From Candidatus Omnitrophota bacterium (lineage in GTDB: Bacteria > Omnitrophota > Gorgyraeia > Zapsychrales > Fredricksoniimonadaceae): a DNA stretch of 64,000 nucleotides. The notes beneath the pieces were generated by a model. It ran no database searches. It was not told where the DNA came from and saw only the letters and a list, made by a program, of their open reading frames with translations. The position numbers were made by a program, and so were the translations under genes. Of this stretch, positions 1 through 64,000 are shown piece by piece. The stretch's first letter is position 1. Each line of letters starts with the position of its first letter. The stretch covers positions 16,872 to 80,871 of the forward strand of contig JADFYI010000005.1 in the NCBI GenBank assembly GCA_015233145.1. Reading direction: 5' to 3'.

Positions 1-1
1 A

Positions 2-1324
2 AAGTATATCCAGGTGCATGTCTCCGTTGTTGTTTTGGTTTCGCTTTTGGTCTGCCTTATTCCGACGACAATTGGAGGGCTCTTGCCGGCGATCGGGATC
101 GCAGGCATGGACCGGTTGCTTCAGATGAATGTTATTGCTTTAAGCGGCCGTGCCGTTGAGGCTTCGGGAGATGTGGATGTTGTGCTGTTGGATAAGACCG
201 GAACCCTGACTTTGGGAAACAGGATGGCAACGCAGTTTATCCCGGCCCAGGGCGTGACGGAGAAGGAGCTCACTGAGGCTGCGCTATATTCGTCTTTGGC
301 CGATGAAACGCCGGAAGGCCGAAGCATTATTACCCTGGCCAAGGAAAAGCTCGGGATTCACGGCACAGATATTACGCCGCCGGAGAATGCAGTTTTTATC
401 CCTTTTAGCGCCCAGAACAGGATGAGCGGGGTTGATATGCAGCAACGCCGTATCCGTAAAGGGGCTGAAGATGCCATGGCAAAGTTTGTCAAAGATAATG
501 GGGGTGGCGTGACTGCGGAATTTTCAAAGATTATTGAAGATATTTCCTTTGATGGCGGCACCCCGCTTGTGGTCGTGGACAATGCAAGAGTTTTGGGAGT
601 GGTGCAGTTAAAAGATGTGATCAAAAAGGGCATCAATGAGCGGGTCGGCCAATTGCGGAAGATGGGCATTCAGTCGGTCATGATCACCGGTGACAATCAG
701 TTGACAGCGGCCTCCATTGCGGCAGAAGCGGGGCTCGACGATTTTTTTGCGCAGGCCAGGCCGGAAAAGAAGCTGGAGCTGATCAGAAAATATCAAGCGC
801 AAGGGTATATGGTGGCCATGATCGGTGACGGAACCAATGATGCTCCGGCTTTGGCGCAGGCGGATGTGGCCGTGGCCATGAATGCGGGAACCCAGGTTGC
901 GCGTGAAGCCGCCAACATGGTTGACCTGGATTCGAACCCGACGAAGCTTCTGGATATTGTCGAGATAGGGAAACAAATCCTGATCACGAGGGGTGCCTTG
1001 ACGACATTCAGCATTGCCAATGACCTGGCCAAGTATTTTGCGATCATCCCGGCAGCTTTTGTGGCCCAGTATCCCGCCCTTCAGATTCTTAATGTCATGC
1101 ATTTGGCCAATGCCAGAAGCGCGGTCTTGTCGGCGGTCATTTTTAATGCCCTTATCATTCCGGCCCTGATTCCGCTTGCCTTGCGCGGCGTGCGTTACCG
1201 GCCGATGTCTCCAACGGCGTTACTTTACCGCAATCTTTTGATTTATGGTGCAGGCGGGATTGTTTTGCCGTTTATCGGGATCAAAATTATTGATGTGCTG
1301 TTAAATCTGTTTCATGGGGCATGA
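2..1324 (+). CDS. kdpB: K+-transporting P-type ATPase subunit KdpB, C-terminal ~440 aa (5' end outside window)
   Basis: Frame is open to the window edge, so the listed start at 14 is internal. Motifs: [10 protein letters not shown] phosphorylation loop, [21 protein letters not shown] hinge. Followed by kdpC and kdpD. Confidence 0.95.
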
Positions 1325-1335
1325 GGGGTTGCGTT

Positions 1336-1917
1336 ATGTTGACAATTGTATTAAGGCCGCTTTTTGTGTTGTTTTTATTTTCCGTGCTGACCGGAGTGGT
1401 GTATCCGCTTTTTATTACAGGATTGGGGCAGTCGTTCTTCCCTCGACAGGCGAATGGCAGTCTTCTATGGCAAGGCGGCAAGCCTGTGGGTTCGGAGCTG
1501 ATTGCCCAGCCCTTTAGCAAGGCGCGTTATTTTCAGGGGCGGCCATCGGCGGTTGACCAAATCACGGCGAATTCCGGCGCCAGCAATTACGGGCCGACAA
1601 GCGCGAAGCTCATGGATTCCCTCAAGGAGCGGATAGCGGCAGTGGTTCGTTCAAATCCGCTGGCGGACAAGGAGAATCTTCCTGCAGATCTTGTCCTGAC
1701 GTCAGGGAGCGGCCTTGATCCGCATTTGAGCCCAAAGGCGGCTTTATTGCAGGCAGATCGTATCGCCCGGGCAAGAAGAATAACCAAAGAAAGCGTTATT
1801 GCGCTCATCACAAAGAATGTGGAACAAAAACAGGCTGGTTTTTTGGGAGCAGAGCGGGTGAATGTTTTAAAGCTCAACCTGGCATTGGATGCCATGAAGG
1901 GGGCCGTAGATGAATGA
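1336..1917 (+). CDS. kdpC: K+-transporting ATPase subunit KdpC
   Basis: N-terminus MLTIVLRP...GVVYPL..GLGQ.FFP.QANGSL is KdpC-like. An alternative ATG at 1321 overlaps the kdpB stop (ATGA). Confidence 0.9.
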   Translation: MLTIVLRPLFVLFLFSVLTGVVYPLFITGLGQSFFPRQANGSLLWQGGKPVGSELIAQPFSKARYFQGRPSAVDQITANSGASNYGPTSAKLMDSLKERIAAVVRSNPLADKENLPADLVLTSGSGLDPHLSPKAALLQADRIARARRITKESVIALITKNVEQKQAGFLGAERVNVLKLNLALDAMKGAVDE

Positions 1918-3823
1918 TGAATCTTTACGACCGGATCCGGATGCCCTCTTGGCATTGGCAGGGGATGTGGAAAGCCAGCGTGGCAAGTTAACGATCTTTT
2001 TTGGCGCAGCTCCCGGTGTCGGAAAAACTTATGCCATGCTTGAGGAAGCCCAAAATCAGAAAAAAGAAAATGTTGATATTGTGGTTGGCTATGTGGAGCC
2101 GCACAAGCGCAAGGATACCGAAGGCCTTCTTTCGGGCCTGGAGGCTGTGCCGACTTTAAAAAGTGAGTATAAAAAGATTGTGCTGTCTGAAGTCGACGTT
2201 GATGCGGTTCTTCGGCGCCATCCTAAAATTGTTTTGGTGGACGAATTGGCTCATACGAATGCGCCGGGGGCCCGTCACGAAAAACGTTATCAGGATGTCG
2301 AAGAGATATTACAGGCCGGAATTGATGTGCACACGACTCTGAATGTCCAGCACCTGGAAAGTTTGAATGATGCCGTTCTGGGGGTGACCGGAATTCCGGT
2401 GAAGGAGACTGTGCCGGACAGCGTGTTTTTTGGGGCTGACGAAGTCAAGATTATTGACCTTTCCCCCAGGGCGCTGCTTAAGCGCTTGGCCGAGGGCAAA
2501 GTTTATCTTGGCGAGATGGCTGAGCGTGCAGTAGAGCGGTTTTTTACGGTGGGGAATTTGACGGCCCTGCGTGAACTGGCGCTGCGTGCTATCGCGACTC
2601 GCGTGGACAAGGATATGGACGTTTACCGCAAACTCAAAGCGTCCAAAGAGCCCTGGCCTGTGGCGGATAAGATTCTTGTTTGCCTTTTTTCAAGCCCTTC
2701 AGCGGAACATCTGGTGCGTTGCGCCTTTCGCCTTGCTTCAGAGCTCAATGCCCGCTGGGTCGCGTTGCACGTTGTCACAGAGCGCGACAATACCATGACT
2801 GACCAGGAAAAGGCGTGGCTTTTGAAAGCTGTGGGTTTGGCTAAAGAATTGGGAGCGGAAATGGTTTCTCTCCGGGGTGTTGATGCCGCCGATGTCATCA
2901 TTCGTTTTGCCCAGGACCATAATATTGCAAAAATCATCCTTGGAAAACCGAACAGGCTGGGGAAGGGGCTCTTTTTTTCATGGAAAATGATCATGGGCAC
3001 GCCCGGGATTGATATTTTCTGGTTTTCTCATGAGTTTAAGAAGGGCATCCTTTTTGAGAAGAGAAGGCACAATCCCTGGGGCGGCGTTTTTTATGGCTTG
3101 CTTTGTGTTGGAGCGGCGGCGCTTTTAGGGCAGATTTTAAGAAATCATTTGAATGAGACCAATACACTGTTTTTCATGCTTTTGCCTGTTGTGGCGGTAT
3201 CCATCAGGTTTAACCGCCGTTCAGCTGTTATTTCTTCGGCGCTGAGTGTGGCATTGTTTGATTATCTGTTCGTTAAGCCTTATTACACGTTTGCGATCAT
3301 GGATATTCAATATTTTCTTTCTTTTGTTGTGTTTGCGCTCATTGCTTTTGGATTGAGCAGTCTGGCTGCGCAGTTGAGATTTCAGATCCGTGAATTGCGC
3401 CGGAGCGAAGCTAAGAGTGCCGCGCTTTATAATCTTACGAGCGACCTTTTGGCGGCAAAGACCATGGATCAGGTTGCGGAAGTCATGTTAAATAATATTC
3501 GAAGGATTTTGCCTTGTGATGCGGGGGTGTTTCTTTTTGGGGAGGGGCAGCAGATTGTCATACAGAAACGCAGTCCCGGCTTTGTTTTTGATGAAAAAGA
3601 AGAGGCCGTGGCCTTGTGGGTTCAAAAAAATGCCCAGCCAGCCGGTCCGGGGACAAAAACACTGCGTGAGGCCAGAGCCATCTATCTGCCTGTTAAGCGT
3701 GATCAGGGCGTGGAGGGCGTTATCGGTATTAAATTATCTGCGGGCAGTGTTTTGACAGCAGATCAGCAGGCGTTGTTAAGCGCCGTGGGGCGCGTGGGAG
3801 TGTTGGCTTTAAAGCAGGTATAG
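1910..3823 (+). CDS. kdpD: KdpD-type sensor protein (KdpD N-domain + Usp-like + 4 TM + GAF-like) lacking the HisKA/HATPase transmitter
   Basis: RGKLTIFFGAAPGVGKTYAMLEEAQ Walker-type KdpD N-domain. Four hydrophobic helices at about residues 390-490. The ORF stops at 637 aa after a GAF-like segment, with no H-box or ATPase motifs. Its start overlaps the kdpC end. Confidence 0.85.
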   Translation: MNDESLRPDPDALLALAGDVESQRGKLTIFFGAAPGVGKTYAMLEEAQNQKKENVDIVVGYVEPHKRKDTEGLLSGLEAVPTLKSEYKKIVLSEVDVDAVLRRHPKIVLVDELAHTNAPGARHEKRYQDVEEILQAGIDVHTTLNVQHLESLNDAVLGVTGIPVKETVPDSVFFGADEVKIIDLSPRALLKRLAEGKVYLGEMAERAVERFFTVGNLTALRELALRAIATRVDKDMDVYRKLKASKEPWPVADKILVCLFSSPSAEHLVRCAFRLASELNARWVALHVVTERDNTMTDQEKAWLLKAVGLAKELGAEMVSLRGVDAADVIIRFAQDHNIAKIILGKPNRLGKGLFFSWKMIMGTPGIDIFWFSHEFKKGILFEKRRHNPWGGVFYGLLCVGAAALLGQILRNHLNETNTLFFMLLPVVAVSIRFNRRSAVISSALSVALFDYLFVKPYYTFAIMDIQYFLSFVVFALIAFGLSSLAAQLRFQIRELRRSEAKSAALYNLTSDLLAAKTMDQVAEVMLNNIRRILPCDAGVFLFGEGQQIVIQKRSPGFVFDEKEEAVALWVQKNAQPAGPGTKTLREARAIYLPVKRDQGVEGVIGIKLSAGSVLTADQQALLSAVGRVGVLALKQV

Positions 3824-3855
3824 CTTCTTAATAGAATTAAAATAGGGAGAGTCTT

Positions 3856-4179
3856 ATGAAGGGTTTAATGATTATTTTAACGGTTGTGTTAACAAGCGCG
3901 CCATTCGCGGCTTATGCGCAGGTGCCGGCTGAGGCGGCTTCCGAGAAGCCGGTCGTGGTCGGCAACAAGATATGCCCGGTATCGGGTGCGAAAATCCTCG
4001 CGGATGCGGGCATGGCTCCGGTAATGTATGAATACAAAGGCAGGGTTTACAATCTCTGCTGTTCCGGATGCCTAGAGGCATTCAAGGCCGACCCTGAGAA
4101 ATACAGTAAAATTGCGGATCAGGAAGTTCTTAGTGCCCAAAAGCAGATGAGCGATGCGCCTGTCCAGAGCGTGCCCTAG
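3856..4179 (+). CDS. Secreted YHS/TRASH-type metal-binding domain protein
   Basis: Signal peptide MKGLMIILTVVLTSAPFAAYA. Motif CPVSG...YEYKGRVYNLCCSGCLEAFKADPEKY is a YHS-domain pattern. Confidence 0.7.
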   Translation: MKGLMIILTVVLTSAPFAAYAQVPAEAASEKPVVVGNKICPVSGAKILADAGMAPVMYEYKGRVYNLCCSGCLEAFKADPEKYSKIADQEVLSAQKQMSDAPVQSVP

Positions 4180-4265
4180 AGAAATTAGTTTTTGGTAGGG
4201 GTATCTGGCCTTATTTTAGATTTCATTTTAGAATATCGTCGAAATCTTTCACGCCTTGTTTTTTC

Positions 4266-4295
4266 TTGACATACCTAGGGGGGGTATGCTATATT
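4266..4295 (+). promoter_or_regulatory. Sigma70-like promoter (TTGACA 4266-4271, TATATT 4290-4295) with an embedded CsoR-type operator ATACCTAGGGGGGGTAT (4271-4287)
   Basis: The -35 and -10 hexamers are 18 nt apart. A G-tract pseudo-palindrome ATACC-N7-GGTAT sits between them, directly upstream of csoR. Confidence 0.6.
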
Positions 4296-4317
4296 CATGG
4301 CAGAAGGGAGATTTGCC

Positions 4318-4602
4318 ATGAGTAAGTCCACAACCACACATGCCGAACAAATCGTTTATTTAAAAAAGATCGAAGGTCAGATACGGGGCGTCCAGAAGAT
4401 GATTGAGGAGGGGAGGTACTGCGTTGACATATTAACGCAGATCCAGTCCATCAGCGGCGCCATCAAGCGCGTTGAAAATGAGGTTTTTAAGAAGCACCTC
4501 GAGGGCTGTGTTGTCGGCGCCCTTGAGAGCAAGTCTCCACGCGAAAGCCAGAAAAAGGTTGATGAGGTTCTGGGTCTCATCATTCGTTTCAAGAAGGGAT
4601 AG
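4318..4602 (+). CDS. csoR: CsoR-family Cu(I)-sensing transcriptional repressor
   Basis: Motif YLKKIEGQIRGVQKMIEEGRYCVDILTQI...KKHLEGC carries the C...H-x3-C ligand signature. GAAGGGAG RBS precedes ATG 4318. The track start at 4297 would sit inside the promoter. Confidence 0.8.
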   Translation: MSKSTTTHAEQIVYLKKIEGQIRGVQKMIEEGRYCVDILTQIQSISGAIKRVENEVFKKHLEGCVVGALESKSPRESQKKVDEVLGLIIRFKKG

Positions 4603-4604
4603 CT

Positions 4605-5870
4605 ATGCGGCAGAAACTGATAGCATTTCTTATTGTTATGATTGTGGCGCTGCCGGCCTTTGCGGCCAGTGACGCGGTGCCGTTAAATTCCCTGATTCAG
4701 GAAGCCTTGAAAAATAATCCCCGGTTAAAGGCTGCCCATTACCGCGCCGAGGCGGCCCAGGCCCGCGCGGCGCTCTTCCGCAATATTCCCGACCCTATGC
4801 TGGAATATGATTATGACAGGATTATCCCGGCCGAGGCCATGTCCGGCGGCGGGAAGGTCCGTCCCATGAGGTCTCTGTCTGTATCGCAGGAAATTCCATT
4901 CCCCACCAAAATTTTTATGCGCAAGAAATCTGCCCAGAAAGAGGCCAATGCGCTACAGCAGGAATATAAGGAAACAGAGCAGGCGGTTATCAAGGAAGTT
5001 AAAGAAGCCTATTCCCATTTATATCTTAACCGCAGAAAAGTGGAGTATCTTAAAGATTCTCTGAGTTTGATGAGCCAGTTTGTTGAAGTGACAAACAAGA
5101 AGTATGCGGTCAATAAGGCGGGCCAACAGGATGTGCTGCGCGCGCAAGTGGAGTATTCCAAATTATCCAATACCGTGATCCTTTATGAAAAAGAAGCCAG
5201 GATCGCCCAAAGCCTGTTGATTTCTCTTTTAGGCCGGGAGGATGATGCGTCTATTGATATTCTTCCCGTGGATCCCGCCAAGGATTTGAATTTAAAAGAA
5301 GAGGACATCGTGGCCCTGGCCAAAAAAGACCGGCCGGAACTAAAGTCAGTCCGGGAGATGCTGGAAAAAGCAGAAGTGGATAGCTCTTTGAGCAAACAGG
5401 AATTCTTGCCGGACATTACCGTGAAATATCAGCGGGAAGGAAAAGACGGCAAGCTCAGCCGGATGGATGAGGGTGAGTGGTCTGGCTCGGTGGGCATTAA
5501 TGTCCCGCTTTGGTTTTGGGGCAAACAGCTTTCCGGGGTCCGTGAGGCTCGGGCCAATCTTGAGGCGGCGAAGGCTGATTACAAGTCTGCCGAGAATACG
5601 GCTGTCTTTGAAGCCAAAAGCGCGTTTGCCAAATACGAGGCCGCACGCAGTCTTGTGGAGATTTACGAAACAGGCGTTTTGCCGCAGGCCACATCTGCGG
5701 CCACAACAGCGCGCAAGGCTTATGAGTCCGGTACGCTGGGCTTTTTGGAACTTTTGGATTCTTTAAGGATGTTAAAGGATCTTCAGATGGAATATTTTGA
5801 GTCTGTGTCAGAATTACAGGTTTCACTGGCCGATCTGGAGAGATCCGCCGGAGGAAGCCTCGGAAATTAA
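4605..5870 (+). CDS. TolC/CusC-like outer-membrane efflux protein
   Basis: Signal peptide. Two repeated OEP-type halves (LIQEALKNNPRLKAA...; RPELKSVREMLEKAE...). First gene of a three-gene RND operon. Confidence 0.8.
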   Translation: MRQKLIAFLIVMIVALPAFAASDAVPLNSLIQEALKNNPRLKAAHYRAEAAQARAALFRNIPDPMLEYDYDRIIPAEAMSGGGKVRPMRSLSVSQEIPFPTKIFMRKKSAQKEANALQQEYKETEQAVIKEVKEAYSHLYLNRRKVEYLKDSLSLMSQFVEVTNKKYAVNKAGQQDVLRAQVEYSKLSNTVILYEKEARIAQSLLISLLGREDDASIDILPVDPAKDLNLKEEDIVALAKKDRPELKSVREMLEKAEVDSSLSKQEFLPDITVKYQREGKDGKLSRMDEGEWSGSVGINVPLWFWGKQLSGVREARANLEAAKADYKSAENTAVFEAKSAFAKYEAARSLVEIYETGVLPQATSAATTARKAYESGTLGFLELLDSLRMLKDLQMEYFESVSELQVSLADLERSAGGSLGN

Positions 5871-5879
5871 GGAGCATTT

Positions 5880-6896
5880 ATGAAGATGAAAATATTTTTC
5901 ATGTCTGTGGTGCTCGCGGGCTTTGTGGCTGCCGGGTTTGTGTCACGAGGGCTTGCCGAGGAGAGCACTCTCGGGCATCCGGCGAAAAAGGCTGTTTATT
6001 ATTGCCCCATGCATCCCCATTATGTTTCTGATAAAAAAGGAACGTGTCCTATTTGCGGCATGGACCTGGTGAAAAAAGAAACTGCAGAAGAACCAGCAGC
6101 ATCAGGCGGAGTTGCCATTAATGAGAATAAACAGCAGTTGATCGGTGTGAAAAAAGATATTGTTAAAAAGCGTCCGCTTGCCGTTGAAATTTTAACCTCA
6201 GGCAAAGTGGCGTATGACCCTGATTTGTATGTTGCCGAGGAAGAGTATATCCAGGCCTTAAAAACGGCGGCTGCGACTGAGAAAAGCGCCCTTGTTTCCA
6301 TCCGGGAACAGTCCCAGGGGCTTCTGGCATCGGCGGAAAGAAAGCTCGCGTTGCTGGGCATGAGCAAGACTGAAATCGAAACGCTTAAAAATAGCGGTGT
6401 GGCACAGGATAATTTGTATCTTTCCGGCAATTCCGGCAAGGCGTGGATTTATGTGACAATTTATGAATATGAAATGGGGCTTGTAAAAGAAGGCCAGGAG
6501 GTTTTTGTGGATGCCGTGGCGTTTCCAGGGGAGGTTTTTAAGGGTAAGGTCAAAAGTTTAACGCCGATCCTCAATTCTGAAAGCCGTTCTGTCCACGCGC
6601 GCAGCGAAGTTGACGATAAAGACGGAAAGTTAAAGCCGGAGATGTTTGTGAATGCAAAAATTTTAGTCGACTTAGGAGAAAAGCTCGCGGTTCCCGAGGA
6701 AGCTGTCATGGATTCCGGAACGCGCAAAATTGTTTATGTGGTTACGGGCGACCACTTTACATTGCGTGAGGTGACATTAGGCTCCAAGGCCGGCGAGTTT
6801 TATGAAGTCTTAAGCGGGCTTGAAGAAGGTGAAGCGGTTGTCACAAGCGGTAATTTTCTTATTGACGCCGAGAGCAAGCTCAAGGGAAGTTTATGA
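5880..6896 (+). CDS. cusB: RND efflux periplasmic adaptor (CusB-like) with N-terminal heavy-metal-binding domain
   Basis: YYCPMHPHYVSDKKGTCPICGMDLV metal-binding motif, then a HlyD-type barrel-sandwich region. Its stop overlaps the cusA start. Confidence 0.8.
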   Translation: MKMKIFFMSVVLAGFVAAGFVSRGLAEESTLGHPAKKAVYYCPMHPHYVSDKKGTCPICGMDLVKKETAEEPAASGGVAINENKQQLIGVKKDIVKKRPLAVEILTSGKVAYDPDLYVAEEEYIQALKTAAATEKSALVSIREQSQGLLASAERKLALLGMSKTEIETLKNSGVAQDNLYLSGNSGKAWIYVTIYEYEMGLVKEGQEVFVDAVAFPGEVFKGKVKSLTPILNSESRSVHARSEVDDKDGKLKPEMFVNAKILVDLGEKLAVPEEAVMDSGTRKIVYVVTGDHFTLREVTLGSKAGEFYEVLSGLEEGEAVVTSGNFLIDAESKLKGSL

Positions 6897-9800
6897 TAGA
6901 AAAGCTCATAGAATTTTCAGCCAGGAATAAGTATGTCATCTTAATTATCACGCTTGTGGCGATGGTGGCAGCTGTTTATTCTATTAAAAATATTCCGCTC
7001 GATGCTATTCCTGACCTTTCGGATACGCAGGTGATCATCTATTCCCGATGGGACCGTTCACCAGATATTATTGAAGACCAGGTCACATATCCTATTATCA
7101 CAGCCATGCTCGGCGCACCGGATGTCAAGGCCATCCGGGGGTTCTCGGATTTCGGGTATTCTTACGTTTACATTATTTTCAAGGATGGCACTGATATTTA
7201 CTGGGCGCGCAGCCGCACCCTTGAATATTTAAGCAAAATCCTTCCCAAACTGCCCGAAGGCGTACGCACAGAGCTGGGGCCTGATGCCACATCCGTTGGC
7301 TGGGTTTATCAGTATGCGCTGGTCGATAAGTCGGGCAAAAACAATCTTGCCCAGCTGCGCTCATTTCAGGATTGGTATTTGCATTACTGGCTCCAGTCAG
7401 TCCCCGGGGTCGCTGAAGTGGCGTCAGTCGGCGGGTTTCAGAAACAATATCAGGTGAATGTGAACCCTAATGCGCTTTTGAGCTACAACATCCCTCTTAT
7501 GAAAGTGACCGAGGCGATCCGTAATGGTAACAATGATGTCGGCGGTCGCCTGGTTGAGTTTGCGGGGACTGAATACATGGTGCGCGGCCGCGGTTATGCC
7601 AAGTCGGTCAAAGACATTGAAAATATTGTTGTGGGCAATGACCCTCAAGGCAGTCCGATTTTAATCAAGAATATCGCCTCTGTGGTGATGGGGCCGGACA
7701 TTCGGCGCGGAGTGGCTGACCTTGACGGCGAGGGCGAAACAGTGGGCGGCATTGTGGTCATGCGGACAGGCGAGAATGCGTTAAACGTTATTTCGAGGGT
7801 CAAGGAAAAGCTTAAGGAGGTCAGGGCTTCACTTCCGCCGGGAGTGGAGGTGGTGGCCACGTACGACCGCTCTGACCTTATCCTGCGCGCGATTGAAACA
7901 CTCAAACACCAGCTTATTGAGGAAATGGTCATTGTGAGCTTGGTCATCATATTTTTTCTGTGGCATTTCCCATCGGCCAGTGTCCCGATTGCAACGATTC
8001 CTGTGGCCGTGCTTTTGTCTTTTATCCCCATGTTTGCCATGAAGCTCACCTCAAATATCATGTCATTGGCCGGTATCGCGATTTCTATCGGCGTTTTGGT
8101 GGACGGCGCTATTGTCATGGTGGAAAACGCGTATAAAAAAATTCAGCTGTGGGATGCCGGAGGCCGAAAAGAAAATTATCAGGATGTTCTTTTGACATCG
8201 CTTAAGGAAGTCGGGCCTTCGGTCTTTTTTTCACTTCTGGTCATCGCAATCGCCTTTTTACCGGTCTTTACGCTCGTCGATCAGGAGGGCAGGCTTTTCA
8301 GGCCGCTCGCGTTCAGCAAAAATTTTGCGATGAGTATTGCCGCAGTTCTCGCGGTCACGCTTGTACCGGCCATGTTTGTGCTTTTGGTCCGCGTGAACAA
8401 AGTCAAATGGCGCGCACAGTGGCTCTCCAACATTATCAACATTTTTACCGTCGGGAAATATTACCCTGAAGAAAAGCACCCGATCAGCAGGGTTTTGTTT
8501 AAGGTTTATGAGCCTGTCTGCCGGCTTGTCCTTCAATACCGCAAACTGACGTTGTTGGCTGCAGGCGCCCTCGTGATTGCAACGGTTCCGATATTCCTTA
8601 AGCTTGGCTCGGAGTTTATGCCGTCGTTAAACGAAGGCACGATTCTTTATATGCCTACGACCCTGCCTGGGATTTCTGTTACCGAGGCTGGAAAACTTTT
8701 GCAGCAGATGGACAAGGTCTTAAAGTCTGAGCCTGAAGTGGAGCGCGTTTTCGGGAAGGCTGGCCGCGCAGAAACTTCGACTGATCCGGCGCCGTTTTCC
8801 ATGATGGAAACAACAATTATCCTTAAACCCGAGAATCAGTGGCGCAAGGGCATGACTTCGGAAAAGATTATTTCCGATCTTAACGGGAAAATGCAGTTTC
8901 CCGGGGTGTCGAATGCCTGGACCATGCCGATCAAGGCGCGCATTGACATGCTCACAACAGGTATCCGCACACCGGTAGGGATCAAGATTTTTGGTGATGA
9001 CTTAAAAGAGATCGAAAAGTTAGGGGTCAAGCTTGAAGGCATCATGAAAGACGTTAAAGGCACGCGCAGTGTTTATGCCGAGCGCGTGACCGGCGGCTAC
9101 TTTGTGGACTTTGACATCAAGCGTGAGCAAATCGCGCGCTACGGCCTTGCGATCAAAGATGTGGAAGATATCATCATGACTGCGATTGGCGGAGAGACGG
9201 TCACGACAACAGTGGAAGGCCGCGAACGTTATACCGTGAACGTCCGCTACGCCCGCGAATTGCGCGACGATCTGCCTAAGCTTCGCCGCGTTTTGGTCCC
9301 CACGATGGGAGGGGCTCAAATCCCTCTCGAACAACTGGCGGATATCCACCTGACCCAGGGCCCGGCCATGATCAGGGATGAAAACGGGATGCTGTCGGGT
9401 TATGTGTATGTTGATATCGCTGACCGGGATGTCGGCAGTTTTGTGGAGGAGGCAAAGAAGGTTGTCGAGAAGGAACTTAAGGTCCCCACGGGTTATGCCC
9501 TTCAGTGGAGCGGCCAGTATGAAAACATGCTGCGCGTACGCGACAGGCTTAAGGTGGTTATTCCTTTGACGCTTTTTTTGATCTTTCTTCTTCTTTATAT
9601 GAACACCCGTTCATCTGTCAAGGCCGGGATTGTGATGCTGGCAGTCCCCTTTTCTCTGGTCGGGGCAGTGTGGTTTTTAGCCATGCTCGGGTTTAATATG
9701 TCCATTGCGGTATGGGTGGGGATGATTGCGCTCATGGGGCTCGATGCCGAGACCGGGGTTTTCATGCTTTTGTTTTTGGATTTGGCTTACTATGACCGCG

Positions 9801-10099
9801 TTCGGCGCAATGCCATGAAAACCCAGGATGACCTTAAAGAGGCGATTGTGCACGGCGCGGTCAAGCGCATCCGGCCCAAGATGATGACAGTGGCGGCCAT
9901 GTTCATGAGCTTGATTCCGATCATGTGGTCTATGGGGGCCGGGGCAGACGTTATGAAACGCATTGCCGCGCCCATGATCGGCGGTATTTTCAGCAGTTTT
10001 GTTATGGAGCTATTGGTGTATCCGGCTGTTTATTTCATCTGGAAGTGGCATTATGAGATGAAGCAGGGAACCGTTGATGTTGGCAGGCAACATTCTTGA
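6893..10099 (+). CDS. cusA: CusA/CzcA-family heavy-metal efflux RND transporter
   Basis: 1068 aa. N-terminus MIEKLIEFSARNKY...IPLDAIPDLSDTQVIIYSRW closely resembles CusA. 12-TM RND architecture. Confidence 0.9.
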   Translation: MIEKLIEFSARNKYVILIITLVAMVAAVYSIKNIPLDAIPDLSDTQVIIYSRWDRSPDIIEDQVTYPIITAMLGAPDVKAIRGFSDFGYSYVYIIFKDGTDIYWARSRTLEYLSKILPKLPEGVRTELGPDATSVGWVYQYALVDKSGKNNLAQLRSFQDWYLHYWLQSVPGVAEVASVGGFQKQYQVNVNPNALLSYNIPLMKVTEAIRNGNNDVGGRLVEFAGTEYMVRGRGYAKSVKDIENIVVGNDPQGSPILIKNIASVVMGPDIRRGVADLDGEGETVGGIVVMRTGENALNVISRVKEKLKEVRASLPPGVEVVATYDRSDLILRAIETLKHQLIEEMVIVSLVIIFFLWHFPSASVPIATIPVAVLLSFIPMFAMKLTSNIMSLAGIAISIGVLVDGAIVMVENAYKKIQLWDAGGRKENYQDVLLTSLKEVGPSVFFSLLVIAIAFLPVFTLVDQEGRLFRPLAFSKNFAMSIAAVLAVTLVPAMFVLLVRVNKVKWRAQWLSNIINIFTVGKYYPEEKHPISRVLFKVYEPVCRLVLQYRKLTLLAAGALVIATVPIFLKLGSEFMPSLNEGTILYMPTTLPGISVTEAGKLLQQMDKVLKSEPEVERVFGKAGRAETSTDPAPFSMMETTIILKPENQWRKGMTSEKIISDLNGKMQFPGVSNAWTMPIKARIDMLTTGIRTPVGIKIFGDDLKEIEKLGVKLEGIMKDVKGTRSVYAERVTGGYFVDFDIKREQIARYGLAIKDVEDIIMTAIGGETVTTTVEGRERYTVNVRYARELRDDLPKLRRVLVPTMGGAQIPLEQLADIHLTQGPAMIRDENGMLSGYVYVDIADRDVGSFVEEAKKVVEKELKVPTGYALQWSGQYENMLRVRDRLKVVIPLTLFLIFLLLYMNTRSSVKAGIVMLAVPFSLVGAVWFLAMLGFNMSIAVWVGMIALMGLDAETGVFMLLFLDLAYYDRVRRNAMKTQDDLKEAIVHGAVKRIRPKMMTVAAMFMSLIPIMWSMGAGADVMKRIAAPMIGGIFSSFVMELLVYPAVYFIWKWHYEMKQGTVDVGRQHS

Positions 10100-10159
10100 C
10101 ACCCTGGTTTTTTTCTGTTAATTGGTAATAATAATCAGATGCTTTTAATGGGGGATGGG

Positions 10160-10531
10160 ATGAAAAAACCAAAAATTTTGGTTGTTGATGATGACCCGGA
10201 AATTCGCCGGTCTTTGCCCGCGTTTTTAAAAATTGTTATTGATTGCGATATTACGGTCAAGGATAACGGGTCTGATGCCATTCAGGCGCTGGATAAAGAA
10301 AAGTTTGACGTTATTATCGAGGATTTGCAGATGCCCGGGGTTGACGGGTTTACGGTCCTTAACCATGCGATCAAGCGCTGCCCTGGCATTATCAAGATAG
10401 TTCTCACAGGATTGAGCGATCCCGCTGTCACGAAAAAAATTGAGAGCATGGGTGCTGTTTATGTCTCCAAGCCCCCGGAATTAAAGGTAATTGAGCTTGT
10501 GATTAAGAAAGCTTTTAAGGAAACGGCCTGA
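10160..10531 (+). CDS. Single-domain response regulator (REC)
   Basis: MKKPKILVVDDD, the phospho-acceptor context DVIIEDLQMPGVDG, and a KP motif. The track start at 10139 is also possible. Confidence 0.8.
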   Translation: MKKPKILVVDDDPEIRRSLPAFLKIVIDCDITVKDNGSDAIQALDKEKFDVIIEDLQMPGVDGFTVLNHAIKRCPGIIKIVLTGLSDPAVTKKIESMGAVYVSKPPELKVIELVIKKAFKETA

Positions 10532-10534
10532 ATG

Positions 10535-11146
10535 TCAGGGGCTGGGGGAGTGTGTGCTGGAATAAAAAACGTTATTGTCCGCAGGGTAATGGACGATGAG
10601 GCACACCGAAGTGCTTTGAGAAACGTTTTTAATATAATGAACCTGGCGCGCGTCAAAAGAGGCGCGCTGGCTTTTATGCAGTGTCTTTACCTCCTCGCCG
10701 CGGGGCGATTTGATAACAACATCAATTTTTCCCACTAGAACAAAAATCCATTTTAAAGATTTTTTTGCGTCCTTGCGGTCCTGTTCAGGCGAAGTCTGCC
10801 CGCCGGCCTTGAGGATCAGCTGTGTGGTCGCGAAAGGGAGGTTCCTGTCGAGGATTTTGAGCGCGGCCTTGTCGTTATAAGTAAAAATACCTTCCGGCTC
10901 GCTGATTGCGGAAACTTCCGCGGTTGTGCCTTCCCTTAAAGCCGAGGTTTTGACGCCTAAAATAATGGCAATCTGGTTAAGGGTCCGTTCTCTTACCACA
11001 ACCTGGTTTTTAAGCAGCCGGGTGAGGGTAGAGCGGTCAATGGCTGTCTTTTCAAACGTTCCTGCCAGCCTGGAATAAAAATCCTTGATGGTGGCGTAGC
11101 CGCCTTCTTTAATTAAACGCCTGATTTTTCCGCCGATTTTTTCCAT
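10535..11146 (-). CDS. XRE-family HTH + cupin-domain transcriptional regulator
   Basis: N-terminal MEKIGGKIRRLIKEGGY...TLNQIAIILGV HTH_3 pattern. C-terminal cupin-like beta region. The track start (non-ATG) at 11197 is less likely. Confidence 0.65.
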   Translation of the reverse strand: MEKIGGKIRRLIKEGGYATIKDFYSRLAGTFEKTAIDRSTLTRLLKNQVVVRERTLNQIAIILGVKTSALREGTTAEVSAISEPEGIFTYNDKAALKILDRNLPFATTQLILKAGGQTSPEQDRKDAKKSLKWIFVLVGKIDVVIKSPRGEEVKTLHKSQRASFDARQVHYIKNVSQSTSVCLIVHYPADNNVFYSSTHSPSP

Positions 11147-11259
11147 AACCTTACGCTCCTTATCCCAAAGTATAAAGGTTTTTAAAGGGCAAGTCAAACT
11201 TAAATACGCTTTATTTTGTAGATAACAGAATATTGCGTATGCATATCTTAACAGTGACT

Positions 11260-11288
11260 TGACAAATGCGCTTTTATGTTGTATATTT
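11260..11288 (+). promoter_or_regulatory. Strong sigma70-like promoter (TTGACA 11260-11265, 17-nt spacer, TATATT 11283-11288 preceded by TG)
   Basis: Near-consensus hexamers about 80 nt upstream of the 11367 ORF. Confidence 0.55.
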
Positions 11289-11366
11289 TGATTGTTGAGA
11301 TTTCCCCCAAGGGTTTTAAAACATCAAGGAGCTTCATAAAACCTGCAATAAGAAAGAGGTGGTCTA

Positions 11367-11591
11367 ATGCGCGCGCTTCTTGTTTTGAATGAAAAAAACG
11401 GCAATGCCAGGGTGATGGTCAATCTCAGTAAAAAACGCATGGAAAGCCGGCTGGCCTTTCTTCTGGAAGGGCAGAAGGCTCGTGAGGCTTTTGAACTTCT
11501 TAAAAGCGAAGCTGAAGTGGACGCTTATTTACCGGCAGGCGCAAAATTGCCTTTCATGCCCCAGCTCACGTTAGTTGAAGATTTGGTTTGA
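11367..11591 (+). CDS. Hypothetical 74-aa protein
   Basis: ORF with an AAGAGGTGG RBS downstream of the strong promoter. No recognisable motif. Confidence 0.45.
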   Translation: MRALLVLNEKNGNARVMVNLSKKRMESRLAFLLEGQKAREAFELLKSEAEVDAYLPAGAKLPFMPQLTLVEDLV

Positions 11592-11657
11592 TTGTTTTTT
11601 ACGAGAATTCTTGACGTTGCAGGGCCGCAGACTTAAAATCAAGCATCTTCTCAATGA

Positions 11658-11969
11658 ATGGAGGGCAAAATGAAAGATGTTTCATTTAAAGTGACGGTGC
11701 TTATTCTTTTTGTTGGGGCAGTATGCCTGGGGAGTTATTTTGCAGCGGCTTTGAAAGAGGCTGAATTGGCAAGCGCCAACTTAGACCTCCAGTCAACATC
11801 CAGCCACATCGCGCAGTTAAGAAGTAATGCCAAGCTCCGGGTGTTAAAAGCTCAATTGGCAGGCAAACAGCAGGAACTGGACGCGCTGGCCAAAGAGTTG
11901 GCGAGTACCAAAAAAGCCCTTGAGGATGCTGGGAGAAGACTGGCAGGCATGCCTGTTTATCAGCAGTGA
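11658..11969 (+). CDS. Membrane-anchored coiled-coil protein (hypothetical)
   Basis: N-terminal TM segment VTVLILFVGAVCLGSYFAAAL, followed by a heptad-like Ala/Leu/Lys-rich segment. Confidence 0.45.
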   Translation: MEGKMKDVSFKVTVLILFVGAVCLGSYFAAALKEAELASANLDLQSTSSHIAQLRSNAKLRVLKAQLAGKQQELDALAKELASTKKALEDAGRRLAGMPVYQQ

Positions 11970-11973
11970 AGCG

Positions 11974-12957
11974 ATGGCCTCTTTTTATCTGACCGTTTTT
12001 TTCTGTTCAGTTTTTTTGATCCTGCCTTTTAATCCTTCTTTGGCTCAGGCCGCTGGCCATGCCTTTATTCCGCAGGAAGGCCGGTTGCTCATTATCGGCC
12101 AGGATAAGAATACAATCGAAAATTATATCCGTAACATTGGCATAGTCCCTGGCGGGTTTATGCTTTATACCTCTGTTCAGAGCATGGACGGGCTAATGGC
12201 TCCGGCTGACCACGGCGGCGGCCTTCAGGATGCCCGGTATTTGATGGGGAAGTATCCGAATGCCTTGGTCCAGCTTGGGCTTTATATGAAAGAAGGGCTC
12301 GACGACGTTTTGGAAGGCCGTTTTGACAAGAACATTGCCGCGCTGGCCAAGTGGCTTAAATTTCTGAAACGGCCTGTGTATTTGAGGATCGGCTACGAAT
12401 TTGATCTGGCGGACAACAATTACGATCCTGTTAAGTATCAGAATGCCTACCGGTATATTGTGGACCGTTTACGCGCCGAGGGAGTCAAAAACGTTAACTA
12501 TGTCTGGCATTCTGCGGTGATGGTTGATAATCCCGGGAAATACATGGACTGGTACCCCGGGGATGACTATGTGGATTGGTTTGGCATTTCGTTATTTTCC
12601 CCCCAGCAAATCAGGACCGCAGAAAAATTTATCCTTTTGGCCAAAGACCACCAAAAGCCGGTCATGATTGCAGAGTCAACTCCGGCAGGGGCGTATACGG
12701 TGCGGGGCAGGCTCGACTGGTTTAAACATTATTTTGATTTTATTGAGCAGAACGACATCAGGGTTGTCTGTTATATCAACAGTGATTGGGACAAATTTCC
12801 GCTTTTTAAATCTTTGAAATGGGGAGATAGCCGTATTCAAAAAGACCAGCAAATACGTGAATTATGGCTCAAGGAAATCCGTGACAACTATTTGCAGGCT
12901 TCTCGCCTTCTTTTTTATAAACTTTCCGTGTCTGCGGATGATTTGACATCCCCTTAA
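11974..12957 (+). CDS. Secreted glycoside hydrolase, GH26-like (clan GH-A)
   Basis: Signal peptide MASFYLTVFFCSVFLILPFNPSLAQA. Motifs RPVYLRIGYEFD, NYVWHS, WYPGDDYVDWFGISLF and MIAESTP resemble GH26 mannanase blocks. Start moved from 11920 to clear the upstream gene. Confidence 0.5.
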   Translation: MASFYLTVFFCSVFLILPFNPSLAQAAGHAFIPQEGRLLIIGQDKNTIENYIRNIGIVPGGFMLYTSVQSMDGLMAPADHGGGLQDARYLMGKYPNALVQLGLYMKEGLDDVLEGRFDKNIAALAKWLKFLKRPVYLRIGYEFDLADNNYDPVKYQNAYRYIVDRLRAEGVKNVNYVWHSAVMVDNPGKYMDWYPGDDYVDWFGISLFSPQQIRTAEKFILLAKDHQKPVMIAESTPAGAYTVRGRLDWFKHYFDFIEQNDIRVVCYINSDWDKFPLFKSLKWGDSRIQKDQQIRELWLKEIRDNYLQASRLLFYKLSVSADDLTSP

Positions 12958-13157
12958 CGCCATTGTTATTCCCAAAAACTCAAAATTCCTGTATTGCTGA
13001 TTTTTCTCATTGTTGTCTGTTATTTCAAGTTTTTATTATATAATTTTCATAAGATTGGCTTTTCAGTCCTTCAAGTTAGCCTCCCCTTGCATTATAGGGG
13101 TCTAATAGTTTATATTTATATAAATTATTAAACGGGTATTTCTAATTAAAGGACAGT

Positions 13158-15875
13158 ATGCAGAATTTTATGATACGTTTTTTTCTTTGTTGCCTCATGC
13201 TTTGGGGCATCATGTTTTCTCCAAAGGCTTTGTCGTGGGCCGCTGGGTACGATGATGGCAGAACTGAGATTGTGTCCCAGGCGCTTCTGGCGTATGAGCA
13301 GGAATCAGAACCAGTTGTTTCTTCACAAAGGTCTTCCCCCGCAATAACAGACAACGAGTCGAGCCCCGTGCCTTTTGGCATGCCGGTGCCGGCAAGCCTT
13401 GCGTCTTCTTCAACAACTCCGACAAGCAGCGATTTTGCCAATGCTGTGGGCGGCGCTGTCCAAAGGCAGTTCGGCGAAGGCTGGCATCCATCTGCTGATA
13501 TTCATGGCCGCCTGCGGCTGGCCATGGGGATTAATACATCAGGGGATGCTATTTTTACCCGGGCTAATCCTGATTTGAATGAACGCAACTGGCGCATACT
13601 TGATAATACAGGGCTTAATCACTATTCCAATACTTACGACCCAGGGATTTACTCGAGCCTGAGGTTGCTTGTGGATGCCACAATTCTTCCCGCACTGACC
13701 ATGCACATTTTAGCCGTCGCAGACCCGTGGAGTTACAGAGGCAAGACTGAGACAGCTTCTCTGAGCGGCACTTGGTCAGGCCCTGTTGACCAGGTCAGGG
13801 TGCAGTATTATTCTTTTGGCAACGATGGCTATACCTTTAATCGGATTGTTAATACCGACAGGATCGGAAAATCTCTCGCGATTCCGGAGACAAAAATTAT
13901 TAAAGGTAATATTGTTCCGGCACAGGCGCTGGCGATCAATAACTGCAACCCCGCAGGCACATCATGCGATACTGTTAATGTCCCGCAAATGAAGCTGGAT
14001 TATGAGTTTCAGCCTATTCGGGAGTTTTGGGTTGATGTGAAGCCCTCCGAGCATTTTTCTTTGAGGATTTTTCCCATAGCTTATGAGGATCAGGCCTTGA
14101 CGAGCGATGACCCCTTAAGCCTTTCCAATAAGAGGACTTATTGGGAAGAGAGCCCCTGGATCCGGGAGTGGCATCAAGGCAATTTGAATCAGCCTGTGAA
14201 TTGGGACGGGTTTGATTTTACGCAAGGGTATTGGGACCGTTCCATCGCCTTTTCCGCCAAAGATTCTTCGGGCCAGCATTTGACAGCCTTGCGCGGGGTC
14301 TCGACGAAAATCAGGCCTGACGGCTCCACAACCATCGAAGGTACCCTGGCCAGTCCCCAAAATCCCTGGGAGGATTATAACCAGTATAATACCCTGGCAG
14401 GAAGTGCGCGTGCCAAGCGTTACTGGGAGGATGATTTTTATTTAGGGTCGACCTTGAATATGCATCGCGGGTTTACAACAGACCCCAAGCCGCAGCTGGA
14501 TGCCTGGAATTATGTTGAGAGTGTTGATGCGGCCATCATGGCCATGCATGGGGTTAAGGTGCTCGGCCAGGTCAGCAAGTCTCAGGCGCAGTATGATTTA
14601 ACAAGGCCTGATTACGCCACGAAACATTACGGCGATGCTTATTATGTCGGCATCCAGACCAGCACCAATCAGATGGAAATGATCAAGAAAGATTATTTTT
14701 CCCTCCAGCCTTACAAAGGGGAAGACTCTTTTTATAAAACCCGCCTTTATTATGCCAGGATGGACAAAAATTTTGAGTCCAGCCTGTCGAGTTACGGCGC
14801 AACACAAAAGGATAGCGCCTGGTCGAGAAATATGACATTTTATCCTTCGATTTATCGCAATATGCCTGGCAATGAGCCAACCATGAGCGAAAATGACCTA
14901 GCGTATCTGGCCTTTGGCGACGGCATGAATTATGACCGTCAGGTGATAGGCTGGCGGGCTGATGCTGTTTTGGATGATAACAAGATTTTGGGCACGGCTG
15001 ATTTCCGTCGTGTCATGACGGCCGAGGATAAATCCGTAGAAACGGTTTCGCACGGCGAGTTAACGTATAAGGCGACGGATAAATTGACCACAAAAGTTTC
15101 AGCCTTGCACCATGCTCTCCCGAATACCACGGCGCTTGATGATGGCCGGGGGCTGGACCCGTTAATGTTTGATGCCAATGGGAATCCTCTCATTAATCCG
15201 TCTGTGCAGAAGGGCCTGGATCCCAGCATGTCCACAGGCGCTGTGGGTGCACGTTATGATGCGACAGACTGGATGTCTGTCAATGGTGTTTTTATGCGCA
15301 CCAATGACATCTTAATGACAGACAATTATCCGCGCGGCCTTTTTAACAGTTCAAATTCGTGGTATGCCGGGGATTTAACTCAAATAAATTTTCGTCATCC
15401 CACGTCCTGGCTTTACAGCCAGCAATATTTTGACCAGCCCCCGTATGGCTATCATGATATTCTTAAAGGCGGAATTTTATTAAAGCCATTGGATGTCTGG
15501 AATATTTATCTGGATTACACCCGTAATCCCAATAAATTTGCCGGCGGTATTGACGACAATATCAACCATTTCGGCATTGAAACAAGCTATGTTCCCAACC
15601 CCAAGCTCGGATTCTTTGCCCGTTACACTTTTTCAAAATGGTATGACATCGCCCGCCTGGCGCAGTCAGGGGAATTGAAGTATGAAGGGTTTAATAATTT
15701 CTTTATTGAGGGCCGTTACCTGGCTACCAAGGATGATAAATTTTCCATCATGTATGGTGTCGGGCCTGCGTATAATGTGACAACTTCAACCACAGACCCT
15801 GCGCTGGCTTATTACACGGCGCCTGTCCTTCAGACGGAACACATTATCAGGATGAGCTACGAGAAGAAATTTTAG
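13158..15875 (+). CDS. Large (905 aa) putative outer-membrane beta-barrel protein of unknown family
   Basis: Signal peptide. Aromatic-rich alternating strands. C-terminal ...IRMSYEKKF with a terminal Phe, typical of OMPs. A 200-bp AT-rich leader lies upstream. Confidence 0.5.
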   Translation: MQNFMIRFFLCCLMLWGIMFSPKALSWAAGYDDGRTEIVSQALLAYEQESEPVVSSQRSSPAITDNESSPVPFGMPVPASLASSSTTPTSSDFANAVGGAVQRQFGEGWHPSADIHGRLRLAMGINTSGDAIFTRANPDLNERNWRILDNTGLNHYSNTYDPGIYSSLRLLVDATILPALTMHILAVADPWSYRGKTETASLSGTWSGPVDQVRVQYYSFGNDGYTFNRIVNTDRIGKSLAIPETKIIKGNIVPAQALAINNCNPAGTSCDTVNVPQMKLDYEFQPIREFWVDVKPSEHFSLRIFPIAYEDQALTSDDPLSLSNKRTYWEESPWIREWHQGNLNQPVNWDGFDFTQGYWDRSIAFSAKDSSGQHLTALRGVSTKIRPDGSTTIEGTLASPQNPWEDYNQYNTLAGSARAKRYWEDDFYLGSTLNMHRGFTTDPKPQLDAWNYVESVDAAIMAMHGVKVLGQVSKSQAQYDLTRPDYATKHYGDAYYVGIQTSTNQMEMIKKDYFSLQPYKGEDSFYKTRLYYARMDKNFESSLSSYGATQKDSAWSRNMTFYPSIYRNMPGNEPTMSENDLAYLAFGDGMNYDRQVIGWRADAVLDDNKILGTADFRRVMTAEDKSVETVSHGELTYKATDKLTTKVSALHHALPNTTALDDGRGLDPLMFDANGNPLINPSVQKGLDPSMSTGAVGARYDATDWMSVNGVFMRTNDILMTDNYPRGLFNSSNSWYAGDLTQINFRHPTSWLYSQQYFDQPPYGYHDILKGGILLKPLDVWNIYLDYTRNPNKFAGGIDDNINHFGIETSYVPNPKLGFFARYTFSKWYDIARLAQSGELKYEGFNNFFIEGRYLATKDDKFSIMYGVGPAYNVTTSTTDPALAYYTAPVLQTEHIIRMSYEKKF

Positions 15876-15969
15876 CGTATCCTTTCTTGAAGAGATCCCT
15901 GGTTTAAGAGATTTTCTGTTAGCTTTTTCCTCAACAGACGACCAACCAGCACAAAGAAAGGAAAAAATT

Positions 15970-16512
15970 ATGCCAACCATAAATCCGGTAACGCTCGTAT
16001 CTTCTAACCCCGAACAAAAAAAACTCCTCGAAGGCCTGAAAGCCAAAATGGGCAGGGTTCCTAATATCTATGCCACCATGGCCCAGTCGCCCGCAACGCT
16101 TGAGGCGGTACTGAATTTTAATGCCGGGCTTAAAAAAGGAAGTCTTTCTCCCCAGGAAATCGAAGCGATTGCCCTTGCTGTAGGAGAAAAGAACAGCTGC
16201 CATTATTGCCTGGCAGCCCATACTGTCATGGGAAAAATGGCTGGACTGTCTCTTGAAGAGATGCTCGATGCCCGCCAGGGAAAAGCCCGCGATGAAAAGC
16301 TTGACCGTCTTGTTAAGCTTGCAGTCGAAATTGTATCAACGCAAGGGCGTCCTCAATCAGAAACGATTGAAGCCTTTCGCAAGGCCGGGTACAGCGATGC
16401 CGCGCTTGTTGAGGTTGTGGCCTGGGTGTCGTTTAATATTTTGACGAATTATATTAATCATGTTGCGGACACGGAAGTTGATTTTCCTCTAGCGCCATCC
16501 CTTGGGGCCTGA
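15970..16512 (+). CDS. Carboxymuconolactone decarboxylase / AhpD-like peroxidase-related protein
   Basis: CHYCLAAH CxxC motif in an AhpD-core context; about 180 aa. Confidence 0.7.
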   Translation: MPTINPVTLVSSNPEQKKLLEGLKAKMGRVPNIYATMAQSPATLEAVLNFNAGLKKGSLSPQEIEAIALAVGEKNSCHYCLAAHTVMGKMAGLSLEEMLDARQGKARDEKLDRLVKLAVEIVSTQGRPQSETIEAFRKAGYSDAALVEVVAWVSFNILTNYINHVADTEVDFPLAPSLGA

Positions 16513-16595
16513 TTTCTCCAGATAATTTTTTGTGCAAGAATTCTTTTTCTCTTGTATGATGGAAGAAAATAGCAGGCGCGAAGGGGGAGAAGATT

Positions 16596-17291
16596 ATGTC
16601 CAAAAATGAGAAAACAATTCTGTGCGTTGACGATGAATTGAGCATTTTAAAAACGCTTAACCGGGTATTGTCGGGCGCCGGCTATAAGGTGGCGCTGGCC
16701 CAAAGCGGTGAAGAGGCGTTGAAAATTCTTGACGCGCAAGGTGTTGATCTTATTATTGCCGATCAGAGGATGCCTGAAATGACAGGCTCTGAGTTTTTAC
16801 GTCTTGCCCATCAGTCTCATCCCGGGATCGTGAGTATCATGTTATCCGGGTATAGCGATTTTGCGAGCCTTGTTGACGCGGTCAATGAAGGAGAAATTTT
16901 CCGGTTTGTGGCCAAGCCCTGGAGTAACGAAGTGCTTCTGGAAATCGTATCTTCAGCCCTGGCCAAGCGCCATGCCCAGAATCTTGCAGGTATTCTTTTG
17001 GGCAATATTCAATCCATGGTTTCGGACAAATCAGGGATTCGCGTAGAAACCTCGCAGACAGAAGACACGGTGACTATCCGGGTCCTGGAAGGCGGGAAAT
17101 TGCTTTCTACAGAAGTTATTTTTGCGTTCCTGCACAATGTCTTTGATGTTTTGGGTATCAAGGAGGATGACCGGATCAGGATGATTTCCGGGGCCGTGGC
17201 CAAGCAAAAAGGCAAGGTTGTTCTTTTTATTAACGTCGGAGAAGGGGTTGTTTTGAATATTGAAATCCCGAAGCCGGCGGGGGATGCATAG
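16596..17291 (+). CDS. Response regulator (REC) with an uncharacterised ~100-aa C-terminal domain
   Basis: ILCVDDE, LIIADQRMPEMTG, FRFVAKPW (RpfG-type REC). The C-terminal part has no recognisable motif. Confidence 0.75.
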   Translation: MSKNEKTILCVDDELSILKTLNRVLSGAGYKVALAQSGEEALKILDAQGVDLIIADQRMPEMTGSEFLRLAHQSHPGIVSIMLSGYSDFASLVDAVNEGEIFRFVAKPWSNEVLLEIVSSALAKRHAQNLAGILLGNIQSMVSDKSGIRVETSQTEDTVTIRVLEGGKLLSTEVIFAFLHNVFDVLGIKEDDRIRMISGAVAKQKGKVVLFINVGEGVVLNIEIPKPAGDA

Positions 17292-17316
17292 TATGAATGG
17301 GTCTTGTTTGAAGAAG

Positions 17317-17388
17317 CGCCCCCTCGGGGAATCGAACCCCGATCCCAAGCTCCGGAGGCTTGTGCTTTATCCGTTAAGCTAAGGGGAC
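17317..17388 (-). tRNA. tRNA-Arg (anticodon CCG), 72 nt, no encoded CCA
   Basis: Folded by hand: acceptor GTCCCCT/AGGGGGC, D stem GCTT/AAGC, anticodon stem CAAGC/GCTTG with loop CTCCGGA, T arm CGGGG-TTCGATT-CCCCG, discriminator G. Confidence 0.9.
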
Positions 17389-17449
17389 AGTAGAGCGAAT
17401 TGTAACATAAGGTTGAATTTTTCGAAGCAAAATTTTTTAAGGAGGAGTT

Positions 17450-17599
17450 ATGGAAGACAAAAAGAATGCAAAACAGGGAAAAAAAGGTTTCTTTGCCCGC
17501 CTTATGGATAAAGTTGACCAGAAAATGCAGGAGAAGGTAAAATCCAGCGGATGCTGTTCCTGCTCGTGCGACAGCGGCTCAAAGGATAAGAAATGCTAG
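17450..17599 (+). CDS. Unannotated 49-aa Lys- and Cys-rich mini-protein (MEDKKNAKQGKKGFFARLMDKVDQKMQEKVKSSGCCSCSCDSGSKDKKC)
   Basis: AAGGAGGAG RBS lies 3-11 nt upstream of ATG 17450. Its stop overlaps the permease start (ATGCTAG). It is below the 60-aa cutoff of the ORF track. Confidence 0.55.
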   Translation: MEDKKNAKQGKKGFFARLMDKVDQKMQEKVKSSGCCSCSCDSGSKDKKC

Positions 17600-18555
17600 A
17601 AGGCTTTTCCCGTTGGGTTGTGATTGATCTGATGCGCCTTTCCCTAAGTTCACGATTGGGGGAGGCGCTTCAGTTTTTTATAGCAGACTCGATAAAAATC
17701 ATTTTCCTTTTAATGGCCATGATTTTTGTCATAGGGGTCTTGCGTTCCTATATCCCGCATGCGGCGATGAAACGATGGATGAGTCATCGGGGAGTGGGCT
17801 CTTATTTCTTCGCGGCTATTTTTGGGGCTGTGACTCCTTTTTGTTCGTGCTCGTCAATCCCGATTTTTTTTGCCTTTATCAGGTCCGGTGTTTCTTTGGG
17901 CGTGAGTCTGGCTTTTCTTGTGACTTCGCCAGTCATTAACGAGTATTTGTTTGTTCTGATGCTGGCCTTCTTCGGCTGGAAGATTGCCTGCAGTTATGTG
18001 GCGAGCGGAATCCTGATCGGCGTTTTTTCAGGCATGGTGATAGAGAAGATCGGACTCGTGCATTATCTTGAACAGGATATGGTTGGGAATAACGATGATG
18101 TCCCGTCAGGCGGTGTGTTTTCTGGTTTTTTAAGCCGGCTCCGCTATGGGGGGCAGGAAGCTCTTTCGATTGTCAGGAAAATTTGGGCGTGGGTTTTGGT
18201 TGGCGTGGCCTTGGGGGCCGCGATTCATAATTATGTCCCCAAAGCCTCCATTGATGCCTTGGTCAGCTCAACAGGAATTTTTTCTGTCCCGCTGGCTGTC
18301 TTGATCGGCGTCCCCATGTATGGTAGTTGTGCCGCTATCGTCCCTGTTGCGGTGGCTCTTTTTCAAAAAGGCGTTCCTCTTGGCACAGCGCTCAGTTTCA
18401 TGATGGCCGTTTCTGCCTTGAGCTTACCCGAGGCGGTCATGCTGCGCAGGGCCATGAAACTTCCCTTGATCCTGATTTTCTTTTTCATGACAACCTTTGC
18501 GATTATAATAACGGGGTATCTTTTTAATTTTCTTCAAAATATCCTGATCAGCTGA
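17593..18555 (+). CDS. Predicted permease (PF03773/ArsP-type, CxC motif)
   Basis: Polytopic membrane protein with the FGAVTPFCSCSSIPIF signature typical of this permease family. Confidence 0.65.
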   Translation: MLEGFSRWVVIDLMRLSLSSRLGEALQFFIADSIKIIFLLMAMIFVIGVLRSYIPHAAMKRWMSHRGVGSYFFAAIFGAVTPFCSCSSIPIFFAFIRSGVSLGVSLAFLVTSPVINEYLFVLMLAFFGWKIACSYVASGILIGVFSGMVIEKIGLVHYLEQDMVGNNDDVPSGGVFSGFLSRLRYGGQEALSIVRKIWAWVLVGVALGAAIHNYVPKASIDALVSSTGIFSVPLAVLIGVPMYGSCAAIVPVAVALFQKGVPLGTALSFMMAVSALSLPEAVMLRRAMKLPLILIFFFMTTFAIIITGYLFNFLQNILIS

Positions 18556-18572
18556 GAAAGGAAATATTTCTT

Positions 18573-19262
18573 ATGCGGGTAAAACGTGTTTTGTTATGGA
18601 TTGTGCTTTTTGTTTTTTCCGCTTCTGCGGCTTTTGCAGCGCCGGCATACGGGACAAAAATGCCAAAGGCAAAAGAAGCGTTCTGGGGGATTGGGGAGTA
18701 CACGATTTTTTTCCGCACTCTTAATAAAGACCATGGCGAGCTCAAAAGCCAGCAGGAACATATTCTTTTGTCTTACGGCGTGACAGATTGGTTTTCCCTG
18801 GACCTCAAAGCCAGCCTCGGCACGATTGAAAGCGATCCTTATACCGGCTCAAAAATTAAATATGATCATCCGGTTTGGGGCGGAGGGTATGGTTTTCGCG
18901 TCAGGCTTTATGAGAACGGCCCAGTCAGGGTCGTCAGCGGTTTTCAGCATATCAGCATTCATCCCAAAACCGTGAAAGGCAACGGCGAGAAGAACAATGC
19001 CATTCTTGATGACTGGCAGGCCTCAGCGCTTGTGTCATATGATTTAAAGAAATTTACGCCTTATACGGGCCTGCGGTATGGCACCACAGATTATATTCAC
19101 CGCATCAATAACGATGCGGACCGCGTGTATTCTCCTGAAAGCCGCCGTTTTGATGCGGTCCTGGGGGTTGATATCCCGGTGTCCCGTAAGGCCTGGATTA
19201 ACCTGGAGGGCGCTTTTGGGAGCGGAGAGGCTTTGGCTACGAGTTTGAATTTCCATTTTTGA
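18573..19262 (+). CDS. Small outer-membrane beta-barrel protein
   Basis: Signal peptide ...SASAAFA. Alternating aromatic strands. C-terminal SLNFHF. Confidence 0.5.
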   Translation: MRVKRVLLWIVLFVFSASAAFAAPAYGTKMPKAKEAFWGIGEYTIFFRTLNKDHGELKSQQEHILLSYGVTDWFSLDLKASLGTIESDPYTGSKIKYDHPVWGGGYGFRVRLYENGPVRVVSGFQHISIHPKTVKGNGEKNNAILDDWQASALVSYDLKKFTPYTGLRYGTTDYIHRINNDADRVYSPESRRFDAVLGVDIPVSRKAWINLEGAFGSGEALATSLNFHF

Positions 19263-19381
19263 GTGAGGCCGGCAAGAGGAAATTGCGTAAGAAAAAATAC
19301 ATTTATTTTTAAATTATGATAAAATTTCGAACAAAAATATTAATATTAAAGAAGCGGGAAATTATTTTTTAGAAAGGCCGT

Positions 19382-20842
19382 ATGATTGAATTTAAAAGAA
19401 AAGTTTTGATTATAGGTTATGGGTCAGTGTCAAGATGCACCATCCCCATAATGCTTAAGCACGTCAGAATTCCCCATGAAAATATAACAATCATTGATTT
19501 TGAAGATAAATCCGGTGAATTAAAAGAATTGACGGACAAAGGCATCAAATTCTTCAGGCAGAAAATTACACCGGAGAACATGGATAAAATACTCTCCCGG
19601 CATTTGGAGCGCGGCAGCCTTTTGATAGATCTCGCGTGGAACATCGACTGCTGTGAGATTGTCCAGTGGTGCCATGACCATGAAGTACTTTATGTCAACA
19701 CGTCGGTTGAGGTCTGGGACTCTTTTGCTGAAAGGTTTACGGCGACCCCCTATGGAAAATCGCTCTATTCCCGTCAGATGAAACTCAGGGAACTGACAAA
19801 AAACTGGAAAGATGCCACAACGTTTGTTCTTGACCATGGGGCTAATCCCGGGCTTATTTCGCATTTTGCCAAGCAGGGCGCCATTGATATTGCCCAAAAA
19901 ATGATTAAAGACAACAAGGCCAAGAATCCCAAGAAGCTGGAGAGATTGATTGATGCGGCCCAAAAGGGTTCTGGAAATTTTGCCGAGCTTGGCAATGAGA
20001 TAGGCGTAAAAGTCATTCATTGCTCGGAAAGAGACACGCAGATCACAAACAGGCCTAAAGAGGTTGATGAGTTTGTCGGCACCTGGAGCATTGAAGGCCT
20101 GAGGGAAGAGGGCACGGCTCCTGCGGAGATGGGCTGGGGCTCTCATGAGAAAAAACTTCCCGCGTTAGCGCACGTCCCCTCCAAAGGCCCCAAAAACCAG
20201 ATATTCCTCGCCCAGATGGGGATGAACACATGGGTTAGGTCATTTGTTCCTGATTACGAGATTGTCGGAATGGTCATCAGGCATGGGGAGGCCTTTGGAA
20301 TTTCTGACAAGTGGACACTGCGAAAGAATGGAAAAGCCGTGTACCGGCCAACCGTCCATTATGCCTATATGCCGTGCGATGAAACAATCATGTCCTTGCA
20401 TGAACTGAGGGGAAATAATTATGAGATGCAGTCAAAACTCAGGATATTACAAGACCATGAAATAAAATCCGGCGACGATATTTTAGGCGCTTTGCTCATG
20501 GGGCATGCTTACAATTCATGGTGGACCGGCAGCATCCTGTCAATCGAAGAGTCCAGAAAACTTGCACCAGGCCAAAATGCGACGACGATACAGGTTGCTT
20601 TGGGTGTCATTACCGCAGCCATGTGGATGATCGAAAATCCTAAAAAAGGTTTTTGCCTTCCCGACGACCTGCCGCATGATTATGTGTTAAAGGTTGCCAA
20701 GCCCTATCTTGGCAAATTTGTTTCAAAGCCGTATGATTGGACGCCGTTAAAAAACAGGAAAACTTATTTTAAGGAGAATCCTGCCAATAAGTTTGATAAT
20801 AAAGATCCGTGGCAATTTCAGAACTTCATGTTTGTGGCCTAA
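19382..20842 (+). CDS. hss: Homospermidine synthase
   Basis: Colinear with recalled bacterial HSS: VLIIGYGSVSRCTIP, GANPGLISHF, HCSERDTQ, GTWSIEGLREEG..PAEMGWG, VYRPTVHYAYMPCD, APGQNATTIQVA, DPWQFQNF. Confidence 0.85.
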   Translation: MIEFKRKVLIIGYGSVSRCTIPIMLKHVRIPHENITIIDFEDKSGELKELTDKGIKFFRQKITPENMDKILSRHLERGSLLIDLAWNIDCCEIVQWCHDHEVLYVNTSVEVWDSFAERFTATPYGKSLYSRQMKLRELTKNWKDATTFVLDHGANPGLISHFAKQGAIDIAQKMIKDNKAKNPKKLERLIDAAQKGSGNFAELGNEIGVKVIHCSERDTQITNRPKEVDEFVGTWSIEGLREEGTAPAEMGWGSHEKKLPALAHVPSKGPKNQIFLAQMGMNTWVRSFVPDYEIVGMVIRHGEAFGISDKWTLRKNGKAVYRPTVHYAYMPCDETIMSLHELRGNNYEMQSKLRILQDHEIKSGDDILGALLMGHAYNSWWTGSILSIEESRKLAPGQNATTIQVALGVITAAMWMIENPKKGFCLPDDLPHDYVLKVAKPYLGKFVSKPYDWTPLKNRKTYFKENPANKFDNKDPWQFQNFMFVA

Positions 20843-20853
20843 GGGGAGATGGA

Positions 20854-22035
20854 ATGAGCGAAACCAATGGAAAGAATAATGAATGCCGGCTGTCAGAGGA
20901 TGAAAAGGTCCTGATGCAGAAGCTTGCCATGGAGCATGGCACGCCTCTTTTTGTGATCGATCATGAAAAGATAAGGCAGAATTACCGCGAGTTTAAGGAG
21001 TATTTACCCCGGGTGCAGGCGTATTATGCTGTGAAAGCCAACTCCAACCCTGAAATAGTCAAAACCCTGTATGACATGGGCGCGAGCTTTGATGTCGCTT
21101 CCATGCCGGAATTCATGCTGGTTCACGAGAACATTAAAAAACTTCCAGACAAGGAAAGACAGGACTTTATTTGGGACAAGATCATCTACGCCAACACCAT
21201 CAAGCCTGTGGAAACACTGGAAGCATTAGATAAGTACAAGCCGCTGGTTACTTATGACAACAGCGAAGAACTTAAGAAAATAAAGAAGCACGCGCCCCAG
21301 GCCGGCCTGGTGTTAAGGATCAGGGTTCCCAATACCGGCTCTATGGTGGAATTGTCTTCAAAGTTCGGGGCATCCCCTGGAGAGGCCGTGGACTTGATTG
21401 AGGAAGCCTTTAGCATGGACCTTGTTGTGGAGGGCTTAAGCTTTCATGTCGGGAGCCAGTGCACCAATTTTAACAATTACATACAGGCGCTTCAGCTGTC
21501 ATCCAATATCATCAAGGAAGTCGAGTCGCGCCTGAACAGGAAATTAATTATTATTGATATCGGCGGCGGATTTCCCGTGCAGTATAACGGGAAGGTCAAG
21601 GCCTTCAAGGTGCTGGCAAAGAAACTCAATAACGAGATAGCACGATTGTTCCCGCCGGATATGCATTTGCTTTCAGAGCCTGGCCGCTTTATGGTGGCTG
21701 ATGCCTGCACTGTTGTGGCCAAGATTGTAGGCAAGGCCATCAGGGATGGAAAACCGTGTTACTATATCAATGATGGTGTTTATCATACGTTCTCAGGACA
21801 GATTTTCGACCATTGCAATTACCCCATCAAGGCCTTCAAGGAGGGCGAGAGGCAGATATCCGCAGTCTTTGGCCCCACATGCGATGCGCTCGATACCATC
21901 ACATTATCTGCCGAGTTGCCTGAGCTTGAGATTCATGACCTGGTGTACGCAGAGAACATCGGCGCCTATTCCCATGCCTCATCCACTTTCTTTAATGGGT
22001 TTCCGCCTGCGAAGATAATACATATCAACAAATAA
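20854..22035 (+). CDS. PLP-dependent ornithine/lysine decarboxylase (alanine-racemase fold, group IV)
   Basis: AYYAVKANSNPEIV PLP-lysine motif, DIGGGFP, EPGRF, CDALD. Start moved to MSETNG to clear hss. Confidence 0.8.
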   Translation: MSETNGKNNECRLSEDEKVLMQKLAMEHGTPLFVIDHEKIRQNYREFKEYLPRVQAYYAVKANSNPEIVKTLYDMGASFDVASMPEFMLVHENIKKLPDKERQDFIWDKIIYANTIKPVETLEALDKYKPLVTYDNSEELKKIKKHAPQAGLVLRIRVPNTGSMVELSSKFGASPGEAVDLIEEAFSMDLVVEGLSFHVGSQCTNFNNYIQALQLSSNIIKEVESRLNRKLIIIDIGGGFPVQYNGKVKAFKVLAKKLNNEIARLFPPDMHLLSEPGRFMVADACTVVAKIVGKAIRDGKPCYYINDGVYHTFSGQIFDHCNYPIKAFKEGERQISAVFGPTCDALDTITLSAELPELEIHDLVYAENIGAYSHASSTFFNGFPPAKIIHINK

Positions 22036-22050
22036 TTCCTTAGAGGGAAT

Positions 22051-22488
22051 ATGAACCGTAAAGATTATAAAGGTGAGGCCTCTTCCAAAGTCCTTGAAGA
22101 CGGCAATGACCTTTTGATTGATTTTGAAAAATTAAAGAAAGTTGCGCAAAGCCCTGATTCGGTCGTGCCGGTTGTGGTCCAGGATGCTGCGTCAAAGGAA
22201 GTTTTGATTGTGGCTTATGCCAACGAAAAGGCCCTTCGCCACACGTTGGAGTCCGGGCTTGCCACATTCTGGAGTACTTCGAGAAATGAGCTTTGGATTA
22301 AAGGCAAGACCTCGGGGGATGAGCTTTATATTGTTGATGTTTTTGTTAATTGTGAGCAGAATTCGCTTTTATATCTTGTGACAATGAAAGCCAAGGGCTC
22401 CTGCCACACCAAAGACACCAAAGGCCAGACCCGTTTCGGATGCTATTATCGGCGCATTAAAAATGGGAAACTTGAGTTTATAAAATAA
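22051..22488 (+). CDS. hisI: Phosphoribosyl-AMP cyclohydrolase
   Basis: VPVVVQDAASKEVLIVAYANEKAL...FWSTSRNELWIKGKTSGD...VNCEQNSLLYLV. No other his genes are nearby. Confidence 0.8.
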   Translation: MNRKDYKGEASSKVLEDGNDLLIDFEKLKKVAQSPDSVVPVVVQDAASKEVLIVAYANEKALRHTLESGLATFWSTSRNELWIKGKTSGDELYIVDVFVNCEQNSLLYLVTMKAKGSCHTKDTKGQTRFGCYYRRIKNGKLEFIK

Positions 22489-22505
22489 AATGTTCCGGAG
22501 GCTTT

Positions 22506-22862
22506 ATGAAGAACGTTATTGTGATTGATGATGACCAGGGCATTTTGAGCCTTTTTGAGAAAAAGCTTACAGCCAGCGGCTATGCGGTTTCAACTGCAAT
22601 GGACGGGGTTGAGGGGCTTGCCAAGATTCGCCGTGAGCGCCCGGATTTGGTTGTTATCGACGTTGTCATGCCCAAGATGGATGGCTTCAGCGTTGTGCGT
22701 GAAATAAGGGCCGACGACAATCTCAAGGCTGTTCCGGTCATTGTTCTTACGGCCAAGGGCGAGCTGGGGGACCTTTTCCGGATGGAAGGGGTCGCCGCAT
22801 TCTTTGAGAAGCCGTTTTCCTGCGATGAGCTTTTGGCAAAAATTCATCAACTGATCGGGTAA
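22506..22862 (+). CDS. Single-domain response regulator (REC)
   Basis: VIVIDDD, LVVIDVVMPKMDG, LTAKG, KPF. Confidence 0.85.
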   Translation: MKNVIVIDDDQGILSLFEKKLTASGYAVSTAMDGVEGLAKIRRERPDLVVIDVVMPKMDGFSVVREIRADDNLKAVPVIVLTAKGELGDLFRMEGVAAFFEKPFSCDELLAKIHQLIG

Positions 22863-22867
22863 TTGTT

Positions 22868-22899
22868 ATCAGCCGGTTTTTATCCCGGCTGATTTTTTT
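22868..22899 (+). terminator. Rho-independent terminator
   Basis: Perfect 9-bp stem ATCAGCCGG/CCGGCTGAT (22868-22876 and 22885-22893), 8-nt loop, then a T-run to 22899. Confidence 0.8.
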
Positions 22900-22900
22900 C

Positions 22901-22928
22901 TTGAAAAATGACACCATGATGGTATCAT
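22901..22928 (+). promoter_or_regulatory. Promoter (TTGAAA 22901-22906, TATCAT 22923-22928) overlapped by a 21-bp palindrome ATGACACCAT-G-ATGGTATCAT (22908-22928); candidate Rrf2 operator
   Basis: 9 of 10 arm positions are complementary. The site lies immediately upstream of the Rrf2-ferredoxin-hcp operon. Confidence 0.5.
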
Positions 22929-22951
22929 TTACGCAGAAAGGATTTGGGGGT

Positions 22952-23359
22952 ATGCATTTATTAGCTCGCAGCACAGATTACGCGGTTCGCGCGCTTTTAT
23001 ATATGGCGCCAAAGCGCGGTGAGGTTGTCTCCACTTCGGATTTGGACCGGGACCTTAAATTGCCGCGCCCTTTTATGCGAAGGATCCTTCAGGTTTTGCA
23101 AAAACAGGGTTATTTAAGTTCTGTGAAGGGGCATAAGGGCGGATTCAGGCTTTTGATGGCGCCAGGAAAAATCCGGCTTATTGACCTTATGAGGGCATTT
23201 CAGGGGGAGATATCGTTAGGGGATTGCTTATTTAAGAAGAAGGTTTGCGGTTGCGTAAAAACATGTCCCCTTCGTCATGAAATCAAGGATCTGGAATCCG
23301 TGGTTTTAGGCAGGCTTTCGAATATAACAATATCCCGTTTGATGCAAGGAGCTTCATGA
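22952..23359 (+). CDS. Rrf2-family transcriptional regulator (NsrR/IscR-like)
   Basis: MHLLARSTDYAVRALLYMA..., with C-terminal Cys residues (CLFKKKVCGCVKTC) for an Fe-S cluster. Start moved from the non-ATG 22901. Confidence 0.8.
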   Translation: MHLLARSTDYAVRALLYMAPKRGEVVSTSDLDRDLKLPRPFMRRILQVLQKQGYLSSVKGHKGGFRLLMAPGKIRLIDLMRAFQGEISLGDCLFKKKVCGCVKTCPLRHEIKDLESVVLGRLSNITISRLMQGAS

Positions 23360-24165
23360 GACGAAAAATTATCACGATTGATGACAACAAATGCAATGGC
23401 TGTGGAGTGTGTGTCCCGGCCTGTCATGAGGGCGCGATTAAAATTGTAAACGGCAAGGCGAAACTTTCCCAGGATGCTTTATGCGATGGATTAGGCGCTT
23501 GTTTGGGGGAATGCCCCCAGAGTGCCATTACCGTTCAAGAACGTGAGGCTGATGATTATAGTGAAATCGCCGCGTTAAAAAATATCAGCAAACAGGGGGC
23601 TCAAGCGGTCGATGCCCATTTAAAGCATCTTCAGGATCATGGACAAAAAGAGTATTTGGCGGTTGCCATGAGTTATTTAAAAGAGAAGGAGCTCCAGATG
23701 ACAAAAGAAAAATCATCGTGCGGTTGCCCGGGTGCCATGGCCAGAGATTTCAGGGGCGCGGTAAAGCCAGTGGGCAGTATGGCCCCGGAAGCTGTTACGA
23801 GCGGGCTCGAGCAGTGGCCAGTCCAGTTAAAACTTTTGAGTTCTCAAGCGCCGTTTTTTGAAGGCCGGGAAATTGTTGTGAGCGCGGATTGCGTGCCATT
23901 TACTTATGCTAATTTTCATTCTAGGTTTTTAAAAGGGAAGGCTCTTGTAGTTTTTTGTCCCAAGCTTGATGAGGGTCTTGAAAGTTATGTTGAGAAGCTC
24001 GTAGAAATATTTAAGAGACATGCTACGCTATCGGTCAGCGTTGTGCGTATGGAGGTTCCTTGCTGCGGTGGGACGTTGAAAATTGTAGAAGATGCGGTCC
24101 GGCGTTCAGGGAAAAATGTGGTCATTAAGGAATACACAATATCTCTCAGAGGAGAGATTGTCTAA
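23356..24165 (+). CDS. 4Fe-4S dicluster ferredoxin-domain protein
   Basis: [16 protein letters not shown] and [16 protein letters not shown], plus a C-terminal CCGG motif. Overlaps the Rrf2 stop. Confidence 0.7.
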
Positions 24166-24178
24166 AAAGGAGAATGCT

Positions 24179-25831
24179 ATGAGTATGTTTTGTTTTCAAT
24201 GCCAGGAAACAGCCGGCAACGCCGGCTGCAAAGTTAAGGGTGTTTGCGGTAAAACCGATGTGGTGGCCAATTTACAGGATCTTTTGATTTTTGTGACCAA
24301 GGGCATTGCCGTTGTGGCAGACAAAGCCAGGGGCCAGGGGATTGCCCTGGATAACAAGACCGGGCAATTTATGACAACCGCAATTTTTACGACAATCACT
24401 AATGCCAATTTTGACGAGGCGGCCATTATCGCGCGCATTCGTCAGGCCCTGAAAGTGCGTGATGCCTTGAAAGCCGGAATATGCCCGTCGTGTGGCTGTG
24501 ATTCTTCTTCTGCGCCGGAGTGCGTCACCTGGAGCGCGGATACCGATGACAAGATCAGGATGAAAGCCGCCTATGTCGGCGTTCTCACGACAGAGAACGA
24601 AGATATCCGCTCTCTTCGAGAACTCATTATGTATGGCGTCAAAGGCCTTTCAGCGTATGCCGAGCACGCCTGGCAGTTAGGCTATGAAGACCCTGCGATT
24701 TATGACCATATAGTGACCGCATTGTCAAAAACAACCCAAGACCTCCCTGTGGATGAGCTCGTCGGATTGACACTGAAGACCGGGGAGTATGTGGTAAAAA
24801 CTCTGGCGCTTCTTGATAAGGCGAACACGACCACTTACGGCAAGCCTGAGATTACAAAGGTGAACCTGGGGGTGAGAAAAAATCCCGGTATTCTTATTTC
24901 CGGCCACGACCTTAGGGACATGGAAGACCTTTTGGAACAAACCAGGGGCACGGGCGTTGATGTTTATACGCACAGTGAAATGCTCCCGGCGAATTATTAT
25001 CCGAAGTTTAAAAAGTACGACAACCTCGCTGGTAATTATGGCAGTTCCTGGTGGCACCAGAACCAGGATTTCGAGAGTTTTAACGGCCCGGTACTGATGA
25101 CAACCAATTGCATCATTCCGGTGAAGGGCAGTTATTTAAACCGCCTTTTTACAACTGGTGCAGCCGGATATCCCGGAGCCAAACATATCGGGGAACGTCC
25201 TATGGGCGGACGCAAAGATTTTTCTGAAATTATTAAACTGGCCAAAACATGCCCGGCGCCAAAAGAAATTGAGACCGGAACTCTGGTCGGCGGCTTTGCT
25301 CATGACCAGGTTTTGGCCCTGGCGGATAAGGTTGTGGCTGCGGTCAAATCCGGGGCTATCAAGCGTTTTGTGGTCATGGCAGGCTGTGATGGCCGCATGA
25401 AAGACCGGCAGTATTTTACGGATGTTGCCAATGCCTTGCCGAAAGATACCATCATTCTTACGGCTGGCTGCGCAAAGTATCGTTACAACAAACTTCCCTT
25501 GGGTGATATTGGCGGAATTCCTCGAGTCCTTGATGCCGGCCAGTGCAATGATTCGTATTCACTCGCCGTGATCGCGCTTAAGCTCAAAGAAGTTTTTGGG
25601 CTGGATGATATTAACAAGCTTCCGATTTCTTATGACATTGCCTGGTATGAGCAGAAGGCCGTGGCAGTCCTGTTGGCGCTTCTTTACCTGGGTGTCAAAA
25701 ACATCCGTTTGGGGCCGACCTTGCCGGCATTCCTCTCGCCGAATGTGGCCAAGGTGCTGGTTGAGAAATTCAATATCAAGCCCACTGCGACAGCCGCGGC
25801 GGATGTGTCAGCGATCATGGCCGGCGTTTAA
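24179..25831 (+). CDS. hcp: Hybrid cluster protein (hydroxylamine/NO reductase)
   Basis: [18 protein letters not shown]-terminal cluster motif; about 550 aa. AAGGAGAA RBS precedes 24179. The track start at 24092 overlaps the upstream gene. Confidence 0.9.
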
Positions 25832-25866
25832 AGATAGCAATGAGATGAGGAGTGTTTTTCAAAACG

Positions 25867-27036
25867 CTAGTTAGCGCGCTTGCCGCAGAGGTGGACTTTA
25901 GTACCATAGATTTTCTCTATCTGTGTCGCAGGCGTCATGCTCAGGTCTTCGTCATTGATATCAAAACTGGCTCTCGGCAAGATGATTTCTTCTGGCCGAG
26001 GGCCTTTATTGTGAAGGAAAAATTCTTTAACCGCGGCCAAATAATCCTCCACAAGCAACAGGCCTGCGCAGTCAACGTTTCCTGCGAAAACTTGAGATTT
26101 AACCATGTGGGATCCGTCATTTTCCATTCCTAAAGACTTTAATACGCCTGGAAAAACATTGCGGACGCTGGCAGGATAAAGGAATAACTTTCTTCTTTTG
26201 GAAAAATTTCTTTTGTCTTTCATCAAATTTCTAAGACTTTCTGAAATATCTTTGTTCATGTCAGTATCAGACATCGCAAAGCCATAACTGATATTGGCAG
26301 AGTATTTCTTTTTAAGGAAGAGGCAGTATTGATGAAGGAAATTATCGGGAACTGATAATTCTTTAATGACATGAGCAGGGGTATACTTCGTGTAACCGGG
26401 GCGATGTACCACGATTTTTGTAGTGTTGATTTCTGTTAAATTTCTGACTGTCGCTTCAAAATCTCCGGAAGTGATGCTTTGTTTTAAAGGGACAAGGAGT
26501 ATCAAGTGGTGGATTTTATATTTTTTTAACAGGCTCAGCGTAGCGATGGCATTTTGATGTTTTTTTTGCGTTCCACCCATGATTTTTGTTCTATGGGAAA
26601 TGTTAGTTGTGTGCAAAGAAACATGTAAACATAAATTCAATTCTTTAATTATTTCGAGCTTTTCTTCTGTCAATTCCATGGCGTTGGTGAAAGTGATCAT
26701 GTTATTGCATTCAACGCGTTTCTTTTGAACCAACAGTTTGAGGACATCCATAACATGGGGATGACAAAAAAATTCTCCGGAATTAACATGGATGGCCGAG
26801 CCTATCCATGCGGGACTTTTCAAATGCCTGTCCATGAAATGTTCGATTTCTTCCAGCGTCAGCATCCTGTTAAGATGCTTGAGGACATGGGGCGGGTTCC
26901 ATTTTTGAGAGCAAAAAAAGCAATTTGCGCTGCAGACATCGCCGAGAGTAATGATGCCGTTTTGAAAATCTTTTTTAAACGCCTCATAGACGTCGGCCGG
27001 CATGGAAAGTTTTGATTCCGCTCGAGAAAGGCTCAT
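25867..27036 (-). CDS. Radical SAM protein with DUF512-like C-terminal domain
   Basis: CSANCFFC (CxxxCxxC) near the N-terminus. C-terminal VFAGNVDCAGLLLVEDYL resembles the DUF512 G..V.V.GLL.G.D motif. The gene is visibly AT-rich. Confidence 0.6.
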   Translation of the reverse strand: MSLSRAESKLSMPADVYEAFKKDFQNGIITLGDVCSANCFFCSQKWNPPHVLKHLNRMLTLEEIEHFMDRHLKSPAWIGSAIHVNSGEFFCHPHVMDVLKLLVQKKRVECNNMITFTNAMELTEEKLEIIKELNLCLHVSLHTTNISHRTKIMGGTQKKHQNAIATLSLLKKYKIHHLILLVPLKQSITSGDFEATVRNLTEINTTKIVVHRPGYTKYTPAHVIKELSVPDNFLHQYCLFLKKKYSANISYGFAMSDTDMNKDISESLRNLMKDKRNFSKRRKLFLYPASVRNVFPGVLKSLGMENDGSHMVKSQVFAGNVDCAGLLLVEDYLAAVKEFFLHNKGPRPEEIILPRASFDINDEDLSMTPATQIEKIYGTKVHLCGKRAN

Positions 27037-27195
27037 AGGGTATTAATGAAATGGTTGCGAGAGATCCTTTATTTTATTAAGTATAATGAATCGTTCTCAT
27101 TTTTCCCATTATTTTTAAAAGAGGCGGGAGGTAATTTTTACCCTTGTTTTTTTAGGAGGCTTTCCTATAATGGTTCCTCTTAAACAGGAAAAGGA

Positions 27196-27564
27196 TTGGG
27201 AACAAAAATGAAAATGCCTGAAAGCCGTGAGTGGCGCAGATGTGATGTTTCTTTTCCAGCGAAATGCTGGGCTAAGGCGTCTCCTCAAAATCAGAACAAT
27301 ATTAATATTATTAATATCAATGGCCAGGGTTTTTGTTTTTCTTCTCTTTTGGGGTTTGAGTCTGGTGATAAATTAGGCCTGGAAATGGCCCTTCAGGGAG
27401 TGGGAAAGGCGCGCTTAAACGTGCAAGTCATCTGGTCAGGATTTCTTGATAAAGAGAAAAGCTTTTATTCAGGAGTCAGGATTGTCAATACTGATCAAAA
27501 TGAGCATGAAAAGTTCCTGAAATTTTATAATTTAAAACTTCTTTCTCTTCCTGCTTTGGAATAG
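27196..27564 (+). CDS. PilZ-like domain protein
   Basis: REWRR (RxxxR) and NINGQG (degenerate D/NxSxxG). Start uncertain: non-ATG 27196 or ATG 27208. Confidence 0.45.
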   Translation: MGTKMKMPESREWRRCDVSFPAKCWAKASPQNQNNINIININGQGFCFSSLLGFESGDKLGLEMALQGVGKARLNVQVIWSGFLDKEKSFYSGVRIVNTDQNEHEKFLKFYNLKLLSLPALE

Positions 27565-27676
27565 TGCATAATTTACTTCTTTCTATGTTGTCAGCTTGTA
27601 TAGCTTGTGTTATATTTATCTATAAGGGGAACAACCAGAACAACGGGAACTGGTTTGTTATTAAAAGGGGATAAAT

Positions 27677-28249
27677 ATGGATAAACCACCGCTAACAACC
27701 GGTGAAATTGCCCAATATTGTCACGTCACAGACCGCGCTGTCTTAAAATGGATTGATGAAGGAAAGCTTAAGGCCTACCGCACCCCAGGTAACCATAGCC
27801 GTGTGAGTATTCATGATTTTATTGCCTTTTTGAAGGAATATAAGATGCCTATTCCTGAGGAGTTACAGGAAGGCAGTACACAAAAGAAGGTTTTAATCGT
27901 TGATGATGATAAAGAAATGGTTAATGCGATACGGCGTGTCATTTCTTCCCAAAATCACTTCCAGGTTGATATTGCCTATGACGGCTTTATGGCAGGGCAG
28001 AAGTTTGCTGAATTTAAGCCTGATTTGGTCCTTTTGGATATTAAAATGCCAGGAATCGATGGCTATGAGGTTTGCCAGCGCATCCGCAAAGACCCTGACA
28101 GCAAACACGTTAAAATCATTGTGATATCAGGCGCGCTTGATATGGACGGGATGGAGCGGATCATGCAACTCGGCGCAAATGATTATTTGACAAAACCTTT
28201 TCGTAATGAATTCTTGATCATGAAAGTTGAGAGAGTTTTAGGCCTTTGA
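27677..28249 (+). CDS. Hybrid regulator: excisionase/MerR-type HTH + REC domain
   Basis: LTTGEIAQYCHVTDRAVLKWIDEGKLKAYRTPGNHSRV, then VLIVDDD, LVLLDIKMPGIDG, KPF. Confidence 0.7.
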   Translation: MDKPPLTTGEIAQYCHVTDRAVLKWIDEGKLKAYRTPGNHSRVSIHDFIAFLKEYKMPIPEELQEGSTQKKVLIVDDDKEMVNAIRRVISSQNHFQVDIAYDGFMAGQKFAEFKPDLVLLDIKMPGIDGYEVCQRIRKDPDSKHVKIIVISGALDMDGMERIMQLGANDYLTKPFRNEFLIMKVERVLGL

Positions 28250-28279
28250 CGATCCCGCGGAGAATAGGCAACCCCTTTT

Positions 28280-29044
28280 ATGTTCCCATCTGCTGACGTC
28301 CTTTCTTTTGACCGAGTTCCTCCCACAGTTTTTATTCGAGATGACGATGTCTGGACTCCTGATAGCGTTTTTAAGGAGCTTTTGGGTTTTTTGAAAAAAC
28401 AAAAAATCCCGGTGATTTATGGCATTATCCCTGATCGCCTTGAAGAGGCCATGGTTCGTCTCCTTCGCAAAGAAAAAAAGCAGCACCCGGGATCTCTTGA
28501 TATCGTTCAACACGGGTTCGCTCATAAAAATTATGGCGAGGGCATGGCCAAGTATGAGTTTGGCCAAAGACGGTCCTATCACGATCAGCATGACGATATC
28601 CTCAAAGGGCTTACCATCATGCGCAGGCGTTTTGCACAGTATTGGACCCCGGGATTTATCCCGCCCTATCATGGTTATGATAACAACACCTTAAAAGTTA
28701 TTCGGTCGTTAAAAATCCCTCTTTTTTCATCAGGGGCGAGGGTCGTTTGTGATCAAAAGACTTTTATCGACCTTCCAGCCGCGATATCTTTAAATGAGTA
28801 TGATGCCAACAGCACGCCGAAGCCTTTTGATTTTCGCCATATGCTGAACACAACCTTAAGAACGTTGCGGCCGGGCAAGGTTTTTGGCATGGTTTATCAT
28901 CACCGCGCCATTAAGACAGAGTCGGATATGCGGGCCATTAAAATGTTTTTGCGTCTTTTGGCAGATTGGCGAGCTCAAAAAGAGCTTAGAATCGTGCTTT
29001 TTTCTGATATTTTAGAGGGATTTTCAAAAGGCGTTTCCTTTTAA
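28280..29044 (+). CDS. Polysaccharide-deacetylase-like (DUF2334-type) protein
   Basis: VFIRDDDV and DIVQHGFAH motifs in the order expected for NodB-like metal sites. Confidence 0.4.
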   Translation: MFPSADVLSFDRVPPTVFIRDDDVWTPDSVFKELLGFLKKQKIPVIYGIIPDRLEEAMVRLLRKEKKQHPGSLDIVQHGFAHKNYGEGMAKYEFGQRRSYHDQHDDILKGLTIMRRRFAQYWTPGFIPPYHGYDNNTLKVIRSLKIPLFSSGARVVCDQKTFIDLPAAISLNEYDANSTPKPFDFRHMLNTTLRTLRPGKVFGMVYHHRAIKTESDMRAIKMFLRLLADWRAQKELRIVLFSDILEGFSKGVSF

Positions 29045-29094
29045 AGAACTTGAAATAAAGTCTTAATAATATATACTTTTAATAATAATAAGCG

Positions 29095-29529
29095 TTGATG
29101 ATAAAAAGGGCAGGAGAGAATGTTATGCAGAAAAATTTGGTTAAAGTCAATGGTTGGGGCAAGCTGTCCGTAAAAACAAAAATATATCCATTGCAGACGA
29201 TTTATTCCGCCGGGTATGTTTTTATGGACAAGGCTTATATTTATCTTGATGAGGGGGGTAAGGACAGCGTCGCGGTGTGGCTTCTCCCGAAAGCCAAGGG
29301 AGTCAAAGTTGAACAATTGGCGTTGGAATTTTCTCAAGAATTGCTAAATTACGCCCATTATTTCTCGAGCCTTAAGGCCAATGCCGAGAGCGTAAAGATT
29401 CTTTTACAGCGCGCGCTTTTTTCAGCTTCTCCGTCGTTAGTTCAGGAGGCGGAGGAAAAGGAAATCAAAGACCTGATCGCTGAATTGGAGCAGGAAGAAG
29501 TGAAGGAAAGCAAAAAGGGGAAGAAATGA
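29095..29529 (+). CDS. hxsD: HxsD-like small protein (His-Xaa-Ser system), copy 1
   Basis: Position directly upstream of the rSAM pair. Pattern IYPLQTIYSAGYVFMDKAYIYL...ALEFSQELLNYAHY. Acidic/Lys tail. An internal start at MQKNLV is possible. Confidence 0.4.
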   Translation: MMIKRAGENVMQKNLVKVNGWGKLSVKTKIYPLQTIYSAGYVFMDKAYIYLDEGGKDSVAVWLLPKAKGVKVEQLALEFSQELLNYAHYFSSLKANAESVKILLQRALFSASPSLVQEAEEKEIKDLIAELEQEEVKESKKGKK

Positions 29530-29750
29530 CTCTGCCTTTTTTGAAAAAAGACAAAGCAGGAACTTGTGTGGAGCTTTCCAAGTCCTTTTATCCTGAAAAA
29601 GCTATAAGCCGTTTTAAGGAAATATATGGCGAGGAGCTTTTTTCAGTCAATGACCAGGGACGCTGTTTTCTGGTTCGGCTGAAACATGGCTCTGAATACG
29701 ACTTTTTAGAAGCGCTTAACCATCTTTTATATTTTGCCAAGAATGCCTGA
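29526..29750 (+). CDS. HxsD-like small protein, copy 2 (paralogue of the preceding ORF)
   Basis: Shares the FYPEKAI...FLVRL...FLEALNHLLYF pattern with copy 1. ATGA overlap with copy 1. Confidence 0.35.
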   Translation: MTLPFLKKDKAGTCVELSKSFYPEKAISRFKEIYGEELFSVNDQGRCFLVRLKHGSEYDFLEALNHLLYFAKNA

Positions 29751-30687
29751 CCAAGCGAACCAATGTTATACTTGTGGTGCGAGGCGTGTTGCCATTTTTG
29801 TAGGTTACAGTTGCAATAACAATTGCCGGTTTTGTGTTGTTGCCGACAAGCGTAGTTTTGCAGACAGGACCACAGAACAAATTCAAAAGGAGCTTAAAGA
29901 GGCCTATGCCGGAGGGGCACGGCAGGTTGTTTTTACCGGCGGAGAGTGCACCCTCAGGAAAGACATTTGCGGTTTGGTTTCTTTTGCTAAAAAGACAGGT
30001 TTTCCTTCCGTTCAAATTCAGACGAACGGGCGTTCTTTTTCATCCATGGAGTTTTGCAAAAAGATCCTTTTGGCAGGGATGTCGGTGTTTGCCCCTTCTT
30101 TGCACGGGGCTACGGCAGATTTGCATGACGAGTTGACATGCAAAAAAGGGAGTTTTCGTCAGACCGTGTTGGGGATTCATAACGTGCGCAAGCTTACCAA
30201 AGGCAAGCTGCCGATTCTGACCAACACCGTTATTGTCAAAAAGAATTACCGCTTTTTACCGGAAATTGCCAGGCTTTTGGCCGGCCTTGGGGTTTATCAA
30301 ATGCAGTTTGCTTTTGTGCATGCCCAGGGGAATGCCGGCCGGTTTTACAAGAGCGTTGTGCCGCGTAAGACCGATGTGGTGCCGTATGTCACAGAAGCGC
30401 TGGACATTGCGATTCGCGCGAAGATCGGCGTCATGACTGAGGCGATACCGCCGTGCCTCTTGAAAGGATACGAGAAATATATTGCCGAACCAGGCATCCC
30501 TTCAACGGAGGTCAGGGAGCAGGGCCGGCTGGTTGAGCGTTTTGAGGATGTCAGGATGCATGAGGCCAAGATAAAATTTCCTCAGTGCCGGCGCTGTCGA
30601 TATGATTCGATATGCGAGGGGCCCTGGAGAGAGTATCCGGTATTTTATGGAAATAAAGAGTTTCAACCGGTAACGATAAAAAAATGA
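29734..30687 (+). CDS. hxsC: His-Xaa-Ser system radical SAM maturase, HxsC-type (B/C assignment tentative)
   Basis: CNNNCRFC, FTGGECTL, QIQTNG, and a C-terminal CRRCRYDSIC. Translationally coupled on both sides. Confidence 0.6.
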   Translation: MPRMPDQANQCYTCGARRVAIFVGYSCNNNCRFCVVADKRSFADRTTEQIQKELKEAYAGGARQVVFTGGECTLRKDICGLVSFAKKTGFPSVQIQTNGRSFSSMEFCKKILLAGMSVFAPSLHGATADLHDELTCKKGSFRQTVLGIHNVRKLTKGKLPILTNTVIVKKNYRFLPEIARLLAGLGVYQMQFAFVHAQGNAGRFYKSVVPRKTDVVPYVTEALDIAIRAKIGVMTEAIPPCLLKGYEKYIAEPGIPSTEVREQGRLVERFEDVRMHEAKIKFPQCRRCRYDSICEGPWREYPVFYGNKEFQPVTIKK

Positions 30688-32090
30688 AAAAAACAAAAGA
30701 TTTTGTCATATTGCCGTTTAATTCGGCCAGGCTAAAAAACAAGTACCTGGTTTCCAATGTGCTTGGCGCATGGGACTTTCTGGGACCCGCTGAGTTTAAG
30801 CAATTCAGTGCTTTCGGGTTTTCCAAAGAATCTCCGTTTTTTTCAAGGCTGAAAGAGCGGGGGCTGGTGGCGGATGATTCGAACATCCAGTCGGTTATTG
30901 AAAGCTTTCGCAATACCAACGAGAATCTTTTTCTGGATACATCACTGCACATCGCGGTTGTGACAACCCGGTGCAATTTAAGCTGTTCTTATTGCCAGGC
31001 CAAGACGCCGCACCCCAAGGACATGTCTTATGAGGTGGCCGCGCAGGTTTTAAAGTATATGTTTGACGTGCGCAATCCTTCCGTGACTTTGGAGTTTCAA
31101 GGCGGCGAGCCGCTCTTAAATTGGCCGGTTGTCAAGTTTATGATCGAGAGTGCCAGAAAGATCAACACGACGGGCAAGAACCTTAAGATCACCATTGTCA
31201 GCAATCTTTTGCTTCTTGATGAAGAAAAGATGAAGGTTTTGGCAAAACACAATGTGGATGTTTGCACGTCTTTGGACGGCCCCCAGAAGATCCATGACAC
31301 AAACAGGATTTCCGCAGGCGGTCAGGGTACTTATCAGCAGGTTGTTCGAAAAATCAAAATTTTTAAAGATAAATTCGGAAAGTCGGTCAGCCTTTTACCA
31401 ACCATCACAAAAGATTCTCTAAAAAATCCCAAAGCCATTATCGATGAATATGTAAAATGGGGGCAGAAAGAGATTGCCCTGCGGCCTGTGAATAATATGG
31501 GCACCGCGTCTTGTTCATGGGCAAGCCTGGGGTATTCTCCTGAGGAATTCTGCGATTTCTACAGCCAGGCCATGGAGTATATTTTAAAATTCAATCAAGA
31601 GGGCATTTTTATCAGGGAGCGCACGGCAAACCTTATTTTGACAAAAGTCCTGGCCAAAAAGGACCATCGCTATGTGGACCTTTTGAGCCCCTGCGGCGCA
31701 GGCCGGCTGGTCATGGCCTATATGCCTGACGGCAGCTGCTATCCTTGCGATGAGGCACGCATGTTGAATGAAGACATGTTCAAGCTGGGGAATATTTTGA
31801 ATGAAAAATATGATGACATGATGAAGAAGGAAAATCTTTTACACTTGCTGGAAGCATCGTGTTCCAATTTGTGGAATTATGCCTCTGTTTACAGCCCCTG
31901 GATGGGGGTTTGCCCGGTTGTGAATTATGCGCTCCAGAAAAACGTTATTCCAAAGGTCGCCTGTTCGCCGATGCAAAAAATATTAACGTTTCAGTTTGAG
32001 TATATTTTTGGGAAAATCCTTAGTGGTGGGGATGTTCTTAAAACATTTAACCGTTGGGTTGAAGGAGAAGGCTATGGCCAAAAAAAATAA
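30684..32090 (+). CDS. hxsB: His-Xaa-Ser system radical SAM/SPASM maturase, HxsB-type
   Basis: CNLSCSYC, FQGGEPLL, SPASM block CGAGRLVMAYMPDGSCYPCDE...LGNI. Immediately precedes the His-rich peptide gene. Confidence 0.65.
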   Translation: MKKTKDFVILPFNSARLKNKYLVSNVLGAWDFLGPAEFKQFSAFGFSKESPFFSRLKERGLVADDSNIQSVIESFRNTNENLFLDTSLHIAVVTTRCNLSCSYCQAKTPHPKDMSYEVAAQVLKYMFDVRNPSVTLEFQGGEPLLNWPVVKFMIESARKINTTGKNLKITIVSNLLLLDEEKMKVLAKHNVDVCTSLDGPQKIHDTNRISAGGQGTYQQVVRKIKIFKDKFGKSVSLLPTITKDSLKNPKAIIDEYVKWGQKEIALRPVNNMGTASCSWASLGYSPEEFCDFYSQAMEYILKFNQEGIFIRERTANLILTKVLAKKDHRYVDLLSPCGAGRLVMAYMPDGSCYPCDEARMLNEDMFKLGNILNEKYDDMMKKENLLHLLEASCSNLWNYASVYSPWMGVCPVVNYALQKNVIPKVACSPMQKILTFQFEYIFGKILSGGDVLKTFNRWVEGEGYGQKK

Positions 32091-32370
32091 TTTCCCCAGG
32101 AAGAGCGTCCCTCAGTTCAAGAAATCTGTCAAAGATTTTCTGGCCGATGAGGACGGATTTGTGAGCAAGGAAACAATTCTTAAAGTGGGCCTGACAACCG
32201 TGGCAGGAATTGGCATGTTGGGTGCGATGTCTTCCGTTGGCAATGCCGGACATACGAACCATACAAGCCATAGCAATGCCTTGGCGTCTAACAATCCGCC
32301 GGCGGGACAATCGTGCGTAACTGTTTCACATAATAATTTTACGCCGCACACGAGTCATTCGTCATATTAG
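32074..32370 (+). CDS. hxsA: His-Xaa-Ser repeat precursor-like peptide (98 aa)
   Basis: GAAGGAGAAG RBS precedes ATG 32074. C-terminal GHTNHTSHSNA...SHNNFTPHTSHSSY. The track start at 31996 would overlap hxsB by 95 nt. Confidence 0.65.
   Translation: MAKKNNFPRKSVPQFKKSVKDFLADEDGFVSKETILKVGLTTVAGIGMLGAMSSVGNAGHTNHTSHSNALASNNPPAGQSCVTVSHNNFTPHTSHSSY
32251..32277 (+). repeat. Three tandem 9-nt units CATACGAAC/CATACAAGC/CATAGCAAT encoding HTN-HTS-HSN; a second patch HTS-HSS lies at 32347-32364
   Basis: Read directly from the sequence, in the hxsA frame. Confidence 0.8.
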
Positions 32371-32391
32371 AAAACAAGGGAAAGGGATGCT

Positions 32392-33129
32392 ATGAAAAGG
32401 CTTTTTTCTTTCGTCTGCGTATTTACTTTTTTAATGGCGTTTGCTGTTTATGCTCAATATAGCGATGGTTCGGATCAAAAAAAGGAGGACGCCCAGGTGC
32501 AGGCCGAGGACTCTCAAGACCAGCCATTTTTAGAGCAATTGAAAGCTTATGTGGCGGTGGCCAAAGATGACGTTTCCTTTTGCACGGGGCGGGTTTGCAA
32601 GGACAGGGCTGAAAGGATCCTTCAATTTAGGAATTTTGGAGAAGGGAAATGCAGCCAAGTTGTGGAAAACATGCGGGACCATTGCGAAAAATTCAAGTCG
32701 CACAGTTGCGCTGCATTTGCCGAGCCTAATGAGCAGGAAATGTGTCAGGGGCGTTTTCCTGGCAGTGTCGATGCCCTTTCGACAGTGCAAAAGAATTATA
32801 ATATGGAATCTCTCGAAGAGCTGGCCATGAGTTTTTCTGTTATCTTAGGGTACCAAAAGCATGATTCCGGTGCCTGTGAAAAACTGGTGACAAAATATAT
32901 ATCCAGCAAAAAACCGGAATATTTTTCTTGCAGCATCCTTTTTTCTTCAGATCCTCAGAGGGCCTTTGAAAAAATCGAAGCTGATTTTAAGCTTGTTGAC
33001 CTTGCCCGAAAAAGAAACGATTCCGAGATCTGCAAGCAAATCAAAGATCTGGCCGTTATGCAGGAATGCTACAGGCAGCCTTTTCAATCCAGGGCTGATG
33101 ACACGGCTTCCGATTCTGACAGAAAGTGA
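32392..33129 (+). CDS. Secreted Cys-rich protein (245 aa), unknown function
   Basis: Signal peptide MKRLFSFVCVFTFLMAFAVYA. Ten mature-region Cys residues in paired C-x(n)-C units. Acidic N- and C-termini. Confidence 0.5.
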   Translation: MKRLFSFVCVFTFLMAFAVYAQYSDGSDQKKEDAQVQAEDSQDQPFLEQLKAYVAVAKDDVSFCTGRVCKDRAERILQFRNFGEGKCSQVVENMRDHCEKFKSHSCAAFAEPNEQEMCQGRFPGSVDALSTVQKNYNMESLEELAMSFSVILGYQKHDSGACEKLVTKYISSKKPEYFSCSILFSSDPQRAFEKIEADFKLVDLARKRNDSEICKQIKDLAVMQECYRQPFQSRADDTASDSDRK

Positions 33130-33266
33130 GAGAAGGGTAATCCATAAGACAGCTTTTTATCTTTTTTTCTTTCGAAGTGTCTCCGCACAGTTTTCAGCAG
33201 TCAGTCTTTTATTTCTCTCAGAATATTCTCAGTTATAACAAAGTTTGAATAGCAGCAAAATTATTT

Positions 33267-34691
33267 ATGAATAAGAAGAGCCAATCTCAAGCCAAAACAA
33301 CCCTTTGGCAAAGGGTTGCTCTTATTTTATTAGGGGTGTTTTTGTCTCTTGTGATTTTAGAGACAGGGCTAAGGTGGGCAGGATTTGTATTCACATCTAT
33401 TCAGGGGTATCAAAATTGGCTGTCTGTCAGCCAAAAGGGGAGCTATCGGATCATGTGCCTGGGGGAGTCGACAACCGCAGGGTCGTATCCCCGGCAATTG
33501 GAGACGATTTTGAATGAGAGCGGGTTGAAAGTAAAATTCAGCGTGATTAACCGCGGCTACGCAGGGACGAACACATCTGTTATTTTAAGCCATCTTGAAG
33601 AGAATCTTGATAAATATAAACCGGATATGGTCATTACAATGATGGGGGTTAATGACAACCGGAATTACGTTTTTTATCAAGATAACGGCGGGGCAAAAGC
33701 AAAGGATTTTCTTCACTCCTTGCGGACATACAAACTTATGGCTTTGCTTTGGGCCAGCTTGAGGCCCAGAGTTGAGAAAGAAGACTTGTATGACGTTAAA
33801 AAAAGCGTGCCTTTGATGAGCTTTAATGATACGGAAATAAAAACCTATTGCAATCATCTTGATACGCTGGATGAGTCTTCACTCCAGTCTTTTCCCGAGG
33901 AAGGAAGGCTGGAGGCCGTCGAGCGTTTTTACAAGAAGCTGACAGACCTGTGCCCGGAGAGTGACAGACTGTATTATTTCAAGGGCCTGATTTATCTTGA
34001 AGAGAAAGAAGCGCGGGAAGCCAAGGTCGGCGAAGAATTTCTAAAGAAAGCCATTGAGATGAACCCCCGAAATTCCGATGCTTATACCATGCTCGGAGAA
34101 TGTTATCGCGACCGGAAAGAATATGATCAGGCCGTTGGATTATTGGAAAAGGCCATAGACGCCAATCCTCATAATGACCGCGCCTATACTTTGATGGGAT
34201 TGATATATTTAGAACAACAGAAGTATGCTGACGCCCTTAACATTTTTAAGAAGGCAATAACGTTTAACCCTAACGTGGACAGGTATTACGGCGGGCTTTT
34301 ATTGGTTTGCCAGGCCATGAAAGGGTGCAGGGATTCTCAAGAATATTACAGGGAGATCCAAAGGATAAGGTCAAGTTACTACAGCGCGGATACGGTCAAC
34401 AATTACCGCCAGGTTAAGAAAATTTTGGATAAAAGGGGTGTCAAGCTTGTTTGTGTTCAGTATCCGATGCGCAGCCTGGCACCCTTAAGAAAGATATTTG
34501 AAGGGGAAATAGGGGCCCTTTTTGTGGATAATGAAGGGAGTTTTAAGGCCGCAATACAGAAATCATCCTGGCGCGATTATTTTTATGATATTTTTGGCGG
34601 CGATTTCGGGCACGCTACCCAAAAGGGGGATGGGCTTTTGGCGAAAAATATTGCAGATTCGATTTTAAAAAGATATTTTAATTTGAATTAA
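33267..34691 (+). CDS. Membrane-anchored SGNH/GDSL-type hydrolase with inserted TPR repeats
   Basis: N-terminal TM. Block I CLGESTT, block III MGVNDN, block V DFGH. Central TPR repeats (AYTMLGECYRDRKEYDQAVGLLEKAIDANP...). Confidence 0.6.
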   Translation: MNKKSQSQAKTTLWQRVALILLGVFLSLVILETGLRWAGFVFTSIQGYQNWLSVSQKGSYRIMCLGESTTAGSYPRQLETILNESGLKVKFSVINRGYAGTNTSVILSHLEENLDKYKPDMVITMMGVNDNRNYVFYQDNGGAKAKDFLHSLRTYKLMALLWASLRPRVEKEDLYDVKKSVPLMSFNDTEIKTYCNHLDTLDESSLQSFPEEGRLEAVERFYKKLTDLCPESDRLYYFKGLIYLEEKEAREAKVGEEFLKKAIEMNPRNSDAYTMLGECYRDRKEYDQAVGLLEKAIDANPHNDRAYTLMGLIYLEQQKYADALNIFKKAITFNPNVDRYYGGLLLVCQAMKGCRDSQEYYREIQRIRSSYYSADTVNNYRQVKKILDKRGVKLVCVQYPMRSLAPLRKIFEGEIGALFVDNEGSFKAAIQKSSWRDYFYDIFGGDFGHATQKGDGLLAKNIADSILKRYFNLN

Positions 34692-34707
34692 AAAATATTA
34701 CCAAAGG

Positions 34708-36012
34708 TTGGCTTTTGTGAGCCTGGAAAAATTTTTGAAGATATTGCGTTTGGGGGGGGTAAACGTTTCAGAAAAGTTTTTCTCTATATTTCTAAACGTT
34801 CCATCCCGGGCCGTTGACCGGCAGATGCTGGATGTCTTACATAAACTTTTAAATGTTTACGGCCAATCTTATTTTATTGTTATTAAGGGGCTGCCTCCGT
34901 GTCTTTTCCCTCAGGCCCATGAACGGATTGTTTATGCGCGCCAAAAAGGAAAAATCTACCGGCGAATTCCTTCTTGCGGACAATGCCGGTTAAAACGCCA
35001 GTGCCCTGGCTGGTCTCATGACCTTAACCTGCCGCAGGAGGATATTCAGTCGATTGCCGACATCCCTTCAGAAATTGTTTTAGAAATTACTGGCCGATGC
35101 AACCTGTCGTGCGGCCATTGTACAAGCGCAATACAAACTGTGCGCCAGGTTCCTTTGAGAACCATCAAAACAATCCTTAACCAGGCCCATAGATGTCGTG
35201 TCCCTGCCGTACGATTTACCGGCGGGGAGCCTTTGCTTCATCCTGATCTTGCGGAAATCCTTTCTTATGCCAAGGCCCGGGGGTTTTATGTGCTTCTCAA
35301 TACTAACGCCACATTATTGACGCCTTCTTTTTTAAGACTTTTCTCAAGGTCCGTTGACAACGTCCTTGTCTCTTTACAGGGTTTTGACAGCGCCTCTGAC
35401 CAGGCGCTTACTCATTCAGCGGTTTCTTTTGAGAGGAAGTTGCAAAATATTTTTCTTTTGCAATCGTATGTTCCTACCATGCGCCTGGGGACCGTTATAA
35501 CACCGCTATTATTGGAGCATTGGCCGCGTTATGCGGCTCTGATGAAAAGAATAAAGCCATCTGCGTGGGAACTTTTTCGCCCCATGAGTGGCAGTGCCCG
35601 TCAGGAGCCTCCATTGACCAGGAAAGATTACCGCGAACTTTCCTTGAGGGTGTTGTCACTGAAAAAAGAGGGTATTAACGTCAAGCTCGCGAATGCGTTG
35701 CCGTTTTGTGTTTTGTCGAATTTGAGGCTGTCGGCAGCCCTGATGCTGGGGGCTCTTTCCGATGACGGCAACTCACGGCTTGTATGGGATGTGCGTGGTT
35801 TTTTTAAACCGAGTTATTTCATTGATAAGAATTTGGGAAAAAGTGTGATGCCCGCCTGGAGGCATTTATTCTTAAAGAAGTTAAAAAGCTCCGCTTATTT
35901 ACCAAAGCGATGCCAGGAGTGTGAATATTGGAGCTGGTGCCGCGGGGGGAGCCGCGCGATAGCTCTACAAGGCAATCATTCTTTTTTTGCCGCGGATCCT
36001 TTATTCGATTAA
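34708..36012 (+). CDS. Radical SAM protein with ~125-aa N-terminal extension and SPASM/twitch-like tail
   Basis: EITGRCNLSCGHC, FTGGEPLL, LNTNATLL. N-terminal CGQCRLKRQC and C-terminal CQECEYWSWCRGG. Non-ATG start (TTG 34708 or GTG 34717). Confidence 0.8.
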   Translation: MAFVSLEKFLKILRLGGVNVSEKFFSIFLNVPSRAVDRQMLDVLHKLLNVYGQSYFIVIKGLPPCLFPQAHERIVYARQKGKIYRRIPSCGQCRLKRQCPGWSHDLNLPQEDIQSIADIPSEIVLEITGRCNLSCGHCTSAIQTVRQVPLRTIKTILNQAHRCRVPAVRFTGGEPLLHPDLAEILSYAKARGFYVLLNTNATLLTPSFLRLFSRSVDNVLVSLQGFDSASDQALTHSAVSFERKLQNIFLLQSYVPTMRLGTVITPLLLEHWPRYAALMKRIKPSAWELFRPMSGSARQEPPLTRKDYRELSLRVLSLKKEGINVKLANALPFCVLSNLRLSAALMLGALSDDGNSRLVWDVRGFFKPSYFIDKNLGKSVMPAWRHLFLKKLKSSAYLPKRCQECEYWSWCRGGSRAIALQGNHSFFAADPLFD

Positions 36013-36866
36013 CGATGCACGATCATGATCAACCAGGTTAACAGGGGCGTATAGCTTAAAATGCACCCCAAAAAGAGAAGCGGCGCAAAGGGCACCCTGT
36101 CTTTGGAGTTTGTTACGCTTTTGGTGACAGAGTTGACGGAGTTATTGATGACGGCATAAAGAAAAATCATCCCCAGATAGACCAGCCAATTCGGCCAGAA
36201 AAAGAATTGGGGGGAAAAATGGGCCCGAAGGGTAACCCCTAAGATAAAAACAATAATGGCGACTGCCGGATATTTCAGGGATGAATGGATTGCTTTAAAG
36301 AAGATATTGATCAAAAGGTATAAAATAAGAAAAGATAAGAACCCGTATTGCGCTATTTGGAGTTTACTGAGGAGCGGAAAGGTTATCCAGGAAAGGCATA
36401 AACAGATGAGGACTGTTTTTTTGATTTCTTCACGTGTCTTTCGGGCGATTATTTTGAGAAAAATTCTTTTTCGGTAAAAAAGAGCATTTTTGATAATGTC
36501 AGGGATAAGAAGCACGAACCCGGCCATAAATGTGCAGGTAAAAAGGACAAGTGCGGGGACCGGCAATAAAAGTTCATATCCTGTCTTTGGCATAAGAAAA
36601 GAGTAAAGGATGAAGAGCTTCGCGTCGCCGGCTTCCCAGAATTTCTGCCAGTAGCAGAACGTAGAAATGGCAAGGGCGACCCCCAAGCTCGATAATGCGA
36701 AAAGCGGGAGTTCTTTCCGAAGGAAAAAAATAGATATTTGGAGAATTAATCCGGCCGCAAAAAGGAAGATCAGATGATTGTTCCGGACTTTTCTGAACGC
36801 GAAGTCAGTTGTGCTTGTTAAAATGCCTGTGAGGATAATAAGACCGAAGGAAATGTATATTAACAT
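36009..36866 (-). CDS. A24-family prepilin peptidase homologue (CpaA/TadV-like, no methyltransferase domain)
   Basis: Polytopic membrane protein. First Asp context TSTTDFAFRKVRN and second Asp in WEAGDAKLF (GxGD-type). C-terminal VPFAPLLFLG. Confidence 0.65.
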   Translation of the reverse strand: MLIYISFGLIILTGILTSTTDFAFRKVRNNHLIFLFAAGLILQISIFFLRKELPLFALSSLGVALAISTFCYWQKFWEAGDAKLFILYSFLMPKTGYELLLPVPALVLFTCTFMAGFVLLIPDIIKNALFYRKRIFLKIIARKTREEIKKTVLICLCLSWITFPLLSKLQIAQYGFLSFLILYLLINIFFKAIHSSLKYPAVAIIVFILGVTLRAHFSPQFFFWPNWLVYLGMIFLYAVINNSVNSVTKSVTNSKDRVPFAPLLFLGCILSYTPLLTWLIMIVHR

Positions 36867-36929
36867 GGGAAGAATTCTTTTTTATAAAAAATATTATAGC
36901 ATGGGGCCTGTCATTGTCAGGGAGGTTTT

Positions 36930-37805
36930 GTGGTAATTTATCCCGAGATTCCGGCAACGTTATTGCCGCTTTTTAAATATTTTAAGCTCAAGGCCTCTGA
37001 CCAGACGGGGCAAATATTGAAAGAATTTATCACGTTAGAAAATTGGCCTAAAAAAGGTTTTGAATTTTCCAGTGATTCAGCTGAGGAAAAGGGAAGGGCG
37101 TATCTTCGCGCCGCGTTTTCGTGTTTAAAGCGCGAAGAAATTTTGAGGCTGTTTTCTCATACAAAATTTCGCGCGTCAGACCTTGACGGGCTTATGTTCG
37201 AGAATTCTGTTGATCCATGCTTTGGCATGGGGATCGCCGATTACAAAGACACAAAAGAGGATGCCCGCTTCAAGCTCTACAGTGTTTATCTTGATGCACA
37301 AAAAAAAGTGGACCAGGTAAAACACATACATGATGTCTGTAAAAGGATCGGTCTTGATTTTTCTCTGGTAGGCAAGGACCTTGATTCTTTTAAGGAGATG
37401 CGGGCCTGCTCTGTGGACCTTTATGACAATGGCGTTACGGGATTAAAATTATATACCCCGTTTCTTCAGACAGAGGATATTTTGGGCCAGTATAGCTCAG
37501 TATTTGACAAATCCACATTGCACAAGTATGAAAAATTACTGCACACGGGGATTCTTCCGGAAACTTTTTTGTTTTGTATTAGGTACGGCCATTCGCTGAG
37601 GTCGGCTCGTACCGATTTTTCCTACAGGACAACGCAGGTGGCTCCTTATTTGCAGGCATTTGATTTAAGCGGAGCAGCCACCCGGTTATATCAGGAATTA
37701 TTAATGGTTATTCCGACAATAAGGCTGGCCTATATTAGTATGGATTTGGATAAAAGACTGAGAACTCAATTCTATTTTGAAGGGACGCCGCAGACCAGTG
37801 ATTAA
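36930..37805 (+). CDS. Hypothetical protein; possible ABBA-type (PatF/Orf2-like) prenyltransferase fold
   Basis: Four spaced strand motifs of the form D-x(n)-[RK]-x-[KQ]-x-Y: GIADYKDTKEDARFKLYSVY, SVDLYDNGVTGLKLYTPF, RTDFSYRT, SMDLDKRLRTQFYFEG. GTG start. Confidence 0.3.
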   Translation: MVIYPEIPATLLPLFKYFKLKASDQTGQILKEFITLENWPKKGFEFSSDSAEEKGRAYLRAAFSCLKREEILRLFSHTKFRASDLDGLMFENSVDPCFGMGIADYKDTKEDARFKLYSVYLDAQKKVDQVKHIHDVCKRIGLDFSLVGKDLDSFKEMRACSVDLYDNGVTGLKLYTPFLQTEDILGQYSSVFDKSTLHKYEKLLHTGILPETFLFCIRYGHSLRSARTDFSYRTTQVAPYLQAFDLSGAATRLYQELLMVIPTIRLAYISMDLDKRLRTQFYFEGTPQTSD

Positions 37806-38748
37806 TCTTGAATTGACCAATTATTGTAATTTTTCGTGTGAATATTGCCCTTCCCGCTGGATGACAAGAAAAAAGGGGAAAATGAGCTATCGCCTGGCCG
37901 TTAAGATTATCCGGGAATTAGCAGGGCAGGGCACGGAGAGTGTGATGACTTTTCATGTGATGGGAGAGCCCTTGTTGCATCCTGACTTTGAGAAAATATT
38001 ACGTTTTGCCAAACAAAAAGGATTGACGACTGTTTTGGTTACCAATGGCAGTCTTTTGCCCCGGGCTTTCACCGCCAGGATTAGACCGTATTTAGATTGC
38101 CTTATTATCAGCGTGACTTCAGATTCGAAACAGGTTCATGAGAGGAGAAAATCAGGGATCAGTCTTGAACATTACCGTTTGATTGTCAAGGAGGCGGTGG
38201 CCGGGCTTCTGGGCTCCTCAACGCATGTCCTTTTGTTATATCTTGATCAGTTGTCATCGCGGTCAGGAAAATCCGGGCAAGAAAAGATCGCCGGGGGGTG
38301 GCGGGAATTTCTTGTAAAAGAAAGAAGAGACTCTCCTAAGAAAAGTAAAGCCCCGGGTCGATCAAAAATGCTATTTATTAATCAATGGAAAAAAAGCCGC
38401 AGGGCGCAGACCTTTAAGTTGTTTTCTAATGTGGAGGCTGTATTTTTACCGGTATCTTTTTCCTGGGCTGGCCTCTATTCCGGATCTGGAAAACATCAAG
38501 CAGGGCATTGCCCGGATTTCTTAGAAACGCTCAGTATTTTATGGGATGGAAAAGTAACGATTTGCTGCGGAGATTATGATGGCCGCATGGCTTTGGGAAA
38601 TGTCACAAAAAGTTCGCTTAAAGACGTGCTTCAAGGCAATCAGGCATTGATTCAGAAGATGGCAAGCCTTAACAAGAAGAATTTATTATACGCTAGGGTC
38701 TGTCAAGGGTGTTTTAGCCCTTCTCAAGGCAGGAAGGGGGCGCTGTAG
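37777..38748 (+). CDS. Radical SAM/SPASM-domain protein
   Basis: LTNYCNFSCEYC, VMGEPLLH, VTNGSLL. SPASM-like CPDF...WDGKVTICCGDYDGRMALGNV...CQGC. Confidence 0.8.
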   Translation: MKGRRRPVINLELTNYCNFSCEYCPSRWMTRKKGKMSYRLAVKIIRELAGQGTESVMTFHVMGEPLLHPDFEKILRFAKQKGLTTVLVTNGSLLPRAFTARIRPYLDCLIISVTSDSKQVHERRKSGISLEHYRLIVKEAVAGLLGSSTHVLLLYLDQLSSRSGKSGQEKIAGGWREFLVKERRDSPKKSKAPGRSKMLFINQWKKSRRAQTFKLFSNVEAVFLPVSFSWAGLYSGSGKHQAGHCPDFLETLSILWDGKVTICCGDYDGRMALGNVTKSSLKDVLQGNQALIQKMASLNKKNLLYARVCQGCFSPSQGRKGAL

Positions 38749-40169
38749 TGTTCGTTAGTTTGCGCATGGATGATCCTGTTCAATCGATAGGCCATTCGTT
38801 TAAGTTTGATGCTGTGGGCAAGGATGTTGCGGTCTTTATTCTTGATCCTCGGGGGTTGCCTTTAGGGTTGGATGCCAAAGAGGTTTTGAAACTTTACCGT
38901 GAATATGGATTGAAAGCCCTGCCATTGATATGCCGTAATTATGCCGTGGCCCTGTGTGATTTTCGAAAAAAAAGGTTTGTTCTGGCGGTTGATCAGATCG
39001 GGCATGCCACATTTTATTATAAGGTCATCGGCGATAAATTTTTTGCGGCATTAGATTTAAAAGCGTTATGCCAAGAATATTTGCCGGAAGTCAGCCGCGA
39101 AGCCTTAAAGATGTATTTTTCTTGCGGCTTTATTCCGGGTCGTAAAACAATATTTGAAGGCATCCAAAAGATTGCTCCCGGTGAATATTTATCTATTGAG
39201 AATGGACGAATGATTGTTGCGCAGTATGTTGTCCCTGATATACGCCCTGTGCGTAGCGGTAAAAAGGAATCAGGAGAGAATTTGCGCAGGGGGTTAATGC
39301 GTTCCATGGAGGCGACTCAGGGGGTTCCCGTGGGGGTGATGTTTAGCGGAGGTTTTGATTCGTCTTTGTTATGCCACCTGGCACAGCAGTATAACCGGAA
39401 ATTAAAGGCCTACACGGTGAGTGTTCAAGGATATAATCAAGAGACTATCTTTCAGGCCCGGCAGGCAGCGGGTTTTTTGGGTGTTCGCCATGAGGTTGTT
39501 GAGATAAAAATGAAGCAGTATGTTTCGGCATTCTCTTCGGTCTTTGAAAAATTGAATGAGCCGGCTTTTTTACCTTATCTGGCGGTAGCTCATGCTGCTT
39601 TTTCAGGGATACCTCAAGGTGTGAAATTTCTATTCTCAGGGATGGGCAGTGATGAGTTGTTGGGCAACAGATTTTCAAAATCCAGAGGTTTTCTTAAGAA
39701 TATTATGTCTTTCAAGGAGTATCATTCGCTGAGGAATTTGAATAATGGCGAACGAGTGGCCTGGTCTTTGTACGCGAGGGTTGCTGCCAGCCTTCGGTCT
39801 TACCATCGGCTTTCTCAAGGAGCTGGCCGGCACATTGTTTTTCCTTTTTTGGATTCCGGGGTTATGGAGGTTGTTCAAAAAATACCCGGGTCATGTCGTC
39901 AGGATAAAAAACTTTTACGGTCATTGGCGCCCGATTTAGATGCGTTCTTTTTGCTTTCTCCCCGCAGGGATGCGGAGCAATTGTCGCCAGTCTTGACCGG
40001 CGCCATTGCCGGGTTTTATCGTGAGAAAATAAGGGAGAACAGGGCGTTGGCATCATTGTTTGGAGAGAAAAGAATGAAGGAGCTTTCGCGCGCCGGTGCC
40101 AGGGAAGATATCCTCAAGTGCGCTGTCTTTGATTTATGGTCCAGAAAAAATTTTCCTGGTTTGGCCTAG
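38748..40169 (+). CDS. Asparagine-synthetase-like adenylating enzyme without the N-terminal Cys nucleophile
   Basis: PP-loop VMFSGGFDSSLL and GMGSDELLG. The N-terminus MFVSLRMDD lacks the MCG glutaminase start. GTG start overlaps the upstream stop (TAGTG). Confidence 0.7.
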   Translation: MFVSLRMDDPVQSIGHSFKFDAVGKDVAVFILDPRGLPLGLDAKEVLKLYREYGLKALPLICRNYAVALCDFRKKRFVLAVDQIGHATFYYKVIGDKFFAALDLKALCQEYLPEVSREALKMYFSCGFIPGRKTIFEGIQKIAPGEYLSIENGRMIVAQYVVPDIRPVRSGKKESGENLRRGLMRSMEATQGVPVGVMFSGGFDSSLLCHLAQQYNRKLKAYTVSVQGYNQETIFQARQAAGFLGVRHEVVEIKMKQYVSAFSSVFEKLNEPAFLPYLAVAHAAFSGIPQGVKFLFSGMGSDELLGNRFSKSRGFLKNIMSFKEYHSLRNLNNGERVAWSLYARVAASLRSYHRLSQGAGRHIVFPFLDSGVMEVVQKIPGSCRQDKKLLRSLAPDLDAFFLLSPRRDAEQLSPVLTGAIAGFYREKIRENRALASLFGEKRMKELSRAGAREDILKCAVFDLWSRKNFPGLA

Positions 40170-40216
40170 GAACTGCTGGTCAGGCGGCAGTAGTTTATTA
40201 AAAAATTAAGACCGGA

Positions 40217-41164
40217 TTGGATGGTATGGTTGCCCAAAAAAAACAGCGTGTTTTAGTCGTGGGGTGCGGCTGCCTGGGGAAGTGGATGGCGGCGCATTTT
40301 TCTAAAGGGACGCAAGTTTTTTGTTACGAATCCAACAAGGGCATTGTGCGCTCTGTTACAAGGAAAGGCCTTTTCCTGATTGAGAACCAACAGAAACAAA
40401 GAGCCAGGGTCAGTATTACGGATAGGCTGGAGCGGTATTCAGGCTGTTTTTTTGATTTGATAATTTTTTCAACAAAATGCTTTGATGTTTTAAAGGCGAT
40501 AAAACAGGTTTCAAAACACGTTAAGGCAGACGGGGTGCTTTTTTTACAGAATGGCAGTTTCCCTTTGGATCAGGCGAAAAAGGCATTTAAAGGCTCAAGT
40601 ATTTTTCGAGGCGTGACAACATCTGCCATAACATCGCGAGGCGATGCGGGCGCGGAAGTTTTTTTTCACGGGAAATTGTACTGGGGGAGTTATGGCAAGC
40701 CATTGAAGAGCGGTTTTGACTTATCACGGGCTTTAAAGAGTGCCGGTATTGATGCGCGTGAAGCCAGTGATTACCGGGGTGCCTTGTGGGCAAAACTTAT
40801 TTTTAGCGCGGTGATGAACCCGTTGCCGCTTTTGACCGTGGCCGATTACAGCATTTTACAGAAAGATGACAAGGTTTATTCTTTTGTAACTCAGGCCATA
40901 GATGAAGGAAAAAAAGTGGCCCGGGCCAGGGGCATCACCCTGGCATTTGATCCTATGACTATTGTACGGAAATTACGGAGAGGGAAACTGGGCCAGTTTC
41001 ACCACAAGGGTTCCATGTATTATGACTTTATCGAAGGCCGCAGGACAGAACTGAATGACATTACGGGTGAGCTTGTGCAATGTGCCCGTAGGGCCGGGAT
41101 TATGGCGCCGGCGCTGGAAACGATTTATACTTTAACTGCAGCGAAGGAAGCTGGCCGTCTTTAA
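40217..41164 (+). CDS. 2-dehydropantoate 2-reductase (ApbA/PanE) family oxidoreductase
   Basis: VLVVGCGCLGKWMA Rossmann motif. ALWAKLIFSAVMNPL and ELNDITGELV in the C-domain. Confidence 0.6.
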   Translation: MDGMVAQKKQRVLVVGCGCLGKWMAAHFSKGTQVFCYESNKGIVRSVTRKGLFLIENQQKQRARVSITDRLERYSGCFFDLIIFSTKCFDVLKAIKQVSKHVKADGVLFLQNGSFPLDQAKKAFKGSSIFRGVTTSAITSRGDAGAEVFFHGKLYWGSYGKPLKSGFDLSRALKSAGIDAREASDYRGALWAKLIFSAVMNPLPLLTVADYSILQKDDKVYSFVTQAIDEGKKVARARGITLAFDPMTIVRKLRRGKLGQFHHKGSMYYDFIEGRRTELNDITGELVQCARRAGIMAPALETIYTLTAAKEAGRL

Positions 41165-41218
41165 GAGCGCTGAATTCTTTGGAAAGCGCGATTTATTAAT
41201 TTTTTTTGGAGCAGGTTT

Positions 41219-42397
41219 GTGCTTAAGAAGGAAAAAGAAATCTTTGAGAAAGTCTCCCGGTTGCTTTCGCATTTCCGCAGGTTTGATAAGCGGTATCAGG
41301 GGATAAAATTACCTCTAAAAACATGGCAGGATTTTAGGGCTGTTTCCATCGTATCCAAGGAGGATCTTCGGGGTTATTCGGTGTGCAAGCCTTTTAACAT
41401 AACGGCGACATCGGGCTCTACAGCAACCCGTCTTTTGATTGCCCATTCCAGGGGGTGTTATCAGGCGCATATCCACAGGCTTGTCACGCTTTATCAAAGT
41501 GTCGGCATTTCTCAGGATGACCTTTGCCTGAATTTGTGTTCCTACAGCCTTAATAGCGGTGGACGTATGATGGAGGCGGCTTATAAGGCCGCTGGAGCAG
41601 GGGTTATTCCGTTGGGGGTTTTGGATTCTGGTGCCAAAACCCGGGAGGCTGTGGATTTTGTTCGAGAACTGCGTCCGACAGTCGTCAATTCTTATACCAA
41701 TCAGTTGTTTGATTTTTTTTCCCTTTTGGGGCGCAGGCATTCTATCCGCATGGCTATTGTGAATGGAGAGCCTTTGACAAAGCCTTTTAAGGCCAGGATC
41801 GAGGCAATGTCGGGAGTGAAAGTTTACAATCATTACGGCGCCATGGAATTCTCCGGCTTTGCAGTGGCCCAAAAGCATACGGATGAGTATATGAAAGTTT
41901 TTGATAATGGGCTTTTTATTGAAGTGCTTCGCGATGACGGCACGGTATCATCGACAGGAGAAGGGGCTGTTTTGATAACGGATTTAGGAAACACATCAAT
42001 GCCGTTTATCCGTTACAAGCTGGGAGACAAAGTTGAGGTGAGAGCCCGCCGAGACGGAATGTATGTCAAGGTTTTGGGAAGGCTGGCAGATTCAGTTTTG
42101 ATTGACGGGGAAGTTTATTCAATTTCTGAAATAGCTGCCCAGGGGCAAAAGGGCCTCAAGCACCCGCATTTCTTTTTTGTAATCAATAAAGATCAGGGGA
42201 CTTACGCTGATAAAGTTATTTTGAATTTGCCGGGTTCTGATATGCCGCGTTTCAACGAGATCAAGTCTTTATTCAAGAAGAGTTTTTCCTTTGGAAATAG
42301 TTTAGATATCCGTTCATATCAAGGGGAGTTTCCTAAAACGACAACAGGTAAGTTCAGACATGTCATTGATTCCCGAAAGAATTCTGAGAAGGCCTAA
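41219..42397 (+). CDS. PaaK/CapK/F390-synthetase-like adenylate-forming ligase
   Basis: TATSGSTATRL (TSGTTG-like), NHYGAMEF, and a C-terminal TTTGKFRHVIDSR lysine motif. Confidence 0.6.
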   Translation: MLKKEKEIFEKVSRLLSHFRRFDKRYQGIKLPLKTWQDFRAVSIVSKEDLRGYSVCKPFNITATSGSTATRLLIAHSRGCYQAHIHRLVTLYQSVGISQDDLCLNLCSYSLNSGGRMMEAAYKAAGAGVIPLGVLDSGAKTREAVDFVRELRPTVVNSYTNQLFDFFSLLGRRHSIRMAIVNGEPLTKPFKARIEAMSGVKVYNHYGAMEFSGFAVAQKHTDEYMKVFDNGLFIEVLRDDGTVSSTGEGAVLITDLGNTSMPFIRYKLGDKVEVRARRDGMYVKVLGRLADSVLIDGEVYSISEIAAQGQKGLKHPHFFFVINKDQGTYADKVILNLPGSDMPRFNEIKSLFKKSFSFGNSLDIRSYQGEFPKTTTGKFRHVIDSRKNSEKA

Positions 42398-43385
42398 TAT
42401 TCATACGGCGTTTATTTATTTGACAGAGAAGTGCAGCCTGAAGTGTGCCTACTGTTATTTTAAGAAAAAAAAGGATCGGGACAATTCTCTTAAGAGCGTT
42501 GAATCGTTTCTTGATTTTCTGATTAAATATGAATTCTTCCCTCAGAAGTTTGAAATCAGCGGCGGGGAGCCTTTATTGCGTTGGGAAAATCTTAAGGCCG
42601 TTGTGCAGACTATTGAAAAACGGTTTCTCCAAAAAAGTGTCAGCATCCAGACAAACGGCCTTTTTTTAACCAAAGACAAGGTTCGTTTCATCAAGAAACA
42701 TCGGGTTTTTCTGGAGATCGGCATTGATGGGGATAGCGCTACGACTATGCAATGGAGGAAAGGGATAAATAGCCGAAGTTTTAGCCAGCTTATACATAAT
42801 ATCCAACATTGTGTTAAAGAAGGTGTTCCCGTGGGTTGTAACATGACAGTTCATCCAAAGGCCGCCGGACAGCTTGTGCAAAATTTCAGCTTTTTGATGT
42901 TGCTGGGCGTGTCACATGTTGATGTCACGCCTGCGGCGTTTATGCGATGGGATGAGCGGGCCAGGACGGTTTTTAAAGAGCAATACGACCAATTGATGAA
43001 ACTCCATACGGGCTGGAAAAGAATTTACATGGGGGAGGACAGGGAATTTATTGCGGATTCTCTTATGGACATCAGTTTTCATCCCTCGGGGCATGTTTTG
43101 TGCGGCGACGCCTATCTTTGTTTACCGGAGAAGCAAAAGCAGAAGTATAGCCTTTGGAACCACCAAACAGCCTGCCTTCGCCCAGAAGTTATGAATTTTT
43201 TTATGGGAGCATACAGGACACTCAGGTCAAAGCTCGGGAAAAGGCCGTACACACACCGTGATTATGTGTGTTCTAGTTTTCAAATCGTGAATGAACTGGT
43301 AGGCGGGGAATACCTGAATACAAACGAAATCATTCCTTTAATGCTTTTTTTAACCAGGACCCACTTAAAAGCGATGCGCCCATGA
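42360..43385 (+). CDS. Radical SAM protein (AslB/anSME-like N-terminus), paralogue of 48481-49548
   Basis: FIYLTEKCSLKCAYCYF, ISGGEPLLRWE, SIQTNG, LEIGIDGDSATT. Confidence 0.8.
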   Translation: MSLIPERILRRPNIHTAFIYLTEKCSLKCAYCYFKKKKDRDNSLKSVESFLDFLIKYEFFPQKFEISGGEPLLRWENLKAVVQTIEKRFLQKSVSIQTNGLFLTKDKVRFIKKHRVFLEIGIDGDSATTMQWRKGINSRSFSQLIHNIQHCVKEGVPVGCNMTVHPKAAGQLVQNFSFLMLLGVSHVDVTPAAFMRWDERARTVFKEQYDQLMKLHTGWKRIYMGEDREFIADSLMDISFHPSGHVLCGDAYLCLPEKQKQKYSLWNHQTACLRPEVMNFFMGAYRTLRSKLGKRPYTHRDYVCSSFQIVNELVGGEYLNTNEIIPLMLFLTRTHLKAMRP

Positions 43386-44248
43386 AGAAACCCCACCCCC
43401 ACATCCTGACGGCTCGAGAGGCCCTCCAAGCCTATGGCGGGCATGTTAAATATTTTGAATCTACTGAAAAATTGAGCGATCTTCTTAAGTTGTCCGGTAA
43501 AAAAGCCAATAATATTTTAGCTTGTTGCGCCAGCGGTGATCAGGCGCTCACATTATTAGGCGCCTTAAAGGTCTCTGGTTTTTTATATGCTTTTGATGCC
43601 AACCCGGCACAGCTGTTCCTTTTGGCTGGAAAGGCTCTTTTTCTCGCTGATCAAAAAAAGTCTCCATTTGTTTCTTCTTTTGAGGATTTGGAGGCTAAAT
43701 ATCCAGGGGTTATTTCACGACTGCCAGCGGATTTGAGGCGGGTGGATAAACTTTATAATATTAGTAAGAAGAAATTCCAATTGATGCCTGAAGCATTCCA
43801 TCAGAAGTTTATTTTTCAATCTGACAATGGGATGTATTCCTCTCGTCCGCCTTTTTGGAGTAATGACAAGAAGTTTACGTCTGGCATTAAGGCGAACATT
43901 CATAAGTTGCGTTTTTTGCATTCTGACCTGTTTTATGTTGATCAATGGTTTGGCAGGAATTCTTTGGATTTAATTTATTTATCCGATATTTCGTTGATGG
44001 CCGTAACGCCGTTTTATATGACAAAGATTTCCTCTCTAGTGTCTCTTTTAACTTCCGAAGGAATAATTTTAGGCCACAGCGATAACGGGGAACAATATCT
44101 TTCGCAGGGGCAGAGTGTTATTGATGTATTGAGAAAAAAGTCAAAGATACTGGGCTTGGAAGTTTTTGGAAATCGGGGTAATCTTTGGGGCTTAAGAAAG
44201 AAGAAGAATGCTGTTCTGGCAAAAAAAGGAATGCACGGCCATGATTAA
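43382..44248 (+). CDS. DUF3419/BtaA-like SAM-dependent transferase-fold protein
   Basis: ILACCASGDQALTLLG....LYAFDANPAQLFLLAGKALFL and LIYLSDISLM match the recalled DUF3419 pattern (ItSaGcNaL...avDlNpaQ..L..LK; nLSnI). Confidence 0.45.
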   Translation: MKKPHPHILTAREALQAYGGHVKYFESTEKLSDLLKLSGKKANNILACCASGDQALTLLGALKVSGFLYAFDANPAQLFLLAGKALFLADQKKSPFVSSFEDLEAKYPGVISRLPADLRRVDKLYNISKKKFQLMPEAFHQKFIFQSDNGMYSSRPPFWSNDKKFTSGIKANIHKLRFLHSDLFYVDQWFGRNSLDLIYLSDISLMAVTPFYMTKISSLVSLLTSEGIILGHSDNGEQYLSQGQSVIDVLRKKSKILGLEVFGNRGNLWGLRKKKNAVLAKKGMHGHD

Positions 44249-45632
44249 GACGTCGAAAAAGACGGCGATTCTTCAGATCATCCCCAATCATAATTCCCTT
44301 TTGCCTCAAAGCCTGGTCAGGGCCCTTGTGTCCTTAAAGCATTATGGCGTTGACCATGTTTTATATAATATTGAGGCCACAGAAGAAAAAGATTTCGCAA
44401 TGGCCTTGGAAAGGCTTCTTCAGGGGATTAAAGAAGAGAAGGTGGTTGTTTCTTTGTCTTGCCATAATAATTATCACAAGATTGTGAGTTTTTTATTTTT
44501 TTACCTGTATTTGCCGCTGTTAAAAGGAAAAGAAGTCCATATTTGTTCTCCTTATTTATCTTTTTACGATATCAAGCAGCTTAAGTCGAAGAATTTGCAT
44601 TTTCATTTCCTGGAGATTGATGAATTTGTGAATGGTTTTTTTGGTCTTTTGCCATTAAATGAAGGCCTTTTTTTGAAGTCAGCACCCCAGGTTATCAAAA
44701 ATCATGGGTATGATAATTACAAATATTGGTCTTATTTGACTTTTGGCTGCAAGTTTTCCTGCACATTTTGCTACAACCGTTCCCTCAGGAAAGGGGACCC
44801 TTGCCTGATTTACGGGAATCCTGAAAGAATTATTTTATGGATGCGGTTTGCCCAGTCGATGGGGGTAAAAAACTTTGAGTTTTCAGACCCCAATTTTTTA
44901 TCAGACAAGGAATTTACCTTGGCCTTTTTGGCGCGACTTAAGAAAGAATCGCTTAAATTATCGTGGAGATGCAAGATCCGCCTGGATCATGTCAATGAGG
45001 ACATTTATGAAAAGATGATCGCTGCCGGATGCGGGAAAACTTATTTTGGAGTGGAACATGTTTCTCCCCAAGTCCTCAAAAGTGCCCACAAACAGGAGGA
45101 TGTGCTTCCTCTTTTAGTTGGTTTTTTAAAATATTGGAAGCAAAAGACCATCCTGGAATTGTCTTTTATGATGGGAATTAAGGGAGAAACGCCAGCGCTC
45201 CTTCAACAGAACCTGGCGCTTATTTCCAAATTTTCGAAGATGCCCAGGATTTCAACAATCCTTGCCTATACCATTCTTTTTAACGAGCAAAGAAGGAAGG
45301 GGGCGCAGGAAAATTACTTAATCCCCCTTTTATTTTCACTCAATTATTTGCACGGCAAAAAAGATGTCAGTCCGGAATTTTTCAGGAAATTATTGTTTTT
45401 TTGCCGGAAAAACGAATTTTTTAATTTTTTCTTTTTGACGGAAAACACCCAAAGCCTTGAGCTTTTTAAGGAGATGAAAAGATTTTATCAGGCCAATCCT
45501 AAAGAGCCGGCTATTGAGTCGTATAGAAACATGTTTCTTTTTGAAGGGGGAGCGTTTGCGGATATGATTGAGTCTGCAGGGTCTTTGGATGGTTTGAATC
45601 GCGATGTCTTGGGGAAGCTTCAGAATAATTAA
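44241..45632 (+). CDS. Radical SAM protein with ~170-aa N-terminal (B12-binding-like?) domain
   Basis: YLTFGCKFSCTFCYN, typical of class-B-style enzymes. No clear cobalamin motif seen. ATG 44241 overlaps the upstream stop; the track start is 44208. Confidence 0.65.
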   Translation: MIKTSKKTAILQIIPNHNSLLPQSLVRALVSLKHYGVDHVLYNIEATEEKDFAMALERLLQGIKEEKVVVSLSCHNNYHKIVSFLFFYLYLPLLKGKEVHICSPYLSFYDIKQLKSKNLHFHFLEIDEFVNGFFGLLPLNEGLFLKSAPQVIKNHGYDNYKYWSYLTFGCKFSCTFCYNRSLRKGDPCLIYGNPERIILWMRFAQSMGVKNFEFSDPNFLSDKEFTLAFLARLKKESLKLSWRCKIRLDHVNEDIYEKMIAAGCGKTYFGVEHVSPQVLKSAHKQEDVLPLLVGFLKYWKQKTILELSFMMGIKGETPALLQQNLALISKFSKMPRISTILAYTILFNEQRRKGAQENYLIPLLFSLNYLHGKKDVSPEFFRKLLFFCRKNEFFNFFFLTENTQSLELFKEMKRFYQANPKEPAIESYRNMFLFEGGAFADMIESAGSLDGLNRDVLGKLQNN

Positions 45633-46722
45633 GAAAGATCAAGCTGTGGTAAAAAAGTTTCTCATTATCATGAGCGACAGGATGGGGGATATGCTAATGA
45701 CCACCCCTGTCCTGCGCAAACTAAGAAAATCTTATCCCGGATGCCGTGTGGATCTTTTGACATCCTGGCGCAGGAAACAAATCATAGAGGGCAATAAATA
45801 CATTGACCGTGTTTATATTTATCAAAAGTTTTCCGATGCCTTGCTTGAAAAACGCTGGATCACGGCTTTAAAAGCTTTTTGGATCCGTCAAAACTATACG
45901 GCATGCCTTGTTTTTTCAGCCTCTGAAGAGCAGCACCGGTTGGCCTTTGAAGCAGGAGGAAAAAAGTGTTTAAAGACAGGCTTTGCTTTTTCAAACACGC
46001 CCTGGCTGGATAAGACCGTTCTGCCTGACCGCAGCGTCCATGATATTGTGAATAAATTATCCCTTTTGCGTGAGGCCTTGGGGCTCAAGATTTCAGCGCG
46101 TGATTATGATATGGATTTTGTGATTGCCAGGGGCGCCGCAATACGTATAAAGAAATATTTAAAAAGCCAGGGGATCTCTTCCGGAGGGAAATATTTTGTT
46201 ATTCATCCCGGGTGTTCTTCGGATTTTCCTTTTAGAAGGTGGTCGACAAAAGGGTATATTGAAATAGCCCAATTCTTGAGAAAACAGGGATTTAAAGTTT
46301 TTGTGACCGGCCAGGGTGAGGAATGGGTTTATGCAAACCAGATTATGCTGGGAGGCCAGCCAGGGGCGCAATTATTTGTTGATAGGCCCATCCATGAGCT
46401 TGCCGCTTTAATCAAGGGGGCGCGGGGGCTTTTATGCGCGGACACAGGGATATTGCATTTGAGCCGGGCGCTTAAGACTCCAGTTGTCAGCCTTTTTGGC
46501 CCCACCACATCAGTGGAAACCGGATGCGTGGGCCAGGGGATTTATAAAATGATTCAAGCCAAGGGCGACTGCCCTGCATGTTTTGCCGTTGTTAAAGGGG
46601 AATTTACATTTAAGAGAGTTTGTACGAACCTTTATCCTCCGGCGCCATGCATGGCGTCTATTACGCCGGGGCAAGTCAAGGAAGCAATACAGCAAATTCT
46701 CGTGGCCAGAGGTTCCGCATGA
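45604..46722 (+). CDS. Glycosyltransferase family 9 (heptosyltransferase-like)
   Basis: KKFLIIMSDRMGDMLMTTPVLRKLRKSYPGCRVDLL and CADTGILHLSRALKTPVVSLFGPT. Confidence 0.75.
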   Translation: MSWGSFRIIKKDQAVVKKFLIIMSDRMGDMLMTTPVLRKLRKSYPGCRVDLLTSWRRKQIIEGNKYIDRVYIYQKFSDALLEKRWITALKAFWIRQNYTACLVFSASEEQHRLAFEAGGKKCLKTGFAFSNTPWLDKTVLPDRSVHDIVNKLSLLREALGLKISARDYDMDFVIARGAAIRIKKYLKSQGISSGGKYFVIHPGCSSDFPFRRWSTKGYIEIAQFLRKQGFKVFVTGQGEEWVYANQIMLGGQPGAQLFVDRPIHELAALIKGARGLLCADTGILHLSRALKTPVVSLFGPTTSVETGCVGQGIYKMIQAKGDCPACFAVVKGEFTFKRVCTNLYPPAPCMASITPGQVKEAIQQILVARGSA

Positions 46723-46734
46723 ATTTTTATCAGG

Positions 46735-47721
46735 ATGAAAGGGTTTGTTATGCATAAGCCTGAGATGTGCCAGGACGATATTTTCTGGATCCAGTTGATG
46801 GTCACCAATAAATGCAATCTTCGCTGCCGCCTTTGTAATATTTGTCGTGAAAAACCATCGGTAGGTGTTGACCTTAAAAAAGTAAGCCTTGTTTTAAAAG
46901 AGGTATTAAGCCATACGCCCTATATTGGATGTTTTTCATTCACCGGAGGAGAGCCGTTTGCGGATATGCCGAGGGTTCGACGGTTATGGCGTGTTCTTTT
47001 TCCTCTTTTACAGGCTGGGAAAATACAGGTTTTGAATTTTAACACCAATGGCACATTGACACGGGTCATGGAAAAGTTTATTGCCGAAATCCCTGACACG
47101 GGAGTGAAGAGAGTTTCTTTTAATATCAGCCTTGATGGTATGCTCTCCTCCCAGGATATGCTGCGCGGTAAAGGAACATTTGATAAAGTGCTCAAATCGG
47201 TCCGTTTTCTTAAAAAACGCGGGTTTCCTGTGACGCTCAATTTTGTGATAAGCCCTTTTAATGTGGCTGATATTTTTCCTTTGTACCAGTTTGCGGCAAA
47301 ATGGGGCGTTGAGATGGAATATAATGTTTACGCTGAGAATACAAAGTCCTTTTATCATTATTCAAAGCCTCTTCGTGTTTCTCAGAATAAGGAATGGCGC
47401 CTCCTCGCGGCAAAAGAAGTGGAGAGGATTATAGAAGACGGGGCCAGGGGATGCCGTGTCAAACAATTGGAGTATATCCGGGATTCTTTTCGCTTAGGAA
47501 GAATTCCATCAGAATTGACCCGCGCATGCCTTCGCCCGGCGAAATTGATTTTCATTCGCGCTACCGGAGAGATTTTCTCATGTTTTTATGCTTCGCCCAT
47601 TGCTAACCTTAAGGATTTTACGTGGTCATCTTTTTTGTCGGAAAGAGAAAGGCTGGTAACAAATATTCGCAGCCGTGCGTGCAGGGGATGCTTGCTGGGG
47701 TCTCTTAAGTATGTTCAATAA
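46735..47721 (+). CDS. Radical SAM/SPASM-like protein, paralogue of 52765-53763
   Basis: MVTNKCNLRCRLCNICREK, SFTGGEPF, NTNGTLT, ISLDG, LRGKGTFDK. Tail C..(x)..GEIFSCFY...ACRGC. Confidence 0.8.
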   Translation: MKGFVMHKPEMCQDDIFWIQLMVTNKCNLRCRLCNICREKPSVGVDLKKVSLVLKEVLSHTPYIGCFSFTGGEPFADMPRVRRLWRVLFPLLQAGKIQVLNFNTNGTLTRVMEKFIAEIPDTGVKRVSFNISLDGMLSSQDMLRGKGTFDKVLKSVRFLKKRGFPVTLNFVISPFNVADIFPLYQFAAKWGVEMEYNVYAENTKSFYHYSKPLRVSQNKEWRLLAAKEVERIIEDGARGCRVKQLEYIRDSFRLGRIPSELTRACLRPAKLIFIRATGEIFSCFYASPIANLKDFTWSSFLSERERLVTNIRSRACRGCLLGSLKYVQ

Positions 47722-48428
47722 GCCTGGGTTAAAGCCGCCCAGAAGTTGACAGGGATGATTGAGTGCGCGGCGTTTCGGTCTTTAAGTATTTTGTATATCG
47801 GTGGCTGTTCTTTGAGGATTGTTTGCAGTGCCTGTTTGTGATTTTTTTGGCCAGAGGGTGTTGAGAGCCCGTATCGGATAATGGCGGGGGACAGGTAAGG
47901 GCAATGAAATGAAATGCCGTATTGCCCTGCAATTTTTTTGTGATTTTTTAAGGTAGATTTGGCTTTATGTTCCAAGAAAGATCGCAATTGCGCTTTAGGC
48001 AGGCTAAAGATTTCATCGCTGCCTATTCCGCTTAAGACTGATGAGATGCCGATTTTTTTTAATGTTTTGAGAAGATAATTGACAGCCGGAAGGTCTTTAT
48101 CAGCGATGGGTTGCCGGATAATTTTGATTGTGTTTTGAAAATGACGCAAATAATCGCTCTTTCGGATTTTGACTGAAAAAAAACGCAGGCCCAGGAGCGC
48201 GGCTATTTTCTGGCATAGAGTGATGGAGGTGTCGTTGTAGCGCTGGCATTCCGGTGCGTCAATTGCGGCAAAGACCAGAAGCGGCTTTCGGGGAGCCGCC
48301 AGCAGGGCCAGCACTGTTGAGTCGAGCCCGCCGGTGAAAAGAACGGCAGAGCGTCCTTTTTGGCTAGAGCGGTGAATTGATTGTGTAAGAGATTTTTCTA
48401 AATTCATAGGATGAAATTTAAGTTTCAA
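47715..48428 (-). CDS. Stand-alone asparagine-synthetase C-domain / PP-loop ATP-pyrophosphatase
   Basis: AVLFTGGLDSTVLALL (SGGxDS-like) and SGIGSDEIF. No glutaminase domain. Confidence 0.65.
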   Translation of the reverse strand: MKLKFHPMNLEKSLTQSIHRSSQKGRSAVLFTGGLDSTVLALLAAPRKPLLVFAAIDAPECQRYNDTSITLCQKIAALLGLRFFSVKIRKSDYLRHFQNTIKIIRQPIADKDLPAVNYLLKTLKKIGISSVLSGIGSDEIFSLPKAQLRSFLEHKAKSTLKNHKKIAGQYGISFHCPYLSPAIIRYGLSTPSGQKNHKQALQTILKEQPPIYKILKDRNAAHSIIPVNFWAALTQAY

Positions 48429-48480
48429 AACAGTTTAGCATTGATCATAGGTCTTGGGAAATATTAAGAGGTGGCTTTTT

Positions 48481-49548
48481 ATGGCGCGCGGGTCTTTTGA
48501 GTTTATAAATTCTTTTCCATTGGATCATGTGTGGGTCTTTCTGACAGACCGCTGCAATCTGAAGTGCGGGTATTGTTTTTTCAAAAACAAGACAAACCGC
48601 ACAACAATTCATGAGACGGCCCTTAAGGCGCTTTTTTCTTTCTTGCCTCAAAACAAGCGTTGGCAGTTTATTCTTTCCGGAGGAGAGCCTCTTTTGGAAT
48701 GGGAAAAAACAAAAGGGGTAATTGTGAAGATTCAAAAGAAGTACCCCGGGAATTATCTTTCCGTCCAATCCAATGCTGTGCTTTTAGATGACAGGAAAAC
48801 TTTGTTTTTAAAGGCTCGCCATGTGAACCTGGAAGTAGGTATTGACGGGGATGAGGCCACAACAATTGCCAACCGCCAGGGGATCAGCGCAAAAAGTTAC
48901 CAGGGCATCAGCCGCGGGGTTATGCGGTTAAATAAAATGGGATCGTCTTCCTCAACGACCATGACCGTGTATCCCTGTAATGTGGATGAGCTTTTTGTAA
49001 ACTTGAAACATTTGGATTCTTTAGGAGCCAAACGCATTGAGATCCATCCCGCGTTTTTAGAGCCGTGGGAACGCGCTTCAGCCAGTGTTTTTTTACGTGA
49101 ATACCGCAAGGCTTCTGCGTATGAATTGCGTTTCCGGAAAAAGGGGCTTATTGGCCGGGAGTATAGTTTGCCCAGCAAGGGTGTTTGGGATATGGTGATT
49201 ATGCCTGACGGCAAGGTGCTTCCCAATTGGACATTTTTGTCGTTCCCAAAAAAGGTCCAGGAGAAATTTTATGTGATGGACCTCTCGAGTGGAATCGCAA
49301 AAACACTTCCGGCGGCAAAGAAGTATTTTGATTCATTAAAAAAGTTTCTGGGCAGGTCGAAAAACGGGGTTTCTTATCGCTGTTTGAGTAATTTTAATGC
49401 GTCTTTGGCGCTGCAATGCTTGGGAAATAAAACCTTCACAAGAAGTTTTGGCGTCTATGACCGTCTTTGCCAGGACGTTGAAGGGTTTGATTTGGAAATT
49501 TTGACCAGGGGGGCAGGATGCAACAAGTCCGTTATGAATGCGCGTTAG
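48481..49548 (+). CDS. Radical SAM protein (AslB/anSME-like), paralogue of 42360-43385
   Basis: VFLTDRCNLKCGYCFF, LSGGEPLLEWE, SVQSNA, LEVGIDGDEATT. AAGAGGTGG RBS precedes ATG 48481; the track start is TTG 48454. Confidence 0.8.
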   Translation: MARGSFEFINSFPLDHVWVFLTDRCNLKCGYCFFKNKTNRTTIHETALKALFSFLPQNKRWQFILSGGEPLLEWEKTKGVIVKIQKKYPGNYLSVQSNAVLLDDRKTLFLKARHVNLEVGIDGDEATTIANRQGISAKSYQGISRGVMRLNKMGSSSSTTMTVYPCNVDELFVNLKHLDSLGAKRIEIHPAFLEPWERASASVFLREYRKASAYELRFRKKGLIGREYSLPSKGVWDMVIMPDGKVLPNWTFLSFPKKVQEKFYVMDLSSGIAKTLPAAKKYFDSLKKFLGRSKNGVSYRCLSNFNASLALQCLGNKTFTRSFGVYDRLCQDVEGFDLEILTRGAGCNKSVMNAR

Positions 49549-50648
49549 TTGAGCAGGTATTGGCCAAAGAGTATGCCGCAACGATGGAAGATTATTTAAA
49601 ACGTATGCGCGGGTTAAATGATATTAAACCCTTCATTGGGGAGTTTGAGAAGGATTTTGCGAATTACATCGGCGTCAGGCATGCCATTGCGGTTAATTCC
49701 GGCAGTGATGCTCTGCAGATGATTTTAAAAGCGCTGGGTATCAAAAAAGGTGATGAAGTGATTATCCCGGATTTGACGTATCAGGCCGTGGCGCTGGCCG
49801 TGGTTTACTGCGGCGCCCGTCCAGTGCTTGTGGATGTCAGGAAAACTGACCTTACCATGGATGTTGCGGCAGTGAAGCGGGTTTTGACAAAGAAAACAAA
49901 AGCCATTGTTGCGGCGCATATGTTTGGCCGGGCGTGCGACCTGGTTGAATTGCAATCCCTTTGCCGCAGGCAGGGGATAAAGCTTGTTGAAGATGTTTGT
50001 CAGGCCGAGAGTTCCTGCCTTAATGGCAAAATGCTGGGCAGTTTTGGTGATTTTTCAGCATTTTCCTTTTCTTATTACAAGCCTTTGTCATCCTGCGGCG
50101 GTGGCGGCGGCATGATTTTATTTAATGATTCAAAATATGCCTGTATGGCGGGGTGGATGGATAACTGGCGTGATGATCCCGAGCTTTTGACAGTTGGGCA
50201 AAGGTTTTCTCCGCTTTATTTCATGGACCTGGTGGCATTGCGGGTTAAATTTAAGCATTTGGCTAAGATTATTGAGTCCAGAAAGAGGATCAAGGCGCTC
50301 TACGAGCAGGAATTGATGAAAGTTCCAGGCTTGAGGATTTTTCAGGACCGCGCAGGAACAGATTCGGTTCCGCAGAATTTTGTGGTGTTGTGCGATGCCA
50401 GGGATAATTTTTTTAAATTTCTTTCCGTCCATGGCATTATGGCCCAAAAGCCCTATATTCCGCTTCATGCCATGGACGCGTATCAGCGTTTTTCCAAAGG
50501 AAGGTTTTTGGTCAGCCGTGAGTATTTGGCAACAGCATTGCATTTGCCTCTCTATTCTTTTATGGGAGAAGATAAGGCGCGGCATGTCATTGATATCTGC
50601 CGAAAATTCTTTTTAAAGCAGCGTGTTGTTATGTCTTTAAAACGTTAA
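49518..50648 (+). CDS. DegT/DnrJ/EryC1/StrS-family PLP aminotransferase
   Basis: AIAVNSGSDALQMILKALGIKKGDEVIIPDLTY and SFSYYKPLSSCGGGG (PLP-Lys context). Confidence 0.75.
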   Translation: MQQVRYECALVEQVLAKEYAATMEDYLKRMRGLNDIKPFIGEFEKDFANYIGVRHAIAVNSGSDALQMILKALGIKKGDEVIIPDLTYQAVALAVVYCGARPVLVDVRKTDLTMDVAAVKRVLTKKTKAIVAAHMFGRACDLVELQSLCRRQGIKLVEDVCQAESSCLNGKMLGSFGDFSAFSFSYYKPLSSCGGGGGMILFNDSKYACMAGWMDNWRDDPELLTVGQRFSPLYFMDLVALRVKFKHLAKIIESRKRIKALYEQELMKVPGLRIFQDRAGTDSVPQNFVVLCDARDNFFKFLSVHGIMAQKPYIPLHAMDAYQRFSKGRFLVSREYLATALHLPLYSFMGEDKARHVIDICRKFFLKQRVVMSLKR

Positions 50649-50667
50649 GAGGCACGGGGAGTATTTC

Positions 50668-51795
50668 TTGGAGAAAATATCCGCTAAAGATTGTCTTCGT
50701 CTGAAAGGGATTTTGGCCGGCAAGCCGCTTATTGGCCCGCGCGTCGTCAACATCCACCTGACCAACGTGTGCAATGTCCGCTGTTGTTTTTGCTGGTATC
50801 ATTCGCCGCTTGTGACCTGGAATAAGAAGCGGGAGGACCTTGATTTTCCGACTTTCAGAAAAGTGGTTGATGACTGCGCTTCAATGGGTGTTGACGCTTT
50901 GAGCCTGGAAGGGGGCGAAGTCGTGCGCTACCCGCATGCTGCGGAAGCTTTTCATTATGTCAAGAGCAAGGGGCTGGGGATATTTGCCTACACTAACCTT
51001 GCTTATGGACGAGAGCATTTGAAATACATTGCGAAAGCAGATCGTCTTTATATCAATCTTTCTGCGAGCGATGAGAAAATGTATCAAAAAATACACGGGA
51101 TGCCTTTCTTTAAGCAGGTTGAGGAGAATTTAAAGATTTTACGGGAGATGAGAAAACAAAGAGGCCATCCGTCGTTACAGATGACATTTATTATTAATAA
51201 ATTAAATTATCACGCCGTGAAGGAATATTTGGATTGGATGAACAGGCTTCAAGTGGATAATGTTTCTTTCAGGATTTTTGAGGCTACGGTTGAAATGAAA
51301 AGCCTTATTCTCAAGAAGGGCTCGTCAGATAAGCTTTTAAAGGTCATCGATCGCGTATCGCGTCTTAAATGCCGCGTAAAACATAATCTTTTTGAGATAC
51401 GGGAAGTTTTAACTAATGGAGAGTTTTTAAAGAATCCCTTTTCCATCGAGCGGGGCAGGTGGAACAGCGACAGGCTTTTTTATTACAACAATTTGCATGG
51501 TGATGTGACGAGCTGTTATACGGGATGGTTTTATTCTTTGATTGATGAGAAAGGACGTGTGATTGCCCCGTGTGACAATATCGGGATTTGTGTCGCGGGC
51601 AATATTTATGACCGGTCGTTTAAGGATATTTGGTTTCATTCCCAAAAGTTTAAAGACATCCGCCGCGAGACGCTTCATTCTATTGATATTACAAAGAAGC
51701 GCTGGGCCGAGTGCCGTTATTGCGGGCATGCTGTTTTTAACCGGGAAATAGGCGAGGTGTTAAAGGGGATTAAAGCAGGCGGTCAAAAGGCATGA
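50668..51795 (+). CDS. Radical SAM protein, tandem paralogue 1
   Basis: NIHLTNVCNVRCCFCWYHSP, KADRLYINLSA, IHGMPFF. C-terminal CDN...C...CRYCGH. TTG start. Confidence 0.8.
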   Translation: MEKISAKDCLRLKGILAGKPLIGPRVVNIHLTNVCNVRCCFCWYHSPLVTWNKKREDLDFPTFRKVVDDCASMGVDALSLEGGEVVRYPHAAEAFHYVKSKGLGIFAYTNLAYGREHLKYIAKADRLYINLSASDEKMYQKIHGMPFFKQVEENLKILREMRKQRGHPSLQMTFIINKLNYHAVKEYLDWMNRLQVDNVSFRIFEATVEMKSLILKKGSSDKLLKVIDRVSRLKCRVKHNLFEIREVLTNGEFLKNPFSIERGRWNSDRLFYYNNLHGDVTSCYTGWFYSLIDEKGRVIAPCDNIGICVAGNIYDRSFKDIWFHSQKFKDIRRETLHSIDITKKRWAECRYCGHAVFNREIGEVLKGIKAGGQKA

Positions 51796-52772
51796 TGACT
51801 CATGACATTCAAAAACGTCAAAGGTTTTTGCTGCGCATGGCCGGAGCGAGGGATGAAAAGGTCTACATCGGCCCGGAAATAGTCCATCTGCACATTAATA
51901 ATTATTGCAACATCCGTTGCCAATATTGCTGGTACCATGCGCCGGACAATCCTACCAGCCGCCATCCGCTGGGCGTTATTTCTTTCAAGAAAATCAAGGA
52001 AATTGTGCGGGACTGCGTTGATTTAAAGGTCGATTGCCTTTATTTATCCGGAGATGGAGATCCTGTTTTCCATCCGCGTTTTTCTGACATCATGGCGTTA
52101 CTGGATAAAACGCCACTTTCGGTGACTTTATTCACCAATGGGGCATTCCCCTTGAAGTATTGCCGCGATGTCAAAAAAGCAGACCGGGTGATTATTAATC
52201 TGGCGGCGGTTGACCGGCAGAGTTACCAGCTTTTACACGGCAAGGATTTTTTTGACCGGGTGATAAAAAATATTCAAAATCTGGTTTTGCTGCGGGAAAT
52301 CCAAAAACCTTCCTTAAAGATTGAAATTGTTTTTGTCATGAACACCCTGAATGCCCATTTGAAGGGCAAGATGCAGGCCTTGGCAAAGCGCTTGAGAGTT
52401 GATAACCTTGCCATAACCCCGATGCAGCCGCACGACTATAATCAGGATTTGATTTTAGACAAGAAGCAAAAAACGGAGAAATCCCCGGAGGCGGCAGCGC
52501 GCCGCCTGCCATGTTTTCAGGGGTGGTTTTATGTGACTCAAAATTTTGACGGCAGGGTCAGTGTGTGCCGCAGGGTTTATGAAATGGAAATCGCGAACAT
52601 TAAAAAAGTTTCTTTTCGTGAAGCGTGGCTTTCCAAGAAGTTTATGGTAATGCGGCTGGCCGGAAAGCGGGGGTTGTTGCCTGAAAAGTATGATTCCTGC
52701 CGCTATTGCCAGCCCTCCCAGCGCGATATCGAAATTGCAAAAAAGATGTTTGCAAGAAGGAAATATGAATAA
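51792..52772 (+). CDS. Radical SAM protein, tandem paralogue 2
   Basis: HLHINNYCNIRCQYCWYHAP, KADRVIINLAA, LHGKDFF. C-terminal CRRV...CRYCQP. ATGA overlap with paralogue 1. Confidence 0.8.
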   Translation: MMTHDIQKRQRFLLRMAGARDEKVYIGPEIVHLHINNYCNIRCQYCWYHAPDNPTSRHPLGVISFKKIKEIVRDCVDLKVDCLYLSGDGDPVFHPRFSDIMALLDKTPLSVTLFTNGAFPLKYCRDVKKADRVIINLAAVDRQSYQLLHGKDFFDRVIKNIQNLVLLREIQKPSLKIEIVFVMNTLNAHLKGKMQALAKRLRVDNLAITPMQPHDYNQDLILDKKQKTEKSPEAAARRLPCFQGWFYVTQNFDGRVSVCRRVYEMEIANIKKVSFREAWLSKKFMVMRLAGKRGLLPEKYDSCRYCQPSQRDIEIAKKMFARRKYE

Positions 52773-53763
52773 GCCATGCCTTGATGATGTGACCATTGAA
52801 ATCACCAATCACTGCAATTTGCGCTGTACGATCTGCGGCATTGGGCGCGAAAAGCGCCTTTATGAGATATCAGAAAAAGACTTTGCCGCGGCCTTAAATA
52901 AAATTTTAGGGCATTTTAAGATCAGGTCTGTGTCTGTTACCGGTGGGGAGCCGTTTTTGCATCGCGGTATCAGGCAGATCCTCAGGGACTTGGCATTGTT
53001 AAGATTGGAAGGCCGTATTTCCTCTTTTGGTGTGTATACCAATGGCACTCTTACTTCTGTGATGACGCGTTTACTAAAAGAAGATCCCAGGCTTTTTCGC
53101 AGGATGAGTGTTGGTATCAGTATTGACGGCCGTGAGAAGACGCATGACCTCCGCAGGGGGCGCGGGGCTTATCATAAATCCATGAAGACGGTTGAAATTC
53201 TTTCAACCCGGTTTAAGGGCATTGTTGATGTGGAACTTAAATTCACAGCAGATGCGGATAATTATAAAGAGCTAATTGATGTTTACAAAATGGCTGTTTT
53301 TTATGGCGTGAGATTTTCTCCCAAGCTTGCGGAAACCGGCGTGAAAGCCTATTACCACCGGGTTTCGGCTGGTAAAAAGCAGGTTCACACAGGATTGAGT
53401 AGAAATTTTTCAGAAACGCTCAAGCGGCAAATATTAATGATGATCAAGGAAGAATCTTTCTCGTCGAGAAAGACTGCGGATGTCGCCATGTTGAGGATGC
53501 TCTTGCGGCTTATTTCTTCAGGGAAAAAAGCTATCCACGCGTGCCGTACACCGGAGCGCTGTCTTTTTATAACATCAAGGGGAGATGTTTATCCGTGCCT
53601 TTATATGACCCCTTGCGCAAAAATCATTGACCCCATGTTTTCTTTCAAGGAATTCCTTTCCCAGCGTCGTGCCTCTATCGCACATGCACGCCAGGCGGAT
53701 TGTCCCCGTTGTTTTGCCTACCATGGTTTTTTAAAAGATTTTAATTCCCGTTTTCTTGCGTAA
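52765..53763 (+). CDS. Radical SAM/SPASM-like protein, paralogue of 46735-47721
   Basis: EITNHCNLRCTICGIGREK, SVTGGEPF, YTNGTLT, ISIDG, RRGRGAYHK. Tail CRTPERC...GDVYPCLY...CPRC. Start moved from 52690 (ATGAATAA overlap). Confidence 0.8.
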   Translation: MNKPCLDDVTIEITNHCNLRCTICGIGREKRLYEISEKDFAAALNKILGHFKIRSVSVTGGEPFLHRGIRQILRDLALLRLEGRISSFGVYTNGTLTSVMTRLLKEDPRLFRRMSVGISIDGREKTHDLRRGRGAYHKSMKTVEILSTRFKGIVDVELKFTADADNYKELIDVYKMAVFYGVRFSPKLAETGVKAYYHRVSAGKKQVHTGLSRNFSETLKRQILMMIKEESFSSRKTADVAMLRMLLRLISSGKKAIHACRTPERCLFITSRGDVYPCLYMTPCAKIIDPMFSFKEFLSQRRASIAHARQADCPRCFAYHGFLKDFNSRFLA

Positions 53764-54967
53764 GAAGTTTGGCCGTGGCAGCGCTTCCATGAAGCCAGGA
53801 TGGGGGGACTCGTTTTTTCTTTTGAGGAGTTTCGCACTTTTGGTGAATGGCTTTGGCGAGCATGGCCGGAGTCATGGTGTGATAGGGCAAGACCGTGCTT
53901 TTCAGATAATCTTTAAGAAGGCCTGCGCGGGCGATCTGGTCGTTGGCCGGACCTTTGGAACGTTCGTTCATATAGGGAATGATAATGCTCTGGGTGTTAA
54001 AAGAAAGCAGTTGAACTGATGTGTTATAACCGCACATGCTGACAGAGGCGTCACAGTTTTCTAAAAAATAGGACAATGCAGGGATATGCTCAAAGAAAGA
54101 AATGTTTTTTGACCTGGATTTTTCCAGGAATGCTTTAAAAAGAGAGCGTTCCTCATGACTTGTGGAGGGGCCGCTCGCGATAATAAAACGGTAACGTTCT
54201 CCCAAAAGCGATTGGGCGCGGATGGCATTGACAATAATTTTAGGGTAGACCGCTCCTCCTCCGCGGCTGACCACAACTGTCAACATTCCCGGTTTTTTTT
54301 TGAGGAGTGCGTGGATTCTTGGTTCTGGCGATTGTGCTACCGGCGGGATATAGCCTGTATAAATTATCTTGCGGGCCATGGTATGGAAAAATTGGTCATA
54401 ATGTTTTTGGAGCTCTTTGGAGTCCAGTGAGGCCCTCAGATAGGGGTTTTCAAGATTTTTGGGGGTATGGATAAGAATTTTATCGTAGAGGCCGACGATA
54501 GAGTAAAAAATGTCTGAAAATTTTTTATTTTTCAGATCAGGCAGGCTCGTGAGGTAAGGATATCCCACGCTGGCGTAGATACGGGTTTTAAGGCGGCGCA
54601 GGTATCGCAATGCCGGCAAAAGTTCCGGAAGATACTCCATCCGTCCGAGCGGAAAAAACTCTGTGACAAAAATACCTGGCTGGATGCGCTTTGCAGCTTC
54701 CAGAATAAATTGGGAACGTTGAGCCAGGTTTTTTTGAGCATGAATGCCCTGGAAGCTTGAGCGTGAATCAAAAGGAGCCGGGACGTTTAACACATGAATA
54801 GAGCTGGGGAAGCGGACAAAGGGTTGCGGGATCCCGCCTTGAAGCACGTAAATTTTTCTTTGGGGACAGTTTTTGGCCAGCTCATGGCAAATAGAGAGGA
54901 TGCGGGTGGTGTGGCCAAGCGTTTCTTTATGGGTGTAGTGAATGAGGATGGAGGTGTTTTTAGACAT
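53741..54967 (-). CDS. Predicted glycosyltransferase (COG4671 / GT28-MurG-like fold)
   Basis: N-terminal ILIHYTHKETLGHTTRILSICHEL and C-terminal MCGYNTSVQLL pattern. Immediately downstream of the pilin-like gene. Confidence 0.5.
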   Translation of the reverse strand: MSKNTSILIHYTHKETLGHTTRILSICHELAKNCPQRKIYVLQGGIPQPFVRFPSSIHVLNVPAPFDSRSSFQGIHAQKNLAQRSQFILEAAKRIQPGIFVTEFFPLGRMEYLPELLPALRYLRRLKTRIYASVGYPYLTSLPDLKNKKFSDIFYSIVGLYDKILIHTPKNLENPYLRASLDSKELQKHYDQFFHTMARKIIYTGYIPPVAQSPEPRIHALLKKKPGMLTVVVSRGGGAVYPKIIVNAIRAQSLLGERYRFIIASGPSTSHEERSLFKAFLEKSRSKNISFFEHIPALSYFLENCDASVSMCGYNTSVQLLSFNTQSIIIPYMNERSKGPANDQIARAGLLKDYLKSTVLPYHTMTPAMLAKAIHQKCETPQKKKRVPPSWLHGSAATAKLLTQENGN

Positions 54968-54995
54968 TCAATAGCTGAAAAGAAAAGACCAATTA

Positions 54996-63118: not shown

Positions 63119-63952
63119 ATGAATTTGGATCCTGAAAAATTAGCTAAAACAGAAATAAAATATCAGATTGCCAGAACTAGAGAGGACCTGGAAGATTCTT
63201 TTTCATTGGTCTATAAGGAATATGCCCAAAGGAAGTATATTCCGCAGGACTTTAAGAGCAAGATGCGGCTTTCCTTATACAATGCCCTCCCTGAAACCAC
63301 GACCTTTGTTGGGAAACATGCGGATAAGCTTATCGCCACGGTCACGTTGGTCCCGGATTCCCCGCTGGGGATTCCGATGGATAAAATTTACAAGACAGAA
63401 GTTGATACTTTAAGAAGAAAGGGGCTCAAAGTCGCGGAAGTTTCGCAACTCTCAATCGACGGAAAGCTTTTTCCCAAGGGCTGGTTTTCGATGTTTAATT
63501 TCAATAAGCTCATTTTTATTTTCAAGCTTTTCAAGCTTGTGCTGGATTACGCTTTGTATGAAACAAAGATTGATGAACTTTGCATTGCTGTCAATCCCAG
63601 GCATCAGTATCTTTACAAGTTCCTCTTTTTTGAAGAGCTGGGCGGGCTTAAGGATTATGGCTCTGTCAACAAAGCGCCGGCGCTGGCCAAGCATTTGAAT
63701 ATACGCTCAGCAGAACAAAAAACCAAACAAAAGCAGGGCGTGCATAAGATATTTTTTGGCCAAAAGACCGACCTTAAGGCGTTTGAAAACAAGTTTATTT
63801 TGACGGCTGAGGAGCTGAATTATTTTTTTATTAAGAAGTCGGAGATTTTTCTTAAAGCTGAGAGGGATCAGTTGGCACAGGTTTTAAGTTTTTACCCGCA
63901 GGAGATTTCCTCTCCTATTATGGAAAAGATGGGAAAATTCCACAAAAGCTAA
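63119..63952 (+). CDS. FeeM-like N-acyl amino acid synthase / GNAT-fold acyltransferase (tentative)
   Basis: YQIARTREDLEDSFSLVYKEYAQRKYI and ...VAEVSQLSI patterns resemble FeeM/autoinducer-synthase-like acyltransferases. Confidence 0.35.
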   Translation: MNLDPEKLAKTEIKYQIARTREDLEDSFSLVYKEYAQRKYIPQDFKSKMRLSLYNALPETTTFVGKHADKLIATVTLVPDSPLGIPMDKIYKTEVDTLRRKGLKVAEVSQLSIDGKLFPKGWFSMFNFNKLIFIFKLFKLVLDYALYETKIDELCIAVNPRHQYLYKFLFFEELGGLKDYGSVNKAPALAKHLNIRSAEQKTKQKQGVHKIFFGQKTDLKAFENKFILTAEELNYFFIKKSEIFLKAERDQLAQVLSFYPQEISSPIMEKMGKFHKS

Positions 63953-64000
63953 AGCGCAGGGTTTTTTCCAGGTCAGAAGCTGTAGGTGAGGTGTGAATAG

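Follow-up and report, generated by a model that had tools for sequence, protein, structure and literature searches.

In E. coli, HXS is an antiphage system, as was demonstrated in 2026: it blocks phage DNA entry and involves radical SAM (rSAM)-dependent maturation, N-terminal processing, a complex of HxsC with HxsD and an effector in the periplasm (PMC13128918). The E. coli precursor HxsA carries a +8 Da modification on its last HxS repeat, SHRSS, and is anchored by a peptidoglycan-binding domain, and an electrostatic DNA-binding mechanism has been proposed for it; when the CxxC cluster motif of HxsB was mutated, HxsA processing was reduced and antiphage defence was abolished (PMC13128918). 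The gene order D-B-C-A was found in 99.6% of the systems, and 99.7% of the reported systems are in Pseudomonadota (PMC13128918). The original prediction for the DNA analysed here, according to which no Hxs function had been established experimentally, is outdated in this respect.

The cassette described here belongs instead to Omnitrophota. It lies in the window, that is the whole 64,000-nucleotide stretch analysed, taken from a Candidatus Omnitrophota MAG, and consists of five plus-strand ORFs, D1-D2-C-B-A, at positions 29095-32370. The features discussed below are:

27677-28249, plus strand: response regulator with HTH_17 and receiver domains (Pfam), upstream of the cassette
28280-29044, plus strand: DUF2334/polysaccharide-deacetylase-like protein, directly upstream (Pfam DUF2334, E = 5.4e-12; Polysacc_deac_1)
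29050-29077, plus strand: promoter-like site TTGAAA-16-TATACT, just 5' of D1 (10/12 consensus matches, pattern match only)
29095-29529, plus strand: D1, homologue of HxsD whose charged C-terminal extension is conserved (TIGR03976 match; PF27806 on orthologues)
29526-29750, plus strand: D2, 74-aa HxsD_rel-like small protein (weak NF038315 match)
29734-30687, plus strand: C, short HxsC-like radical SAM enzyme (best NCBIfam matches HxsC4 and HxsC)
30684-32090, plus strand: B, radical SAM maturase HxsB, whose SPASM domain is degenerate (TIGR03978 above cutoff)
32074-32370, plus strand: A, 98-aa HxS-tailed precursor (NF038309 HxsA3 match below cutoff)
32392-33129, plus strand: dn245, predicted secreted Cys-rich protein, 22 nt 3' of A
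34708-36012, plus strand: rSAM434, three-cluster-type radical SAM enzyme of ~435 aa, conserved cassette neighbour
36009-36866, minus strand: divergent A24 (prepilin-type) aspartyl membrane peptidase, 285 aa (family alignment, relatives' Pfam matches)
53741-54967, minus strand: GT28-like glycosyltransferase (Pfam Glyco_tran_28_C), ~21 kb away from the cassette

As originally predicted, the five ORFs are translationally coupled. The D1/D2 and C/B junctions are ATGA overlaps (29526-29529 and 30684-30687), D2 and C overlap at 29734-29750, and the B/A junction is a 17-nt overlap (32074-32090). The NCBI protein for C starts at 29743, three codons downstream of 29734. The true start of D1 is most likely ATG 29125, which gives a 134-aa protein, because the orthologues begin there and it is preceded, at a distance of 7 nt, by a GGAG ribosome-binding site; an AAGGAG ribosome-binding site precedes ATG 32074 of A. 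The predicted proteins were also found: C is the 317-aa rSAM enzyme with CNNNCRFC (residues 27-34), B the 468-aa rSAM/SPASM protein with CNLSCSYC (residues 97-104; C97, C101, C104) and CGAG...MPDGSCYPCDE...GNI, and A the 98-aa peptide, with six H-x-[S/T/N] triplets. The identical gene set and order are present in many independent Omnitrophota contigs (45-71% protein identity, catalytic motifs intact), and such recurrence means that the arrangement is not due to chance.

The HxsD/C/B/A signature assigned to the cassette holds in part. Hxs models are the best matches of D1, C and A, which no unrelated family outscores, and B is the sole cassette protein past its curated cutoff; D1, C, A and D2 lie under theirs. 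When the profiles TIGR03976-TIGR03979 are considered, only HxsB matched above cutoff (TIGR03978, full-length, 396.8 bits as compared to 370), whereas HxsD (30 vs. 50 bits) and HxsC (96 vs. 267.9 bits) scored below and A gave no match to TIGR03979 HxsA. The position of the precursor at the end of the operon, which had been singled out, is canonical and is also seen in the Klebsiella plasmid Hxs locus; what is unusual here is C before B.

B is 26% identical to Klebsiella HxsB. Sequence comparison revealed that, unlike canonical HxsB, it lacks the CxxCx5C auxiliary-cluster motif and the last SPASM cysteine, and keeps the complementary set; SPASM cysteines 1, 2 and 6 (C337, C355, C410) are retained. 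The next-best families (PapB, SCIFF maturase and others, 112-144 bits) are all far under their cutoffs. With the PapB ranthipeptide, SCIFF, CcpM and anSME SPASM/Twitch maturases B shares the layout of N-terminal extension, rSAM core and C-terminal Cys-rich domain, but its Cys complement is cut to a Twitch-like subset, and thioether chemistry is unlikely for the Hxs family, since canonical Hxs substrates have no Cys. The CxxC cluster motif missing from B is the one needed for antiphage defence in E. coli, which speaks against the explanation favoured below. C, 23% identical to Klebsiella HxsC, scored 175.5 bits against HxsC4 (NF038332, cutoff 500), a score equalled by DPANN archaeal non-Hxs rSAM enzymes. 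Compared with canonical HxsC, it is without an N-terminal domain of ~74 aa, whereas the CxxCx5C motif is retained (C-terminal CRRCRYDSIC at residue 285), and its homologues, at 51-71% identity, occur within the identical five-gene context.

D1 matched TIGR03976 HxsD with an E-value of 5e-7 over profile positions 2-86 of 90, and a precomputed PF27806:HxsD match is recorded on its orthologues. The idea that the two small proteins are paralogues, the HxsD-like gene being present twice, was not borne out: paralogy was undetectable by BLASTP (E = 0.62), and the profile-profile comparison gave 41% probability over only 30 N-terminal columns. D2 belongs to a distinct, weakly HxsD_rel-like family and is no recent duplicate of HxsD. 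Its sole recurrent weak match is NF038315 HxsD_rel (E = 0.055 for the window copy), which headed the weak matches of 8 of 14 family members, aligned in the same register (E from 5.7e-4 to 0.16). Only about 13 representative homologues, all of 73-82 aa, were found among 1.84 billion proteins, and a single-sequence AlphaFold2 model predicts a beta-alpha-beta-beta-alpha fold (pLDDT 65).

The precursor A consists of a basic leader, the sequence DEDG28/F29VSKE33 (the slash marks the putative cleavage position), a hydrophobic segment (residues 34-52), Cys81 and a C-terminal SHSSY98; its tail ends ...GHTNHTSHSN...SHNNFTPHTSHSSY. It matched NF038309 HxsA3 end to end with 44.3 bits (cutoff 65). We found 160 homologues, every named one from Omnitrophica, and motif statistics were taken from the best 120 of these 160. 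Among these 120, DEDG is present in 118 and DEEG in the other 2, so that Gly at -1 is invariant; Phe occupies +1 in 117 and Glu +5 in all 120, with a hydrophobic stretch after. One Cys is found in 104, a C-terminal Tyr in 118, and the tail of 95 has no Lys or Arg. The DEDG/FxxxE motif together with the hydrophobic segment resembles a type IV prepilin-like signal: the motif was detected in 28 A peptides and in only 3 other ORFs among the 4927 ORFs of all loci, one of the 3 being an ordinary pilin. The basic leader, invariant Gly -1, Phe +1, Glu +5 and ~20 mostly hydrophobic residues are features of type IV prepilin/Flp class III signals, and a mature A of ~60-70 aa would be similar in size to Flp pilins. 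On the other hand, the acidic DEDG before the site is atypical of type IV prepilins, the hydrophobic stretch is broken by Lys37, Pfam pilin and N-methylation models gave no match to A and, in contrast to type IV pilin systems, the window genes scanned included neither a pilus assembly ATPase nor a platform gene. With a permissive pattern, 91 of the same best 120 homologues show an [AVS]-x-A site behind the hydrophobic segment, therefore signal peptidase I could release a soluble peptide instead.

With canonical HXS (hxsD-hxsB-hxsC-hxsA; TIGR03976-03979) the cassette shares two radical SAM enzymes, an HxsD-type protein and a last-placed H-x-S-repeat precursor. Both precursors are envelope-directed, their N-terminal region is probably removed, and the last repeat is the best-conserved site (SHSSY in window A, SHRSS in E. 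coli). However, the canonical system has one small protein and the window two, D1 with a 50-aa charged extension, and canonical HxsA has ~211 aa and a 22-aa Sec signal, as compared to 98 aa and the prepilin-like motif in A. Moreover, A has no peptidoglycan-binding domain, no basic residues in its tail and one conserved Cys, whereas canonical HxsA proteins and a short Methylobacter HxS peptide contain no Cys. Since the tail is without Lys/Arg and the domain is absent, the electrostatic DNA-binding mechanism of E. coli does not transfer; the lack of Cys in canonical HxsA indicates that Cys cross-linking is not Hxs family chemistry.

The same precursor layout (basic leader, FLxxE(E/D)G, hydrophobic segment, HxS tail with an aromatic end) is found in the short-precursor variants represented by HxsA3 (NF038309), HxsA4 (NF038313), HxsD_rel (NF038315) and HxsC4 (NF038332), which also share the extended HxsD and GT28-like, DUF2334 and rSAM434-like neighbours, although all four models score under cutoff on the window proteins. 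The distant loci recovered with window B are bona fide HxsA4/HxsD/HxsB systems, and their precursors are likewise built from leader, hydrophobic segment and HxS tail. HxsA4-type precursors differ in their (GSH)n repeats, Lys at +1, lack of an acidic +5 residue and ASA/Q site, and HxsA4-type B has all seven SPASM cysteines, unlike window B. These loci share the DEDG-type leader motif in the form SEEG and have no A24 neighbour, and for this reason the DEDG-type motif may be only a maturase recognition site.

D1-B-A is universal across ~60 related loci. All 40 loci with enough upstream sequence contain D1, as compared to 17 with D2 and 8 with C, and A is present in all 47 with downstream sequence. 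In the tree of B, loci with all five genes fall into several deep branches, and locus L021 has only remnants of C left; from these sequences, D2 and C appear to be ancestral and to have been lost repeatedly. The mean numbers of His residues and of HxS triplets in the A tail are 6.5 and 6.1 in loci with C, 4.7 and 4.1 in loci with D2 and no C, and 3.6 and 2.9 in loci with neither; this correlation of His counts, like the synteny counts, is phylogenetically non-independent. The chromosomal synteny of the cassette is stable, with housekeeping and glycan genes and not in defence-island or mobile contexts, and PADLOC returned generic rSAM matches only.

A functional link between the cassette and the rSAM island downstream had been suggested, and two genes of that region, coding for rSAM434 and the A24 peptidase, are indeed conserved neighbours. 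The remainder (orf291, rSAM323, an AsnB-like gene and dn474) is absent from every related locus, and the island beyond rSAM434/A24 is window-specific. Of the 22 Omnitrophota-type loci for which 5 kb or more of downstream sequence is available, 15 have a homologue of rSAM434, and homologues also occur in HxsA4-type loci (L074, L076-L078); profile searches gave no specific family match, and the invariant cysteines are C65/C90/C93/C99, C131/C135/C138 and C334/C402/C405/C411. The A24 peptidase lies near 17 of the 22 Omnitrophota-type loci and near none of 8 HxsA4-type or more distant ones (seven HxsA4-type and Halothermothrix L009, which is without an HxS peptide). Invariant positions in its family alignment are T20-D21, N29, H31 and W77..G80-D81-x-K-L-F, with a PFAPF motif near the C-terminus. 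Pfam Peptidase_A24 (PF01478) matched 15 of 17 relatives (best E = 4.1e-11, at a permissive listing threshold of E<=10), but not the window copy, and precomputed "Peptidase_A24 (weak)" matches exist at two further loci. The two aspartate motifs are those of PilD, TadV/CpaA and FlaK, from which the peptidase differs as a very divergent subfamily of 285-300 aa coupled to a radical SAM gene and not to a methyltransferase domain. A strong promoter-like site (36920-36893, pattern match) is located at its gene. In the window rSAM434 and A24 are convergent, not co-directional, whereas the C homologues P0030, P0066 and P0075 all lie in D1-D2-C-B-A followed by rSAM(-)-A24(-). The acidic DEDG site, the lack of pilus genes among those scanned nearby, the convergent A24 gene and the missing Pfam match of the window copy are observations that speak against A24 cleavage.

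Homologues of dn245, which matched nothing in Pfam or NCBIfam and is probably co-transcribed with the cassette, lie directly 3' of A in L001, L011, L014-L017, L021, L027, L063 and others, and DUF2334 homologues are found close to the cassette in L008, L021, L062, L067, L074, L077 and L078. The response regulator, a possible regulator of the cassette, has an 85% identical orthologue in the same position in L001 only. The GT28-like protein, related to the glycosyltransferase of L001 (phmmer, 190 bits), belongs to a family present in 12 of 22 loci and found elsewhere directly 3' of A or dn245.

On the basis of the observed gene content, family relationships, motif conservation and synteny, we lean towards the view that the cassette represents an Omnitrophota-specific Hxs variant in its complete and probably ancestral form, with an A24-processed envelope peptide. 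An orthodox HXS antiphage system is an unlikely but serious alternative. The peptide would be exported by Sec, lose its long signal peptide to signal peptidase I at about A58/G59, behind the hydrophobic segment, and, once modified by the rSAM enzymes, would block incoming phage DNA in the periplasm as a soluble HxS peptide, A24 and rSAM434 being irrelevant neighbours. Homology to the experimentally characterised system, the [AVS]-x-A sites of many A homologues and the HxsA4-type relatives, with a clear ASA/Q site and no A24 neighbour, are consistent with it. Yet two things on which the E. coli model centres, basic tail residues and the peptidoglycan-binding domain, are missing, the near-invariant Phe +1 and Glu +5 would have no role, the A24 neighbour persists across B proteins only 45-70% identical, and neither the stable synteny nor the PADLOC result points to defence.

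The occurrence of thioether- and cyclophane-forming maturases (PapB, SCIFF) among the next-best families of B, the His-rich tail with its single Cys and C-terminal Tyr, and the conserved leader-core layout would also fit a RiPP-type product, in which the leader is removed and an rSAM-cross-linked His/Cys/Ser-rich core is released for metal binding (metallophore or chaperone) or signalling, with no role in defence. We consider this improbable, given that the conserved neighbourhood has no usual RiPP exporter or leader-peptidase gene, that canonical HxsA and the Methylobacter peptide are Cys-free, and that the conserved hydrophobic segment suggests a membrane or periplasmic fate. Still less probable is that the cassette is part of a sugar/rSAM island, the HxS/T-rich tail being chiefly a glycosylation substrate from which the Hxs enzymes, GT28-like, DUF2334 and rSAM434 build a surface glycopeptide or pseudopilin. 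These three neighbours do recur by the cassette in Omnitrophota-type and HxsA4-type loci, and the window at 37-54 kb contains GT9, a DegT aminotransferase, a carbamoyltransferase and many rSAM enzymes; however, nothing ties these enzymes to a peptide substrate, the other island genes are missing from all related loci, and the glycosyltransferase, found in just over half of the loci, is displaced by 21 kb here. Finally, four of the five proteins lie under curated family cutoffs, as might be expected of chance ORF overlap or decaying remnants, but ribosome-binding sites are present in the cassette and dozens of contigs keep the diverged genes in order with their catalytic motifs intact, and these conservation data rule out a non-functional cassette.

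For the Omnitrophota-specific variant with an A24-processed peptide, we infer the following biochemical steps. The operon D1-D2-C-B-A, probably with dn245, would give the 98-aa pre-peptide, whose basic ~28-residue leader with the invariant FLxDEDG would be recognised by the maturation machinery in the cytoplasm. HxsB and its universal partner D1 may modify the strictly conserved C-terminal H-x-S-Y end, counterpart of the SHRSS modified by +8 Da in E. coli, and the additional tandem H-x-S/T repeats, seen in loci that have D2 and C, may be the substrate of the optional pair of D2 and the HxsC-like enzyme. The peptide would then enter the inner membrane via its hydrophobic segment, and the leader would be cut at G28/F29 by the nearby dedicated A24 prepilin-type peptidase, yielding a product of ~70 aa with an N-terminal helix as anchor and, in the periplasm, a modified tail rich in His, Ser and Thr. 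The conserved neighbour rSAM434, the GT28-like glycosyltransferase and the deacetylase-like DUF2334 protein might tailor it further.

The Hxs family and the antiphage function of HXS in E. coli were already known (PMC13128918). What is new here is a prepilin-like precursor motif, A24 and rSAM434 as conserved neighbours, an Omnitrophota HxsB without CxxCx5C and a tail without basic residues or a peptidoglycan-binding domain. By analogy with E. coli HxsA, the product probably acts in the envelope of Omnitrophota, possibly as a barrier to phage entry.

The five open reading frames (ORFs) of the cassette were recovered on the forward strand with coordinates and overlaps exactly as in the original prediction:

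29095-29529, + strand, D1, HxsD homologue, 144 aa as ORF
29526-29750, + strand, D2, HxsD_rel-like protein, 74 aa
29734-30687, + strand, C, HxsC-like radical SAM (rSAM) protein, 317 aa
30684-32090, + strand, B, HxsB rSAM protein, 468 aa
32074-32370, + strand, A, HxS-tailed precursor, 98 aa

Translation of D1 most likely starts at the ATG at 29125, which gives a protein of 134 aa, is preceded by a GGAG ribosome-binding site and agrees with the orthologues. A starts at the ATG at 32074, preceded by AAGGAG. A promoter-like site lies at 29050-29077, and the neighbouring gene dn245 begins 22 nt past A, with no terminator-like site between the two. The co-operonic set of small protein, two rSAM enzymes and HxS precursor is therefore present, considering that the ORFs overlap and that the layout recurs in independent contigs. 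C and A have 100% identical NCBI proteins from a MAG of an uncultured Candidatus Omnitrophica/Omnitrophota bacterium; exact-sequence look-ups with the window proteins gave no match. The protein encoded by dn245 (32392-33129, + strand) shows an N-terminal signal-like segment and many Cys residues, has no family match in Pfam or NCBIfam, and its gene follows A in many D2-containing loci.

The assignment of these ORFs to the His-Xaa-Ser (Hxs) signature was checked with the models TIGR03976-TIGR03979, and it held for HxsB, whereas HxsD, HxsC and HxsA failed the cutoffs. B matched TIGR03978 (HxsB) with 396.8 bits (cutoff 370, E 1.2e-118) over positions 1-466 of the 466 of the profile. D1 gave 30 bits (E 5e-7) with TIGR03976 (HxsD, cutoff 50) over the entire profile length, and it carries the motifs VAVWL and ELLNYAHY, related to LYW and LLNDYxLRE of HxsD; PF27806:HxsD is precomputed on D1 orthologues of four other contigs. 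On these three grounds, D1 is an HxsD homologue that falls under the equivalog cutoff. The best NCBIfam model for C was HxsC4 (175.5 bits, cutoff 500), followed by HxsC TIGR03977 (96 bits, cutoff 267.9), and relatives of C outside any Hxs context (the single hit P0046 and DPANN proteins) matched HxsC4 and HxsC as strongly as C itself. A was aligned end to end (2-81 of 81) with HxsA3 NF038309 at 44.3 bits, below the cutoff of 65 (16.6-50.5 bits for its orthologues), and had no match to TIGR03979 (HxsA, cutoff 121.65 bits). D2 gave 13.7 bits (E 0.055) with HxsD_rel NF038315, below the cutoff of 41. No unrelated family outscored the Hxs models for any of the five proteins, and Pfam found only Radical_SAM, Fer4_12 and SPASM domains on the cassette proteins. 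Since the Hxs models match best, yet most equivalog tests failed, the cassette is a divergent member of the Hxs family and represents a variant not described before of an established system; the ORF observation is thus confirmed and its interpretation partly supported. PADLOC, whose library is older than the HXS paper, returned generic viperin-type rSAM similarity only, and a literature search on HxsA3, HxsC4 or a link between rSAM enzymes and prepilins found nothing beyond PMC13128918.

The claim that the two small proteins are paralogous, so that an HxsD-like gene would appear twice, did not survive comparison. BLASTP of D1 against D2 gave a non-significant E of 0.62, and hhalign gave 41% probability over 30 N-terminal columns, which indicates remote relatedness at most; recent paralogy was rejected. 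A phmmer search of 1.84 billion representatives yielded about 13 D2 homologues, all of 73-82 aa. The large proteins also matched (P0248, P0251, P0252, P0255, P0258, P0259) are eukaryotic C2H2 zinc-finger arrays that gave many repeated weak matches, and were discarded as a compositional or repeat artefact. The sole recurrent family match of D2 was HxsD_rel NF038315, the top match in the same register for 8 of 14 D2 members (E 5.7e-4 to 0.16, at most 20 bits). The bona fide HxsD of a distant locus, L087, matches both HxsD and HxsD_rel, and therefore connects the two families. From these profile matches, D2 is best described as a putative remote HxsD-superfamily protein, and not as a duplicate of D1. 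A word-index search with D2 found only itself, and AlphaFold2 gave poor models from the single sequences, with a pLDDT of 54 for D1 and of 65 for D2. The idea that D2 is a detached N-terminal domain of HxsC was rejected at an hhalign probability of 0.1%, in a comparison of low power with two canonical sequences only.

Related loci were collected from genomes (5 loci), metagenomes (80 loci) and several context look-ups, and were scored with HMMs built from the window proteins and the orthologues of the first related loci. About 61 of them, partly duplicates, are of the Omnitrophota type. Where enough upstream sequence was available, D1 was present in 40/40 of these, D2 in 17/40 and C in 8/40; A was present in all 47 with enough downstream sequence. 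The architectures are D1-B-A, D1-D2-B-A, D1-D2-C-B-A (as in the window) and C-D1-D2-B-A. The loci at greater distance qualify as genuine HxsA4-type systems (A 64-97 bits, cutoff 55; HxsD 59-63 bits, cutoff 50; HxsB 480 bits).

The distribution of C could mean that this rSAM gene is a recent foreign recruit, as D1-B-A loci lack it and one homologue, P0046 (59% identical), adjoins a U32 peptidase; DPANN relatives of C are also located in other rSAM clusters. Recruitment was nevertheless rejected in favour of repeated loss, because three more homologues lie in five-gene cassettes, the trees of C and B largely agree, and one locus retains remnants of the gene. The five-gene form surrounds all of the C homologues in L001, P0030, P0075 and P0066 (51-71% identity). 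In the locus L021 (5591-5919), all that remains of C between D2 and B are two short homologous fragments (61 and 41 aa), which points to the decay of an hxsC-like gene; even so, 8 His are still present in the tail of A at this locus. The five-gene form is spread over several deep sub-clades of a neighbour-joining tree of B, in which D1-B-A forms derived clades. This distribution and the L021 remnants indicate that the window holds the complete form, from which C and D2 were repeatedly lost, and the five-gene form is probably ancestral, as judged from the tree.

The original prediction had stated that no function was experimentally established for Hxs systems, which is now outdated. The hxsD-hxsB-hxsC-hxsA operon of E. 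coli was shown in a 2026 paper to protect broadly against phages by blocking the entry of their DNA, and this activity has been demonstrated for the E. coli operon only (PMC13128918). There, N-terminal processing of HxsA needs HxsB, HxsC and HxsD, all three, HxsC binds HxsD, and a +8 Da modification is found on the final HxS repeat, SHRSS; mature HxsA is periplasmic through a peptidoglycan-binding domain, and its basic HxS repeats were proposed to bind DNA (PMC13128918). Mutation of HxsB C399/C402 lowers HxsA processing and abolishes defence (PMC13128918). In a survey by HxsA homologues within this paper, the only functional study of HXS, 99.7% of systems belonged to Pseudomonadota and 99.6% had the gene order D-B-C-A (PMC13128918), and a Klebsiella plasmid shows the same order, hxsD(79)-hxsB(462)-hxsC(370)-hxsA(211). 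The terminal position of the precursor gene, noted earlier, is thus the normal Hxs order. What differs from the canonical system is that in the window C stands ahead of B, there are two small genes, and the precursor is tiny.

The enzymes differ as well. In an alignment of 69 B proteins, HxsA4-type and more distant members retained all seven SPASM cysteines. The canonical HxsB of Klebsiella and Methylobacter retained cysteines 3, 4, 5 and 7 (CxxCx5C...C, the site mutated in E. coli), whereas B from the window and from Omnitrophota shows the opposite pattern, with cysteines 1, 2 and 6 (C337, C355 and C410) retained; in the Omnitrophota D1-B-A sub-clade of L006 and L007, cysteines 2 and 6 are gone too. 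The second Fe-S site, a CxxC(x5)C motif corresponding to E. coli C399/C402, is missing in B of the window and in 96-100% of the B proteins of the Omnitrophota type. The predicted auxiliary clusters are one in window-type, two in HxsA4-type and one in canonical B. The loci compared for these complementary losses include L072, L076, L082, L009, L090 and L091. In C, the CxxxCxxC motif lies at 27-34 as compared to 101-108 in Klebsiella HxsC, and C is therefore without an N-terminal domain of about 74 aa. The C-terminal CxxCx5C is present (CRRCRYDSIC at 285, vs. CDECTQKSSC at 342 in Klebsiella HxsC, which corresponds to E. coli C342/C345).

A has 160 homologues, the named ones all being Omnitrophica hypothetical proteins. 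In the best 120 of these, a leader of 23-49 aa with a net charge of +1 to +10 ends in DEDG (118/120) or DEEG (the other 2), so that Gly(-1) is invariant, and is followed by Phe(+1) in 117/120 and Glu(+5) in 120/120. The approximately 20 residues after the site are mostly hydrophobic (mean Kyte-Doolittle 1.39 at +6 to +25). His, Ser, Thr and Asn make up 55% of the tail, which has exactly one Cys in 104/120 peptides, no Lys or Arg in 95/120, and a C-terminal Tyr in 118/120, mostly as HTSY or HSSY. Window A has the site at G28/F29, E33, a hydrophobic segment at 34-52, C81 and the end SHSSY98, and the H-x-S/T/N triplets noticed earlier in its tail are indeed present, six in number. Two loci, L062 (7347-7894) and L065 (1221-1754), have two tandem diverged A-type genes after a single B, and the tails of these carry NCY or SG at the end instead of HxSY.

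The type IV prepilin (class III) signal is recognised by Gly(-1), Phe(+1) and Glu(+5) ahead of a hydrophobic helix, and A has all of its elements, namely a basic leader, Gly at -1, a hydrophobic residue at +1, Glu at +5 and the helix. No Pfam family, including the pilin and N-methylation models N_methyl and Flp_Fap, matched A at E up to 1, and no gene for a pilus or pseudopilus ATPase or platform protein turned up in the 30 window proteins searched with Pfam or in the called genes of the related loci. With respect to canonical HxsA (about 211-214 aa, basic repeats), window A has only 98 aa, lacks the peptidoglycan-binding domain (no Pfam match) and has a tail without Lys or Arg. Since in addition the auxiliary-cluster site is absent from B, the E. 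coli mechanism is not directly transferable.

The composition of the tail follows the gene content. In phylogenetically non-independent samples, the tail means were 6.5 His and 6.1 H-x-S/T/N triplets in loci with C, 4.7 and 4.1 in loci with D2 and without C, and 3.6 and 2.9 in loci with neither. These counts, combined with a D1-B-A core that is universal and a C-terminal HxSY that is invariant, suggest a split of labour, in which D1 and B would modify the terminal repeat of A, and D2 and C may act on the additional tandem repeats.

Two genes downstream of dn245 are conserved neighbours of the cassette:

34708-36012, + strand, rSAM434, member of an rSAM family of about 435 aa found in 15/22 loci
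36009-36866, - strand, A24-like membrane protein, 285 aa, family found in 17/22 loci of the Omnitrophota type for which 5 kb or more of sequence was available downstream

Peptidase A24 is recognised by a PF01478 match and by two catalytic Asp residues, the second in a GxGD-type motif. The alignment of the A24-like family has as invariant residues T20-D21, N29, H31, W77, G80-D81 and K83-L84-F85, plus a PFAPF motif. Peptidase_A24 PF01478 was found in 15/17 members at a permissive listing threshold of E<=10 (best E 4.1e-11), and precomputed weak matches exist in two further loci. The window copy, 23-34% identical to 16 relatives, has no Pfam match itself and possesses D21 and G80-D81-A-K-L-F. A PDB profile search with the family gave chance matches only. 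In most loci the A24 gene lies directly upstream of the ~435-aa rSAM gene, overlapping and on the same strand, whereas in the window they converge, with a 4-nt overlap between their 3' ends, which indicates a local inversion in this genome. Pfam found no RRE or PqqD-like domain in rSAM434.

When the 4927 ORFs of all loci were scanned for the prepilin-like motif, 28 A peptides and only 3 other ORFs were found, so that no other recurrent candidate substrate than A exists nearby. For the processing of A, a dedicated A24 peptidase is a candidate, as judged from residue patterns and gene neighbourhood. The A24 neighbour, present in 17/22 Omnitrophota-type loci, occurs in 0/8 of the sufficiently flanked loci that are HxsA4-type or more distant (seven HxsA4-type and L009). 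The leader of the HxsA4-type precursors (FLSSEEG) is homologous, but these have Lys(+1), no acidic residue at +5 and a clear ASA/Q site. It is mainly this co-variation that argues for cleavage by the A24 peptidase. The argument is weakened by a permissive [AVS]-x-A pattern past the hydrophobic segment in 91/120 A peptides, so that signal peptidase I might cleave A instead, in window A at A58/G59.

The product is most likely an envelope-located, helix-anchored, rSAM-modified peptide, as predicted from the features of A. It is possible, though on balance rather doubtful, that the Omnitrophota HxsA-like peptides form an unrecognised class of rSAM-modified, prepilin-like envelope proteins, which an A24 peptidase, dedicated to them and coupled to an rSAM, would cut at G/FxxxE and whose N-terminal helix would serve for anchoring or polymerisation, as a membrane-anchored counterpart of peptidoglycan-anchored HxsA. 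The context of the cassette is one of stable chromosomal synteny, not of mobile or defence surroundings, and a phage-entry barrier would be one plausible role among several.

Genes for a GT28-like protein, a DUF2334 protein and an rSAM434-like protein recur near both Omnitrophota-type and HxsA4-type cassettes. In the window the first two are:

28280-29044, DUF2334 protein, directly upstream of the cassette
53741-54967, GT28-like glycosyltransferase, displaced

Two genes upstream of the cassette, an HTH_17 (MerR-like) and receiver response regulator (27677-28249) was found, which in L001 occupies the same position with 85% identity and is absent from other loci. Further upstream, on the opposite strand (25867-27036), lies a 389-aa rSAM protein (Radical_SAM and Radical_SAM_2) without homologue in related loci. 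The Firmicutes-type locus L009 (Halothermothrix sp. MAG, 1927-11105) has genes for HxsB and for HxsD-like (125 aa) and HxsC-like proteins, and after these come three peptidase genes of M16-family size, a further rSAM gene and HxsB a second time; a scan found no HxS-rich peptide there. On the Methylobacter plasmid NZ_CP091425.1 (L091), a 90-aa "hypothetical" protein (4295-4567) upstream of hxsB-hxsC is probably an unannotated short HxsA, considering its Sec signal and its C-terminal end HYSHRSHSSHSSHSSHVSSRY. A secreted thermonuclease gene (7549-8265) follows hxsC in this locus, which is flanked by nuclease and ATPase genes.

The suggested link between the cassette and the downstream rSAM island held in part. 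Only rSAM434 and the A24-like gene stay with the cassette elsewhere; orf291, rSAM323, the AsnB-like gene and dn474, all of the island, were found in no related locus. The region 37777-53763 (~37-54 kb) contains at least nine further rSAM genes (starting at 37777, 42360, 44208, 46735, 48454, 50668, 51792 and 52690, among others), together with GT9, DegT aminotransferase, AsnB-like amidotransferase, ketopantoate-reductase-like, carbamoyltransferase and AMP-binding-like genes. It resembles a cluster for the tailoring of sugars or glycans, and it is not kept beside Hxs cassettes elsewhere among the related loci.

There is thus a short-precursor Hxs family in Omnitrophota, with HxsA4-type relatives elsewhere, and a survey by HxsA homologues would miss both. 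The natural variation among these loci should be of use in taking Hxs chemistry apart. D1 always occurs with B and D2 travels with C, a natural experiment for the question, left by the E. coli work, of which small protein each enzyme needs; which enzyme acts on which repeat can be addressed, as the number of repeats goes along with the presence of D2 and C, and so can the dispensability of Fe-S clusters, as complementary SPASM cysteines are lost by lineage. For N-terminal processing, the A24 peptidase is a concrete candidate, and the prepilin-like precursor with its putative dedicated peptidase would be a new, testable feature of the variant. The 98-aa substrate with its soluble tail and the minimal D1-B pair may be reconstituted in vitro far more easily than the insoluble 211-aa HxsA of E. 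coli, and the +8 Da chemistry could become tractable in this way. If the role is not defence, the variant would be a warning against extending the antiphage annotation to all Hxs-like cassettes. If the prepilin-like class is real, the Hxs machinery would be an ancient, modular system of envelope-protein maturation reaching far beyond Pseudomonadota, with complementary halves of the SPASM cluster set kept by different lineages.

Follow-up and report, generated by a model that had tools for sequence, protein, structure and literature searches.

The His-Xaa-Ser (Hxs) systems were predicted in 2011. Canonical HxsABCD systems (TIGR03979, TIGR03978, TIGR03977 and TIGR03976), of which 99.7% occur in Pseudomonadota, were shown in 2026 to mature a periplasmic antiphage effector (Li et al. 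2026, PMC13128918). The substrate HxsA of these systems is a protein of about 211-214 aa, which begins with a 22-aa Sec signal and also contains five contiguous basic HxS units (GHRSHSSHRSHSSHRSS) together with a Ser-rich linker and a peptidoglycan-binding domain; it carries a +8 Da modification on one SHRSS motif, undergoes N-terminal processing that depends on HxsB, HxsC and HxsD, and acts in the periplasm (PMC13128918). Other short HxsA-like proteins start with a Sec signal and carry the HxS array at their C-terminus, the Methylobacter protein ending in ...SRY.

In the window, that is the whole analysed stretch of 64,000 nucleotides from a Candidatus Omnitrophota bacterium, a small ORF directly after hxsB (Table 1) encodes a real and widely conserved putative substrate peptide. 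It belongs to a branch of the His-Xaa-Ser radical SAM systems in Omnitrophota that has been little studied. To our knowledge, this phylum has no cultured free-living representatives. The ATG of the ORF is preceded by GAAGGAG (32061-32067), the stop codon lies at 32368-32370, and the first 17 nt overlap the end of hxsB (32090). The identical 98-aa protein with the same start is already present at NCBI (hypothetical protein HQL16_03760, Candidatus Omnitrophica MAG). Among the homologous loci, four have gene calls, and in each of them the last 23-35 nt of hxsB are shared with the precursor gene, which supports the start and suggests translational coupling. The start codon, ribosome binding site and overlap proposed in the preliminary description of this DNA are confirmed. 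Its division of the peptide into four parts also stands in the translated ORF: a Lys-rich N-terminus (residues 1-20), the acidic DFLADEDGF (residues 21-29), the hydrophobic stretch LKVGLTTVAGIGMLGAMSSVG (residues 36-56) and a tail (residues 59-98) in which six H-x-(S/T/N) motifs surround the only Cys, in the order H60-T-N, H63-T-S, H66-S-N, C81, H86-N-N, H92-T-S and H95-S-S. Three of the six motifs are strict HxS, and the six form two patches (60-68 and 86-97) with 17 residues between them. The 9-nt DNA repeat described for the first patch is real though weak (TRF 32251-32272, 2.4 copies, 84% match, score 30, the TRF minimum) and merely mirrors the encoded H-[TS]-[NS] triplets.

Table 1. Position, strand and supporting evidence of the precursor peptide gene, its parts and the neighbouring genes in the window.
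Feature	Positions	Strand	Evidence or remark
HTH and receiver-domain response regulator	27677..28249	+	PF00072, PF12728; upstream of locus
HxsD-like, 144 aa	29095..29529	+	TIGR03976 30 bits (cutoff 50)
74-aa ORF between hxsD and radical SAM genes	29526..29750	+	Conserved; no family match
HxsC4/HxsC-like radical SAM, 317 aa	29734..30687	+	NF038332 175.5 bits (cutoff 500); TIGR03977 96 (cutoff 268)
HxsB, radical SAM/SPASM maturase	30684..32090	+	TIGR03978 396.8 bits (cutoff 370)
Precursor peptide gene, HxsA3-like, Omnitrophota clade	32074..32370	+	98 aa and stop; ORF and RBS
Leader part 1, M1-G28: Lys-rich N-terminus, then F22-L-A-D-E-D-G28	32074..32157	+	G28 = putative prepilin-type -1 residue
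Most conserved block of the family, D21-L40 DFLADEDGFVSKETILKVGL	32134..32193	+	Conservation
Hydrophobic Gly/Ala segment L36-G56 (h-region or helix), then N57-A58/G59 small-x-small	32179..32241	+	Kyte-Doolittle
Core G59-Y98: six H-x-(S/T/N), single Cys81, N88-F-T90 sequon, C-terminal H-S-S-Y	32248..32367	+	Conservation
Three 9-nt units CATACGAAC / CATACAAGC / CATAGCAAT	32251..32277	+	Encode HTN-HTS-HSN; TRF period 9
Cys-rich secreted protein, 245 aa, 21-nt gap 3' of precursor	32392..33129	+	Signal-like N-terminus MKRLFSFVCVFTFLMAFAVYAQ; no family match
Radical SAM protein, 434 aa	34708..36012	+	PF04055
A24-family (CpaA/TadV-type prepilin) aspartyl peptidase, 285 aa, candidate leader peptidase	36009..36866	-	Homology to PF01478 proteins
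GT28_C-like glycosyltransferase, 408 aa	53741..54967	-	PF04101 E 9.4e-8
Cys-rich protein, 641 aa, Flp-type prepilin N-terminus MLTSRKG/QSIIEY...	54996..56921	-	PF04964 Flp_Fap E 5.6e-5, 23.3 bits (cutoff 32.2)

Comparison with curated profiles revealed that the peptide aligns end to end with the HxsA3 model NF038309 (residues 12-97 with model positions 2-81 of 81; E 1.1e-11), its 44.3 bits lying below the curated cutoff of 65. All 47 aligned homologues match the same model, the best of them with an E value of 1.4e-13 that is little better than that of the window peptide. Neither the canonical HxsA model TIGR03979 (cutoff 121.65 bits) nor the HxsA4 model NF038313 (cutoff 55 bits) matched the window peptide at E<=10, no Pfam domain, the peptidoglycan-binding domain included, was found in its 98 residues, and a PDB sequence search returned no match. 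Canonical HxsA membership is ruled out by the missing TIGR03979 match, the missing peptidoglycan-binding domain and the length, which is 211 aa in Klebsiella HxsA. The designation of the peptide as an HxsA-like precursor is supported by the full-length HxsA3 match and the position directly after a bona fide HxsB, and does not extend to TIGR03979 or to a score above the HxsA3 cutoff. Searching with the family profile also brought up distant relatives that share this leader, carry true HxS arrays and score above the curated cutoffs (P0262 as HxsA3 with 111 bits; P0231, P0291 and P0266 as HxsA4).

HxsA3 and HxsA4 share with the window peptide the length class of 80-110 aa, a basic N-terminus, the motif F-L-x-x-E-x-G-x-I-S-K-E-x-x-L-K-x-G, a hydrophobic stretch, a small-x-small site and a His-rich C-terminal core that often ends in S-Y. 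Their genes adjoin a gene of the HxsB-type rSAM/SPASM family, with HxsD in the only HxsA4 locus whose flanks are wide enough (P0291), and an HxsA4-like locus also carries a radical SAM gene of the 434-aa type, a GT28-like transferase and a Cys-rich protein, as the window does. In place of the regular HxS array of the relatives (up to 13 units), the window clade has a fixed T-H-x-N ... C-x2-H-T-N-V-T-T-H-S-S-Y with one conserved Cys. As in canonical systems, the window locus contains an HxsB above its curated cutoff and HxsC-like and HxsD-like genes, both of which score below their cutoffs, and the peptide has a predicted N-terminal hydrophobic export signal followed by H-x-S motifs. In contrast to the canonical gene order D-B-C-A, the order is D-orf74-C-B-A, and an A24 peptidase, a GT28-like transferase and more radical SAM genes are present in addition.

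The number of homologues amounts to about 160-250 (160 at E<=0.01; 187 cluster representatives at E<=1e-3); where sources are named, they are Omnitrophota genome bins, a few being titled 'uncultured Planctomycetales', and only in bins so named was the branch found here. The homologues have in common a near-invariant leader KDEDGFVSKETILKVGL and the hydrophobic stretch. An alignment of 47 sequences contains 10 invariant columns, all but H86 within residues 25-40 (D25, E26, G28, K32, E33, L36, K37, G39 and L40), and D27, F29, V30, S31, T34, I35 and V38 are at least 90% conserved. The core varies in length and sequence, and its conserved positions are H66, C81, H86, N88, H95, S97 and Y98. The core consensus of the clade reads C-x2-H-T-N-[VI]-T-T-H-[ST]-S-Y, with Tyr as the last residue in 149 of 151 members and H-x-N-x-[ST] in 133 of 151. 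A leader so much better conserved than the core is a classic RiPP pattern, and the combination of conserved leader, variable core and a gene overlapping that of its maturase is that of an rSAM/SPASM-class precursor. Given the homologue counts and invariant columns, the feature lies far beyond chance.

The preliminary description had called the His tail minimal and degenerate. The array is indeed irregular; with six His residues, where most clade members have three, the window peptide belongs to the top 5% or so of the clade, and canonical Klebsiella HxsA itself has only five HxS units (PMC13128918), so that 'minimal' is wrong. That description had also considered that the resemblance might be one of composition only or that the ORF might not be translated. 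Homology of the leader was found instead of the former. A spurious or untranslated ORF could be imagined for a small frame that overlaps hxsB, as antisense ORFs arise mechanically, yet with 160 homologues that share invariant motifs, the conserved position and overlap, the good ribosome binding site and the NCBI call with the same start, its probability is negligible, and conservation effectively refutes this reading.

The conserved His and Cys positions might alternatively form a plain metal site (H66, C81, H86 and H95, i.e. His3-Cys) of a metallochaperone or metallophore, the radical SAM genes being mere neighbours; a heavy-metal efflux operon is found elsewhere in the window, unlinked to the precursor. 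This explanation is very improbable in view of the start overlapping hxsB in the window and in all four called loci, the HxsB orthologue directly upstream in 31 of the 34 loci compared (the window included), and a leader homologous to curated HxsA3/A4 substrates. The canonical HxS motif is covalently modified (PMC13128918), with which metal binding after modification would still be compatible.

The neighbourhood of the precursor comprises a number of recurrent genes. Apart from HxsB, the families that the maturase matches best are the PapB and SCIFF maturases, which form thioethers. HxsD is present in 30 of the 34 loci, with PF27806 in orthologues of related loci, and the HxsC4/HxsC-like gene occurs only in the window, L001 and L023. 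Orthologues of the 74-aa ORF share 45% identity in L001 and 35-38% in L009-L011, and ORFs of 64-77 aa occupy the same position in L005 and the P0291 locus. The 434-aa radical SAM protein, which usually adjoins the A24-like peptidase, recurs in 23 of 34 loci (39-55% identity in L001-L005 and 36% in the HxsA4-like L042). In L001-L005 the precursor is followed by a Cys-rich protein of 249-285 aa whose N-terminus is hydrophobic, and in L042 one of 253 aa precedes it. Orthologues of the GT28-like transferase (28-34% identity in tblastn) were found in 31 other loci, L042 included, and adjoin the precursor in most related loci. The response regulator, whose orthologue in the corresponding place of L001 is 85% identical, possibly regulates the locus. 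A PADLOC scan gave generic radical-SAM cross-hits only and no defence-specific evidence.

The A24-like peptidase of the window has no direct Pfam match. It is homologous to a PF01478-bearing protein of L003 (34% identity, E 1e-38), keeps both catalytic Asp motifs (TTD21FAFRKVRN and EAGD81AKL), and has 37 homologues of which 29 carry PF01478, with source names such as 'prepilin peptidase' or 'Flp pilus assembly protein protease CpaA'. It is linked to the precursor in 19 of 34 loci, the distant L005 included, and is absent within 10 kb in about seven loci with full flanks. Flp-like proteins lie near the precursor in five loci including the window, where the 641-aa protein is a canonical-type candidate substrate for the peptidase; its homologues are convergent to the precursor in L010 and L011.

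The leader of the precursor resembles the Flp prepilin cleavage motif FLKDESG/xxxxE. Across 277 family sequences, Gly occupies the -1 position in 275, at a median leader length of 29 aa, followed by K/R at +4 in 271, E/D at +5 in 234 and K/R at +9 in 268; the +1 residue is almost always Phe in the clade and often K or R in distant HxsA3/A4 relatives. In hhalign, residues K17-E33 aligned with Flp 'KLFTRFLKDESG/ATAIE' (P 8.1e-5, probability 61%, above 400 of 400 shuffled controls), where Flp was picked after the motif had been seen and is represented by a shallow alignment of four near-identical sequences; with the narrower alignment A1 the probability was only 6.7%. Similarly to the type IVb prepilins of Flp/Fap systems, the window peptide has a long basic leader ending in F-L-x-D-E-x-G, with Gly at -1, Glu at +5 and a helix thereafter, and its predicted mature product is small; the locus has a CpaA-type peptidase, and some related loci also have T2SSE/T2SSF genes. 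Contrary to Flp, it lacks PF04964, and within the processing motif G/x4-E-Y, of which G28 and E33 are conserved, T34 stands in place of Tyr at +6, conserved Lys residues at +4 and +9 interrupt the helix, and the less hydrophobic apolar stretch starts 10 residues past the conserved Gly. Pfam models of Flp_Fap (PF04964), pilins and TAT gave no match at E<=10 among 102 diverse members including the window peptide.

The 'TM-like' segment of the preliminary description proved to be a real and family-wide part of the HxsA3/HxsA4-type leader. Its maximal 19-residue Kyte-Doolittle hydropathy is 1.51, borderline against the usual threshold of 1.6, and resembles the values for signal peptides of other short HxsA-like proteins (1.29-1.42) more than that for a Flp pilin helix (1.94); the median of the family is 1.64, with 57% of members at 1.6 or above. 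An AF2 model places a helix at residues 32-56 with low confidence (pLDDT 57.6). The segment belongs to a conserved leader that resembles the export signal of Flp pilins, and is not peculiar to this one gene; the suggestion of an exported or membrane-tethered product fits the demonstrated periplasmic location of canonical HxsA, the Sec signals of short HxsA-like proteins and the prepilin-like motif. A Tat signal was rejected: the corresponding block reads S-K-E-T-I-L-K with no R-R in the window peptide, Tat models gave chance-level matches only, and no R-R was noticed on reading the listed relatives (not counted).

As suggested by these features, we favour, with a probability of about 0.55, that the precursor is a substrate of the HxsA3/HxsA4-type Hxs branch, in which the leader guides modification of the core, followed by export and, preferably, by cleavage after Gly28 through the A24 peptidase; every biochemical step, as well as the cleavage site, the localisation and the biological role, is what we infer from sequence. 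Residues 1-58 would constitute a conserved leader with two roles. The near-invariant block F-L-x-D-E-D-G-F-V-S-K-E-T-I-L-K-V-G-L, which lies in the segment D21-L40 presumed to be a recognition element for HxsB/HxsD and/or the peptidase, may be the handle gripped by HxsB with the help of HxsD, and together with the hydrophobic Gly/Ala helix it may also serve as an export or membrane-insertion signal. Residues 59-98 would be the core, modified in the cytoplasm by HxsB and probably by other linked radical SAM enzymes, likely at H66, C81, H86, N88, H95, S97 and Y98, and the linked GT28-like transferase may glycosylate the conserved N-x-T. The modified peptide would then insert into or cross the inner membrane and lose its N-terminus. 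By the favoured route, the CpaA-type A24 peptidase would cut after Gly28, as in Flp prepilins, and leave a 70-residue product that is anchored through the helix at its N-terminus and whose modified His/Ser/Asn tail lies outside the cytoplasm.

A possible, though less probable, course of maturation is that residues 1-58 represent one long Sec-type signal with a basic n-region, an h-region (38-56) and a c-region G-N-A58/G59, and that signal peptidase I frees a soluble modified peptide of 40 residues to the periplasm or outside, the A24 peptidase serving only the Flp-like proteins of the neighbourhood. In 90% of members versus 49% of control windows (33% versus 10% under a strict rule), a small-x-small site lies at most six residues ahead of the first core His, and the segment is similar in hydropathy to the Sec signals of short HxsA-like proteins. 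Canonical and short HxsA carry ordinary signal peptides directly upstream of the HxS array (PMC13128918), and the A24 enzyme has a Flp-type substrate of its own in the 641-aa protein. While the h-region and G56-N-A58 fit Sec and signal peptidase I, an n-region of 37 residues with the invariant acidic DEDG is atypical of Sec signals, and such processing leaves unexplained the near-invariant Gly28, the similarity to Flp leaders and the A24 linkage in loci that showed no Flp-like gene within 10 kb.

The Flp-like leader, the CpaA-type peptidase linkage and the Flp-like mature size of 70 aa may also be read as those of a true type IVb pilin, cut between G28 and F29 and polymerised by T2SSE/T2SSF-type machinery, so that the modified tail, bearing cross-links made by HxsB on His, Cys, Ser or Tyr and perhaps a sugar added to N-x-T by the GT28-like enzyme, would be displayed on the filament surface. 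We know of no pilin whose C-terminal tail is a radical SAM substrate. In L002 and L003, whose called genes include no recognisable pilin gene, the stretch directly upstream of hxsD encodes two T2SSE ATPases, a T2SSF platform protein and MshEN-domain proteins, and genes for Tad and type IVa pili are common in Omnitrophota (PMC10066038). However, T2SSE and T2SSF queries matched in only eight of 34 loci each (directly upstream in eight loci), and neither was found in the window among about 48 ORFs of at least 130 aa scanned between 14 and 59309. With charged K+4 and K+9 in an N-terminal helix that should be buried, Tyr+6 missing and no Pfam pilin match, polymerisation as a pilin appears unlikely.

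Still more doubtful is an uncleaved transmembrane anchor, which would keep the full-length modified peptide in the inner membrane with its His-rich tail in the periplasm. The apolar stretch of 21 residues with a basic N-terminal side is consistent with an N-in topology, and the hydropathy of the family as a whole is compatible with such an anchor; the window segment itself falls under the threshold and contains many Gly, Ser and Thr residues, the N-terminus of canonical HxsA is processed (PMC13128918), and the prepilin-like and the signal peptidase I-like sites are both conserved.

Compared with other rSAM/SPASM RiPPs (SCIFF, the ranthipeptide pair PapA/PapB and CcpM targets), the favoured HxsA3/HxsA4-type substrate shares the leader-core layout and a conserved core Cys. 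It differs by a single Cys where those have several, by a leader that is much longer and includes a hydrophobic export element, and by a locus in which no C39 peptidase or ABC exporter was found. With a core devoid of Lys and Arg and no peptidoglycan-binding domain, the electrostatic DNA trap proposed for canonical HxsA is unlikely for the window peptide.

The Flp-like leader, the A24 peptidase linkage and the recurrent second radical SAM, GT28-like, Cys-rich and Flp-like partners are new here. The Omnitrophota branch provides a much simpler substrate, with a core of 30-40 residues, seven conserved positions and neither a peptidoglycan-binding domain nor basic residues, and hence a convenient system for mapping the action of HxsB. 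The CpaA-type peptidase, the second radical SAM enzyme, the GT28-like transferase, the Cys-rich secreted protein and the Flp-like proteins are candidates for unassigned steps of the canonical pathway. If the prepilin-type processing holds, the precursor would belong to a new class of modified pilin-like proteins; if it is a pilin proper, it would be the first one modified by a radical SAM enzyme, and would link Hxs chemistry, which has until now been seen only in an antiphage effector, with the surface filaments of bacteria that are ultra-small and possibly predatory. The Omnitrophota branch also suggests more than one biological role for Hxs chemistry.

The 98-aa product of the small gene overlapping the end of hxsB is an unannotated, phylum-restricted variant of the HxsA3/A4-type precursor with a compact conserved core. 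Its single meaningful NCBIfam match was HxsA3 (NF038309; E 1.1e-11), with the whole model covered at 44.3 bits against a cutoff of 65, and canonical HxsA (TIGR03979), the comparison proposed in the preliminary description, gave no match even at E<=10, nor did HxsA2 or HxsA4. The database search returned 160 homologues of 85-118 aa, all source-named ones being from Omnitrophota MAGs, and each of the 28 species-level loci detected by the genome scan belongs to an Omnitrophota MAG or to an 'uncultured Planctomycetales' bin. Searched with the family profile, 1.8 billion cluster representatives yielded 187 relatives, the distant ones retaining an unchanged leader (KKxLxxFLxxEEGKISKExxLKxG, hydrophobic stretch, small-x-small motif) and carrying regular HxS arrays in their cores, e.g., HRSHSSHSSHSSHKSHSSHRSHSSH; P0262 passes the HxsA3 cutoff (111 bits), and P0231, P0291 and P0266 pass that of HxsA4. 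Because these relatives with true HxS arrays have the same leader, the window peptide belongs to a sister clade of HxsA3/HxsA4, in which the collapsed array is a short fixed motif that contains a single conserved Cys and has Ser-Tyr at the C-terminus. The initial view of an HxsA-like precursor is upheld by leader similarity to the Hxs family and not by composition, which answers the refuting condition set there of a likeness in composition alone. Pfam models of Flp, pilin, TAT or any other consistent domain were not matched by the precursor and 101 diverse relatives, and a PDB profile search with the precursor gave chance matches alone (caltractin, tubulin cofactor A).

Inspection of positions 31900-32500 places the start of the precursor at ATG 32074, with GAAGGAG six bases 5' of it, 17 nt shared with hxsB and the stop codon at 32368-32370; the mechanical ORF list opens the same frame at TTG 31996 and yields 124 aa. 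The start and overlap proposed earlier are borne out by an identical NCBI product with the same start (hypothetical protein HQL16_03760 of a Candidatus Omnitrophica MAG) and by overlaps of 23-35 nt with the end of the HxsB gene in all four related loci having gene calls. The four-part layout of the peptide (Lys-rich N-terminus, acidic patch, hydrophobic segment and tail) likewise holds as described, as do the six H-x-(S/T/N) motifs, at H60, H63 and H66 before the single C81 and at H86, H92 and H95 after it, three of the six being strict H-x-S. The 9-nt DNA repeat, reported by Tandem Repeats Finder at minimum score, is the DNA image of HTN-HTS-HSN and nothing more. No second precursor copy was found in the window.

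Of the earlier label 'minimal, degenerate' for the His array, irregularity stands and minimality does not. Core His numbered 3 in 89 sequences of the close clade, 4 in 44, 5 in 11, 6 in six and 7 in one, so that the six of the window are unusually many; the canonical Klebsiella HxsA array has five units, GHRSHSSHRSHSSHRSS. The motif H-x-N-x-[ST] is conserved in 133 of 151 clade members. In the 47-sequence alignment D25, E26, G28, K32, E33, L36, K37, G39, L40 and H86 are invariant and 17 further columns are at least 90% conserved, the consensus reading K-rich ... LMKDEDGFVSKETILKVGLSTVAALGVxGALTD ... THxN ... C-x2-HTNVTTH[ST]SY. Lys and Arg are absent from the window core, as from those of 123/151 clade members. 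Without Lys/Arg in its core, and lacking a peptidoglycan-binding domain, the window peptide is unlikely to follow the electrostatic DNA-trap model of canonical HxsA. PADLOC gave generic radical-SAM cross-matches to viperin models alone, with no support for a role in defence.

The HxsB adjoining the precursor scored 396.8 against a curated cutoff of 370. The HxsC/HxsC4-like radical SAM neighbour and the HxsD-like neighbour fell below their cutoffs, and orthologues of the latter carry Pfam PF27806 (HxsD). Partner genes were counted in a tblastn matrix over 34 loci (see table); the radical SAM, glycosyltransferase and Cys-rich partners are present also in L042, an HxsA4-like locus. The secreted Cys-rich family (~245-285 aa, without known domain; L001-L005 and L042) adjoins the precursor, usually directly 3' of it and in L042 5' of it. 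The stretch separating hxsD from the radical SAM genes holds a conserved 74-aa ORF. L001 and L009-L011 have orthologues of it, and in L005 and the P0291 locus an ORF of 64-77 aa occupies the equivalent position. The 74-aa product has the size of canonical HxsD (79 aa, Klebsiella), and two short motifs, FYPEKAI and EALNHLLYFA, resemble the HxsD-like protein at E 0.62, the basis of the idea of a mini-HxsD. In L011 the HxsB orthologue has lost the CxxxCxxC radical-SAM cluster (TTRCQGTPGHG against TTRCNLSCSYC in the window), which points to a pseudo-enzyme or else to a fault in the assembly, and L029 has HxsD and the precursor without HxsB. L002 (= L020; GCA_015233675.1) holds two precursors, both adjoining A24-like sequence (one full gene, one terminal fragment), and one of them adjoins T2SSE/T2SSF genes without an HxsB of its own. 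No T2SSE/T2SSF was found among the ~48 larger ORFs (>=130 aa) of the window scanned from 14 to 59309.

Features of the window and of the compared loci, with partner counts
Feature	Coordinates	Strand	Loci with partner	Remarks
Housekeeping context	14..10099			Kdp genes, RND efflux operon
Hybrid-cluster protein (Prismane)	24092..25831
Radical-SAM island	25867..53763			twelve genes within ~28 kb: 25867c, 29734, 30684, 34708, 37777, 42360, 44208, 46735, 48454, 50668, 51792, 52690
HxsD			30/34
74-aa ORF	29526..29750	+
HxsB	30684..32090		31/34
Precursor	32074..32370	+		98 aa
Cys-rich secreted protein	32392..33129	+	~22/34
434-aa-type radical SAM enzyme	34708..36012	+	23/34
A24 peptidase	36009..36866	-	19/34	285 aa
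GT28-like transferase	53741..54967	-	27/34	31 other loci when the window copy served as query
Flp-like Cys-rich protein	54996..56921	-		641 aa
T2SSE/T2SSF assembly genes			8/34
HxsB orthologue in L011	7262..8620
Short HxsA-like ORF in L037	2795..3067
Short HxsA-like ORF in L038	2760..3059

The radical-SAM island is unusually dense and is interleaved with two Asn-synthase-like genes and with genes for an AMP-binding enzyme, a DegT aminotransferase, GT9, GT28-like and DUF2334 proteins. The order Fer4 - Prismane ... response regulator - hxsD is common to the window and L001, with a different gene in L001 between Prismane and the response regulator. The start of the window is an unrelated housekeeping context of Kdp genes (P-type ATPase fragment, KdpC, KdpD-like sensor) and a CusCBA-type RND efflux operon, whose membrane-fusion protein bears a heavy-metal-binding domain.

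Neighbourhoods of the homologues contain a Pfam Peptidase_A24 gene. The 285-aa membrane protein of the window matched nothing in Pfam directly; it shares 34% identity (E 1e-38) with the A24 protein of L003, a homologous locus, and of its 37 homologues in the database 29 contain PF01478, with source names such as 'prepilin peptidase' and 'Flp pilus assembly protein protease CpaA'. Both Asp motifs are kept (TTD21FAFRKVRN and EAGD81AKL), and through its homologues the protein is assigned to the A24 family. The layout of the precursor leader is that of an Flp prepilin signal: Gly occupies position -1 in 275/277 family sequences and Glu/Asp position +5 in 234/277, the leader having a median of 29 residues up to the -1 Gly and F-L-x-D-E-x-G at its end, and annotated Flp pilins of Phyllobacterium plasmids read RFLKDESG|ATAIEYGLI. 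When the diverse family alignment was compared with a shallow Flp alignment by hhalign, the motif having been seen beforehand, window K17-E33 matched the Flp leader through Glu+5 (probability 61%, P 8.1e-5), and the score of 26.5 lies above the highest values from 200 column shuffles (17.2) and from 200 leader-only shuffles (19.9). Against this likeness, a narrower family alignment lowers the probability to 6.7%, and none of 102 members matched Flp or pilin models of Pfam. The precursor further differs from Flp in nearly invariant Lys at +4 and +9 and in the absence of Tyr+6. A24 peptidase is absent within 10 kb in ~7 loci with full flanks. The 641-aa Cys-rich protein of the window has an Flp-type prepilin N-terminus, MLTSRKG|QSIIEYSIIAALVMSAIIFGG (PF04964 E 5.6e-5, below cutoff), and is a canonical-type substrate for the A24 peptidase; its shorter homologues (146 aa in L011) lie just 3' of the precursor and convergent to it in L010 and L011. 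Because the window holds such a substrate, the peptidase may serve Flp-like Cys-rich proteins only, and the precursor would then most naturally be cut by signal peptidase I, at A58|G59. At that position 90% of members have a small-x-small motif (G56-N-A58 in the window) no more than 6 residues ahead of the first core His, against 49% of control windows, and the strict A-x-A-type rule holds for 33% against 10%.

Conservation throughout the superfamily marks the hydrophobic segment as a functional element of the leader. The segment reaches a Kyte-Doolittle 19-residue maximum of 1.51 (family median 1.64), that of a real Flp pilin is 1.94, and those of the Sec signals of short HxsA-like proteins on Methylobacter and Leptospira plasmids are 1.42 and 1.29. 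AlphaFold2 on the 47-sequence alignment (mean pLDDT 57.6) weakly suggested that residues 32-56 are helical and that the helix is interrupted at G28. A functional Tat signal (S-K-E-T-I-L-K against S-R-R-x-F-L-K, with a TorA-like h-region) was rejected because reading by eye showed no twin arginine in the window peptide or in those relatives that were listed, and matches to Tat-region models were at chance level. The short HxsA-like ORFs of L037 and L038, labelled 'hypothetical', encode 90-99 aa. In each, a hydrophobic, signal-like stretch at the N-terminus is followed by an HxS array, which is C-terminal in Methylobacter. They lie just 5' of hxsB (Methylobacter plasmid) or of hxsD-hxsB (Leptospira plasmid); the Methylobacter one ends ...HSSHSSHVSSRY, echoing the C-terminal HSSY of the window. 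Canonical HxsA is made with a 22-residue signal peptide, undergoes N-terminal processing that depends on HxsB/C/D, and functions in the periplasm (PMC13128918). By this analogy export would be the expected fate of the window peptide, and the earlier idea of an exported or membrane-tethered product is reasonable.

The precursor shares a homologous leader with curated Hxs substrates and is physically coupled to HxsB; on these findings, together with the conservation pattern and the partner gene set, a mechanism is proposed. HxsB with HxsD would bind the leader block DEDGFVSKETILK and modify the core at conserved His, Cys, Asn, Ser and Tyr positions, and further modifications may come from the GT28-like enzyme and from two radical SAM enzymes, the 434-aa and the HxsC4-like one. 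The hydrophobic helix would drive membrane insertion, and the N-terminus would be cut off either by the A24 peptidase at G28|F29, which we favour, or by signal peptidase I. That the peptide is itself a radical-SAM-modified pilin is improbable. The link of the precursor to Flp/Tad-type processing is unexpected.
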